64,000 nt of DNA from Amphiscolops sp. MND2022 (GCA_964187785.1 OZ076409.1:18538001-18602000), one strand, 5' to 3'; counted from the first letter of the stretch, positions 1 through 64,000 are shown. Translations and numbers: made by a program. The notes: generated by a model from the sequence alone, not told the origin.

Positions 1-79
1 TTTTTTCTAAAGCTTGTGCCGTTCAAATCACACCCGGTACCAACAAATTATGATATAAAAACTGTGTAAATAGTATGGG

Positions 80-281
80 TGTTATAAATAAAAACTGCTA
101 GCTAACAATAATGTATCATGAATTTACAACTGTAAACTTTCAGAGCAACTTTCTGCAATGGATAGAACGTGTCGTTTCGACGACGAATATTGACTGGTAC
201 TTTGTTAAATAATTACAGTTTCAGATTCAATTGATTGTTGGCGCCTTTTCTGTTTTGTCTCAGCATAAGGCATCGACCACA
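80..281 (-). repeat. 3' LTR of Gypsy-A
   Basis: Shares blocks aaactgct.gcta.caataatgta, gcaactttctgcaatg and ctgttttgtctcagcat..ggc.t.gaccaca with 4825-4975; preceded by TSD atggg. Confidence 0.9.
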
Positions 282-290
282 CCTTCCCCA
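282..290 (-). promoter_or_regulatory. Polypurine tract of Gypsy-A
   Basis: Minus strand TGGGGAAGG lies immediately before the TG start of the 3' LTR. Confidence 0.8.
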
Positions 291-1099
291 CTACGGGTTA
301 AGGTTTGATAGGTTTAGGGTAAGCAAGTTATAAATACATATCTGTATAAATGTAGCGGTATAGAAATCAACTCAAGTTTTTTGTATGTATTTCAGATACA
401 ATGTTGAATGTTTCTTTAATGTTTTCAGTTTCACATTGTTTATGATTTATTCAATTATTTATCCATTTGTTTATTTGTTCTTGTGACATTTTCAAGAAGT
501 TGGGCATTTCTTCGAGTTTCTTTCGTATTTCTTCCGATTTTGTCTCGCTCGGTGTTTGCTCTCCGTGACCCTTCTCCTCCTCTTCTTCCTATAAGACAAT
601 TGTTTTTGCCCATACCAATTGTGTTTCTTTTTGGAGCGTTGACTTTGCCGGATCATATCGGTTGATCTTGGGAAGTCGATGGTTCGTTTATTGAGCTCCA
701 TCTCACTTCTGTCTTCTGCGTCCTTAAAAGCTGCAATTTTTCTTTCTAGAGAACGACTGTCTACTCTTTGCTTGTTCGTTCGGGGGCTACATGACACACT
801 GTGTGTTTTTACTTTCGCCACATCTCGCTTGGAAACCACTTGACGGCCGCGATTGGTGTCCAGCGTGAGGGCGAGGGCTGTTTCTTGGGTCATTGCGCCT
901 CTCTTCTTATTATATTGGGCTTCCATTTTTGTATTCTTTGTTTTGTCTCTCAAGAACACCGTTGAAGCGTCGTCCTTCGGGAAGTCGTCGGTGACAGTCG
1001 GAGGGTATTTTCATTTTCTAAACAGGTTTGTGGTTTTCCCGTAAGTAAATTCTTTATGGTATTTGGCTTACATCCAAACACCTTCTCAAACGGACTAAT

Positions 1100-1842
1100 G
1101 CTACTTGGACGCCGCGGCTGTTCGTATAGCAAATATTAGGCGTGCCAATCCAGTGTTTCACTTCTCAGTAACTATCGACGTTTCTGCTCTTAGCCGTTCG
1201 TTTATTGTTCAAATTATTTGCTGATTTTTCCGTTCCCACGACGGTCACAAACAGGGCATTCGATATGTTTGATAAAGATTTCTTTTTGCCGCGGAAATTG
1301 GTTGCCGGGTCGGTTCGAAATCTTTTTGGGATGCCAAATTGGGCTACAGGTCCTCCGCTGTAGGTTTCCTCGCAAACATGGCATTTGACCAGTCTGTTAT
1401 GTAATCAATTGCCACTATTGAGTACTTTTTATTTTCCGGTGTTTATTTGAACGGTACTGCGAAATCTAATGCTATCTCATCGTTAAGGTTATCCGCCGCT
1501 GGTACTTTTCCAAAATCTGATTGTGGAATACTTGTTTTTTAGATTTTCACCTACTTGCTGACATTGACTGCATGATTGAGCCATCAACGCTACATCTCTG
1601 TGAATCTGTGGCCACCAGATGTCCGCAACTGCTTGGTGCATAGCGCCGCGCCCGGGATGCCCCCAATGTAAGCTTCTAAAGATCGGCTTGCGAAGTTCCT
1701 CAGGAATAACTAGCTTTTCTTTGACGTGAATGAAATCATTCTGGTCGAGACTGAACTCTTTTAAACGCTGTTGCCATACCTTTGGTAACTTTCGTAATTT
1801 CTTCTCGTCGAATTCTTTCAACAAACTACTGACGGTTTGCAA
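1100..1842 (-). pseudogene. pol: Gypsy-A integrase (HHCC zinc finger + core), decayed
   Basis: ORF 1489-1842 has LHWGHPG...WWPQIHRDV...CSQCQ (HHCC); core continues downstream with frameshifts. Confidence 0.88.
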
Positions 1843-2279
1843 TAAGGAGTCGTGCTCATAAGTTCCAGCTATGAGATTCTCGCTGTTTCTCTGAATCCTA
1901 GATTTAGGCGGAATCTTTGAATTTTTATCAATCAGCGCAATCGTAAGAGATCTTTTTCGGGTGGTTTGATCGCAAGTAGTTGTAATTCATTGTCGTTCCG
2001 CTTTTTGAAAGTATCTTCAATTGTTTGTAAAATGAGTGCCGCAGCGTGACCAATTTCTTTCACACTTTTGCATTCCGTTGTGTCGTCCTCGCTTGTGATT
2101 GGTTGCCGGCTGTTGAGAGTTGCTTTCTGATTTGTTAGCACGCTTATCTTCATTTCTGAAAGAACATTTTTTGTGAACCAATCTTGCCATATTCTTTGAG
2201 CCTTTAGGAAGTTTTGTTCAATTGTTGGGTTTCGTGATAAGAAATCTGCTATACCTAGTGTGCGTCCGGGACCGAGTAT

Positions 2280-2540
2280 GTCTTGAAAATCATAGGGTAC
2301 CAACCTGTCAACCCACCTCGTGAGCCTACTAGAGTACGTTTTATTCGCCCTTTGTCCCTTTGGAGTTTTGTGGCGAGTGCTTTGTGATGCGACACTTTTT
2401 TAGGCGGTTCGCCGTAAACGTAGCTGCAGAAACACTCTACCGACCAGACAAGGGCGAGCAGTTCAAGTTCATTATTGAGTATTTTGACTCTAATTCAGTT
2501 CAAAATTGTGATGCGATGTGAGTTAGCATTGTGACTCTCT
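2280..2540 (-). pseudogene. pol: Gypsy-A RNase H remnant
   Basis: Manual translation gives SKYS/NELELLALVWSVE, DHKAL and RLTRWVDRL, followed by GIADFLSR in ORF 1932-2303. Confidence 0.8.
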
Positions 2541-2671
2541 TTAGTTCTCTATATATTTGTTCGAATGCATCCTCGTGTTCTTTTCTCCACTTCCAAATGT
2601 TATCAATATTTTAGTAGTGATCTGAAAGGAAAACATATTTTTTCGAGGTCGGAGAAAAATTTATCTATTGA

Positions 2672-3290
2672 TTAACTGTCCCCAAGTATGACCTTAATTT
2701 CTTTCAGGTTTGTGGGTTTCAATCGTTCTGAAATTCCTTGAACTTTGCTGTTTATTGGCTCTACACCTTGTTGTGATAGTTTGTTTGCGACCCACTCAAT
2801 ATTTTGCTTCGCAAAATTACATTTGTTTAATTTCAAGTTGATGTTTGCTTCGTCCAATCTCTCCTGTACCTGCTTTACTTTCTCAACGTGTTCTTCTTCA
2901 GTTCCATGCCTAACTATGAGGATGTCGTCTGTGGATGAAAAAGTGTTTGAAATACCTGCAAGAGTTAGATCCATTAATCTCTGGAACTCAGTTGGCATTG
3001 TTGTGAGTCCATAGAATCCTGTCACAAATTTGTGTACCCCTGTTGTTTCGCCGCAAACTATTTGGACGTTACACTATCTGGAGGTATTTGTGTTGAGTTA
3101 CACTTGTCCATACGCGTATGTCATATCCAATGTGAAGAAAAATGTTTTACCGGGTCCTCTACCAACGTTTGCAGCAATCATGTTCATGAGGTTGTGCAGA
3201 TTCGGCATTGAATATTTGTCTTTCACAATATTTTCGTTCACTTTTCGTGCATCCAACGCATTTTTTACAGGTGTATCTTTTTTCACTGTG
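2672..3290 (-). pseudogene. pol: Gypsy-A reverse transcriptase, decayed
   Basis: LDARKVN...KDKYSMP, FFTLDMTYAYGQV, FYGLTTMPTEFQRLMD, STDDILIV (YxDD box), LKLNKCNF. Confidence 0.92.
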
Positions 3291-3501
3291 ATAACTGTGG
3301 GCTGCAGAAAAACGTCTTCTTTGGTTTAGCCTACATTGACGATGTGACCTTCCTCCAGTAGCCTGTTGACTTCTTTCTTCACATATTCTTGTAGCTGAAT
3401 GGGTGCGCGGCAGCCCTATTGTTGTTTCACCACCGCACCTTCGTGTAATCTGGCATGAATCTAATGATGTTCCGTTCTGTCCTACCTCTTCTCTCAAAAG
3501 T

Positions 3502-3804
3502 TTATAGAGTTATTAACTTACTCTTTATTTTGGGTTCAATGCTGTACTGTAAGTAGTTTAGCCAGTCCCTCGCAACTATGGATTTTGGCCCAGGGCGTGT
3601 CACCAAATTTCTTTCTTTTCGGATGTATCTTCTGCCCACCTCCAGTTCGCAAAAATGTAACCCAACAAGTTCACGTGTCTTTAAATTGAAATCAACATAC
3701 TTCTCATCTTGTGGTAGTTGACGACCGAATAGTACATTGTACTGCAGGATCTTTTGAAGTTCGTAATGGCTGATTATGGTGACTGGTGATGCCGAGTTGA
3801 ACAT
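3502..3804 (-). pseudogene. Gypsy-A aspartic protease remnant
   Basis: NSASPVTII (degenerate D-T/S-G/A site) and IVARDWL (LLGRDWL-like), located between gag and RT. Confidence 0.7.
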
Positions 3805-3989
3805 GAGGCAATTTTTTCCAATTTCTTTTTCTTCTCATCATAAAGGAGGTGAGCCACTGCCATCAATTCTCAATACGTATTGTTCTATTGTTTTTCACTT
3901 TCCTCTTCGTCTTCCTTTTCATGTTGTTCTACTTCAATCCAATTCACCCGGCGCTGCGGTTCGCGTTGTTGGTTCTGGTTGGTATCTCT

Positions 3990-4824
3990 TCTGCAAACCT
4001 AACCAAAGTGTCCCATCATACCAACATTGTTACATAGTTTACCTTTTGCGCGGCAAACGTTGGAGTGATCCATGATGAAATTTTGCATCTCACTTCTGAG
4101 ACAGTCCTTGTTTTTATTTATTGCGCATACTGGTTCGGTTTTTATTTCCGGTTTTGTTTCTCCATATGACTTCTGCCGCAGTGTTCTTTCCTCGAAAGCT
4201 ACGGCAAAATCCAAAATAGTCTTTTGGCGCTGATTTGGGTTCAGTTCAGAGTCTTTCCTGTACTGCGAGATTTATCACGTTGAGTATGAAAACATCGTTT
4301 ACTAGACTTTCGGTTTGTGTTCCAAAATCACACTCCGCCACCAACCCCTTTGTGTATGACAAAAACTGTTCTATTGTCTCAGCTTGCATCTGTTTTCTGG
4401 ATAAATTTAACACGATCGAGGGTTCGATTGCGTTTAGCATCAAAAGTGTCTTTGCAGTTTGTCATCAGATCTTGGAGTGATATCTCTGCAATTTTGGCTG
4501 TCGGAAATTTGTCGGTAAAGGTTTCTCTCGCCGCAGCTCCCAAAGAAAGATAAAGCACGTGGACGCACTTTTTCTCGGCTACAACATGATCCAAGTTGTT
4601 AAGCAGAGCTTTATTTCTATCTGCTTCGTTTGTGACCACTTTGAGAACTTCAGTGATGGATATAGAATATTTTGCTGTCATCGCGACAGCAAAAAGGTCG
4701 CTCCATTTTCGCCACTCCACGCTGGGCTTTTTCTGATGGTCACTCCAGTAGGAGGACAACCCCGCAACGGCGGAACTTCCGTTTTTTGTGTTGTTTTCTT
4801 CAAGTTCGTTTTGTCGCAGCGCCA
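3990..4824 (-). pseudogene. gag: Gypsy-A gag with CCHC knuckle remnant
   Basis: YWSDHQKKPSVEWRKWSDLF N-terminus, LVAECDFG...LVNDVFILN capsid-like segment, CNNVGMMGHFG knuckle. Confidence 0.82.
4813..4824 (-). promoter_or_regulatory. Primer-binding site of Gypsy-A
   Basis: TGGCGCTGCGAC directly follows the LTR-terminal AACA; TGG is complementary to tRNA CCA. Confidence 0.75.
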
Positions 4825-4975
4825 TGTTTCATATGGAAACTGCTGGCTATCAATAATGTAATATGAATTAACAACTATAAACATTCAAGGCAACTTTCTG
4901 CAATGTATAAAACAAGTGTCGTTTCGATAAAACAGCGCTTTCTCTGTTTTGTCTCAGCATGAGGCCTTGACCACA
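4825..4975 (-). repeat. 5' LTR of Gypsy-A (about 50 bp shorter than the 3' LTR)
   Basis: Homologous to 80-281; followed by TSD atggg. Confidence 0.88.
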
Positions 4976-5489
4976 ATGGGCTACAGGTAAAACGAATAAT
5001 CAGATTTCGAAAAAGTAGGCTGCTTCAAAATAGCGCTAGGTTATTTAGGGTATAAAAAAGGAAGCCGTTCTTCAGTTGAAGTTATAGCGATGATTGTAAT
5101 TATGTTAAGTAACTTTACTCCACAATTATCGAAAGATATGAAAGAAAGAGTTTGTTCCAATTGAATAGGGGAAACTTACAGTTGATTTATTTCAAAATTT
5201 TCAATGCAACCTTTAGCTTTATGCAGCAGTTATGAAATGCTCTAATACAAAACTAGATCAAAGGTTCTTCATGGAGCAACAGACTGCTTTGTCCATCAAT
5301 TGTTTTGCCGGTGCTTTTCCTCAGAAAAGAGTCGACTATAGTCATGGTTTTTCGTCAGAGTTTTTTTTCGATACACCTGAAGTGACCGAAATAGTTCTAC
5401 CAAAGGTCCTACAAAATTTTTAATTGGACCTGTTGGCCCAGGAAACTGAACCAAAAAGGTTTTACTTACAATACAGGGCGTGACTAAAG

Positions 5490-5630
5490 GGTCCCCCCTC
5501 TCAGTTTTTTTCGACATTGTGAGACTTTTTTTCTTTTTTTTTCATTTCACAAATACTTTGACGCTTTGAAGTCCTTTTGTTATTTTTGAGCTTTAGATTT
5601 GGCGCCGACTTAGGTCGGTCCTGGATTGTT
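5490..5630 (+). repeat. Dispersed repeat family (…ctttgaagtccttttg.tatttttgagc.ttagat.tggcgccgact…), copy 1
   Basis: Near-identical core recurs at 62871-62921 (+) and 63624-63674 (-). Confidence 0.75.
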
Positions 5631-8482
5631 TCATTTTTGTTCAACCATTCGCGTGTTTGAGCCCCTAGAAGTCTCCGATTATAAACATTTGTAAAGTTTA
5701 TACTCCGAGTTTGTTACAAGAATAGCCAAATGAACTAAACTATTATTGTCAAAGTTCCAAAATATATCAAATGTAATACAATGTTTCATTTAATCACTTT
5801 AAATTATTGAATAAAACTGATTATCATTTCATTGTCAAATGCTCTGAGCTTCATTTGATATCATTTCTGAGCTTTATTTGTTGATATCTGGCTAATCGAC
5901 CTCCCTGATTTTACAGAAACTGAAAGTGAACTGAAGCGAAGTCAAAAATTCAAAAAACTAAAAAACGATATTTTGGAAATGAAAGAAGTTCTCAACAATG
6001 AATTAAGCGCGTGAAACCTCAATTAGCCAATGAGACTTGTTTATTGGCTCGCTTTGCGCGTGCTATGTTGCTTTTAATAATATCACTACTTTAGTGCTCA
6101 AATAAGTTGCTGGAACTTTTTAAGTGACCTCTCAAAGGTTTTTAGCTGTGTAGGAGTATAAGAAGAGCTAAGTATTGGAGAACGAAACCAGAGTTCCTGG
6201 TTTCTTTGTTACAAGTCTTGAACAATTTGAGTTTATTCCACTTGAACGACATGGCTACGAAAACTACCTGAAACTAACTCAAACAATGAGAATTTCTCGT
6301 TGAGAATTGCTGCTGCTCACGATGAGTAAATATGCCTCCTAAATATTTTGACAAATCTGTTTATGCACCGTGCACAGTAATGAAACGGAAGTTTCTTCAC
6401 TTGATAAACGGTAGTTCTTGTTGCATGTCAAAATAACTGAGCGAAGCAAATTTGTGATCGACAGAATTGCTATTTACTATTTCTAACTCGAGTCTTCAAA
6501 AGTCGTTGACAATCTTTCGAAACTTCAAGATAGCTTTGTTGATGTTTAGCATCTGAACTCAGTTATGTAGCAGCGAATTATATCATCATTACCTAATTGT
6601 TATCTGACTCTACAGTGGACTCTTTTTTCTATCCAAGGCATAAGCAATTGGAAGTCGTAAAATATTTTGAACAAGGAGTTTAAGCAAGACCATTGCATAT
6701 ATTCCCTCAACGCTCAAACATTAGCTATCCTTTGCCACTTGGACATCGAAACAACTCAGGCTTTTCCTAATCTTTCGAAATGCCTTTGGAAGAACCCCAA
6801 TTTGTGAAGACAACCCTAAACAGTGCCAATGATTCCGTTCTCTCTTCTGGTGAAATGATCAAGTTTGGAACCTCGAATGGTGCCCCAAAAAGTTTCAATT
6901 CCTCTAGTTTTGCCTTTCTATATTCCGACCCCTTCTTTGGGACAAACAATTGCTGTAGCGTTCAATCAACTTTTTGGGTGGACCAGAAACTCAGAAAAAG
7001 TGACTCAACTATATTTCATTTCTGCTTTAAAATAGTGTGCAATGGATTTCTTGCTTCCCAAAAAAATTGTAAAGGTACAACTAGGTCACCAAAGGTTGAC
7101 GCACAGTAACTTGAAATTTATTGAAATCAGTAAACATGAAACGCAATTTTTGAAATTCGTTTGAAGAAAGATGCCGTGACAGGGCATATTTTCCCAACTT
7201 GCATTTCGCACGGTTTCTCCCATCTCAAAAAAATCATGAGTTTGAGGTTAATTTCATGTATAAATTTCACAAGAAGAAATAGTTGAAAAAAGTCGGCAAA
7301 AATTCTATTCAGCAGCGAATAACGAAGTTTCTTGTAGTCGGTTCATTTAGATAATGTAAGCCTTCGTTTCGTTCAATGAATACTAAAAGCGACAGTGCAA
7401 TTGGCCGAAATTATGTCCAGAAGAAACTATAGTATTTGTCTTCCTTGGACAGTTCTGTCTTGTCCATAGCTAAGATGTCAATATTTCAAATGCCATTTCT
7501 GGGAATTGTTGTTCATTAGGCGCAATAATTACTTTAAATGAAAAAAGTAGGGTTAATTTCTGGTCTGCTTCGAAAAATGCTATCGTATACAAAAAATTGT
7601 ATTCAAGTTTTTGGGAGAATGGGAAAACAGCAGGTGTGCGTAAGCCCAGTTTTTTTATTGATATCTCACTTAATGTCTTACATTTTTTATTGAATAAATG
7701 TATTTATTTGTAAAGAGAATTTATAAATAATTTTAGTGATGTGACGAAACTTCTCAATCAAATTATTATTTCTTGATTGCTGCCATTTGAAAAGTTGCTT
7801 ATTGTTGTATTCTAAGGCTATCCTAAAATAAAACACAGTTTAGAAGCACTCTGAATTTTGTATGACTGATTCGTATTAAGGTTTATGCAAACTATATTAT
7901 AAATGTATACAAAAAATAATGATAGATCAAAAGTCTTTTCAATTCAAGTTTGTTGGTAAACAACTTGCTAAGTGTTTACACCGATGCTCTGTAAGGTTCA
8001 TTCGGGATCAACTGTATTACACTTATTTGATCCTTGAGTGGAGTTTTGTTTCAGTTGATGTAAAAAGATTTCTATCAACTTCTAGGTTTTTGTTCTTACT
8101 TTAATTAGTAGTTGTTGCCATAATTTGTCCAAATGTCAAATGTACTTCAATGTCAAAGCAATGACTAAGATTAAAATCGTTACCGCCCTTGTTTTCCCAA
8201 TTTTAAAGGAATTTCTGATTCAAACACTGTGCGGGAAAGTGATTATATTGATCACTAAATAAAGAAACCTGAATAATCTTTAGCTACGTTTGGTATCATT
8301 GAAATTTTAACAACTTTCAGACATAATGAACAACTTAAGAATTCCCAACGAGGGGCGTATCAAGGAACAAGCTCACCGGGTGTATGAATCTTTTGAAGAG
8401 TCCAGAGTCATAAAACTACAATTGGAGTATTTAGTTTCGTTTCATCTCATTGAAAGTATTCACAAATAGTGAGAAATCCGAG

Positions 8483-8769
8483 ATAGCTCTAAGTACTCGA
8501 AAAAAGAATTCTAGTCAAACATTGACTAATTTAGGCTTTATACACATTACGGAATTGAGCCAATTGTAGGTTGAAATTCTTGACTGGTTTCCACTTTTCT
8601 CTAATTACGCTCAATGACCACAATCCGCAATTTCTGATTACACTGTGCATCACAATTCACGATGAACACATTGCACTGTTTGATTAAAATACGGTTCGTT
8701 CTCGTTTTACGGAAAATACACTTTACACTTGAAGATAAACTCCTTTTTTGCGGCATATGTTTCGTAATG
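8483..8769 (-). mobile_element. Truncated copy of the CACTA/EnSpm-like TIR element (one end only)
   Basis: Reverse complement of ~48660-48950; ends in TIR ttgcggcatatgtttcgtaatg at 8769. Confidence 0.85.
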
Positions 8770-8843
8770 TCAACCATGTCGATTCATTGAATAATCGAAA
8801 GTCATTGATGTCACAATAGTTCTTTGAGGAAAATTCATTAACA
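8770..8843 (-). repeat. Start of BEL/Pao 3' LTR, cut by the CACTA-like element
   Basis: Minus strand TGTTAATG begins right after purine tract GAGGTGGGAG (8844-8853). Confidence 0.65.
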
Positions 8844-8979
8844 CTCCCACCTCGTTTTCCGGTATAGGAAAATTCTTTCAGGTAGGGCAAACTTTTGGGA
8901 CCTGATGATGATCTTTGTGTCGCCTTAGTCGAATGCTGGGTGTGAGAGTCTTCTATGATGAGGTGAGGTGACTTAGCAG

Positions 8980-9660
8980 GTGAGCTGGTGTGTGTGTGTG
9001 TTCTTCCTTGATGCGTTCTGAGGTAGCAACTCCTGACTTCATCATCTGGACATCGAATAGTCCGTTCAACCAAACCAATTGGCCATTGACCTCTCGGGCT
9101 GTTGTTTTGGAGTATCCAGACCACATCTCCTTCTTTCCATTGGTCAAAACGCTTGTGCCATTTCTACCTCGTTCGAAGCGTTGGTATGTATTCCTTCAGA
9201 AGACGTCTCCGAAACTGTTCTAAACATTCTCGTCATTGCTTCCGCTTGGGTTTTGTTTGTTTCGAATTCACTGCTGCTATTTCGGGTGTTGCGGGTGGTT
9301 GTAGAACATGTTGAAGGCTCCCTCCACAAGACCAAATACAGTTGGAAGCACTCATCATTGAGTCGTTTCGATCCGACAATGCTGTATGAAATTCGCTTGC
9401 TCATTTCTATCATGCGTTCCCAAACACCTCCTCCATGAGGAGTTCCAGGAGGGATGAATCTCCAGTCGATTGAACGAGTATATACACGGCGTGCAAAGTC
9501 ATGAAGTATGTTCGCTGCTCCCTGAAAATTAGTTCCATTGTAGCTGTATATGACTAGTGTATTTCTTCTCCGGCTGCCAAAACGGTCAAATGCCATGAGA
9601 CATTTTTCACGGCCTAATTTCGTGACCAGTTCCAAATGAACTAACACCTAGACAGGTGAG
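8980..9660 (-). pseudogene. pol: BEL/Pao integrase core and C-terminal domain
   Basis: ORFs 9144-9647 and 8723-9124 carry the BEL integrase and RGQWP motifs. Confidence 0.88.
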
Positions 9661-10099
9661 GAAGCAAATGTATCTTTGTATAGGTTTCTCACCACTGAAT
9701 ACTTCGAATATACCGCAATAATCAATACCAACGTTCAGGAAGAAAGTCTTTGGCCTGCTCGGTAGTTGACGTTGTTGACGGAACTTCAGAACAACTGTGG
9801 CTTTGATAATCCAGAACTGCTGCTGTGAAACAGAACGTTAATGTTCAACTCCAATGTGTCCTTTTCCGTGCTGGTGTTTGTTGATCAATTATCAGATAGG
9901 ATGACGCGCATCCAAAATGATTGGAAGTAGCAAGTTTTTTGAAACCGGTGCATTTTGTAACCTGCTCATTGGACGTAGTGTATTTTCGGCGTCTAGGAAA
10001 GGGCTGAAGTTGAGTATTGGATTTTTTGGGCTGACACTTCGTCTTTGCTGTAGCTCATCAATTTCTTTTGAGGAAACTTCGTCCGCTTATCGCTTCAAA

Positions 10100-11340
10100 A
10101 GAATGTTTTATGCTGTTGTGTTGATTTCTGCGGCTGTCTGCTGAAACTTTTTCTTTTTGTTACGAACATTGAAGGTGACTCGAGTTGGTGCTAAAAAAAT
10201 TCCCCACGACAAAACTCTTGAATTTCCGATCAATCTGGGTTTTGGAATGCTATTGCAGTAAAGACAGGATAGAGTCGGTAAAGGCTCTGTGGGAATCGGT
10301 ATACTGGTTGGCTGGGTTGGCCAATGTTCCTCAGTTAGAAGAAGGAAAAGGGGACCTGTGAACAAAGAAGAATCTTGAAGTTCACTGGCGGGCGGTCCTT
10401 TAGTTCCTTAGTCTACAGTGTTGTATTTTGTCGAAACATAACTCCATCCGTTTTTCGACTGTGTTCAAGGATATCGTAAGTGCGGTTGTGTATGAACATT
10501 TTGTGTTGTTCTTTGTTTTTATTGTAAATCCAACCAAAATCCCTCGTGCTGTAGTTCCAGTATGCTGTTTGATCTATTCGTAAATTTAGTTCTTTGTAAC
10601 GTTTCTTTCTGAGACGGCTGGCATAAGCAGACGCTTGAAGTTCCAGCTTAGGGATCGTTTGTTGCTTCAAACGGGCTACACGTGTTTTTCCGAGAAGGGA
10701 AAACTAATCTCGCTTTTCCATAAACTTATCTGATTCATTAATAGGCGGATATTGCTGTTGCTACTTTTGATTCATCGCAAAAAATGTGGAGATGGTCGTT
10801 GCTGTTTAGTGTTGGTCCGATGTATTATGGAACTTTGAAGTGTGCAAGTTGTGGCATATCTCTGAATGTTCTTAAGGTGGTCTGCTTTGCTTCTTCTTCC
10901 AATGGTTGATCCCACATCTGACAATTTTTCCAAATGACTTGTAGTTGAATCCTCATTGTGGTTGTGAAGGCCGATGTTAATCCAAAGAGGTCAAAATTGT
11001 TTGAGACTTCCGCTGAGTCCTGAATGTTTTTTCGAAACAATCAATTTTGGGTATGATATCTGTACTCCGATTGAGTTTTAAAAAGTGCTCCACTTGAAAC
11101 CTTGAATTCTTTCAGTGTTTTCGTGATAGAATAGTCTGTCATTTGGGGTTTCTAAAAGTTCTGCTGGCAATTTCTGACAAAAGGTGTAAGATTTTTGGAT
11201 TTCAGTAGCTTTAACTGTTTGTTGAGAATAGATTCGCTACAACACAATTGAACCCGTAGGTACCATGCACGATACAAGGACTTGCGGAGTACCTACATAA
11301 TGTTTTATTATTTCCGAAGACGAGACGAATCAACTGAATC
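10100..11340 (-). pseudogene. pol: BEL/Pao RT/RNase H fragments
   Basis: FGN...SASPCIV, FDLFGL, WDQPL, TIPKLELQA, FTGPLFL in successive broken frames. Confidence 0.75.
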
Positions 11341-13150
11341 GAAAGCGTTGGAGGTAAGTGTGAGAAATCACGATCTTTCACAACTTTGCAATCTTGCCTT
11401 CTTTCGAGGGGGTTTGTCTTGCAACTTCTTAGCTGTTTTGAGTGTCTTTTCAAAGGCAAAAGAAAACAGTTTGAAAGTTAAATATTATTCATCAAATAAA
11501 TGAGGCGATTAATAGACACCAGCACAATTTCACAACCACGAATGATAGAATGAATAAAATGAGAACATCGATAATAGCGGAGATTTTTACGGATTATAAT
11601 AGGAGACACTAAACGCAAGAGAAAAATAAACAAAGGTGTCAGCAAGGTTTGTTTTGGGTTATCCGTGAGGATAGGGTACAATATCTGAAAGATATCGAAT
11701 GAACCAACTCTCCGCACAATTTCTTTATTGGTCTTGGAGTGAAAGCAATTTCCGAGTTTTCAAAGCCACTTAGCCTGTTCAGTGTATTCTAAGCCTACTC
11801 AGCCTGTTCCGTGTATTTTAAGGCTTACTTAGCCTGTATGAAATGCGACAGACCAGCTGCAGCTGTCAACCGCGCTGCCGGGTCGAGTTTCGTACGAGGG
11901 ATGGCGGAGTAGCAACGACTCTGCCTGCTTCAGGTGGCTAGGCTGAAGGCACGGGCTAAACGGCCAAGCTAAGTAAATCTGCAATTTCGATCGGAATGCT
12001 ATCCGTAATGCTATCGGACACAAAGTAGCAAAAAATTCTCCAGAATTCAACCCACTTTGTTCGCTTTCATAATGGCGCATACTTAGGCCAAAGTTTGTTT
12101 TTCTGCAGTTTAGTCATCTAAGTTTCGTATTTCCTCATCATTCTTTTTTTGGTGCCTGTCTGAGTGTTGAGTAAGAGAGTTTTACCTACTTCGGTACTGA
12201 GAATTCATCAAAAGTACATTTTCTCATCACTATTAGGGCTGATGTAAGTTTCTGTGAATCATGACTAGTTGTTTTACTTCTTTTTCAACCAGATTTTGGG
12301 GGAGGTATCACTGACTCAATTTTTCCACTTTTGCAAACACGACATTAACATCGGCTTCATGATTGACAATTGCATTTTCAGTCAGGTCCTTTTTTCTCAC
12401 ACAACACCTGACATCGCTTTTCAGCAATACATGGTGAAAGAAAAAGTTCCAAACAATTTACAATGACCTAAAAGGCCATTTTATATCACATCCCAAGAAG
12501 ACGATTTTCAACTTACACACTCTGAGTGCAAGAACTAGGTTTTCTAATCATTGAGGGTCAAATCTAAATACACCAAAAAAGAATTCTGAAGGCAAAAATA
12601 TGTTTGTTATCTTTGGCTTTCTAGTTCGACTCCTTTACCGTGAAAAACGCCCTTGTAGTTAGGTAGTCAAAAATCATGTACCGGAGTTGCAAAACTCTCC
12701 AACTTTGGAGGGGTCGTATTCCTTCAATTTGCAAAGTACCGCGTGGGGCTTTTAGTCGTCGTTAGCCCAAATTTCAGAAGTATAATGCACTTTAGATGAT
12801 GTCTCTATTTTCTCTCAACAACATTTGTTAGCACGTTTTCTGGAAACAGACAATTTATATATTTTGGTGATCTGACCTTCAACTTCAGAGATCAACATCT
12901 CAAAACCAGGTCGTTTTTGGGCAAAACGCTCCAGCTAAATGCTGTACGCCATACTCTAGTGCGTCTATCCGGAAAGTTTCAGCTCGTTTTCGTCCTAAAC
13001 GTGCAGGGGAGGTTTTTAACGTTCGCTGGCTAAGAATTCAAAAACTACTGATTTCAATTTTTATTCCCACTTACTCCAAATTAGGCATATCATTTATCGT
13101 TTTTCAGGCTATATTCGAAACTTTTTGGACAGTTGTAGCTATCACATAAA
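11340..13150. other. Unidentified ~1.8 kb interruption of BEL/Pao pol
   Basis: BEL-like frames stop on both sides; contains a ~30-bp tandem repeat (11767-11840) and no recognisable pol motifs. Confidence 0.45.
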
Positions 13151-13533
13151 AATTTTTGTCTCACCACAACAAACTTGTTTCAAATCTTCATACCATCACA
13201 TTTGCTGCAAGTTGTCTGAAGTATTTTGTGAGCTTTTTCATCTTGGTTGTCGTTGGCGTCAGTTTGACATGTTCCGTATGAGTCTGTTTTCCACCAATTG
13301 AGAACTGAGTCGTACAAGTCCTTGTCTTTGTTTTTGCACTTTGGACAAGAAAATTTCCTTGGATGTTTCTATCGGATGGGGTCCGGCTTTGGACGATCCT
13401 AGCTTGCTTTCCACAGCTTATGGTGCGTCCGGTGGACCTTCTTTGACATTCTTGGCGACTAGTAGTGACTATAGGTGGCATTCCATACGAACTTCATATT
13501 GAAAGCTAGCGATTGTTGTCAAGGGTTTTTCAT

Positions 13534-14682
13534 TTAAATGGGGGTATTTCTTTTCCTGATGATGTCTGTTGCGTGTTCTTTTAATTTTGGTAACTGGAAA
13601 TCTTCAACTATCAGAATATTTTGACAACTGAAGCGTTGGGAATTGTTTGCAGCGGAAATTTGAAATTGGACTGTCCTGGTAGATTGGTTCTTTTGACTAT
13701 TGAATCCTCTTATGGCGACACTTGAAGTTTCCATGTGTTTTAATTCCAACTTTTTTGCTAACTGAGGTGACATGAAGCTGCGAGTGCTCCCACTGTCCAA
13801 AAGTGCATAGACAGTTTGTTTTAGATATGGGCAGTTCACGGTGACCGGCACTACTTGAAAGATTGCTGAATAATTGGCCTTTGTTGTGAAGATTTCGGTC
13901 TCGTCGTTAGTTCTTGTCTGCTGCTTGTCGCAAAAGTTAAACGAGTTGGACTTGAGCGCTGTTTTCTTTCGGTGAAGACATGTGTTGTGTCGTTGGTAGC
14001 AATTTTTAATTCCGCATGTGAATTTTGATAAACAGTCTTTCAACGTGTGATTTGGCTCAAACAGTTAAATCAAAGACTAAGGGTTGTCGCATTGACATGT
14101 CTTTTTTCGGTGGCATGTTTTTCCTATTTGCGCAACTGACAATTTGATGCGAGCTGTCCTTCAAAGGATAAAGATGTTTTGGGGCTGATGGTCTGTACAA
14201 TATAATCGTTGTTTTGGAATTCTGAACAAAATGTACCCGATGAGTGGCAGGGTGTTCCGCGTTTTGTTGTTCAAATTGTTCGTATGCTTCGGTTAGTGGT
14301 TGAAGCCAAAGACTAAGAGTTGACAGATTTGGTTGTCCAACTTTTTCTTTAACCAAAAACTGTTGCCGTTTTACTGCGTCCGAAAAGGGCAATTTGTCTG
14401 TTGCGTGCTTCAAATTGATTGTTGTGTATAAATTGGCAGGTATATTATGAGCTCCGAAAACACTTATCATCTTCTTCATGAAGGAAAAAAGTGTGATGTA
14501 TTTGTGAGGTCAATTGGGTAGAGGGGGAAGGTTTGTATCAATTGCTGGATCATTGTTCCAACCGTGACTGTGGGTCTGCCAAAACGACATTTCAGTTCGA
14601 CAATAGCTTCTTCGTAATAATTGCCATCATATCCAAAAGACTGTAAGACTTCTCTTGCAAGTCTTTTGACTAAACCTTGCAA
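13534..14682 (-). pseudogene. gag: BEL/Pao gag C-terminal part and aspartic protease
   Basis: Cys/His knuckle CGIKNCYQRHNTCLH, LLDSGS protease site, and gag motif YEEAIVELKCRFG. Confidence 0.88.
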
Positions 14683-14795
14683 ATATGCAAGTTTTGATCG
14701 TTACTCACCAAATTTTCATGAAAATGTTGAAAAGTTTGGTATAAATTAGAGAATTTGTCGTTGAAATCCATGAGAGAAAAAGTACGCCTTGTCTA

Positions 14796-15761
14796 CCCAG
14801 GTTCACCAAACACACTAACCATGCTATGATCATAGTATGATCATACTATGATCATGGTCATTCCATGATCATGGGCTTGCCAAGATCTCATCATGGCGAC
14901 GATGATTCACAGTATGATCATAATATCACCATCATGTTTCATATCAGAAAAAATGTAGTGAGAATAGAACATAGTTCACAGAAATTGCTTGCCGAAATCC
15001 ATATGCTGTGTTTTTAGGGAGGGACGCAGCTCATGAGATATACAGCATCGCACTTGACGACACCCACGACGAGAACGTGGCCTCTCAAAACTGAAAAAGT
15101 ATAGACCAAAACAGCTTGAAATCAATGAAAACACTTCAGATCTGTATTTAGATGCACTAGAATCGATGAATTATGATTATAACAACACCATCATAACTAG
15201 ATTTTGGGTTGAACATTTACCGGAAATACCCGCAAAAACGATGAAAGTATACCTGAATTGAACCCAAACTCTGCGGAACAATAGGAATTATATCATTTCA
15301 AGAAAACCATTCAAATCGTTGTTTAGATACACAACACCCGATGAATTATGAACATGATAAATCCATAATATTTACTTCTTGGATTGAAAAAGTATCAAAA
15401 AGACCCCCGAAAACCAAAATCCTAACTATCTCAGCGGCTTCAGGAAACGCGGTGCCAAAAAGCGTCCTTAATGCTATCCAGGCCATTAAGGTAACCCATA
15501 TAACAGAACAGAAACAACGGGAAACAAAGAGAACAAGGATAAAATGGTTCATGCATGCGCTCCGATTTCCAATATTAACCGCTAGGTGACAATCGAAGCT
15601 TTGGAAAACTTCGAACGAGGTCAACATACCATGATCATAGTCATCGACATGCCGTTCATAATATGATCATATTATTATCATAGTATGACAATCATTTTCC
15701 ATCGTGACCATACTATGACATGGTATGATTCATCTTTTCCGAATATGTCGGTCAACCTGGG
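14796..15761. mobile_element. Non-autonomous TIR element (CCCAGG termini) flanked by TA
   Basis: TIR cccaggttcacc / ggtcaacctggg (11/12 match), TA on both sides, and subterminal catga/tatgat repeats. Confidence 0.8.
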
Positions 15762-17534
15762 TATGAAGATCTATAAAAAATCTAATTCCTAGTTCCAAAT
15801 TATCAGATCAATCTTCTACTTTTGAATTAACAATTAGATTTCTGCAACATTACTGTTGAACCCATAGTGTAATTCATTCACCGTGTTTTTATAACACCTA
15901 ACTTTTCCCTTACGATACATGGGTTGCAAAAGTGAAATTTTATCATCATAAGTAGTTTGTTTTAGTTGTAAAACAATCTCGAACCGTATTTTAGTTCTTG
16001 TGATTAGATGAAAGTCTCACTGCCATTGACTTCGGATTAATAGTTTTTTGGACTGAAGGTAATTCGCTAAGAGATGAACGCTTGAAAAACGTTATTGATT
16101 CTGGAAGTTTTTGGGATACAATTTGTAGTTCAGGATTCCAAAATCTTGTCATTCCAGGATATTAGAATGTTACAAGAAACTCAGATAACTAAGTTTTCTG
16201 GAGTTTTCTAGTTTTCCATGCTGCTTCCATGCATGTAAGGCAGATGTTCTACAGAAGAAGGGAAATTTCGCGAGTCTACTTGGAAAAAATTCGTGAGGAA
16301 AAAGTGCTTCAAAAGCTTCAAATAGTTGAATGAAAAGTGAAAACATTCCACTTCTTCATTGTCTTGATCATTTTGTAGCAGTAGCTCTACTGTTGTGTCG
16401 TGTGAACTCTATCAACTGCCCCTGTAGTTGCGTAGCCTGTGAGCTCCTCGAAGAAAGAAGTTTTAGTGTAATACTGTAAAAGGAACAAATCGAAAAAACC
16501 GATGTCAAAACTTTTAGATGCAACAGCCGCAAAAAAACGTTTTAACTTCTGCTGGTGGTTCAAGAAGTAGAAGATGCTATCCAAAATTACTAGCTTTCGA
16601 GCTGGTGTTAAAAACCTTGCCGTTTTTTGTAAAAGTATGAGGTCTCAAAGTAAAAAACAGTAAAATCTCGTCACCGCTACTCCAAAAGCAGATGGCCAAC
16701 AAGGATTCGTCCTTATTCTGTGAGAGCTGGTGACGTATCCACAGCACTGGAAGCAGCCCTGATCCTGGAGGAGGTCCTGTGATGCTTGCCGGGGACGACA
16801 AGCCAGAAGCCCGGAGAGTGGTGTAATGGCATCTTGTAATCAGACTATAATTTGACAATTTTTGAAAATTTCGTTCAAACCTGACGTAGCATCTTGAGCA
16901 TGTTTTTGACGAAGTGGTTGTTTAAAAACGTAAAAAACACGGTCAAAACAGCCGCCCCACGAGGAAGAGCGAGACGACCGAGAAAGCAGACAGTAGAAAA
17001 AGAGTTGAAACGTGCCACAACATGGTGTTTGCCCGCAGGATCCTGTACTTTACGTTGCCGAACCCAGAGCTCTGATGACAACCCAAAGAGTCTACCCGTG
17101 CCCATGGGGTTGTACTCAGCTCGAGCGCTGGTGCCACAGTGACACAAGATCCACTGCTTTCTCCGAACTGGACTCTAATATCTTAATTTGTGAGGTATTT
17201 GTATTTAGATTGTAGTATGCTCGAGGGCTATTGTCATTTATTTGTATTTTTTATTTACCCAGATTCCCACTAAGGAAATTCAGTTATCAACAACCAACAG
17301 TTTTTGAGCTATCTACACGGTGGTTGCAAACCCCAGTGCATTTCAGGTGATTCTTAGCAGTTACAGACTGTTATCAAGCCCGAGAGCATCATTTGAGGCG
17401 GTTCCCCTCCTCGGGACCGACAACCCGTAGGAGGTAAAATGAGCTGGTGCTATGGTGGTTTATCCCGGACCATGCCCATGGTACCAATTCCTTCACTCTA
17501 TTGTTGCGTCACAAACGCTTAGCGCTTGCCGTTA
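15541..17534 (+). repeat. Duplicated block, copy A
   Basis: Homologous in two pieces to 34255-36274. Confidence 0.9.
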
Positions 17535-18069
17535 CATAGAAACTCATTCTCAGGCGATCACAGAGGGATCAACTTTGGAAGCGTTCCTGCATAGTTTTTT
17601 AAAAGATTTGGCCACCGGTGTCCATTGCCAAGACAGTTTTTACTCTGTGGATGAAAAGAGAGCCCGAGTTTTTACTTTTTAACAACTTGGGAGTGGAACG
17701 GATTGGACACAGATAAACCCGAAAAAAATCCCGTTTTCAGGTGTGATAATGAAACTTTTGGGAAGAAAAACCAAAAATGCATGTCTAATGTGTGTTAGTC
17801 CATCAGCGAGTATGTTTTTGCAGGTAGTTGTGACCGTACTGCGTTGCTACGTTTGTTTAACCGGTTTTTACAGCTGTTTTTATCTTTTTGACCTATTCAA
17901 GTCAGTAGCCGATGGGTGGAAAAGCGTACTCCACCACAGCGACGAAGGGGTGAAATGGAATGTTGCGGTTCGTTGTTTCCCGTTTCTCGAGGAGACGATT
18001 TTTGGTGCACAACGAGTGCAAATGCTGACGGTGCTTGTGACATACGAAGGTCACAACCCAAAAAGAGCA

Positions 18070-18790
18070 ACAGTGTTGTTGTCAAACAAACTCATAAACA
18101 ACTGATTTAGCTACTGCTCTATTTATGTTTAGTAGATACGGTGTAAAAGATACATACTTGACCATTTTACATTAAAGATAGATACAATACAGCTGAAGAG
18201 ATACTACCGTACCTAACCTGTTTTAAAGCTTAGATTTAGCGATCTTAACATGGCGCAGTAAGCAAGATTCCCTTTTACTAAATTTGTTCACCTCTTTTAA
18301 CCTTCCTACCTTACCAACATACAACTACACTAGAATGGCCGTAGCAACCAAGATACAACTACCATATCTAGAAGATACCGGATTAGACGGAAAGAAAATA
18401 TATACACCGAAAGAATCTACCGAAAGACTTCGGCATTATTTAAAAAGAATCTATAACATCGACATCAAACCGATACTAACGGATGATACGGTACCGACCG
18501 GAGACCCGTGGAATACAAAAGAGCCAGATATCAGACAAGATTTTTTCTGGGGTGCCGGACCGTCAGCAATTGAAATCATCACAAAAGGCGAATTCAATAC
18601 GGACCCAGATACAATTACAACCGACAGCTTTGAATACAGCTATTCAAAGAGTATTATATGCCGAAAAGAAATACGTACCATAGCCGCGGGGATTTTTTCT
18701 GGGCCAAACAAGAAGAAAACGAGACACCAGAAGAACACTGGAAAAAGCTGATAACACTTGAAAAGAACTGCGAATTCAAAGATATTAAAA
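18070..18790 (+). mobile_element. gag: Gypsy-B: LTR end + PBS + 5' part of gag, truncated
   Basis: ...cttaaca|tggcgcagtaag at 18250/18251 (LTR end/PBS); gag MAVATKIQLPYLE...QDFFWGAGP...EETPEEHWKKLITLEKNCEF; LTR start uncertain. Confidence 0.75.
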
Positions 18791-20838
18791 ATATTATTAA
18801 ATTCAAAGATATTAATGGTTCAAACCGCGTGACTCTAGCTGGTCTGGATGTGGAGAAAGCGCGAAGGTACATCTCATTTGATTAGAAGTGTCGCTCAGAT
18901 GGGTCATGTTTCGCGAAAATTTGGGATTGCACTTTTTTATGGGGAATGGTTGGTTCAGGTCAGTGGCCCTATTTTGCAATGTAACGACACCCTATGGAAC
19001 ACGTTCAAGTTTTTCGAAAGGTGTTTTTGCAAAAATGGCAATTTTTCGTGTTTCTTGGTGTTTTCCTTGGTTGGAGCACGCGTGCTCCGTACGTCCAAAG
19101 TACTATCGCAAAAACTGATGCAAAAGTAGCCTCGAGCCCTGACAGAGTCGGCAAAACTAGTAGCAGCAGATGTTGCGACTCGTTGAGACAAAAAAATGTA
19201 AATTTTGTGGTGAAATTGTGCGAAAAGTGAAAAACAAGGTCGAAAAATCATCAAAACTACGGGTGTGATCAGTTATAGAAGCCCGAAAAACTGTTCTACT
19301 GTAGTTTCTCGAGGCAAACAAAACCCAACAAAACAACCCTTTTCGCAAGTTTGATTACTTCTTGGATCGTGGATAAGTAAAAACCTTGCAATTTTGGCCG
19401 TTTTTGACAACTGTAGAGTTCACTGACGTACAAACCCTTATTGAGCGGACCTTATCTGCCATAAGAGAATCTGCGCATTCTCATTTCCTGTTTGTATTGT
19501 AAAAACGACGCGTGGGAGGAAAATCGGCATGTGAAAACTCTGTTTCAGTGTTGAGAAAAGTTGAATAACGCACTGAAAATTACCATTTTTGACTAAAACC
19601 GGACTGCCTAACTATCATAGCTCTATCTTGGAAGTAGCTAGTTTTTCTTAACCACCACCAAATCAAACGGTTGTTCCGGAAACGTGGTGAGCCTAGCTCT
19701 AGCCAAAGCCGAGGAAAACTCTCTGACGTTTCGACTTCAGAAATAGGTAAAATAGCCGAAAAAAAAACAAAAACTGTAAGACCAATAGTGTCTGGTGGCT
19801 ATGACTAATTGAGGGCTAGTGGCAGTGCTGTTTTTAATTGGGCACCACGTTCGCCCTATTTTCACTGCCGTAACGTTCAACGTTGTGATCCTCTTGGCCA
19901 ATTCGTGGAAAAATTTCAAGTGAGACTGTATTTGGTAAGATCGTGTCTGTACCCAGTCCTGATACAAGGCAATCTCTCGAGCTTCCATTGGACCTCTGAA
20001 TCAGCTTTTCGGGTGCCCACAGGTAATGTCAAGCAAACTTGGTGCCGATTGGTACGGTATTAGTTGAGAAATTAACGATAATGTACTGAAAAAAGCGATT
20101 TTTCGATATTTTTTGGAAGTGCCTGTACATCTTAGCTGAAGTGTGGGAATAAATCATAGGCCACCAACGTAATTTGTGCTGTGCTGGTTGGTGCATTGTT
20201 AGCAAAAAAACCGAGCCGCTATCTCATACCGTTGCTTGAAAATTGTATGATAAGTGTGCAATTTAGCTCCTATTGATAAATAGGGGTACTGATATACAGA
20301 ACCGCACGTCTGTACCGAGGCGAAACGGTGTATAAGCCTCGGAGCCCAGAACGGTGCTCAATTTTGTGTATGTATCTACGTAGGTTCAGGGTCCTCTGAT
20401 CCTTTTTGAGCCAGATTGGGCTTTTGAGTGACGAATACGAGCCACGTGTGTTTCTTTTGTACTTTCCAAGAAATTTCAAAGTTCGTTGTTAACGTCTTGT
20501 GCTTGTCTCAGAGAAACTGTAGCAGCAAACTAAGCTAATTTTCTAGATTTGTGGGTTGGTAACAATTGCTTGAGTGAATTTGAACTTGATACGACCCGTA
20601 GAAACGATTTCGACCCATTTGAAACGTGCATAGCCTGTTTTTGACAAAAGTTCTCACCGGAATAACCACAGGTCGCGTAACCTCCGGAGAGTTTCATCTG
20701 CATCATACGCCGTTCTAAACTGTTCTAGGCATAACAAAAATCTGTGAACACTGATAAAAAGCGTGCTAGCCAATTGTTCCGTAGAGGCGGCAGCCGTGGT
20801 GCTAAATTAAACTTTTCAGTACTACAGGTAACGATCTC

Positions 20839-23060
20839 TTGTTTGGTAGATGTACGAAACAAAGTGTGAATTCGCAGAAAAATGTTATGGGCTGTGTTGC
20901 AGCTATACCGAAACTGCTCACTGCTAGCTTGGCTAGCGGCACTGAATTGATTGAACTCAACACTTCTGAAGCGACCGAGACCAGCAAAATCTTTGAGCTA
21001 AGCTCGGTACAACGTGAGAGTTCGGGCAGTAATGACGACCTCAATTTACAGGAGTGGCCATCTGTGAGATCGTTATTGACTGGTTCGCTTTTTTCAGAAG
21101 CAATGTCTGATCGAGTGACTACTGGCCAGCAACGAAAAGAGGAACATGACGCAATGGTGCCTCTTCGACACCGGTCGCCGGTCTCAGAGGAATTGATTTG
21201 AACTGAACCTTGTATTCAGGACACGCAATAATTAATCCTCTTTTTAATCCTCGCGACGGTCTTCGGCTCATCGGGCTGTGGAAGAAGCCGCGGCGGATAG
21301 AACCGCTATGCCGGATGCCGAAGCTGTGGTAAAGCGATCCTTAGCGCGGTTGGTTGATACTCGTACCGAGTGCAGTGAGCAACTTAAGTTAATTACGGCT
21401 GAGCTAGAGGCGGTGCAGTGTTCAGTAAAAGAGAGTTTACGAGCCAATGACCAACAACAAACTGTGTAGTCCGCGAAAGTGGACGCTATGGGGTATCGCT
21501 TGGAGAAATTGAAAGATTTATTCTTCCAGCGCGAAGTACGCATGGAGGTACAGATGGCTGAGGTTAACGCTCAGATACATGTGTTGGGTGCAATGGCCCG
21601 GGGAGAAAACCGAAGCCTGATACATCCGCTTTTGACTTAAAAAAAACATAAAAAACATCAGAAGACCAGTCCTAAGACGGTGCCTCATGACTATTTTCCC
21701 GAAGCCACTTCGTGTACCATCCCGCTCCAGACAACGCTGTTGCAGAACCGAACTTAGGACAAGGGGGTGAATCCCAACACTGTGACTTCTTCCACCCTGG
21801 AATTGACTGGCACCAAAACCACGGCTGGGTCACCTATGCTACTGCTCGTACACAGAGGACCAGGACCAATTCAATGTATTTGACTGCCTATGAAGGAGTG
21901 CCCGCGGGCAACCCTTGTGCTAGTAGTACGCGTAAACGAGACCAGTTGGTGGGGGACTTGTACATCCAAGTCATCAAGGGAAGCAGGGATAAGATGCTTG
22001 CTGGCAGTGAAGATGGTGAAGCCATCTCCCCTAAACAACTACGGTTCACCAGAGCGATCTTCAAAGCCATTCAGAAGGCGTTAGCTCCTCTATTGGCTGG
22101 TCGTGATCCGTCAGAGGCCAGGCCCAGTGCTTATCGCGGATCTAAAGAGGGCTTCATTGACGAGTGGATATTGATCATGCGTCGATACTTGCAACGCACG
22201 CAGGCCAAGGCAACTCTAGACGGCAAAGCGTGGAGCATTATTGGTCGTCTGGAAGGCGAAGCCCGCAACTTCATTATCAACAAGGCAGAGTACGAACGGG
22301 ACTCACCTGAGAAAGTGTTCGAGTTGTTGGCCAGTCGGTTTGGTACGGAAGGTAACCGCATACAAGTGCGGCAAGCCTTCGCGTCTCGTTACCAGTTGGA
22401 AAAGGTAGACTGGATGCTGTGTTTGCATGCTTTGCAAGGGCTGCAAAGCCAAGGAGTCCTCAATGAGCCCATCACTACGAAGCGTTATGAAATCCCGCAG
22501 CGCTTTATCGAAGGTGTTCGAGACCCAGCTTTGCGACGTGGACTGTCTATCACCTATGCGTCCGAAACCAAGGTGACTGACCCACCCACTGTGGAATCTT
22601 TGAGGTTTATCACGCGACAATTGCAGCGAAATGGCCCAAAGCAGTCACAGGAATATAATCCCAGGCATGCAATGAGATCCAGGCCACGGTCTTCGTGCCA
22701 TTGCCACCCAACATACTGGTGCTTCCGCAAGGAGTGCTGCCACCACCTCCACCTAGCAATGCACCCGTGAATATAGCGGCTGCACCACATGCCGTACGTG
22801 CACGGATGGGTGAATGTTTCAACTGCTGACAAACAGGCCACGTTGGACGTGAGTGTCCAAACCATGATCAAGTCCTGAAATCTGCAATACAGCTTGAATC
22901 CAAACAGGCAGTAGAAACCACCATCGAGAATGCTGATGAGTGTATCGCGAAGAACTGCTTCGTGGTACGTTTTGGTGTGAACTGCGGCATGGTCGACCAT
23001 GTTGCGTCGCAGTGCGTAGAAAGCCCTGTGAGCGATGATTTTGCTTACAGTCGCTGGGCT
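20839..23060 (+). pseudogene. gag: Gypsy-C gag (coiled-coil N-terminus, capsid-like domain, two CCHC knuckles)
   Basis: AYRGSKEGFIDEWILIMRRYL...LEGEARNFI...LLASRFG...RFIEGVRDP; knuckles CFNC*QTGHVGREC (~22815) and VNCGMVDHVASQC (~22980). Confidence 0.85.
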
Positions 23061-23379
23061 GAAACGGAAGCAGCTGGTGTCGCTGCTCAAACGGTGCCCC
23101 TAGAGGCTGACCGTATGCTGATGCTGCACCCGGCAGAGCAGCCTGGTTTCAACACGCCTCTTACGGTCACTTGTGGCGCAAAGCAGGTGCAGACAAGTTT
23201 GGAACCAAAATCCTTCGACCCTCAAGGTCGCACCCAAAATCCATTTATCTAATGCTGGCCGCCGAGCAGCAATGTCGCCCTTGATTAACCCTGGCGAAAC
23301 CGTGGACGGTACCAAAAGACTCAAATCCCACAAGCTAAAAAGTGCTATGCTCGGGTGATTCTGGTACACTGACCACGTA

Positions 23380-23810
23380 TTCTCCTGTGCCTATCTGTGC
23401 TACCTTGGACGGAGTAGACGTTCGAGGAATGTGTGGTAGCGGACGTATTCCTGCCTGGAGTCTGCTTGGGTCTACAGGAGTTACGATGTTACAATATCAG
23501 CCGCCAAAAACCAACTGCCGAAGCCCGAATTGACCAGCGTGCGTCGCTCGTGGTGTCCTTTGTGATGCCGCATGCAGCACCTATCTCAATGCCTGGTTTG
23601 GTTGACATGGTGTCGGGGGGAGGGGGTGGTAGAGCAATACAATCAAAACCTTCGTCATAGCGCAGCGTGTGCGCATCCAATCAGGAGGTTACGGGCTCGA
23701 AGCCAACTTTTTGGTAGTGGATGAAGCAATGGGTGTTGAAGACTTCCTTTTGGGTCGCAACTTCCTGAGGGCATATCAAGTCCTCGTCGACTTTACTTCT
23801 GTGGAGATAG
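23380..23810 (+). pseudogene. Gypsy-C protease remnant
   Basis: ANFLVVDEAMGVEDFLLGRNFL (LLGRDFL box); active site degenerate. Confidence 0.7.
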
Positions 23811-24559
23811 TGGTACGAACACCGGTGGCATCACACTCATACTCAGGTTGGTGGCCCTGCTTTAGCGATCTCAATTGCTTTGGACCAACACTTAGTGTTG
23901 CAACCGTTTGAACGTACGGTGGTAAAATCTAAAATGGTCACCGACGACCTTGAACCACTAATTTTCCAAAATATAGCGCTAATTGCATCCATTGCGGAGG
24001 CGTCGCTACAAAATAATGTTTTTTACAGGACTGCGTTGCCGCTGTCAGTGAGGCAGGCCACCTCTTTATGAGTGTAATAAACCGAACCAGCAACACTCAA
24101 CGCGTGCGCGTGGAGGCGCACATATGGGAACCGTGGCGCCTGTGGTGCTCGTGTATCGCGCCATTCCACAACAACTGTCTGGTGCTGCTTGTAAAAAACT
24201 CGAGGTCGATAATGACCGTATTGATTATTCTGTTTGTAAAGTGAACGAAGCTTTGAATTTGAGTACTGAGTTTCAATTCACCTCTTTGTCCTCAATCGAG
24301 TTTTTACTCTCTACTGATCCATGTTAGGAAGGAAAAGGAAACGCACAGATTCCGAGCTAATGGATCCCATACCAGGGCCTGAGTCCCAGCTCCAGGAAGT
24401 CCAGGACCTGTGCGGCTCTAAAGCAAGTGCTTCTTTAGAAAAAATTTTGACTGAATTTGATGTTTTGTTCATGAAGCATAAGGCGGACGTTGCCAATGTG
24501 GACGTTGGACTATCGCCAAACACTCCGTTGAGATAAAGCCTGGTGCTATACCACATAAG

Positions 24560-25500
24560 GAGGGTGCCAGAATAATGTCTCCCGAAAAGGCAGATCGTGC
24601 CAATCAGGAGGAGCGCAGTCTGCTAGCTCTGGGGTTGATTCAACCGTCCCTATCACCTTTGGCAAGTGACATCGTGTTGGTTAAGAAAAAGAACGGGGAG
24701 TTACGGTTCTGCTGTGACTTCCAACCGTTAAATGATATCATCGTCAAAGACGCATACCCTTTGACCAGGATCGACCAGAGCTTTGCTCGGAGAGGCAAAG
24801 CCAAGGTCTACAGGAGCATTTATCTAGCGTGGGCTTTCTGGCAAAGTCCAGTGAGGAAAATCGATCGTCAAGATATTACTTCTAGCCTGTAAACTAGGTC
24901 TCTTTGAGTGGAGACGCATGCTGTTTGGCATGTGCAATGCCTCTGCCACGTTCCAGAGGGCGGCAGCGCGAGCGCTACAAAAAATCGTGAATTGTAAAGG
25001 AATCAAGGTCATGGCCTACCTTGATGACATCGTGACTGCTACAGAAATTGTAGAGGGTCACGTGGTCTGCTTTTGCGAGGTCGTTGAACGCTTGCGTGAG
25101 GCTGGCTTCAAGATGCGCGAAGCCAAGTGTGACTTCAAAAAAATCTGAAATCAAGTAGTTAGGTCGAAAGTTTTCTGCGGAGGGCGTGAAGCTTGGTCAC
25201 AAGGCAGTCGCAAAACTACGTGACTGAGATATTCCTCGCAACAAGACTGAAAAGCAATGCTTTCTTGGCTTCGCCAACTACTACCGCGAGGTCATTCCTT
25301 AGCATGCCAAACTGGTAGTACCTCTGCATGCCATCACGGGAATGAAAGCCACCTTCGCGTGGGGGTCTGAACAACAACGGACCTTCAACGAGATCAAAAA
25401 GGCTCTGATCGAGGCGCAGCCCGACCCCGCAGGCGAGTTTGTACTGGACACCGATGCCAGTGCTGTAGCCATCTCTGGAAACTTACACCAGTGGCTGGGC
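24560..25500 (+). pseudogene. pol: Gypsy-C reverse transcriptase and start of RNase H
   Basis: IVLVKKKNGELRFCCDFQPLN...KDAYPL, FGMCNASATFQRA, AYLDDIV, KCDF, FLGFANYYR, FVLDTDASAVAISG. Confidence 0.93.
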
Positions 25501-25935
25501 CTTCCAGCGGAGTGACGCCTGTGACCAAAGTTCACTCTGAGGGTGGACAATCAAGCTCTCTCGTGGCTAAAGACGTACTCCATCGTTTGGCCGATGGTTT
25601 GTCCAAACGAACCAAGGACTATCACTGGCGGGAAAAACAGCTCGCGAAGCTGCCATCCGTAGCCGAACGATGGAATTTTATGTCACAAGATGACTTTGAA
25701 CAATTGCCAAATGCGCTGTTGTTTGACGTGCAGGGTCGGGTAATACCCAATCACACAAACACACCCGCGCATCTGCAGCACGTGCAACGTGCTGCTCCTA
25801 GTTTGGTGCAGCGCATTGTTCGCCGTACTCAGCGAACACAAAGGCGGCAATGGCAGAAAGAGGCGTTACATACTCCTCTGCCCGTGCCTCCCCCACCTAT
25901 CTTGCATGCTCACGAGGATTTTCACCCAGACTATC

Positions 25936-27147
25936 TATTACGATACACATCCCGGTAAAATGGATTTAGGACACGCAGCGTAATCTGTGTAATCCGTAAA
26001 ATGGTCATTCAGCGTAAGTTAGTCAAGACGGTCTATGCTTCAACGGTGTAGCTGTGTCAACGCGCGTGATGGAAATTAGTGTAAACTAGTCAAAGCACGT
26101 AGTTAGTGAAAAGTGGAAGTTAGTCCAAAGATACTCGTTTTCGTAATTCAGTCAAAACTTTGACTAACTTCCACTTTTTGCAAATTGCAGATCGCTATAC
26201 TTGCAACAAGTGGAAGTTAGTCAACGTTTTGACTAACTTACACCATGTTTATATGCATTCAAAACTCAGTGTTCATTTTAATTCCAATTCATACCACAGC
26301 ATCGTAAACCAGTCAAAGTAAACAATGATTCAATAAAGAATTAGTTATCAATACTAAGTTCTACCGTGCATAGTACGTATAAACTGCATTCAGTGCAAGT
26401 TGCGCACGTGTACATGTGTATTTAATCCGCGCATTTACGTGCAAATAAACTGCCTCGTAGCTACTAATTAGTACAATTATAACAATTGATTGATCTGTGA
26501 CCGGGTTTCCTATTTTAAGAATATACAATTTCAAAGCAGCCCTCATCAATAGTTGCTCAACTAATCTTAATTTTGGTCCCTGTCGTGAGCAAAGCACGGT
26601 CACCGGAATTTTTGGTTAACTTGTTATTTTGGTCTGCGTATTTTGAGCCAGGGTTTTGACAAGGATCTATTTTGATCCCTGTCGTGAGCAACATCAAACA
26701 AATGAATGTAGGTCTCAATGAAGGGGCGATTGCTTCATTGAACTTGGTAATTTTGGTCCCTGTCGTGAGCACTTCCGTTAGTAATCAGATTGACTGTTTA
26801 TGCGATTTGATACTGTGTATGCGAATCAAGCAGTGTAGTTATGAGTCGGCGTGTGTAGCTCACCAGAACAACCCGTAAATACCAGAACTATGTGTAAATA
26901 TGAGATGCACAGTGTAGTTAGTCAAATTCCGTAAAAACGCTGTTTGGTGTAAACTAGTCGATTACTGTACTATCCAATGGTGTAAACTAGTCGGAGTACG
27001 AAGCTGTGTCAACTAGTGTAGCGTCCTATCAATGTGTGTAATATGCGACAAGTGTAAAACTTCCAAAAAAAATATTCGCGCTCTGATTGGACGAAAATCG
27101 AACTAGCAGGATCCTGCTAGTTCGTTACCGGGATGTGTATCGTAATG
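25936..27147 (+). mobile_element. CACTA/EnSpm-like non-autonomous TIR element, inserted in Gypsy-C pol
   Basis: 23-bp TIR (t/c)attacgatacacatcccggtaa; 2-bp TC duplication whose removal restores the frame D-Y-L-E-D-W; many subterminal AGTCAA/TTGACT motifs; 26-bp palindrome at 27099-27124. Confidence 0.88.
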
Positions 27148-27299
27148 TCTTGAAGACTGGATTGACGTGACGGAAGAAGCCAGTCGCGACTATATACTGT
27201 CAACACATGCTACTAATGTGCCTTCGCGTGCTATTTACGCTCTGGTTGAGGCCCTTGGGTGTCAAACAAGCTATCTTGGCCCTTCGCCACGTGGACACT

Positions 27300-28210
27300 G
27301 AATTGCATGAACGCGCCAACACAGTACACGGCGTCAAAGACTTAGTGATACCCCAGTACCGCGATGTTCAGAGTGGGTACTTTAATGAGCTGTTCCAGTA
27401 TGACCATATGAAAATTTGCCCCTTCGACAATAACATTACCGGTATTCTAGTGATCATTGTTCATTTCTCAAAATAAGCTGAGGCTGTGTCTTACAGCTAT
27501 AATGAATATAACGCAACCACCACATCTCGCTTGCCTTCTACCGAAGTGGTTTGCCCGACATGGCGCGCCTACTCGAATGCAGTCTGATAACGCTCCTTAC
27601 CTGACCGCTGAGGTCTCCGACGAATTCATGAAGGCTTCACAGTTCACTAAAGTCACTTCAACCGCATGTCATCCTCGAATTCAGAGGCTGGTTAAGCGAC
27701 CAAAGCGCAGATTGTTCACGACGAATGCGTGATTGGGGTCAGCATTTGGAGGAAGTATTGGGTGCCAAAGCTCTACTTGGTTTGCCACCACAGGCTTCTT
27801 GCCTTACATGTTGACTTGTGGTCCTGAAAAAGCTATCCCAGTTACGTACCTTGATCCTGAGTTTGCTGCAAAATCTTTTGAAACGCATGAAGCTTACGTG
27901 GATCATGCGTTGGCTCGGCAACAATTCACGACTTGGTGAGTGGAAATGATCACATAGAACTGATGGGCCAAAAGCATAAGTATGACCGTGCCATACGGGC
28001 CAAAGAGTACCAAACTGGTGTACTTGTCTGGGTTGTTTGTCTGTATGTCCCACAGAAAGGCTCACCCAAGCTGATGCGCGGATGGCGTGATCCGTATCGG
28101 GTGGTCCAAGTGCTGGACGATGGACGTGTGTACATTATAAACACAGGTCGTAAAGTTCATTTCGAACGTCCTAAATTGCATCAGAGCGGACCTACTTGGA
28201 TACTGGGGAA
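27300..28210 (+). pseudogene. pol: Gypsy-C integrase core and C-terminal part
   Basis: LFQYDHMKICP, WFARHGAPTRMQSDNAP, TGFLPYMLTCG, KLMRGWRDPYRVV...VHFERPK. Confidence 0.88.
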
Positions 28211-28914
28211 ATTGTAGCCGTGATGGACCCACAGTCCGATTGCTCAGTTGAGGCAATTAACGATGATTTGTCTCAGTCTTCTTATCGATCTGAACAACTG
28301 CTTTCAGAGGCTTCGGATGTGCCTTTGCCTTTGCGCAGACGCCATTGGATGGATACCGGACTCCGCACTAAACTTCGTGCAGTTGATCTTGCATGCACTA
28401 CCAACAGTTCGACTACTCTTTTTCTGGCACGGATGATGAGTTATCCGAAGCCATGTAACCGATTCCTACCCACCAACAGCCATCGGATAAACCTGATGTG
28501 CTTGCTGAACAAAATCTTGAGCCTGAGGCTCAGGACTTTGTCTCAGATGCATCTTTCATCGAGTATATTCCTAAGTTGTTTTCTGACCATGATCCTGCGC
28601 GCTCTCTGTCTCCACAACTGTCGGCATCAGACCATGCTCAACCGCAAACAGGCCGCACGAGGCTAATTGTTCTGTTGATTTTTTGCCCGTCCATCCTCAC
28701 CATCGTTAAATGGTAGTCTACGGTCTACTCTTACCCTCCCGACCGCTCCTTCTTTCGAGAGGGGGAGGGAGAGGCCACGCAAGAAATCACGATTTCCTCG
28801 AAAGAAAAGGCCGCCGAGCAAAACAAAGTAGCCCCGGCTGCAAGAACGGAGGTCCAGACCGGGTCACAAGATCGCTACCAGTTGCGAAAGAATCGCCAGC
28901 CTCGACATAAATGT

Positions 28915-30180
28915 GGAACATCTATGCTGCACAATTGTGTTTGTATCTTGGCGGTAAATGAGAACCGAAGGAACAACCAGTTGATGAATGGATTCAGTGT
29001 ATCATGGTACGAGATGAGAAGGCTTTTTCAGAAGTTGAACGGACAGAAAATTATTCCGTTGAGGTGATTCTTCAGCAAATTACAGGGGCAGGGGTCACAA
29101 AAGCACCATGCCCCCAGTTCAAAGAATGGACGAATGACGGCAGAGGCCTGGAGTGCACGTTGTTGGCTACCGTGATTCCTCCTGTTCTTCCTGGCATTGC
29201 ACTTGGCCTATTATATTTCGAGCCAGAGCCGGTGCAGATGGCACGATGCAACGTAACAACGGACCACCTGCTCGACCGATGTGGCGTGCAGGTTGAGCCG
29301 GCAGCATTTACAGCCCCGTATTGGTGGTTGCTGGTGACAGCACCTTCAGTAGATACACTGATAAGCCCGCAGCACTTGCTCGCATGTCGGGAAAGTTTCA
29401 GAACTTCCACTGGGAAGAAATATTTCTATTCTTCCAAATCATCGACTGGTATCGGGCAAAGTGAAATTCAGCGGGTGGCTAAAGCTGGTGTTATCTCATG
29501 TTTTGCGTTATCTGCGGATCCGTTTATTGGACGTGTGGACTCTCACCTTTGCGGAACCGCTGCCTTAAAAAGCAGTGTTGAGCTTTTTGGACACTTGGGT
29601 CCGGGCAAACGTTGATAACCAAGTGTTGCCGCGCTCCGTGTGGCAAAATCTGGCCACCAATGGAACGAAGCACTCCTTGATTAAGGCAGCCCCCAGGCAA
29701 TGAACCTGACCGGGAGATAGTGTATTCCGACGTATTACGACCCAACTTGGTCGAGTATATTCCCTACGACATGACCAATTTCTTACAGGCCGAGGGCGAC
29801 ATTGCATTGGTTTTTCCAGTCGACTTGGAAACAAACTCTACTGCGATGCGTTTTGTACTGCGCGAGTGTGGGAAAGAACAAAACCTTTCGACCCAAAACA
29901 GGGGAAATCCTAACGGTGACCCCAGCGATAACCAATAACCCCTCCCTAACCATTCACTTATTGATCGTGCCAGCTCATCAGCGTGCGCCGCTGATAGCTG
30001 ATGACCTCCTACTGACAGATGTGCACCAAGTATTCACTTCCCCATACTGGATCTCGAACAACCGGTGTATTCATTGGTCAATCTCTACGGGATCATGTTG
30101 GACCTACTTGCAGGGGCCAATATTAACGTGATTCTGCATAATTCTGTGTACGTGTTGATACTAGGTATCGAAATGGGAAA
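28915..30180 (+). pseudogene. Gypsy-C accessory ORF 1: unknown N-terminal part + C-terminal TARG1/OARD1-like macrodomain (frameshifted)
   Basis: Stitched frames VEYIPYDM...DIALVFPVDLETNSTAMRFVLRECG...PKTGEILTV...LTIHLLIVP...IHFPILDLEQPVYSLVNLYGIMLDLLAGANINVILH follow the TARG1 motif spacing (by-eye comparison with recalled sequence). Confidence 0.55.
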
Positions 30181-30499
30181 GTAAATCAGCAGTTCTCACA
30201 CACACTCCTTAGCCTAATTCTTCACTTTAAGGCTTTAAACCCCTGTTAGTTAATAGTAGCTGAGTTAGCCCTCTTCATCTACTGGCACCCTTCCTCGCTA
30301 ACGCTTTATACGTAATAGTGCCCTATGCACTTCCTAGAAGTTGATGCCACTTAATGTAGTATCCACCACATGTATATGGTCGAGCCCCCTTACGGAGTTC
30401 TTGTTTTAGGTTTAATCGTGTTGTTCTTTAACTGAATCTTGGGTGTAATGGGTACATCTTGTTGGACCTATGCTAACATGCTAGCACTGTACGTCTATT

Positions 30500-31990
30500 C
30501 GAAGTTGCTCGAGCACAGTGAATCAACCAATCGAAATACTTAGGGGAAACGCTACTCGACAGAGTATCTCCTGCCGCTGTTGCTGGCATGACTGCACTGC
30601 TTGCACAGATTGAGGCACAACAGACACTCCGCAGCTCGGCAGGCTCTATTGTAGCTGACGAATCGGGACACAATTGCACCATGACATGTTGTAACATCAT
30701 CCATCAATTTCAAGATGACCGGTCAACAACCAAGGATGGGCGAGCAGCCATACGGTATTTGAGGAAGGTTTGCTCTACGCGAAGGTGAGACCTGGGAAAC
30801 CATGGCACGTATGCCTGCGACCTGTAATTGCTGGCCATCATTCCCAAGAATCGGGTTCAACGGACCCGGTACTGTGTGATGATAGATTCAACCATCCCTT
30901 GCGATCTAAACTATGACAACGTCATACCTGATGTGATGGTGGTGACCATGCCACTGTCGCGCCCACCCGGAATGGCTGAAGTGATGGTATCAATGTTTGC
31001 CCCCGAGCTCGAGGGCTCCCAAAATGAACCACCTCCAAAGACGTTTGTCTTTGCCAATCTGACTGACCACTTGGCTTGTGAAGTTCTCCACCAGAATTTG
31101 CAGCAATTGCTGTGCGTCATGGGTTTCAATGAGGCGCTTGGGATGAAGTTGCGCGGTTGCTTCACCAAGCAGCAATTTCCATGGAAGGGACCGCTGAGAC
31201 ACTGCGCACCCAGCTCAGCACCCCTGCGATACTTGTCTCCCCGCCCGGCATGATGTATTGGGTCGTGCGTTGCAACAGTTTGTTCACATGTTGACCGAGG
31301 TGTGTTCGGCCCGGCGAGTGGCTTTCTTCAACTGTACGCCCAACATGCGCGTTGGGCAGGAAGACTTTCGTCCTGCCGCGCAATTGGCGCACGCCTACCT
31401 GTCTGCCATTTCACAATTGTTGCAGTCCACAGAGCTGAGTTGAAACGCTCAGTTGACGTGGTATGGTGCCATATATTATGACCAAGGTATGCGGATGAGA
31501 TGTCTAACGTTCGGTCAGGAAGGTCACCGCCTTCTCCTTTACGCAACTTTGGCCGAGCGTGAGCACATGTGCAGATACAACTGGCTGATGCGCGAAAGCC
31601 GCACGACCACCGTGAAGGCAGACTTGGCCGTTGTGTGGGATCCAGTTGCTCAATGCCCAGGGAACTGTGAAGTGGAACGAACCGTACCTCAAATTGGCTT
31701 CGCTGAAGATACTGAGATTATCAATTTGCCACTGGGTCTACGATACATCGTGGCCCGTGAAGCCGTTATCCTCGGACAGGAGGTGCAAGCTTGCGAGCGC
31801 ACCTATGCAGAGTGGTAACATTACCTATGGCAGCTCGCGCGCTGTCGGTGTCCTTCCCAGCTTTAATGACAAGTTTCGGCCTTGGCTGGAATTTGGACGT
31901 CATCACTGATGAATTCAAACGGAACAGGGCCAGGTGAAACAACTGACTGAAACATTGGAAGCTTTGACCGTCAATGGGTTGCTAGCTTGC
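30500..31990 (+). pseudogene. Gypsy-C accessory ORF 2: SGNH/GDSL-esterase-like fold (frameshifted)
   Basis: CVMIDST / VVTMP / TFVFANLTDHL / LRTQLSTPAILVSPP / LQQFVHMLTEVC...VAFFN / EDFRP...YLSAISQLL follow the SGNH block order. Confidence 0.5.
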
Positions 31991-32259
31991 TAGCAGTGCA
32001 AAAGAGTGGCCTAATTGTTTTGGGTGAGGTATTGTTCCTACAGAAAAAACAGCATTATTCAGAAACCTTGTTCAAACTGCGCTCATCTCTGCAGCACTGG
32101 AAACTTGCTGAACCAGTAGACCAACCCATGACGCCGGAACAATCTTAGGAGCACGTTGCGGACTAGAAGAAGAAAACGAGGACGAAGACGACTCGTTGGT
32201 GGACAACTGAGAAGATTGTCCCAGAAGAACAAGTGTCTGATTCTTGGAGTCTCTGATTT

Positions 32260-32370
32260 TGTGTCTCTGGGAGATTGGGCTACTGTGTCTCTGGGCGATT
32301 GGGCTATTGTGTCTCTGGGAGATTGGACTCTAGTGACTCTGGGAGTTCGAGCTATTGTGACTTTGAGAAC
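32260..32370 (+). repeat. 24-bp tandem repeat (tgtgtctctgggagattgggctac), ~4.5 units
   Basis: Units start at 32260, 32284, 32308, 32332 and 32356, with decreasing identity. Confidence 0.9.
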
Positions 32371-32388
32371 TAAATTCAATGTGAAGAG

Positions 32389-33008
32389 ATGGCAGAACCT
32401 AAACGTTTCGATATCAACAAAATTAAAAAGTTCCTGAACAACTCGGCTGACAAAGCCCGTTGAGTTATTGGAATGCAGCTGTCGAGCACGGTAAAGCTGT
32501 CAAAGAAATTGATGAGAACCTGGCTAGCAATGTTGACGACAAGCAGGTAGCAGATATACTGTTAAGACGAACAGATGCCATAAACAGGAGAGATCGTCTC
32601 ATTAAGGCAGTCGAAAATGCATTCAAAGTCAAGTACCAACCGCAGTTACCCGAAATGTTCTCAGCCGTGAACAAAGCAATGCAGAGCCGATTGGTTGAGT
32701 TGCAGCAACAAAACTCTAGCGTTCGAAGTGTACAAATACTGATGTCAGCATTGCAAGATGAAGAACAGATACTAAACTACTTGGATCTTGACGAAAAGAA
32801 ACGTGCTATTGATGAAAGAATGGTTAGCAACAGAAATTGGCGGGATGATTCAATTGCAAATGGCAAAGACGCCAACAAAGAAGATTATGTTTCAGCATGT
32901 CAAGAATTGCTCCAGAAAAGGTCTGATATAAAAACAAAAGATGAAACTCTGCTGAAGTCAGGAGACGAGCCATTTTGCGAAGTCTTGAAGACGCTGAACA
33001 AAGAATAG
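32389..33008 (+). pseudogene. Coiled-coil-rich ORF of unknown function (one frameshift near 32460)
   Basis: MAEPKRFDINKIKKFLNNSADKAR joins 182-aa ORF 32460-33008, which is rich in E/K/Q/L. Confidence 0.5.
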
Positions 33009-34254
33009 CAGACGCTCGTGTAAACTCGGCAGCAGACAAATCCAGTAAAAATGGTACGTCACACGGACACACCGGCTAAGTTTTGAGGTCATTCGCCCAC
33101 TATTACCCCCTTCACCCCTCACATGTGTGGTAATCAAGGTCATTTGAGCCAAACTGTAAACATTGCTACTTACCCCTATGACCACGTTAAAAGGTAACTC
33201 TGTAGAAATTAGTGATTGTTACATTGTGCTAACATGCTTTCGAGCCCACTTAACCCACATTCAAGACCCACACTATGGTTTGTTTACTTAGCCAATAACT
33301 TCATATTATGCTCTAAATGTCATTTTGTTTATCCTTACTTATATTTGCTCATGTTTACTCTAGAATTGTAAACGATATGTATACCATTATTCAAAAGGGA
33401 TTTTCAAGACCGAGTAGCTATTGTAAAGTTGGGTCTCAGGACTGCGAGACTAATTATCTTTTCTCATCTTTTCAGCATTTCGCTAGAGTTAGAGCGAACA
33501 AGTAGCTACTCTCATAGTAGGAGAGCCGGAGCGCGTAAAGATACAGTGCGGGAAATTTGTGCTGGGTCACATCGGATCCATGTCAGTGTAAAGCGGGATC
33601 ACCACGAGATTCCACGGGTCACATTGGACCCACCAGTCAAAAGATACAATCCTTTAAAACAAGAAAACCAGGAAAACGGTCCACAGCACTAAGCAACGGA
33701 TCAGGGCGGCGTAAAGCTTGTCAAGCCTCAGCGCAGGATAAGGGCAAGCAACCGTTACATTTGGTGCCGCGTTGATTGAATCCATTGATGGTTTAACTAT
33801 CGACACAGACACAGAAATCTTGGTTTCGTCTCCTAGACGACGAGGCCCTGTGGGTGACAGTACTCCTGCCTCAGAGGTGCCTCCTCGCAGTCGACACAAG
33901 TCCGTTACACAGCGAAGGAATGTGCTGATCAAATGAGTGCAAGGATGCATCGAAAAATTGTCATGCTACAAAAGTGATTTTCGCCGAAACTTGTTGCCTT
34001 ATTCCTCGCGGTGCTTACCTAATCGATGCAATTTTTAGTTTATGTTACCTATGTAGCTTGTATTTATAGTACGCCGCGGGTGTATGGCCTTTGAGTGGGC
34101 CTGCCTCGCGTGTTTGAGTTACCTAATTCAACAACAGTTCAGAAGATAACCAAGTGAAAAGGATACCTTTTTGTTGCTCCTTAGCACTTCGCGCGGTGTT
34201 GGTAAAATTGAGTCTCTTTGTGAAAAGGCGAGAAAAGAATATTTATCCCAAACT

Positions 34255-36274
34255 GTAGCTCTAATGTTGTGTAGTGTGAACTCTATTAACTGCCCCTGTA
34301 GTTGCGTAGCCTGTCAGCTCCTCGAAAAAAGAAAATTTTGCGTACAAATTGTAAAAATGGAAAACCGAAAAAACTAACTTCAAGAGATCTTTTAGCTGGC
34401 AACAGCCTCAAAAAACGTTTCAACCTCAAGAAATGGCAGATGCTATCCAAAATTCCTAGCGGTTGAGCTGGTGCTAAACATTATCGTTTTTGGTAAAAGT
34501 ACGAGGTCTTGAAATAAAAAACAGAAAACTCCCCGACGGCGCTACTTCAAAACCAGATGGCCAACAAGGATTCGTCCTTGTTCTGTGACAGCTGGTGACG
34601 TATCCACAGCACTGGATACGTCACCTGTATAACGGCATCCTGGATAACGGCATCCTGGATAACGGCATCCTGGATAACGGCATCCTGGATAACGGCATCC
34701 TGGATAACGGCATCCTGGATAACGGCATCCTGGATAACGGCATCCTGAATAACGACATCCTGTAATCAGACTAAAATTTGACAATTTTTGAAACTTTCGT
34801 TCAAATCTGCCGTGGCATCTTGAGCATGTTTTTGACGAAGTACCTGTTTAAAAAGCAAACAAAACACGGTCAAAACAGCCGCCTCACGAGAAAAAACGAG
34901 ACGACTGAGAAATCAGACAGTCGGAAAAGTTGAAACGTGCCAAAACATGGTGTTTGCTCGCAGGATCCTGTATTTTACGTTGCCAAACCCAGAGTTCTGA
35001 TGACAACCCAAAGAGTCTACCCGTGCCCAGGGGTTTTTGCCCAGCTCGAGCGCTGGTGCCACAGTGACCCAAGATCCACTGCTTTCTCCGAACTGGACTC
35101 TAATATCTTAATTTGTGAGGTATTTGTATTTAGATTGTAGTATGCTCGAGGGCTATTGTCATTTATTTGTAGTTTTTATTTACCCAGATTCCCACTAAGG
35201 AAATTCAGTTATCAACAACCAACAGTTTTTATGAGCTATCTACACGGTGGTTGCAAACCCCAGTTCAACTCAGGTGATTCCAAGCAGTTACAGATTGTTA
35301 TCAGGCCAGAGAGCATCATTTGAGACGGTTCCCATCCTCGGGACCGACAACCCGTAGGAGGTAAAATATGCTGGTGTCATGGTGATTTTTCCCGGACCAT
35401 GCCCATGGTACCAATTCCTCCACTCTTGTTGCGTCACAAACGCTTAGCTCTTGCTGTTAAATGACAAAATGATTCATGGATGGGCGCCAATTACCAATAT
35501 TAACAGCTAGGTGATATTCGAAAATTTGGAGATTTTCGAACCCCTTCAACATACTATGATCAGTCACCGACATGCTATTCATAATATGACCATACTAATA
35601 TCGTAGTATGGCATTCATTATCCATCATGACCATACTATGAGATGGTATGATTCATCGTTTTCGAATATATCGGTCCACCTGGGTATGAAAATCTATGAA
35701 AGATCTAACTCTTAGTTCCAAAATATAAGATCAATCTTCTACTTTTGAATTAACAATTAGATTTCTGCAACATTACTGTTGAACACATAGTGTAATTCAT
35801 TCACCATGTTTTTATAACTCCTAACTTTTCCAATACGATACATGGGCTGCAAAAGTGAATTTTTATTATCAGGTGTAATATGTTTTAGGTATAAAACAAT
35901 CTCGAACCGTATTTTAGTTCTTGTCATTAGATGAACGTCTCACTGTCATTGATTTCGGTTTCATAGTTTTTTTGAACTGAAGGTAATTCGCTAAGAGATG
36001 AACGCTTGAAAAACGTTATTGATTCTGGAATTTGTTGGGATACAATCGAAATTTGTAGTTCAGGATTCCAAAATCTTGTCATTCCAGGAATGTTACAAGA
36101 AAATCAGATAACTAAGTTTTCTGGAGTTTTCTAGTTTTCCATGCTGCTTCCATGCATGCAAGGCAAATTTTCTACAAAACAAGGGAAATTTTGCGAGTCT
36201 ACTTGGAAAAACTTTGTAAGATTAAAATGCTGCTTCAAATAGTTAAATGAAAAGTGAAAACATTCCCACTCCTT
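34255..36274 (+). repeat. Duplicated block, copy B (circularly permuted relative to copy A)
   Basis: 34255-35459 matches 16381-17534; 35466-36274 matches 15541-16356. Confidence 0.88.
34629..34763 (+). repeat. 15-bp minisatellite (ataacggcatcctgg) x9
   Basis: Seven perfect units plus two variant terminal units; preceded by a 13-bp inverted repeat at 34594-34625. Confidence 0.97.
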
Positions 36275-36573
36275 TGGGAACCTTGGAACCCATTGTCTCC
36301 CATTGGGACCCTTCATTTTCTGGAAAATACAACTTATGTAATCAACGTTAGCCAAAATGCTAGCTGAAATGACGCTTTGGTATCAATAAAATAAGAGACG
36401 TCGAATTGCATTAAAATGGTGGTAGAGTTGATGCAATTTAAGCTGTATACAAAAAGATCTAATGCATAACAAACATTGTGAAACATCATCGTTCCAAATT
36501 GCGACCAAATTTAGGATGAACCTTTAAGGGAGCTTTGTAAATTTCAATCGAATCAGTGGCATTTTGATGCAAG

Positions 36574-36659
36574 AAAATTTCCTTCAGAGGTCAATAAAAG
36601 TTTGATAAATTAGCTTAAGCTAATTTATCAAACTTTTATTGACCTCTGAAGGAAATTTT
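36574..36659. repeat. Perfect 86-bp palindrome, no spacer
   Basis: 43-bp arm aaaatttccttcagaggtcaataaaagtttgataaattagctt followed directly by its exact reverse complement. Confidence 0.97.
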
Positions 36660-39600
36660 GGCGATCACCAATTGGCAATCCACAAAAACTTGTGAAAAGT
36701 TCAAGCAGTTTCAACTGGGGTTATGCATCCGTCAAAACCTAAGAACCCTCAACAAAATCAACTCCGCCTTTCTCTCTCTCATTGATTCCGCAATTGTCAA
36801 TTTTTCCCCTATTGTCAACTCAGATAATTATTTTTCAAAACATTAAAATCGTGCTGAGCATAGGTCGACGCCCTGATTAGGGCAAAAAACCAATAAGTCA
36901 TTCAGACGTTCGGAACTGTTTTGGAAAAAAGTCGTAAAAACTTAGTGCAAGGATTTTTTTAAGCGAGGACTCTTTGGGCTTTGAATATCATTTTTTAAAC
37001 TGGAAACGTCAGACAAATTAGATCAAGATGTTTTAATGGAATAGAAAAGTTTCCAGAAAAGTAAATGATGTCCAAAACAAATGGGGTTACATTTCAGACA
37101 GAGAAGAGGTTGTTTTCAACTTCATTTTTGTCCAAAAAAGGAAGTGAGAATAAATTTGAAAGGATCGCACAGTGCACAAAAACGCGCTACTTTTGTATTC
37201 GGCAACTAATTTTCTGAATTTGAAAGGGAGGTTACTTTGAAAGATTTTGGCACTTTCTTGATTTCAGGCGTATTGTAGATATTTGCTATATATTCTGCCC
37301 CCTTCGACATGATTGAAAACCGTGAAAACAATGAAATCTTGGTTTTTATTTGAAAAAAAGTACGATTACCTAAGGTTCCTCTAGATGATTGGGGAACATA
37401 CAAAAATTTCGATTGGATAGAGACAGTGTTTAGGATTTGGAGCAGCAGTTGTGTGTTACATGATTTCATTGAAATGAAACCAACAGACAAGTGACAATAA
37501 AGGTCAAAATGCTATTTGAAACAGCTTTCAAGAGCCTGAGCAAAAACGATACGTAAGATCTTTACCTCAATATTAGTCAGAAGTTAGAACAACACGTCCG
37601 TCAAGCACCGGGATATTTCCCGCCTTCTTCGCCATCACCAACTGAGGCATAGCTATTTTTGCAGGGGGAATAGAATTTAAAGTATAAGATCTAAAATTTA
37701 ATGATTTCAGATCTTATTCTCTTTAGGTTTTATTTACGTCCTGAAATTTTAGATCTTATTCTCAATAGAGAGTGTAGAAAAGAGTGAAGAAAAGTGAAAA
37801 GTGGAGTTATGGCAGAATTTGGGAGAAAAACCACACCCCAGATCATGGTTTTCCTTCCCGTTTATGTTGGCGGGAAAAGTAGAAAAATTCATTGAAGTTT
37901 TCGTTAAATCGAACCTTACCCCCAAACATCCAGAATAGCGACTAGCTGGGAGTAGCATTGTCGGTAGACTCACCCATGACAAAAATATACCCGATGATTT
38001 TACTATTTATGCGTTTGGAATGTCAACAACCAAAGAGACAATTACAACGCTGCAAAAAATGCTGACAAAAGTCTCAAAACAGTCATAATTCAAGATGACA
38101 CAAGTTCAATACTGAAGGAAAAACATACAGATACGGAAGCGTTACATGAAAATTTTAACCAGCTGGTGTATTTTGTGCGAACTAAATTCAAGCCTGAAAA
38201 TTTAGTAATTGTGAGATGCCACCTGTCCAAAACAGCCGTGACGATAATAATCGGGTTGACGAGTTCAACAAATTACTGGACGACAAATATAACAGCTTGG
38301 AAGGCAATCAAATACTGTAGATTAACAAAATAGTCCAATCGTTGCAAAATCCACGGCAACTGTACTACTGTACAAATGTACTCAAATAAATTAGCGAAAG
38401 GAATGAAACAACTGGAAAATAGGAAAAAGTGCTGGAGAGAATACTTTATTCAGTACAGCTTTAATCAATTTCATTAATTTTGCAATTGATGCATTTAGTT
38501 TGTTTATTAATAATTACACTGCTTTTTTTAAAAGAAACAAATTGATGTATCTTTTAATTGGGGAAGTCAGTGTTTTTTTATAAAATTGATTGAAGTTTGA
38601 TCACATAGTTGGACAAATGATTTATGCAGAGTTTTTTTGGAACGATTAGCTGTTTTTGGAATTACCTATTTTTCGGAACCCCTCGTCGAGACTGCTGCAA
38701 CTTTTTACATGCCTGCAGGCAAAGTAGATTTTAAAACCTTGTAAAATTAGTATGTTTTGGTGGTAAGTTTTAAGAGATGCACAGCAGTTTACACTATTGC
38801 AATTAAAATTGAAAACGAAAATCAATTTGTTTTCAGACGTTTTCTAAATTACTCACATGATGTGATTACTGCTTTTTAAATAGCAGTGTAACCTTGACGC
38901 TAATTTGCCGTGTATTACGTGACTGCGGTTATGTTACAATAACAGCGGTAGCACTGATAGCAACTTAGTTGCATTTAAAATTAGATCTGTTTCTTAATGG
39001 CACCTGCAGACTTCAAGGTTGAAAACTGTTGTCAATTTTAGTATGTTTTTTCATGCAGCTTGATGAAAGTCAAGTACAACAGTCAAATATTTTCGCGAGG
39101 AATTTTCGTTAAAGTTTTTCCTAAAAAACAATAATAAAAGTTGCTGACAACTGTGAAATCCAATTAAAAATTTCAATTATATCAAAAATGGACTATACAG
39201 CTTATTTTTCAAAGAAACCAGAGATATTACTGAGTTTTGGGAAGTGTTCAATTTTGTTCATTTTTTTTCGAAATTCATAACCAAAAACATATTTTTCTTT
39301 GGGTTCAGTTGGATTGAGATGATAAGGGTTTGAGCTGACGTGGATTGCATTCGCTGAACTGTCAAGCAAAATGTATCGAAAAGGTACCGAAACTTGTGGT
39401 TGCCAATTACATGAATCCTAAGCATGTATGCGAACGCCGTAATGCCTGAGAGAATCTCCGAAGACAAACAGCTGGACAGCCTGTTTATCTTCCTGTTTAT
39501 CAGTTGATTTGGTGTGAGTTCATTGGCTCTGCTAGAGTTCAGAAGTAATTTTTTGCTGAAAATGCATTAAGGCAGAAAGAATCGCGGTGCTATGTATGCG

Positions 39601-41030
39601 TCTTGTTTATCAAAGCAATGAATATGCGAGTATCGAAAGAAACCAGTTGTTACACACTACTAGGTTTACTGTATCAAAACTACTTATCAACGACAAGTGT
39701 CATGAGGTTATTCTTGCGATTGGATTAAATGCCCGTGACAATCCCCATCCACCAAAAGACCTATTCTTCTCCTGAGTGGTATCATTCTGCTTTCCTGTTC
39801 AATCTCTTCGTGCGGTCTGTACATGCAAGACGGTGTGGTTGCATTTTTTTATTCTCAGAATGAAATTTCTATGAATTTCTAATGCTTGACGCTTTTTTTT
39901 ACTTTATTGGCTCATTCTAGGAGAAATTTTTGAAAAAAACGTCATATTTGACTTCAAAATGTTTGCTTAGTAGTTGAACTCTAATGATTAAATGCCAAAA
40001 GAAACGGTAGGAGGAACGCTTCACGATCTTGAAAAACCAAAAATTTGAAAATTTTATTTTTAAAACTTATTTTGGGCCATTTTGGGATTTTTGGGACAGA
40101 AGGGTTTTGTTCCTGTTCGAAAGTACCAGTCAAAGAATCCCAATTGGTCACGAACTACAGTAGTTTTGAGTGAAAAGTTTCCCTTTTTTGAATACACTGA
40201 AACAGTAAACGTTTGTCGCATGAACTTTCAGACATAGACGTCTCAGAAGTTGCGGTGAAAGTTTAGAACCAAACTATCAGCACTTGAAGGTCAATAACAT
40301 TAGCAAAAAAGAAAACGTGCGAGCATTCAGTTTATTTTTCATTGCTGGCGGTATTTTTTACTTGCCAAGTCTTTGTTGTTTTTAAACTTGTTAGCAACAT
40401 CTTTCAATTGTGATCTCGATGTTACGTGATCGAAAGAATGAACGGCTTAACAGTGGAATAAGAACAGCTCAACAACGGCATAATGTTAGTCTTAATTTAA
40501 ATAACCTATTCCAAACAAGGTTTTTTTCGAAAAAAGTTCCACTATATTCACAAACACATATGATACCAACCAAATTTTTTTGTCAAAATTTTTTTGTGGA
40601 AGATATCATTTTTTATCTGAAAGCAAATTAGATTTTCTGACTCAAATCAACATTTGTATAAACTAGTATGGATTGGGAACAAAACTAAAAACTAAGATAT
40701 TAACATTCTATCCTCAGGATCACTGTCGAGTATTAGGAGGATCGAAAACGTAACTGAAAAGTGTGCATCCATGGGTAAAATCTAATAAACTAAAGATCGA
40801 TGGACACTTTCATGGAAAATTTTTGCTTTGTTCGATTCTGCTAAAACACATACCAAGAAATGCTATTAGATTGTTTCGAGATGAGACTTCAAAGAGATCA
40901 ATTTGTTTTTACCCAGCGTTGTTGACTATATTATTTCCAGCAAAAATCTGTGTGACATTTTTCATTTCCCTTGCAGGCAATCATTCTAATACCGATATTC
41001 CAACTTCCCTACAATTTTGGTCCTTTGTTT

Positions 41031-41582
41031 GCCAGGTTCACAGACTATGACTTTCCATCCATGATTCATGGGTTCTCCATTTCGAGAATGATTCCGTGAT
41101 CATGGAAAGATATTTATCATTAATGGACGGTCAGGAATGAAGAGTTATGATGCCATAGATGATCATGGCAGAACGCGCTTCAATTTTCAAAGCATTTTTG
41201 AAGTTTACCAAAAATTTTGTTGTGTTGTTTTCTCAATTTTTTGAGGTAAACTTTTTGGGAACAAAATTCGTTCCAATCGAACGCTCTTGAATAATTTTAG
41301 CTGAAATGCATAAATTATCACAATCTTGTTAAAAGCTTCCATTGTTAACAAAACATGATTCGCATGTATTGAGAATCACCATGAATAGTTAGCTATGATA
41401 CGAATGTCTTGACAATCACAATGGGTGACTTGCTATGATTCTAATGTAATGAAAATCTACATGGATAATTTACCATGATTCTAATGTAATGAAAATCACT
41501 AGGGCTGATCAGCCATGATTCGAAAGTAATACCATGATCATGGATGAAAAGCCGAGAATGAGCCATGAAACTCAATCTGGGT
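41031..41582. mobile_element. Shorter, diverged member of the CCCAGG TIR family
   Basis: gccaggttcac... left end, ...aatctggg right end, internal ~36-bp atgattctaatgtaatgaaaatc repeats. Confidence 0.5.
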
Positions 41583-42995
41583 TTTTATTCTTGCATTTTT
41601 TCCTTGCTTCTTCACGAAGTCTTTTTTGATGCACGCACGTGCGTTTAACCCTTTTTCACATAATTTGCGTTTAATGGTTTGACATTATGAATTGAGTTAA
41701 ACTACAGTCACCAATGTATCAACTAATTGAAAATATATTGAAAAATTTGTCATTTTCGTAACGGCAATGTGATGAATTTTATTAGGCATGAAATTCTGGA
41801 ATAATTTTACGCGAAGCTTTCAGGTGGTAAAATTGATTTAAAATAACTCTTTTTTTACGTAGGAAAACCGTAAGCATCATTCCGCGTGTTTTGTGCTCAA
41901 AAAGATAGATCTAATTTCAGTTGAAAATAAAGATTTTCTAAAAACGAATGAAAAGCAGATTTCAAATTTTTCAGCCCTATTGGTACAGGTGTTTCATAAA
42001 AGCTCTCCATTGGTTCTATTCCACAAGTAAATTAAATAATGATTTATTTATTTGACGTTATCTAAATCATCGTTTAATGTGTGTCCATAAAAATACATTA
42101 TTAAACAGAGGAGGAAGAATAATTTCAAACAATAAAGCACATAATTCGAAATAAATTCGCTTCTTTAATTTCCGACAAAAAGAATATCGAGCTGATTGCT
42201 TTTGTAGGTTAGATAAATTTTAAGAGTTCTTGGGTCTCTTTCCGTAATCACGCTACAAAACTATGTTTTGTTCAGATAAACTGTTCATATGAACATTTCT
42301 GTTTCACATCTTAGTTTGAACTTCAAGCATTCGATCTTATCACGAAGGTTTCTGATTATTTTCTTTTTCTTGTTTTTCGCCTGAATCACTTCAAATTTGT
42401 AATAACAAAAAGAAACAGTTTACCATTCCAGGCCAATTTAAATTATTTATCGGCTTCTCTTTATATAATAACAAAATCACGTGATTGTATATATCACCCA
42501 AGGTCGGGCCCGTTGGGGCACAGGCAACGTTCATCGGTCAGCGGGCTTTGGCCTACTGGCTGCAGGCTTCGTAAGATTCCATAATGGACTCAAATTCTTC
42601 CAGAGAATTAACCAAACCTCATCTCATTTCTAACAGCAACTTTTACAAACCGGGGTCTTTAAATTTGAGATGATATCGTATAAGAATCGGTTTCTCGACG
42701 ATATGCGAGTGAACGAACAAGTGAACACGCAAACTACGTTCAATCGCCACCTCACTTGTAGCGATTTTGTCAAGTGTAAACTTCAAGATTTATTCCAATT
42801 TTCCAGGCACTTTTAAATAAGCCTCGTGGAGTATCTTGTCGATTGTCATGCCCGAATGGCATGATCGAAGATGAAAGGAACAAACTCAAAATATACATGA
42901 AATAACCTTTAGTACAACATTGCAATAACAAGTTATTACATGTAAATAATACATACAATGTGCTTCAATTGTCGATCTTGTGCCCTAAATCAAAT

Positions 42996-43092
42996 CAACT
43001 GAACGCTATGACGACTGGTTATCCCAGTCGTTGTAAACGTATTGAACACATTTACAACGACTGGGATAACCAGTCGTCATAACGTTCAATTG
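42996..43092. repeat. Long inverted repeat (42-bp arms, 13-nt loop) with nested hairpins
   Basis: Arms match at 40/42; each arm contains acgactgg-N5-ccagtcgt. Confidence 0.92.
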
Positions 43093-45466
43093 TGTATCAT
43101 CATACTATTCAATCCTTCGTGAATTACGCATATTTGCCACATATTATTCAATTAATTTATACTCGTGTTTGTCATTTTCCGTATTTTTCAACTATTTGTG
43201 AAAACCACGTACTGTTACAGTGTTACCATTTTTTTCATACATGCAAAAACAACTGTAACGCCCAGTCATCATTATACATTCAAACCACACTATCGTGATA
43301 TAGTTCAATAATAAGTAAACGTATTTACCTAGTTACCAATGATTACGGTAATGATGAATCGTCTTAACATTGAAATGAAATTATGCAGTTAACATGACGA
43401 CTGAAGTAGGCAGTCGTACAAAATCGCTCAAAAGCAGGAGATCAAAAAATGGGTCAATCCTCACCAATTAGTACGTGAGTTGTGATTGGCTATTGCAGTC
43501 ACGTGACAAGACGCAATCACAGTGTACAGAATCCTGTTTGGGAACAGACGAAAGTCATTATACGTCTTGTTACCACGACTGGAAGATACCATTTTTATAC
43601 TGCGATTGTAAACCATTTTTAGTAGAACTTTAAAATCTCAGTTCAAATGATCACTTCAACCACAAATTTTTTTGTCAAAAGTTTTAACTACACGAAAAAT
43701 GGATGAATCCTTTAACGACGATGATACCTACAGCCTACCTGAAACAGATTTAGTATTGAACTCTCGGAATCACAGGAAATGAAACATGAGAGAATCAGAT
43801 AGAACAACGACTCTTGGACATGAATAGACAAATGGCGAGTCAACAAGTCTGGTTAGGGCCCTTACCGAAAGGATTTCCTCTAATACTAGATAAGGGAACG
43901 AATTCAATTTTCTTTTCTGGCAACTACTGCTCAAAGCCGTTTCGACTTGGTGAGAGGAGTCCAGAACTCACTTTTACCTCCACCACGCACATCAGCGCCA
44001 ACTAGAAATCCACGAAATGATTCAACTGCCCCTCAGCTGACAGCCTTCATGACTGAAATCCACCATCTGCGCAACATGATGGGAGTCAGCATTACTGAAC
44101 CGAAAAGTCTCCAGACACAGGGGTAACTGTTTTCAGGAAACAGGGAAAAACACAACAAATTTGAGCCTACTCAACTATCTGCGAACACACTCTCACCAAC
44201 TCACAGAAGAATGATCGTTAACTTCTTCCAAACCCTAATGGGCGATGATGCATTCGAATTTTAGCAGACGCTGAAAAATTTGACGGAGACAACCTTACGT
44301 GATATCTTGGTGGCAGCATTCAAGAAGAATACGCCAAAGTGGAGTTGACAGAAGTCTCAAAGATCAAATTGGACCAACTCCGTTCTGGCCCGACGACGGA
44401 GTCCTTCAACAATTTTCTCTCCAACTGCAAAAATAGCCAAACAAGCCATGGAGAAAAAGCGCAAGAGAGTGTTCAGACATTCCTCTTTGCAAAACTGCCA
44501 ATACAAGATCAACCCGAAATGAACTGGCAATCGCTGGAAAACAAGAAAACAAGACGCCGCGAAAGAAAACACAAGACATTCGTTCAGGGACGATGTCAAT
44601 ACGCTCAACTATCACCGAGCGAACAACTCCAGCCATTCAACCAAGCAGTACAAGCCTTGTACCCGAAACGAAAAACGGAAAACAAAAAGAATTTTGAGGG
44701 AAATTGTAGATACTGCTGATTTACGGACATAAATGGGCAGAATGGAGAAAATGACAAAGGGACGAAGCAGCCGGCCGCAATAACTCACAAACCAAATCTG
44801 CTTCACATTCCCATCCTCGTCAACAGCAAGACAATCGACCGGATTCAATGCCTAACTTGTTTGCCAGATCTGTGGAAATGTAGGCTACTCAGCGAAGGGC
44901 TTCAGATACAGGGTAACCGTCACATTTGCGTTCAGAAGTGTCCCAGACAACAACAAACAATCAACAACGGAGAACAGAGACTCCGAAAAGATTTCAGAGG
45001 AGCCCAAAACAGCTACCAACCAAAGGAATCGACTACACAAAAGTTTCCAGATGAGAAAACTCAAGCGACCAACGAACTTGTACCCGGCGGAGTACAAGGA
45101 GACGCAACCAGCCAACAAAAAACCTCTAAGGTCACGTCATTCAAAGGACTATGCTAACAACAATTTGAGTAATCTTACTACTCATTACTATACTAAATCC
45201 TATGACACTCGCGAAACTGATCTTCGGCAGGATCAAAACGCCAAAATTACCACTACCAACCAGACGACGATTCATGGAGAACATCATCCCAATACGCCTA
45301 AACCACCAAAAGATTAGAAACTACAAACGAAGGCGACTAAACGTCTTTTCGACAATCTACCTACAGCAATCCGCAGTAACAAAAACGAAACAGCTCCAAG
45401 AACGAAGAGAGACGTTGCAGTCCATTTTCTCAGTTTTTTTTACAGTACAATTAACCAGAAAAGACA

Positions 45467-45800
45467 GTGTTGTACGTTTCCCTCCAGTTCCACAAATTCG
45501 AGATCTATGGACTCCGTGACACAGGAGCCATACAGAGTACAATGTCGGAGGACGAACTACGACGGATCAAATCAGCAGCACTCCTTGAAGAGTACCCAGC
45601 CCCATATTTCCAAAGTCCAAAATACCAACGGGAGCCTTGTCCGGGAACGGAAACGGAAAAAGCGATTTCCTCGCGTCTTCATTGGAGTAAAGATTTCAGA
45701 GGAGAACTTCATGATTCTCGCCACGATTGGCAACATCTGGGTTGGCATGTCGTTCTTTAAACAGTACTCAGTTATACGTGATCTTGCAAACAACATTGGT
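45467..45800 (+). pseudogene. Gypsy-D aspartic protease remnant
   Basis: GLRDTGAIQSTMSEDELRRI (D-T-G active site). Confidence 0.8.
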
Positions 45801-46399
45801 CAAATTCTCGGACATCACCTTCCACTTAAAACCAGAACGACGACGGTACAATATACAAATGATTGAATTGCGATCATCGCAAAAAATATTGATTCCACGT
45901 GACCAACAACTCTTTGTCCAAGTACTAGCCGAGAAGAATCTTGGCACAATCCAGGGCACAGTGGAAACCTTTCCGTTGGTCGAAAGACGACACTGGTTGT
46001 CCCCAGCACTGGCCCAAATCACAGAAATAAAAAGTTTTGTGCAAATCACCAACTTTACCAGCCTCACAGTACTACTGGACCCGAACACGACAGTGGCTAT
46101 ACTCAATAGCCTTACTCCTAACGAAGCTGAAAGATTCAACAGAAGTCAAACGAACAACTCACCCTCTTCACCAACTAATGTGGTAACCAACTGATTCAGG
46201 ACCCAGATTTTGTGTCACCCGAGACATGCGACCATCCCTTCAAGCTGAACCTTGTCGAAAAAATATACGATGAGATCGTCAAACTCCGTGAAGAAGCACT
46301 AGATCCTAGTGTAGACGACCAACAACAAAAGTGGTTCCTACCCAACTTACTTTAATGGGAAAGCTCAATACTGTCGTAAATAAAACGATAACCAAATGA

Positions 46400-47780
46400 G
46401 AGCCTACTTGTGAAGTACCTTAACATCTTTGTTCGCTAGACATCGACTTGATTTTGGTATCGAAACGGACTTTATGGTCAAGCTCACACAAAGGATGACG
46501 ACCCAGTTTACGCGCAGAGCCTTCCAACGCCAACCAGTCTCAAAGACTCTTCACTGGTCAACTTTGCACTGAAGCAAGAGTATGCTATCTTTACCACGCT
46601 ACCATACAGCAAACTTTCACCTCCCATAATTTCACAATGGAAACCAGAAGGGAAACTCTGCATTTCAGTCGACCTGCGCGGAAACAACCACCTTTTCAGA
46701 ACAACCAACACAACCATCCACTTACCACCAATGCAAGCGCTACTCACCAACATGGCAGGAAAGAAGTGTTTCTGCAAATTGAACTGCTCACAGGCATACC
46801 ATTGCTTACAGATGGCAAACGAGCATTCAGTTCAGCTGCTGCGTTCAACATTGGGAGCCAAAATTTGCCTAACTGCGCTCGCCACAGGGACACCTCAGAT
46901 CCCTATTGACTTCTGATACGACTGTACGGAAAAAAAACGAAATTACGTGGATGACCTTCTGAAAGCCGACATATGTGCACAAAAAGTTGACGACGTCGGC
47001 ATTGCAGCAAACTACGTCGAGCACCTGTTGTCCAACTTTGAGGCAGTGTTCAAACAAATCCAAGAAGCTGGAATCAAACTGTTAATGTCCATTTGCGCCT
47101 TCAGTCACCCGAAAACTGATTTTCTTTGAAGGAGTATAACATCGGAAGGAGTCGCTCCACTTTAGGACAAAATGACAAGTTCCCAAGGAAAAGGAACTCC
47201 CAACGTCTGTAAAGTCTTTCCAGAGGTCCATCGGTTCTGTCCAGTTTTACAGGCAGTACATCCCACGCCTGGCAGACAAAATTACGTCATTGTGCAAGTT
47301 CCTTCGAAAAGACGTCAAACTTCAAATGACCCAACAACACCAGGTCACAATCTTTGAGATCAACAGAATCCTTGCGAAAGATGCTAAACTGTCATCACGC
47401 ATCTCCTTACCCGACACACAACTACTGGTAATTTGTGACGCCAATCGACATGCTGCCGGTTAGGTACTCCTGAAAGAAGACTACAGCGAGTGCATTCTGG
47501 ACCCAACGGTTCTCAGAAGGCCAAATGTCGAGAACGATGTACGCTAAAGAGTTCCCAAAAATGTATTTTGTCTTCGATGAATTTGCCCACATGTTATTGG
47601 GTGTCAAGAAGCCAGCAACAGTGATGACCGACAAGATGGCCAACAACAGAACATACCAGATTGTTCCAATCAAAACAGATCAAACCAAATTTTTTAAATT
47701 ATTGTGACCACGCTCTCCAAATTGATTTCGTCCTTGCTCATGTTCGGGCACTGACAACCTGCTTATGTTACAGCTCAGTA
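46400..47780 (+). pseudogene. pol: Gypsy-D RT and RNase H, decayed
   Basis: CISVDLR, CKLNCSQAYHCLQMA, VDDVGIAAN, KELMYAKEF-like segment and MLLGVKKPATVMTD. Confidence 0.8.
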
Positions 47781-48658
47781 ATTGTTTTGTTATTTGACAT
47801 GAGGAGCGATTTGCCTGGAACTCAACGACGAAATTTCGGTATTCCATCTCGAGATCGATCTGTCATCGAAGACGCCGAAGCAAGACGAAGACGATTACAT
47901 ACCTTATGCCCACTTTACCACCTAAGACGCAGGCTGCTGCCATTAAAGTCATTTTGGGCCAGGTCTTTCAAGATGAAGTCGACTCAAGTGAACATTTTCA
48001 TGAGAGGTTTGAAACCATCCGTCGTCAAATCACATCGATCTTCACGGGAAAATATGACGAGATGACGTTCACAAGATTCACACGAAGTTGTTTTGACTAA
48101 GTGGTAAATCAGATATTCCTCAACAGTGATTTCCAAAGATTCCAGTTCTAGCTGGAAAACTTTGACATTCGAAGCATGGTTAGAATTTTGACCCAAAACA
48201 GAACGCCACCTAATCATGTTACCTTTACCAGTCAGTTTTTCCTAACACTTTCGAAAAACAAGAGAAGACTTAAAGTAGTAAACAAATGTTGTACAGAAAT
48301 TGTTTTGACGGTACGGGAAAAGCTTAGAGTCAACAACTGGTTGTTCTTCGTACTACCAATAACCGAATAATCCAGTCGCTTTACAACGACCCACTTCAAA
48401 GTCACCATGGAAACTGTGAAATCTTGAAAGAACTTCGTAAAAGATACTAGTGTCTGAACTTGTCCTTCAATGCGTTAGTAACTAGCAAGACTGCATCCGG
48501 TCCAAACCAATTCAAAAAGCTGCAAATACACCACCGCTGCAACAAATAATTAAACCTTATATTAGCTCTGAAGATTTTATAGCAATTGACAATTGACCTG
48601 GTAGGTGAACTCTTCCCAGCCTTCGAACGGTATCACCCACGTTCTAACAGCCTGCAAC

Positions 48659-49833
48659 CGTTACGATACATATGCCGCAAAAGTGGATTTTATCATCAAG
48701 TGTAAAGTGTATTTTCCGTAAAACGAGAACGAACCGTTTTCTAGTCAAACAGAGTAGTGTGTTCATCGTGAATTTTGATGCACAGTGTAATCAGAAATTG
48801 CGGATTTTGGTCATTGAGCGTAATTAGAGAGAAGTGGAAACCAGTCAAGAATTTCAACCTACAATTGGCTCAATTCCGTAACGTGTATGAAGCGTAAATT
48901 AGTCAATGTTTGACTAGAATTCACTTTTCGAGTACTTAGAGCTATGTACCACGTAAACTAGTCAATGTTTGACTAGAATCCACTTTTCGAGTACTTAGAA
49001 ATACCATTCATTTTAAAAGGGGAAAGTGATCAAAGTTTGACTACTTTACACCAAAGAAACGATACATCGTATTGCTTTCTTATTTATTAAAAACGCTTCA
49101 CATTGTAATTGCAGTCGGTAATTAGGTTGACGTTTGACACTTTTCACTTTGACTGGTTTACATGTACACTAATTTGACAAATTTATATAATTACATGCGT
49201 GAATTCACATGGGTAGGGACAGAAAAGAGCCTTAACGTATTACGTTTTTATTGTTCTATATATATGTATGTTTCAGATAATGGTCAGAGAACGCTAAATC
49301 TTCGGTATGTCCATTGGGGGGCTCTCGCAACAAAAGGGTGAGAGGGAGCACCCAGATACAGTAGATATGGCTCCCGTTGGGTAATTACATGTTGAAGACA
49401 GTTTATTCATATATGCTAATCAAAATCACTAACGTACACACTTTGCCGATGTGAATTCCAGTCAAAATGTGTACCAGGTTAGAAAGAAAATGATCAATGC
49501 TTCACAGTGGAAAACAGTCAAAGTAATCACTAGCTTACACACTTTGATTGTTTTTCACTTTGAAAGTGAATTCCAGTCAAATTGTGTACCAGGTTAAAGT
49601 GTAAAACAATCAATTTCCGTCTTCGTGTGTGAAGTGGAAGCCAGTCAAAGTACGTAATTGTAGAGAGTGTAAAGTAGTCATTTACTGTATTTTGATCACT
49701 ACGTGTAACGCCAAATCACACAGTGTAACGAGCAAAACTCGTAACGCGTATCAGAAATAATATCGCGTTTCTATTGGCTGTTAATCGAACTAGCAAGATC
49801 TTGCTAGTTCGTTGCGGCATATGTATCGTAATG
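48659..49833 (+). mobile_element. CACTA/EnSpm-like non-autonomous TIR element, inserted in Gypsy-D integrase
   Basis: 22-bp TIR c(g/a)ttacgatacatatgccgcaa; 26-bp palindrome at 49786-49811; many AGTCAA motifs; splits integrase segment HVLTACDYF. Confidence 0.88.
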
Positions 49834-52762
49834 AGCCTGTGATTATTTTTCCATATGACTCCTCCTGAACCCAATTCACAGGTCAGATTCCAATATGGTT
49901 GTATAAGCTCTCATGCAAATTTTCACACAGCAGTCTCAAACACCGCGTTCCTCTCCAATTGCTTACCATCCTAATGGAAACTTTCGGTATCAAAATCGAA
50001 CAACTGACTGTGAAACACGGGGAAACGATCGGTATGGAAGAAAAATCTGTTGAAAAACCTTAACCAATCCTTCCGATTAACGTTCCAGCTGACTCATCAC
50101 AGTGGCATAATGAAGCCAACATTGCAGTAATGGCTCAAAACACCACGCACCACCAAGCGCTTCGATGCACACCTATTAATTGTAATTGTGGACGCATCTC
50201 CTTTGACGCCGTAGATATCACGTTTGGTAACCCGCTCTATGCGTCACGCAACACTACATACACAAATGGAATTCTGAATAACAAGAACCAACAATTCCAA
50301 GATACTCAGGAAAAAATCATCGAAGCATTTCATTGAAAAAGCTTTCATAAAGGCAATTACTATGGCAAAGCATTGGCGTCTGCACTCCAAGTCAACAATT
50401 TCACATTCCTACTCAACAAAAGTTTAGCACACTGTCTGAGAAACGTCTGTTCAGGAAACTCAAGTGCGAAGGACTATACAAGGTCGTAGAAGAAATATCC
50501 AACTCCAATTATTTAATCGGAAAAAATGGCACACTTCGCAGAGAATCCTTACAAAGAATGCTACTGATTAGGGCCATTAACACCCAACGAACCACTTACT
50601 CACATAGCCGACGACCCAACTGACCACTTCGAAGAGACCCAGGATCTCGATGAGCAACATCTCTTCGATTCCAACAATCCGCCAAAAATAATTGAGCAAC
50701 CTACCGAAGCCAAAACTGATCACCTAGATCTCGAAAACCCCAATTCAAAAGCTCCGAAACGGCAATTGCTCTGCACTTACAAAGCTTCATGAAAGTTATT
50801 GAAGTAACATGTAAAATTTGATCTAATAGTAAATCTTACTAATGTGCCTAAAGCCTATCTAATGTTCTCACTAATGTACCTTAACGCAAACAAGCCATCA
50901 TAAAACACACGCGAAGACTGCTACTCATCGTTGTTCCGCTCTCTGCGAGCAGTAATATAATCAATCAAACTCAATAAAATCCAGAGTAGTTTTCACATAT
51001 ATCACTTATGCATTTCAAGTCAAATCATCCCATCAGTATTACAAAACCTATTACTGTTTCCTGTCTACTTTTACGAGCCCGATGAAGTTGTCTTTAGTTC
51101 AATCAACACCTGCAGGTAGATCAAGCGATATAATAAACAAGACGCCGTGACATTTTGCTTATTGCAAAAAAAGTATGGCGAAGGAGAGGATCGAACCCAC
51201 AACCTACTGTCTGGTAAACAAAAAAAATCGAACCCAGGAACTGCAACCTGACTGTGCCACCATAAGTGAAGTATCTAAGTGCATTAATGGTGTAGAGATA
51301 ATGTGGAATCTTGGCAGAATTAGTAGAAAAAACGCATCACAGATCATGATATTCCTCCCCGATTCATATGGGCGGAAAATAAACAAGCTGATAACTTTTG
51401 GTTAGGTATTCACTTATTTGTTAACACCGATTTTGTTCCAAAGTCATAGTGTCAGTTGAGTGGGCTCGTCTTCAAAACCGGGTATGGGTGACCGGTTGTC
51501 GTATTCAGATGACGCTTACTCTTTAGAAATGGACTTGTTGTTGGTTTTGCACGGGTTTTCGTGACACCAAACCCTCTACCCTATTAATAACCGAACAACT
51601 AGCAAAATTTGTAAAACAAAGTTGTCACGCTGATTACAGCTAAGAACGTACAAGAAACGATCCGCAGCTGATCTTGTAAAACCAACGATAACTCAGTCAC
51701 AACAGCCTACATCATGTAACAATCAAACTAAAAATCAAAAAATAGTCCCCGTGTCACCAATAACGACTGCATCAAACAGACGTCAATGACTTACATCACG
51801 AGTCAAGACGTCTCAGGACCCACAGCGATGATGAGGTCATACATACTACGTTCTTTGTGCAGTAAATGCATTTAAAAACACATGAAAAAAAGTACCAAGT
51901 AGATGTTCAGTATTTAAAAAACCGGCAACAAGCGAACGCTCTTATTGTATAAATATCGAAGTTTCTAATGTTCAGTCTTTAAAAGCAGCTCCACTGACCT
52001 GTCGTGTTCTACCTGTATGATAAGAAAAGTCGTGAAAAGTTGTGGTAGTAGGATTTGGTGTGAGAACTTTTACCACTGGCTTCGAAAGCGGCCACCACAC
52101 AAGCTCGTCGAGAAATTAAAAAAGTAACTTACATACGACAACAAAACCATGCAAAGTCACGCATGCAAATCTACCCTGATAATTACAAATATCACAGGAA
52201 AAAGAACCTAACGCGTCAGGGACGTAGCTGACTAAATCACAAAACTTAATGACCGTTGTCTGCAGTCGTCGTTGCTCCGAAGTATTATACACTTGCAGTT
52301 CATTGTTCGCGCCACCGTTAGCTTAAGGTAACCAAATAACAAACAAACGACACAATGGCTGCTACACACAGTCATCCGCTGGAACCAGTGTCCTAAAAAA
52401 CCTGTGCTACTACTGTGTTTCTTCTAATTCATGCAGTTAACATGAAATCTACACGAAGTACAACACACTGCAAAACGCATATAAAAGTAAATATTCACGT
52501 TCAAACTAGCTGGACAATAACAATCCTGAAACAACTTGCAACAGAAATTTTCACGTTGAGAATTATTTGCTACTTCACATATGTCAGACAGTACAGGTTA
52601 ACTAACCCTACCTAACACAGTCAGAACCATAGTTGCTGGACAGTCCGTGAGTGGCGCGAGTCGAGACCACATCAGACGAAGCTTAGTCATAGGTAAGCCA
52701 GTTGTCTAAGCGGATTCGCAGTTAGGTTTGAGTTTTTTCGCCTGCAGAAACCTTCCTCAAGA

Positions 52763-55700
52763 TTAAAAAAAAATCCCCAATTGGAAGCAACACCCCTTCA
52801 AATCAAGCATATAACCTGTGAAACCTTCTAAGGTCCCCTTTACAAAAAAAGTCTCAGCGTTACGCTTCTTTCCAGCCAACGTTTCAAAAATCTTCTTTAC
52901 CAATCTCGAGCCCATCACGAATAGTAAACTCAGTACCACAGATATTTCGGCAGCAAAAAAAACTATTACTGGTAGAAAAATTGAATTCATCAAGTAAACT
53001 AGACGAACCCTGCCATACAGCGGACAGTAGCTCTCTCGGTGGCTACACATACCGAGTTGTTCTTTTTAGAAAAACCTCTCCTTTTTCCCACTACACAATG
53101 CCATTTTCCTTTCCTATCACAATCATCAAAGTAGTGCATCAGTCATCAAATACACACGAACTAGTAAACAAAAAACATGCAGAATACGAAAGTCTACAGC
53201 AGTTGGTAAAATTAAAAATGGAGGAACTCCGAAGATCATTTGTCATATTCAATGAAACAAACAAAATGTAAATCAGTTCAAAATACTACGTCCGAAAAAA
53301 ATGCAATCTATTCTGTTTATTCTCTTTAGAAGCAGTTCTTCGTCAGCAGCAAGAAATCACGATTGATGATAAAACTTATGCTCACGGTTACCAGATTCAT
53401 CTGATCCAGCCTCAGTACTGCTCTCCTCGAACAGAAAAGCAAGCACAGGTACCTCGCGTCCACTACTTTCTTCAACACGTGTCATTATTTTCATCCCATT
53501 GTCAGGTTTGCCTCCTTTTCGCTGACCACGGTTAGGAGACGTTTCACTGGATCACGCGCAGCTTCCTTTCGCATCGAACAAGACTTTGTTTCAGACTCCT
53601 TCCGTAAAACAATGTCTGACTGAAACTTCGTAACCGTCCACTGCTACTGACTAAGGTCACTTCAGCACGTTTCGACTTCACTGGACCTCGATGGGTTGAA
53701 CATGACACAGGCTCCATCAAACGCAACACCTCACACACAACGGATAGGTACTCGTCGACGACTGGCGGACTCGGTAAACATCCGGTAGACTCCAGCACTG
53801 TCACACAACGGGTGTACATGTTGTCGAACCCTCATTTCATCAACTGATCTCACGATATCTGTCTTGCCACACTCTGCAATTGCGTTTGCATACCGGAAGC
53901 TTCAGAACGTCGGATAAAGCGAATCTTTGTCTGTCGGGACTGGCCCGCAAAACCCGTCGTTATCGATTTCCTAAAACGTGTAAATTTGGTAGCATAGCGC
54001 ACTCGTCCAGTGTCGTACTGCCTAAATCAAAGAAGTCCACATCGTAAACACTGTGGAGCATGCCCCAAAGATGATCTGCATCACGCACATCGGAGAGAAT
54101 AGGACAGCCACAAAACAACAATGTCGTCACAAACAGGCATCCCAGTCGCACTAGGCGCCTACCGTCGCTTGAAGTGAGACACGGTACAGGTGAATGATAA
54201 CTCCTCCGTGGTCATTAATGCACAAGTGGCCGAAACTGACCACAGGTTTCCACAAGAACCAAACTGAATCAGGGTAGAAAAGCATTCTTGTTCGTAGTCA
54301 ACAATACAGGCCTCACAGATTCTACGAATAACTTCCGTTTTTTGTAGAAAAAGGGACGCTGACAGCTGACATCGAACCTAAAGTATGGATCAAACAACGC
54401 TTGAAGTTGAGCTTCATCGACTACTTTCGTCCTATAAATCCCTGTGACTTCCAAATCAGCAGGTAAGGCTTGGGTTCCAGACACCAGGGTCATCAAACTG
54501 AGTACGTACGACACCTGCCAGCTCACATTCAAAACACAAGTTTCTGACAAATCTTGCTCCACACACTCGATGACACTGCGCAACAACTGAAACACACACA
54601 AAAGGAAAGACACAAAAGAGTTCATCAAAGCATCGACCTGACAGAATACGACGCTCTCACGGTTGTTTCAAAAAACTCAAAATACCATAAAACAAAAAAC
54701 TCAAAAACTACGGATGAAATACTTACTCGTTTCAACAAGGAACTTTGGGACAGCAAAACGCGGACGTGTCATCGCATCACTGAACACCTGAGTCTCCATG
54801 CACGCTTTTCGTCTAGGTCTCAGGCATTGCATTTGTCCAGTTTACACTAAAGTAGAGACCAAGATTGTCCCGCCGCTCGACTAGTTCTCCCTACAGAACA
54901 GCCAACTCTAGCACTTAATGAACACCACCACAGACAAAATAGGACTGAAAGAACCACAAAATTGCTCGAGCCTCAATCTACTGTAGCGACTTACGCTCAC
55001 GCTTGACAAAACCTTATCTAAAGCCAAATGGGAAAAGCACAAAAACTAAACGAACGAAACAAAATCAAATCCATGAAACTATTATTATAAACAAACCAAC
55101 TTCATGCAACATCGGTATTCGGTCAAAATCTGCGTCCAAAATAACGGGTGATATGTGGAAGCGAAAGTATTCTAGGACGCCAAATGGTTCCAGATCGGTA
55201 AACTCCTTGAGAAACTGACGCCTGAAAAGATCTATCAGGCATTCCAGATCAAACTGTCGAAAGATCAATGGCACAGCAGGAATGTGACACTGTAGCAATA
55301 GCACCCCGGTCTAATGTTTCCACACACACTCACAATGGACGAGCAGCCAGCAAAAGAACCCACATACGTTAGCGATGCAAGAACGTTCTTCAACATGAAA
55401 CGCTCCCATTGGTGACCTCCAGCAATATAAGCCAGAACTAGTGTCTTTATAGCCAACCCATCTAGAGCATAGCAGTCCAGACGACGGAGTGTTCAGTCCA
55501 CGTGCACTTTTGACTCGAAACGTGCTCCGGTCGACAATATTTCTAACTTTTCCATTACGTACAGGTACATCATCCCTTACAGAACCCAGAACCAGACTGT
55601 AGAGGAAAGAATGAACAGTCTGTGCAGCGATGACAGAAATTAGCAGACACTCACTTGTCTTTTTTACACAAGCCTGAACACTACCCTCAATGTTACTTAA

Positions 55701-57420
55701 GCACACCAATCCATAACGCAATTGAGGGCCTACAAATCTCGGTTTAGTGCCTTTTGACCTTCTTAGAAACCAAATTAAAAAGATAAACACACACTCTTTA
55801 CCTGACATTTTGGGTACGTCAATGATCTCCCGACCAAAGCCATCTCTCCTGTCATACGTCAGCCCAATTTCGACGAAGTTGAAAACATTCCCGAAGTTCG
55901 TCATTGACACAAATCAGTTCATAAAACAACATATACAAACGTACACAGCACCAGACTCGGACACGTGCAAGTTCTACCCTGCATTAGCTTCGGCTAACTC
56001 GATCGCCTCAGCTCGTCGCCCGAGGGTAGACTCCAGAAACATTGGCGGTTCTGACATCCACTCTGCCATGATTCGCCTATCCTAGAAGCAGAGACAACGC
56101 CTCACGACGCCAGTCCTGACGGCGCGACACTCTTTTTACCAAACTCTGATGGGACCAATGAACCTCCCGGCATACACAGGCATACTACCGGGATGTGTCT
56201 CGTAGTGAGCATCCTACCACCTGCGATGCTTTCAGCGACACTGCTCACTCGTGAAAGGGGACGATTTAACGGGTCATTCACGTCCGGTAAGAATATCAGC
56301 TGTTCCGTCTCTCTCATAGCTTCTTTTAACTTGCAGACGAACTTAGCAGTTGCTAGAGCACCCATCGTTTCCAGTTTTCCCAGAGATGACCCAATTGATG
56401 CCTTTATCCACTACTGCATGTCCTTCTCTAATTAAGCGAGTAGAACAGCAAATTGACCATCCCGACCTCCTCACGGACTCCTGCATTCACTAATATAACC
56501 CTATTGAAAACTGAATGTAACAGTACCTGGATTGCATACCACACGCATCCACTCAACCCAACAGTGGACACAAAACCTTGCCACAACGGTAGTCACGCTT
56601 ACACAAGCCAGGCGGAAAGGGTTACTTGAATCATCTTCATATTTACCAGCATCAACAGAATCGAGAAGTCAGGAAAGAAGCAAGTGGTCGAAACAACGGC
56701 GATGTATCCTCTTGCCAACAGACAAACCGCCCTCCACTCACTGCACGGTGATACCAACGGAGATGATCATCAACTACAGATGCCTACGCGATACCACTAC
56801 GAGCCAATGACCTAAAATGACTGAGTAACCTCAATAGAATCATTACCTGCTACCCTTGCAATGGAGCAACACACAAATCTGAGATGACTTACCAAACTGC
56901 TGAAAGAGAACGAGTCTAATAACTCACCAAACACTACAGCATTTTACAAATCAACTCAGGACGAAAACGGACAACACGGCCCAGAGGACGGCGACAATTC
57001 TGGCAAGTCAAATTGCCTCCATTTGACATGAGCCACACATCCTCAGCTCTTGACAGCCTGCTCTCTGCTTTCGACACAAGTTCCGACGACGGAATATCGA
57101 AGGCATTGGCCTTTTTGTCACTTGACATATTAACGACCAAGGGTGCAACCGATGAAACGATAAAGTAAGACCAACTGCTTCAACAAATTGAACTGCTCAT
57201 CTGTCCAAGAAAAGGGAAGTGCGGACTGATCATCCAAACTATGGAGTGGTTTATTTGGTTTTGTTCCAATGAAATGACTGTTGATGTAGTCATATGTAAA
57301 ACATCTGTTCCGGGTAGATAAACCGGAAAATGTTCGGTAAAATTGGTCAAAAAGTCGAGTGCAAAAATCGGTGATTTTGTCTAGGAGTCTACATAAAACG
57401 TTTAGGTTTAGTGAACTCAT
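52763..57420 (-). pseudogene. Unidentified long decayed coding region (minus strand)
   Basis: A chain of minus-strand ORF fragments (57130-57420, 56934-57140, 56102-56365, 55311-55910, 55065-55304, 54269-54628, 53960-54151, 53544-53819, 52763-53050) with protein-like composition; no family recognised. Confidence 0.45.
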
Positions 57421-58402
57421 CGATTACGTTGTAAAAAACTCAATACATGCTGTGGACTATTACATCTCTTTCTGAAACCTTGTTCAATTAGGCTATACAA
57501 TCCGTCAATTTATATGTAAGGAGTTTCTGCATATGGCTCTGTGGGAAAAACAAATTCCAAAACAGGTCTAAAGAGAGCACCGACGAATAGTTAGGGCAGT
57601 ATTTTCAAGCAGAGAATGGATTCACTGACTGAAACCCCGACCTAAGAAGGTAATCTCACTGTTTTCTAGTTGTACTTGTTGAACTGAAAAAAATTCATGC
57701 AACCTAGATTGGAGTCACGCAAACAGTTTTGGACCTAGAAATTACAGCCGAAAATATATGCGTACCCATGTTAAGTGAAAAACAACTACTTTACCATCCT
57801 TTCACTGTATATTTGGTTTAAACTGTATAACTCATCAACTCGCTACGCGTAGCTCATACTTGGGTAAAGGAATTCTGCGCAATTCCTATGTGTTTGAAAA
57901 ATTTGCTGGTAGTAACTGCCAAGATGTTTATGACAATTACAAAGCGACAATTTGTAGACAACAAAGATCTTTTCATTATGTTCTTAGATATATCGCAATT
58001 AGGTAAGACACATTTTTGGGTTTCACGGGCGCAACCTTTGAAGAGAAGAAATACTGTTTTGCGTCCTAAGTGGATATTTCATGAAATCGAAGAAATCATT
58101 TCTTTTTGTTTGCTTGTTTACTTCTGAAACAGCCAACTGAAGAAATTGTTCTTGTTCCATTGAACTGTCAAAATTGAACTTCACATTTTTTCTCGAAAAA
58201 ATCATCACGTCTAATCCCGAATGAAATAAAAGCGAAGGTTATGGAATCATTTTCAATCATTTATTCGTCCTCATTATCGGGATATCTTAATTTGAACTAG
58301 GAAATCAAAGTTTTTCATAGCTTTTTCTATCCACTTTTGTCGAAAAAGCCTGAAGCTGAAATAATTGTTTACAGAAAAATGATAAGATCAATATGAGACA
58401 AT

Positions 58403-58443
58403 AGGTTTCGCTCGCTTTGCTTCGCTTTATTTGGTCGCCTAAA
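58403..58443 (-). repeat. Terminal motif of a small dispersed repeat (taggcgac...gcgaagc...gcgagcg), possibly Helentron/DINE-like
   Basis: Similar motif on + at 60851-60880; class assignment from recall only. Confidence 0.3.
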
Positions 58444-59461
58444 TGTAGCATCGTTTCCATTGATTTTTGATTTTTGAAGCTCTTACTTCATGTAGACTTG
58501 ATACAAATGAAAGAATGTTACAATCGAAATAATGTCTAGCAAGTTTGATACGTGTTTCTAAAATTAGATGTTTCAAAAGAGCAGCCAACAAAACCGGAGC
58601 AGCCGCCGGACGATTTTCCAGTGACTGTTGGGAATTTTTAAAATTCGCACTAAAACTATTGAAACAAAACACAGACGTTCCTTTTGCAGCTTTCATGTAC
58701 AATGAAATCATTAAAAAAACAATTTTGATCTTACTTGAGCACAGATGACTTCCTCAGAACAGAAAATTGGCATAACTTTGAAATCTTTAGCTACTAACGG
58801 ATGACCACGAATGACCAGATGTTTTGTAGACTTTCCAAAAGCAGTCAGCAATCTTACTGTTAAAACAATTAAAACGTGAAAGTGTTTCATTGTAACAGAG
58901 GTGATTGTCACAGCCATCTCTGGTTCTTTGCCTGAATTTTGTCATGCAAGTTTCACCACATTGTTAAAGCTTCAACACTTTGAAAGTTCGAAATTCCTTT
59001 TACGTTTATTTTATTGACTTGTGGAATGATGGAAATCAACAAAAGTGACAATGGGTTAATTTTTACTGGCATCTTGAACGGTTCCAAGTTTGTAATATTT
59101 TTTTACTTCTTTTCATATGTAGATTTAGAATTGAAATTATAAATACTTTGAAAGAATGTAAAACATATAACAATAAAACAGAAAAGACATAGAGAAGAAA
59201 AATCCATATATAAGTTGATTTCGTGCTTTTTCCTGTTTCCGTAGTCTAGAGCAGATTGCCAACTGGATAAAAACTGCTTCCAATGGTTGTTTAGTCACCG
59301 AATCTCTATCAATGGACCGGGATGGTCCATTGATGAGTTCAGAATAGTCGTTGTGACTTTCGAATATTTTGTGAGAGATTTCCAAATTTTGGTTTCTATT
59401 CCTGAACAAGTCTGGATCAGGTCTGCCACGAAATATCAGTTCGGGTATAATCTTGTTTCAG

Positions 59462-59589
59462 GGAGGAGCAACTCTCGTCGGTCGCCAAAACTAAGCTGCC
59501 CATGACAGTGGTCACAAAAATGAACAGCAGCGTCGACGAGAATTTGCGGCCGAAAAACTTTTCCTCTCCTGTTGAGTCTTTTTCACAGG
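59462..59589 (+). CDS. Possible upstream exon of the DEG/ENaC gene
   Basis: ttgtttcag acceptor; open frame EEQLSSVAKTKLPMTVVTKMNSSVDENLRPKNFSSPVESFSQ; GT donor in phase 1, matching the next exon; donor is weak. Confidence 0.35.
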
Positions 59590-59898
59590 GTTGGCAATTT
59601 TAAAATATTCGCGAAACTGTTGAAATACCAGCCAAAGGTTAATAGAGCTTTTTTCGCTGTATCACAAAAATTCCCGAAAAAATTTTCAAGTTTCATGCTT
59701 CAAAAAATGCTCCAAAAATTCATGCAATTTTTGATAACCCTAGACTGAAAATACACCCATTTTTATGTTACCAATGTTACCACAAAACCACATTAAAACA
59801 ACGCTATAAATACTTGAATAAAAACATTTTGTTGCCGAACAAATTGCTTGATTTAATTTATTAGTAAAATTCACTCGCCAATCCTACTGTTTCCCTAG

Positions 59899-60093
59899 AA
59901 GAGGAAGATACATTTACATTTGGGGGAATCGGGAGGTTCCAGAGTCAGCAAAGGATCCGAGATGAATTTGTGTCGGCTGAGATTGGCAACGAGAACGAGT
60001 TGAAGAGAAGAACGAGAGAAGCTTATGCTGTGTTGAAACTTTGTTGCAGCGAAAGTTCTCTTCCGGGGCTACCGCATTTTGTCAACTCGGAAG
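59899..60093 (+). CDS. DEG/ENaC (degenerin/ASIC/pickpocket family) channel exon: cytoplasmic N-terminus up to the pre-TM1 motif
   Basis: tttccctag acceptor and GT donor; open frame ending CCSESSLPGLPHFVNSE-G at the position of the F.....T/SxHG motif; phase 1 matches the exon at 63018. Confidence 0.75.
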
Positions 60094-60850
60094 GTGAATT
60101 CCATTTCATTATTTAACGCCAACTTTTCGATATGTAATTTTCAATATTTATATTTTTCAAAGCGCCAACGTCTCTAATATATTCATTCTACAAACAAGTT
60201 CCGATAGCAAAAAAAGACTCAAATTTTGATCAGCAATACGAGGGTATTTTTTGTTTTGAAATCGAATTGAAATTTAAAAGACATATCACATTGCAAGTCG
60301 AGGATTTTTGGAAATTTTTGAATTTGATTAAGCAATATCTCGAAACTACTGGTCACAAGAAAAATCTCCTAAAATCATTTTTGTAGCCGTGGCAGGGCTG
60401 TGATGTTGTAAGCGAAAGTTTTACAACAATAACATCAAACAATGCTCATGATGCAAATAAGCCATTCCGATCATTAAAGACCTTGATGCTCTAATATGGG
60501 CAATTGTATCATTTTTCACGTACCGATCGTTTTCTTTTGCAGCTGTTCAATTTTTTTGATGAAGAAAATGCCAAAAAATTTGTCGGATTTATGCCTTTTC
60601 TGTAACATTTTGAGCAAAAAAATGCAAATCTATCAAGAATTTTGCAAGAGTTATATTCTAAACTTGCATTTTCTTACAGGATCTCACAAGAATTCTTGTA
60701 AGATTTTTACAAGAGTTGTGATTTTTGTAATTTAGGGTATACACTTATTGCGATTTGAGTTTTTAAATCAAGAGTCGTTAGCTTTTTGGTACCCTAGTGT
60801 ATCAATCGCCTCTTGAATTACTTTTGTCTTTCTCTACTTTTTTTCTCTTT

Positions 60851-60900
60851 TTAAGGCGACGAGCGAAGCGAGATGCCTTACTGTTTGCGTCGGGTTTTTT
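60851..60900 (+). repeat. Terminal motif taaggcgacgagcgaagcgag of a small dispersed repeat
   Basis: Related to 58403-58443 in opposite orientation. Confidence 0.3.
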
Positions 60901-61129
60901 CGCCGAAACGTGACATACCTCTGCATTAGTAAAAGTTTCGGCTATTTTCTCTCCAAGCCTATTTCTCCGAGACAATTCAAAATTTTAAAAACAGAGCCGC
61001 AAATGAATTCCCTTTCTGGTCATGTTAGAAGGTTCCGAAAATTTTCCGCGTGGGCGATTTCATTTGCTTCGAAAACACAATTTTTGCGAAAAAATTAAAG
61101 GTTTTTTCCAATTTTGCGTAATTTTACCA

Positions 61130-61810
61130 CTTGAACCATAATGAACCGTCTCAAAATGGGTACCAACTGACGCAAAAGGATGTCTTCGTTAAGGTCGTGA
61201 AAGTTTCTTTATCTTACAATTATTGGGCGTTGAGAAAATGGCGAATGAAAATCGGAATTTTTTGTGTTTCTTATCGAAAAAAATTTCGCTATGTACATTT
61301 TGCTCAATTTTACTACTTAAACGACATCGAACCGGCTCATAATTAGTACCGACCGACGCAAGAGGATGTCTTCTCTAAGCACATGAAAGTTTCATTATTC
61401 TACAATCATTGGTTGTTGAGAAAATGGCGAATAAAAATCGGAAAATTTTGGGGTGTTTTTGCTAATTTTGACATTCCTGTTTGTATGTGGTTGGGCCATT
61501 TTGCGACAAACCATTGCTCCGAAGCTATCCGAATTATCCGAAAAAACTACTACCATTGATTATTTTTCTGACAATGTAAAATTTCTACGGAAATTTTCTA
61601 TCACCGCGATTTTATTAGCTTCGAATGAATTTTCCGACTACTTTACGGTTTTCGTTGATTTTGCTAATTTCACTATTTGAACCACATCAAACCGGCCCAA
61701 TTTAAAGAAAAACTGTCACTGGCGGATGATATATTCAATCTGGTGAAAGTTTCATCCTAAGATTATTCGGCATTGCGAAAATGGTTGTTAAAATTGGAAA
61801 TTTTAAGGGT
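61130..61810 (+). repeat. Diverged ~190-bp repeat, three copies in the channel intron
   Basis: Recurring blocks gaacc.../ggatgtcttc/tgaaagtttc/gaaaatggcgaat.aaaatcggaa at ~61131, ~61316 and ~61675. Confidence 0.7.
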
Positions 61811-62870
61811 TTTCAAAAAAGTTCCTCAGCTTGTTCTCGCTTGTCACTTCTGATGTATCAGCGGTATTTCGAGCTGATATCACACCTGAGTAGGTGTCCA
61901 AATTTGAAAATTGAAAAGTCGACATATTGATGAGAAAAGTATAGACCAAGAACTTTTCGATTCTCAATTTTTTGATCAATTGTAAATTTGTTGTTTTTCC
62001 CTACCTCCAAATTGTAATTGTGTCAATAGCACCGGTTCTTTTTTGGGCTTGACAGCTCACTTGTGTAGCTGCAAAATTTCGGTTTATGTTAAATGCTCTA
62101 TCTAGCGTCTACTGCCGCAGAGATTACTGTCAATCACATCGTCTCGTACAAGTGACCTAGGCAACGCTCTTTGACGTAATACAATGAAAGATCATATGAT
62201 CCCTGGACACGAGCTGGAATCAATTTTCTTGCTGAATAATTTGAAGCCTCGAAGAGATCCTCTGCTCGGAGCCGTTGCGCAATGGCAGTTGCGCCTTTGT
62301 TTTCTATTTTTTTTCTCAACAAAGAGAGTTTGTTCATTAGAATTCAACTACGAAAATGTTTGGTGTCGTACCATATATATTTTAAAAGAAATCTCTATTT
62401 TTGAAAAGTACCATAACAAAAAAAACTCAAGGTTACTTCTCCTTTCGAACTTTGCAGCAAGTTTTGATCAATATCATAGATGTATGTTGCTTAAGTCAGG
62501 GCGGGAAACATTGCGCGTTTTGATTCACACAAAACATTGTAAAATCTCAGTTTTAGTTTTTTTACTCTTCTTTTTTTTCTATGAAAATTTCAAAAAGTTG
62601 ATGTCTTTTGAGGTCATGATGATTCGCAAAGGGCCGCAAAAACAAAACTCCTGGTGGATGAAAGACTACGCATATTTTTTTAATGTCTCCAAAAGGTCCC
62701 CCTTCATTTTTTTCTATTTTGCAAAAAAATGGATGTTCAAAAACTTCCAAAGGCCCCACCTTTACGTTTTTCGGCACTATGCGACTTGTTGGAGACCAAA
62801 AAAAATCGAAAAAAATTCGGAATATTTTTTCAATTTTTTCCTCACGCGGGTACTGTAGAAGAGAATACTT

Positions 62871-62921
62871 GACACTTTGAAGTCCTTTTGCTATTTTTGA
62901 GCCTTAGATATGGCGCCGACT
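62871..62921 (+). repeat. GGCGCCGACT repeat core, copy 2 (element extends upstream to ~62600)
   Basis: Matches 5560-5610 and is the reverse complement of 63624-63674 (48/51). Confidence 0.88.
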
Positions 62922-63017
62922 TGGGCCGTTCTTGTTTTTTTCCTGGAAACTAAGTGTTTGAAAATTAAAACATAAACATTTTACTTTACAATCAATGACC
63001 TATTTTTATGTTGCCAG

Positions 63018-63232
63018 GGTCGCTTTTCTCCAAGTTTTGGCTGGTGGCCAATCTGATTGGATGGTGTGGTCTAATACTAGTGCTCATCCTATTGTCCAGG
63101 GAGTTTCTGGGCTTTCCCACAACTGTAGTGATTGACGTGAAATCATCCACCTATCAGCGGTTCCCGGCAGTTTCAGTGTGTAACATGAATAGAATGAATG
63201 GCCAAGTGACTCGCCAAGAAAAATACTTCGAG
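63018..63232 (+). CDS. DEG/ENaC channel exon: TM1 and post-TM1 FPAVxxCN motif
   Basis: ttgccag acceptor; GSLFSKFWLVANLIGWCGLILVLILLSREFLGFPTTVVIDV...FPAVSVCNMNR; donor GTTAGA at 63233 is probable. Confidence 0.88.
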
Positions 63233-63623
63233 GTTAGAAACGATATTACCTCCGGGGATTATACTCAGCTTGTCGAGATTTCATCAACGTGGAATATTCG
63301 GTTATCTGTTTCCGAGTCATTGTTTTCACGTTCCACCAAAATCCACCAAAAATTTGTTTTTTTTTCGACTCCAGTAAACGTAAACACTTGAAACTCGATT
63401 ATCATTCTGATGCATACATTAAAAATAGAACAGGGCGCAAGCATCGAGTACCAGTAGAATGCATTTGTATGTCTTTTAAACTATTCATTGAGCTGGCAAG
63501 ACAAAAATAAAAACAGACACAAGTTTAGTTGAGAATTTGCCCCATTCTTCTTTCGATGATTTTGATGCCTTCCAGTTTTTCCCTCATTTCAATGCTATAA
63601 ATTAACAAGCCGGGATCGGCATT

Positions 63624-63674
63624 AGTCGGCGCCATATCTAAGGCTCAAAAATAGCAAAACGACGTCAAAGTGCC
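63624..63674 (-). repeat. GGCGCCGACT repeat core, copy 3 (inverted)
   Basis: agtcggcgccatatctaaggctcaaaaatagcaaaacgacgtcaaagtgcc. Confidence 0.88.
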
Positions 63675-64000
63675 AACTATTTTTTACAGTACGAAAGTTG
63701 GGCCGAATTGGGACGCTAAAAGAGGGACCGTTTCGGATTTTTCAACATTCATTGTTGTTTTCAACATATGATTCATCCATTCATTTCTTACATTAGATTA
63801 TTCGTTTCATTGACTTCCCAATGTTTCCATTAATTATATTTTCGGTGCGATCAAGGTGTGATACAAACTTAAAGTTGATTTACCTCCATATTGTTGATTT
63901 CCATTACTAGCATTCAGTTGCCAAAATTTCTTTAAAGTTCTCTACATTAATTAACAAGAATGATGATTACAAATATCTTTTCGGTACATAACCTATAAGG

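Follow-up and report, generated by a model that had tools for sequence, protein, structure and literature searches.

The window, a 64,000-nucleotide stretch of DNA from Amphiscolops sp. MND2022 (GCA_964187785.1 OZ076409.1:18538001-18602000), contains two LTRs that bracket a broken gag-pol frame (ORF1), the remnant of a second frame (ORF2), and a piece of another element lying within ORF2, all on the plus strand:

16381..16821 (+): 3'-UTR-like piece ending in the family polypurine tract, 81% to 34255-34616; tract motif as in intact copies
16822..17536 (+): left LTR, TG...CA, 715 bp, 91% to the right LTR over 730 nt
17552..17569 (+): decayed tRNA-Arg(TCG) primer binding site, 15 nt past the LTR end
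21037..30184 (+): broken ORF1 (gag-protease-RT-RNaseH-integrase-tail), from tblastn of P0005/P0004 and Pfam of intact ORF1
23844..23852 (+): position of a conserved phase-0 splice donor, directly past the protease, weakened in this copy
29169..29537 (+): macro-like unit 1 of the pol tail, a weak fold call; strand and helix order as in unit 2
29744..30155 (+): predicted macro unit 2, TARG1/DarG/Poa1p-type, without the catalytic loop (Foldseek; structural alignment to 4j5s)
30185..30465 (+): ORF1-ORF2 spacer; in relatives, with branch point, pyrimidine tract and an acceptor at its end
30466..32158 (+): remnant of the 1430-aa ORF2, lacking residues about 112-482 and about 969-1330
30858..31455 (+): SGNH-like domain of ORF2, Ser present, His of the DxxH block missing
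32159..33765 (+): nested BEL/Pao fragment in permuted order, without target duplication
33765..33903 (+): ORF2 C-terminal end, resumed past the BEL piece (E 1.2e-6 to a relative's ORF2 end)
34747..35461 (+): right LTR; ahead of it, at 34624-34762, the LTR start is amplified in 15-nt tandem units

The best explanation overall, which we hold at a probability of about 0.7, is that this is a decayed and broken member of an 18.9-kb Gypsy-type family that makes 3-bp target duplications, carries a gag-pol with a predicted macro tail and likely expresses a spliced Gag-protease-ORF2 protein, and that the BEL fragment is unrelated to it.

The family and its broken copy

Intact relatives, each 18.9 kb long, are present in the same genome, where the family is abundant and has recently been active. 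Their paired LTRs (720 bp, TG...CA) are 99-100% identical, and their coding content consists of a single 3193-aa gag-pol frame and a single 1430-aa ORF2. Pfam reads the domain order of intact ORF1 as CCHC-PR-RT-RH-IN, that is, PR-RT-RH-IN after gag. An intact copy has a CX2CX4HX4C knuckle, CFHCGQNGHFAREC, and a GPF/Y-like motif, WRGPH. Among solved structures, the RT is best matched by Ty3-G pol (E 6e-95), followed by caulimovirus (2e-42) and retroviruses (7e-33); the RT trees of the family were midpoint-rooted, with unnamed rows and free of named Gypsy clade references. The TG...CA LTRs, tRNA primer site and polypurine tract (PPT) that mark Ty3/Gypsy elements are all there. We nevertheless file the family as a Gypsy-type variant rather than an ordinary member because its duplications lack the usual 4-6 bp length.

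In the window copy, ORF1 is disrupted by deletions and by a 1.2-kb insertion at about 25935-27150, and the position of the 3'-UTR-like piece ahead of the left LTR is a local rearrangement. The initial annotation had described decayed coding sequence on the same strand 3' of the integrase, with no LTR within 28915-33010, and both observations hold. It had gone on to interpret this sequence as a single cassette of the Gypsy lineage with three accessory ORFs, to which we now give next to no credence. The three frames do share a strand and do lie between integrase and right LTR in the window, but the first (28947-30184) does not stand as an ORF of its own and corresponds to P0004 residues 1304-1722, the tail of the 3193-aa ORF1. 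What stands of the proposal is that an LTR lineage has captured macro-like and SGNH-like domains, placed 3' of integrase and ahead of the 3' LTR, and shows signs of splicing; instead of three accessory ORFs there is one, ORF2, the macro domain being fused to pol.

The third frame (32451-33008), read as a coiled-coil accessory ORF, represents the first part of a BEL/Pao gag and comes from a fragment of an unrelated element inserted into ORF2. Other copies of this gag run 686-708 aa into DUF1759, which Pfam finds in two BEL relatives at E 3e-18 and 6e-18. The fragment comprises a 5' UTR with a 24-nt tandem repeat, the gag start (32389-33062) and a partial BEL LTR (33054-33759), while BEL relatives show the order LTR-TTTGGT-UTR-gag, with the DUF1759 gag 3' of an LTR and a primer site. 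The piece was sought at 31 Gypsy loci and is missing from all of them, and four Gypsy relatives continue across the junction at which it sits. Composition and decay, which had been called similar along this coding-like sequence, differ as well: GC in 1-kb windows is 0.40-0.43 over 32001-33500 versus 0.47-0.53 over 28001-32000, and identity to the best relatives is 85-89% for the BEL piece versus 66-75% for the Gypsy part.

The macro tail and ORF2, in turn, do belong to the family, lying between integrase and 3' LTR in all 19 sampled copies. Each of the 19 ORF2 matches sampled has an integrase upstream, a family LTR downstream and macro unit 1, and 18 have unit 2; these loci were drawn from the 126 top-scoring candidates among 3111, a choice that under-samples lone fragments. 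The dN/dS comparison that the initial annotation had proposed gave, between subfamilies, 0.02-0.13 for the macro units, 0.03-0.15 for the folded parts of ORF2, 0.17-0.24 for its disordered arm and 0.01 for RT. To judge from these ratios (0.02-0.15), the macro tail and ORF2 are evolving under purifying selection. A sister family carries the macro tail without ORF2; it has the donor-like 9-mer described below but no ORF2, so ORF2 is dispensable, and this counts against the splice reading. Outside this genome, 17 of 80 metagenome loci were searched for paired LTRs, and none had them.

Target duplications and the primer site

An exact 3-bp target duplication flanks 12 of 14 LTR pairs, and none of the 14 has one of 4, 5 or 6 bp; with LTR partners shuffled, the mean number of 3-bp matches among 14 pairs was 1.0 and the maximum was 7. 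Solo LTRs show the 3-bp duplication in 12 of 16 cases, and the sister family in 5 of 5 pairs. It is very improbable that these triplets are an artefact of misplaced LTR ends, with a true size of 4 or 5 bp. The base ahead of the left triplet is indeed A, the same as the last LTR base, in 6 of the 12 pairs, but a different base stands there in the remaining 6, and a T follows the right triplet in only 1 of 12. Moreover, the termini form a perfect inverted repeat, TGTAAC...GTTACA, which is present in 30/30 LTRs, and two other Gypsy families of the same genome, read in the same way, yield 4 bp (3/3) and 5 bp (2/2 readable). Both of these control families have a 1-nt primer offset.

In the present family, the tRNA-Arg primer site lies 15-16 nt from the LTR, and in intact copies it pairs with the 3' end of a genomic tRNA-Arg(TCG) over 18 nt. 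Standard priming would add a copy of the intervening 15-16 nt to the cDNA end, to be cut off ahead of insertion. An aberrant copy, L147, retains 10 nt of this spacer 3' of its 3' LTR.

Structure-based LTR finders usually require duplications of 4-6 bp, so 3-bp families may be under-annotated. The 3-bp duplications point to an integrase that differs in its geometry of cutting and in how it processes ends. Their occurrence in a TG...CA Gypsy-type lineage is new here: the accessible part of a recent account reports a 3-bp target duplication for Troyka only (Kojima 2025, PMC12440569), and the present lineage breaks this rule, restated there in 2025. New as well are the 15-16-nt offset of the primer site and the conserved donor and acceptor described below. 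Among the matches listed for macro domains in Gypsy elements and for 3-bp LTR duplications in the open literature, most of them judged from the listing, none described the lineage.

The macro-like tail, ORF2 and the predicted splice

The gag-pol polyprotein is predicted to terminate in a fold like that of ADP-ribose enzymes (TARG1/DarG-type macro). Foldseek assigns the modelled unit 2 to the TARG1/DarG/Poa1p-type macro fold (E 2.9e-8), and the predicted model aligns with 4j5s at Z 16.9 and rmsd 2.2 over 136 residues; a protein atlas search matched it to phage clusters, in one of which 22% of members carry Macro. Unit 1 has its strands and helices ordered as in unit 2 and matches to tandem-macro and LAP N-domain rows, but its profile-profile match is poor (P 0.002, probability 14%) and the atlas search gave it no usable match. 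Pfam matched nothing in the ORF1 tail, ORF2 or the window fragments, and single-sequence searches against solved structures gave no usable match.

The initial annotation's SGNH-like call, like its macro-like one, is supported by predicted structure, although the match is middling: over residues 135-330 of a 920-aa ORF2 model, structural matches range from Z 8.2 to 5.1, the best two having Z 8.2 and 8.1 with rmsd 3.8-3.9. Eight of the 50 structural matches name GDSL or SGNH in their titles, and most of the others are esterases, presumably also of SGNH fold. Foldseek with the same model found no match at E<=0.001 in the PDB and a viral library, and much of the helical middle and C-terminal part is modelled at pLDDT <50. 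A designed PPR protein, the only solved-structure match of the ORF2 profile, was judged to be a chance hit. Among the ORF3s of distant relatives, only that of L316 is a clear ORF2 homologue (E 3e-26); against the ORF2 SGNH profile, the distant ORF3s give a probability of 0.2% and no alignment, and the helical part matches weakly (P 0.002).

Both captured domains are likely to be non-catalytic binding modules, to judge from residues conserved across the family. Positions of G-C-G-L-D in TARG1, which we take to be the glycine loop and catalytic Asp, read D-P-E-R-P here, with Pro in 45 of 51 rows. Block V of the SGNH fold, D-x-x-H, reads D-L-R-P, with Pro at the His position in 43 of 52. Since neither domain has canonical catalytic residues in this family, the suggested interference with host ADP-ribosylation is unlikely to proceed by hydrolysis. 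It seems unlikely more generally that the two are active enzymes, the macro tail removing ADP-ribose marks of host defence and ORF2 serving as an esterase with a rearranged Ser/His site. An unusual active site in ORF2 could nonetheless be formed by its conserved Ser (block I, 36/42) and N-x-x-D-H (Asn 42/45, Asp 41/45, His 41/45), and the same reading draws on the distant clade members described next.

Distant relatives retain canonical catalytic residues, unlike the window's family: the macro loop is kept in P0411, L278, L281 and L282, and all four SGNH blocks in some members. Across the clade, macro and SGNH domains range by degrees from intact to dead, and a long-open question becomes testable with them, namely, what use captured enzyme folds are to retrotransposons.

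If the domains are binding modules, their most likely roles can be sketched tentatively. The macro tail, with an AT-hook-like motif ahead of it, may tether integrase to chromatin. The SGNH-like domain and the long S/P/T/Q-rich arm of ORF2 may bind RNA and scaffold particle assembly, by analogy with Oskar, whose dead SGNH fold in the OSK domain binds RNA (PMC5785220); OSK (5a4a) aligns with the ORF2 model at Z 7.1 and rmsd 5.6 over 166 residues. That ORF2 stands in for an envelope protein, binding or crossing membranes, is quite improbable. Such a role has been proposed for the GDSL ORF3s of bdelloid LTR elements (PMC5408684), and also for the esterase ORF1p of some LINEs; ORF2 lies 3' of pol, has an SGNH-like fold and contains one hydrophobic stretch (Kyte-Doolittle 2.28, residues 1020-1038). 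This stretch is internal, however, and the N-terminus has no hydrophobic leader; a Gag-protease fusion would hold ORF2 in the cytoplasm, and the sister family spreads without it.

Such a fusion is quite probable on comparative evidence, which favors a phase-0 splice that joins a donor directly past the protease with the ORF2 start and would yield a Gag-protease-ORF2 protein. The in-frame donor, placed after ORF1 residue 1198, ranks first of 9354 positions; its 9-mer is identical in 19 of 23 copies, and both of its four-fold sites are frozen (15/16, versus a mean of 0.37). An acceptor is present in 21 of 22 relatives, 6, 12 or 15 nt 5' of the ORF2 ATG and open in frame, although with only three such spacings the argument from frame draws on about two independent indels. 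The conserved acceptor maps to 30464-30465 in the window, where it is not intact; the candidate originally suggested, at 30398-30409, is not conserved. Such a splice would remove RT, RNase H, integrase and the macro tail from the message, supply the Gag excess that a single-frame element requires and load ORF2 into particles at Gag-like amounts.

Some small probability attaches to ORF2 being made alone from its first ATG, as env is, through a splice from a 5'-UTR donor, a trans-spliced leader or an internal promoter. The ATG of ORF2 is itself conserved, 4/4 full copies share without difference a second conserved donor-like site, located in the 5' UTR, and distant relatives have acceptor-like sites that are not frame-locked, their spacings not being multiples of three. 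Against this, the spacing of 6, 12 or 15 nt is open in all 21 matches, several subfamilies have an out-of-frame ATG immediately 5' of the ORF2 ATG, and the best donor is in phase 0 within ORF1 with frozen synonymous sites. The predicted splice defines one exact junction to seek.

A broader reading is possible, if doubtful: that the family belongs to an unrecognised giant Gypsy clade with a 3-bp integrase stagger and 15-16-nt trimming of the cDNA end, in which an ancestral TARG1/DarG-type enzyme and an SGNH esterase have turned into binding modules, the ORF2 fusion acting as an Oskar-like RNA scaffold packed in the particle and the macro tail guiding integrase on chromatin.

Relation to known systems

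Ty3/Gypsy elements (Metaviridae) share with the family TG...CA LTRs, tRNA primer site, PPT, CX2CX4HX4C knuckle, PR-RT-RH-IN order and GPF/Y-like motif, and Ty3 is its nearest RT among solved structures. The family differs in its 3-bp rather than 4-6-bp duplications, its gap of 15-16 nt between LTR and primer site, its 18.9-kb length, the macro tail on pol and a large non-env ORF2 that is likely spliced to Gag-protease. Troyka shares the 3-bp duplications, but membership was rejected: its CG...CG ends, CX2CX8-10HX4C knuckle and absence of GPF/Y are not matched, and neither are its 100-400-bp LTRs or internal length of <=7.7 kb (PMC12440569). With BEL/Pao elements, the third frame shares the gag start, followed in relatives by DUF1759; here there is only a permuted 1.6-kb fragment.

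The TARG1/OARD1, DarG and Poa1p macrodomains have the fold of tail unit 2, which here is fused to the integrase C-terminus, probably in tandem, and has its catalytic loop replaced. Fish epsilon-like ERVs are likewise retroelements that carry macro domains (PMC4977317, citing Basta 2009). Oskar OSK, an SGNH fold without catalytic residues, resembles the SGNH-like domain of ORF2 (PMC5785220), a likeness that is structural only, with no sequence kinship shown. The bdelloid Vesta LTR elements carry an SGNH-fold ORF 3' of pol, comparable to the SGNH-like one here, but their ORF3 is about 1.3 kb with catalytic residues intact, while ORF2 here is 4.3 kb, multi-domain and without the His (PMC5408684). 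Finally, Drosophila copia and plant Ty1/Copia elements resemble what is predicted here, in that gag and pol form one frame and splicing near the protease provides extra Gag; the study that describes them found no such conserved splicing in Arabidopsis Gypsy elements (PMC5580714). The spliced copia-type RNA encodes Gag alone, whereas here it would run in frame into 1430 further residues.

Coding sequence downstream of the integrase

The window spans 18538001-18602000 of host contig C1. Decayed coding sequence is indeed present in the window 3' of the Gypsy integrase, on the same strand, where the initial annotation had proposed a single cassette of three accessory ORFs (macrodomain-like, SGNH-like, and coiled-coil). 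The single unit is not borne out: a DNA search with 28900-33100 divides the region into two parts that differ in identity to their copies.

28900-31990, strand of the integrase: copies at 66-75% identity in the DNA search
28947-30184, same strand: macrodomain-like frame
32160-33062, same strand: many copies at 85-89% identity (40 scored of 2143 candidates)
32451-33008, same strand: coiled-coil frame

The first frame is not a separate accessory ORF but the tail of ORF1 (pol) of intact copies. The second is an accessory frame as proposed (ORF2), although the window copy has two large deletions and is not whole. The third is the start of a BEL/Pao gag. The cassette reduces to one fused domain pair plus one accessory ORF.

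Protein searches found open frames of 3193 and ~1430-1439 amino acids (aa) at many places in the host genome. In six fully read loci, the LTRs are 713-731 bp long, 99.4-100% identical, and ~18.2 kb apart, and both frames are unbroken in one of the six. Every sixth rank of the best 126 ORF2 hits was sampled, from a list biased to well-preserved copies, and all 19 of these loci have the integrase upstream and the family LTR downstream. The predicted placement between integrase and 3' LTR holds for ORF2 (19/19) and fails for the third frame (0 of 31 Gypsy loci).

In relatives, the coiled-coil frame extends to 686-708 aa, into DUF1759, a BEL/Pao gag domain. Ahead of the frame, these relatives have an LTR, then a primer site, then a tandem repeat of 24 nt. 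The order in the window is permuted, with the BEL LTR piece 3' of the gag piece. The BEL piece stands in place of ~12 nt; its junctions in the window show short stretches of matching sequence but lack a target duplication. Four Gypsy relatives are continuous across the site, and the piece was absent from all 31 Gypsy loci in which it was sought. These sequence comparisons mark the third frame as foreign to the Gypsy element. Two further loci (L021 and L022) carry tandem 1137-bp BEL units composed of LTR end, UTR, and gag start, and units of this type are a possible source of the permuted piece.

Other local features of the window copy are as follows.

15535-16356 and 35460-36274: 820-bp stretch (A), 87% alike, complete only at these two places
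18035-18812: gag-like fragment inserted in the element's 5' UTR
25935-27150: 1.2-kb AT-rich insertion inside pol, with short inverted repeats

The flanks stand in an odd order (A - 3'UTR - LTR ... 3'UTR - LTR - A). Because a polypurine tract (PPT) precedes the left LTR, the window's LTR pair, for which no target duplication was found, may be a product of local duplication.

The macro-like pol tail and ORF2

Over its last 145 residues, the pol tail model (built from 82 sequences, mean pLDDT 69) matches TARG1 with a Foldseek E of 2.9e-8 and a Z of 16.9 (rmsd 2.2, 136 aligned), followed by DarG and Poa1p. TARG1 chains were also the sole matches of the tail profile among solved structures (E 0.11-0.15). 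The TARG1 loop G-C-G-L-D is aligned to D-P-E-R-P in the tail, and the TARG1 Lys position is Arg in 57 of 59 tail rows; we take both positions to be catalytic in TARG1. The earlier unit of the tail has the same strand and helix order as the later one and draws tandem-macro rows in the structure search, with weak profile support. Among distant pols, a canonical macro loop is found in P0411 and three metagenome elements, and P0378 has an intermediate tandem form; by their sequences, these pols form a series of loop states from canonical to intermediate tandem.

The ORF2 model (920 aa) has a mean pLDDT of 63, with ~90 over much of residues 170-320 and 460-590. Residues 135-330 align middlingly with SGNH-type proteins (top Z 8.2 and 8.1; Oskar OSK, 7.1); the Ser is retained, and D-L-R-P stands at the His block. 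Residues 1-385 are enriched in S, P, T, and Q. For the macro units and the folded parts of ORF2, dN/dS between subfamilies is 0.02-0.15; the disordered ORF2 arm has 0.17-0.24 and RT 0.01, with dS saturated in many comparisons. Copies broken in a domain were excluded, leaving 6-21 of 25 per domain. Within-subfamily pairs have few changes each and reach 1.4-2.0.

Predicted splicing, element ends, and priming

In 21 of 22 relatives, the ORF2 ATG lies 6, 12, or 15 nt 3' of an acceptor composed of branch point, pyrimidine tract, and AG, and the reading frame from acceptor to ATG is open. This acceptor is not intact in the window copy, and the different acceptor suggested by the initial annotation has no conservation among relatives. 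Every ORF1 position was scored across copies with a generic donor matrix of base frequencies; the top donor of 9354 positions is in phase 0, directly 3' of the protease. Its 9-mer is identical in 19 of 23 copies, and 15 of 16 distant copies show no change at either four-fold site (background mean 0.37, with 6% of sites above 0.9). Joining this donor to the ORF2 acceptor would yield a Gag-protease-ORF2 protein, and we infer that ORF2 is likely made by this phase-0 splice. That a donor in the 5' UTR serves ORF2 instead is a live alternative to the post-protease site. Elements with a single frame require surplus Gag, which copia obtains by splicing pol out (PMC5580714).

In intact copies (L105), synonymous sites are also frozen in two further stretches of ORF1, at codons 2673-2685 and at codons 2767-2775. 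One stretch is a purine run that also encodes an AT-hook-like KRGRGRP; the other (2767-2775) nearly repeats the 3' PPT and is missing in the window copy. Both are likely central polypurine tracts.

The LTR termini are TGTAAC...GTTACA in 30/30 young LTRs. Exact 3-bp target duplications flank 12 of 14 LTR pairs (shuffled-partner control: mean 1.0, maximum 7), one pair has a triplet with a single mismatch, one has a triplet after an 18-nt aberrant end including 10 nt of spacer, and none of the 14 has a 4-6 bp duplication. In the window's LTR subfamily, 16 of 30 loci are solo LTRs with both ends readable, and 12 of these 16 have the 3-bp duplication, two of the 12 sharing flanks. Control families in the host genome gave 4 bp (3/3) and 5 bp (the two readable of five). 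The primer site has an 18-nt match to tRNA-Arg(TCG). It was found in 18 of 25 copies examined, at a distance of 15-16 nt from the LTR in 17 and of 25 nt in one, versus 1 nt in control families. A tandem tRNA-Arg gene array with ~173-bp spacing begins at position 57537790 of host contig C9, and the tRNA-Arg pattern has 256 matches across the host genome.

Relatives and comparison with known elements

An RT-RH tree of 24 rows, from which three loci were left out for stops or short matches, groups this family with its sister family, P0378, P0383, P0411, and several metagenome elements (support 97/99). Many of the grouped relatives carry both a macro tail and, 3' of it, an ORF of 1340-1900 aa, which is clearly akin to ORF2 in L316 only. 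Since the P0383 and P0411 domains match the host genome at only 22-47%, the clade extends to other hosts.

The sister family (L211-L228, same host; 15.1 kb) is 73-74% identical in RT-RH and has a 3116-aa ORF1 with the same macro tail, no ORF2, 3-bp duplications (5/5; a sixth locus lacks the 5' LTR), and a primer offset of 16 nt. The related metagenome elements (L278, L281, L282, L284, L292, L304, and L316) have gag and pol in separate frames, a pol end that is often a canonical macro, and a third ORF of 1340-1900 aa that combines SGNH-like motifs with a helical domain and a Cys-rich stretch.

Other host Gypsy families (L236, L239, L243, and L250-L254) carry near-canonical TARG1-like domains, with at least 150 matches, at three other positions. 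One is 3' of the protease, in a frame of ~834 aa with the order gag-PR-macro; a second separates protease from RT, and a third separates RNase H from integrase. Gene order is unusual in one macro-bearing element (8237-15051 of the reverse-complemented pair L250-L251), with a 503-aa frame 5' of pol and a gag-like 436-aa frame 3' of it on the same strand. A further family (L229-L232) has a GDSL domain fused 3' of the integrase, with all four blocks intact.

Because other host Gypsy families carry canonical versions of both domains, capture of macro and SGNH domains is recurrent and not itself new. Published work already places SGNH ORF3s in bdelloid LTR elements (PMC5408684) and macro domains in fish ERVs (PMC4977317). 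Our search of the freely accessible journal literature found no account of this Gypsy lineage. According to Kojima 2025 (PMC12440569), Troyka elements produce 3-bp duplications and other LTR elements 4-6 bp; this family shares the 3-bp duplication with Troyka but lacks its other marks. Three traits are both specific and surprising, and each can be tested: the 3-bp duplications, the displaced primer site, and the predicted Gag-protease-ORF2 splice.
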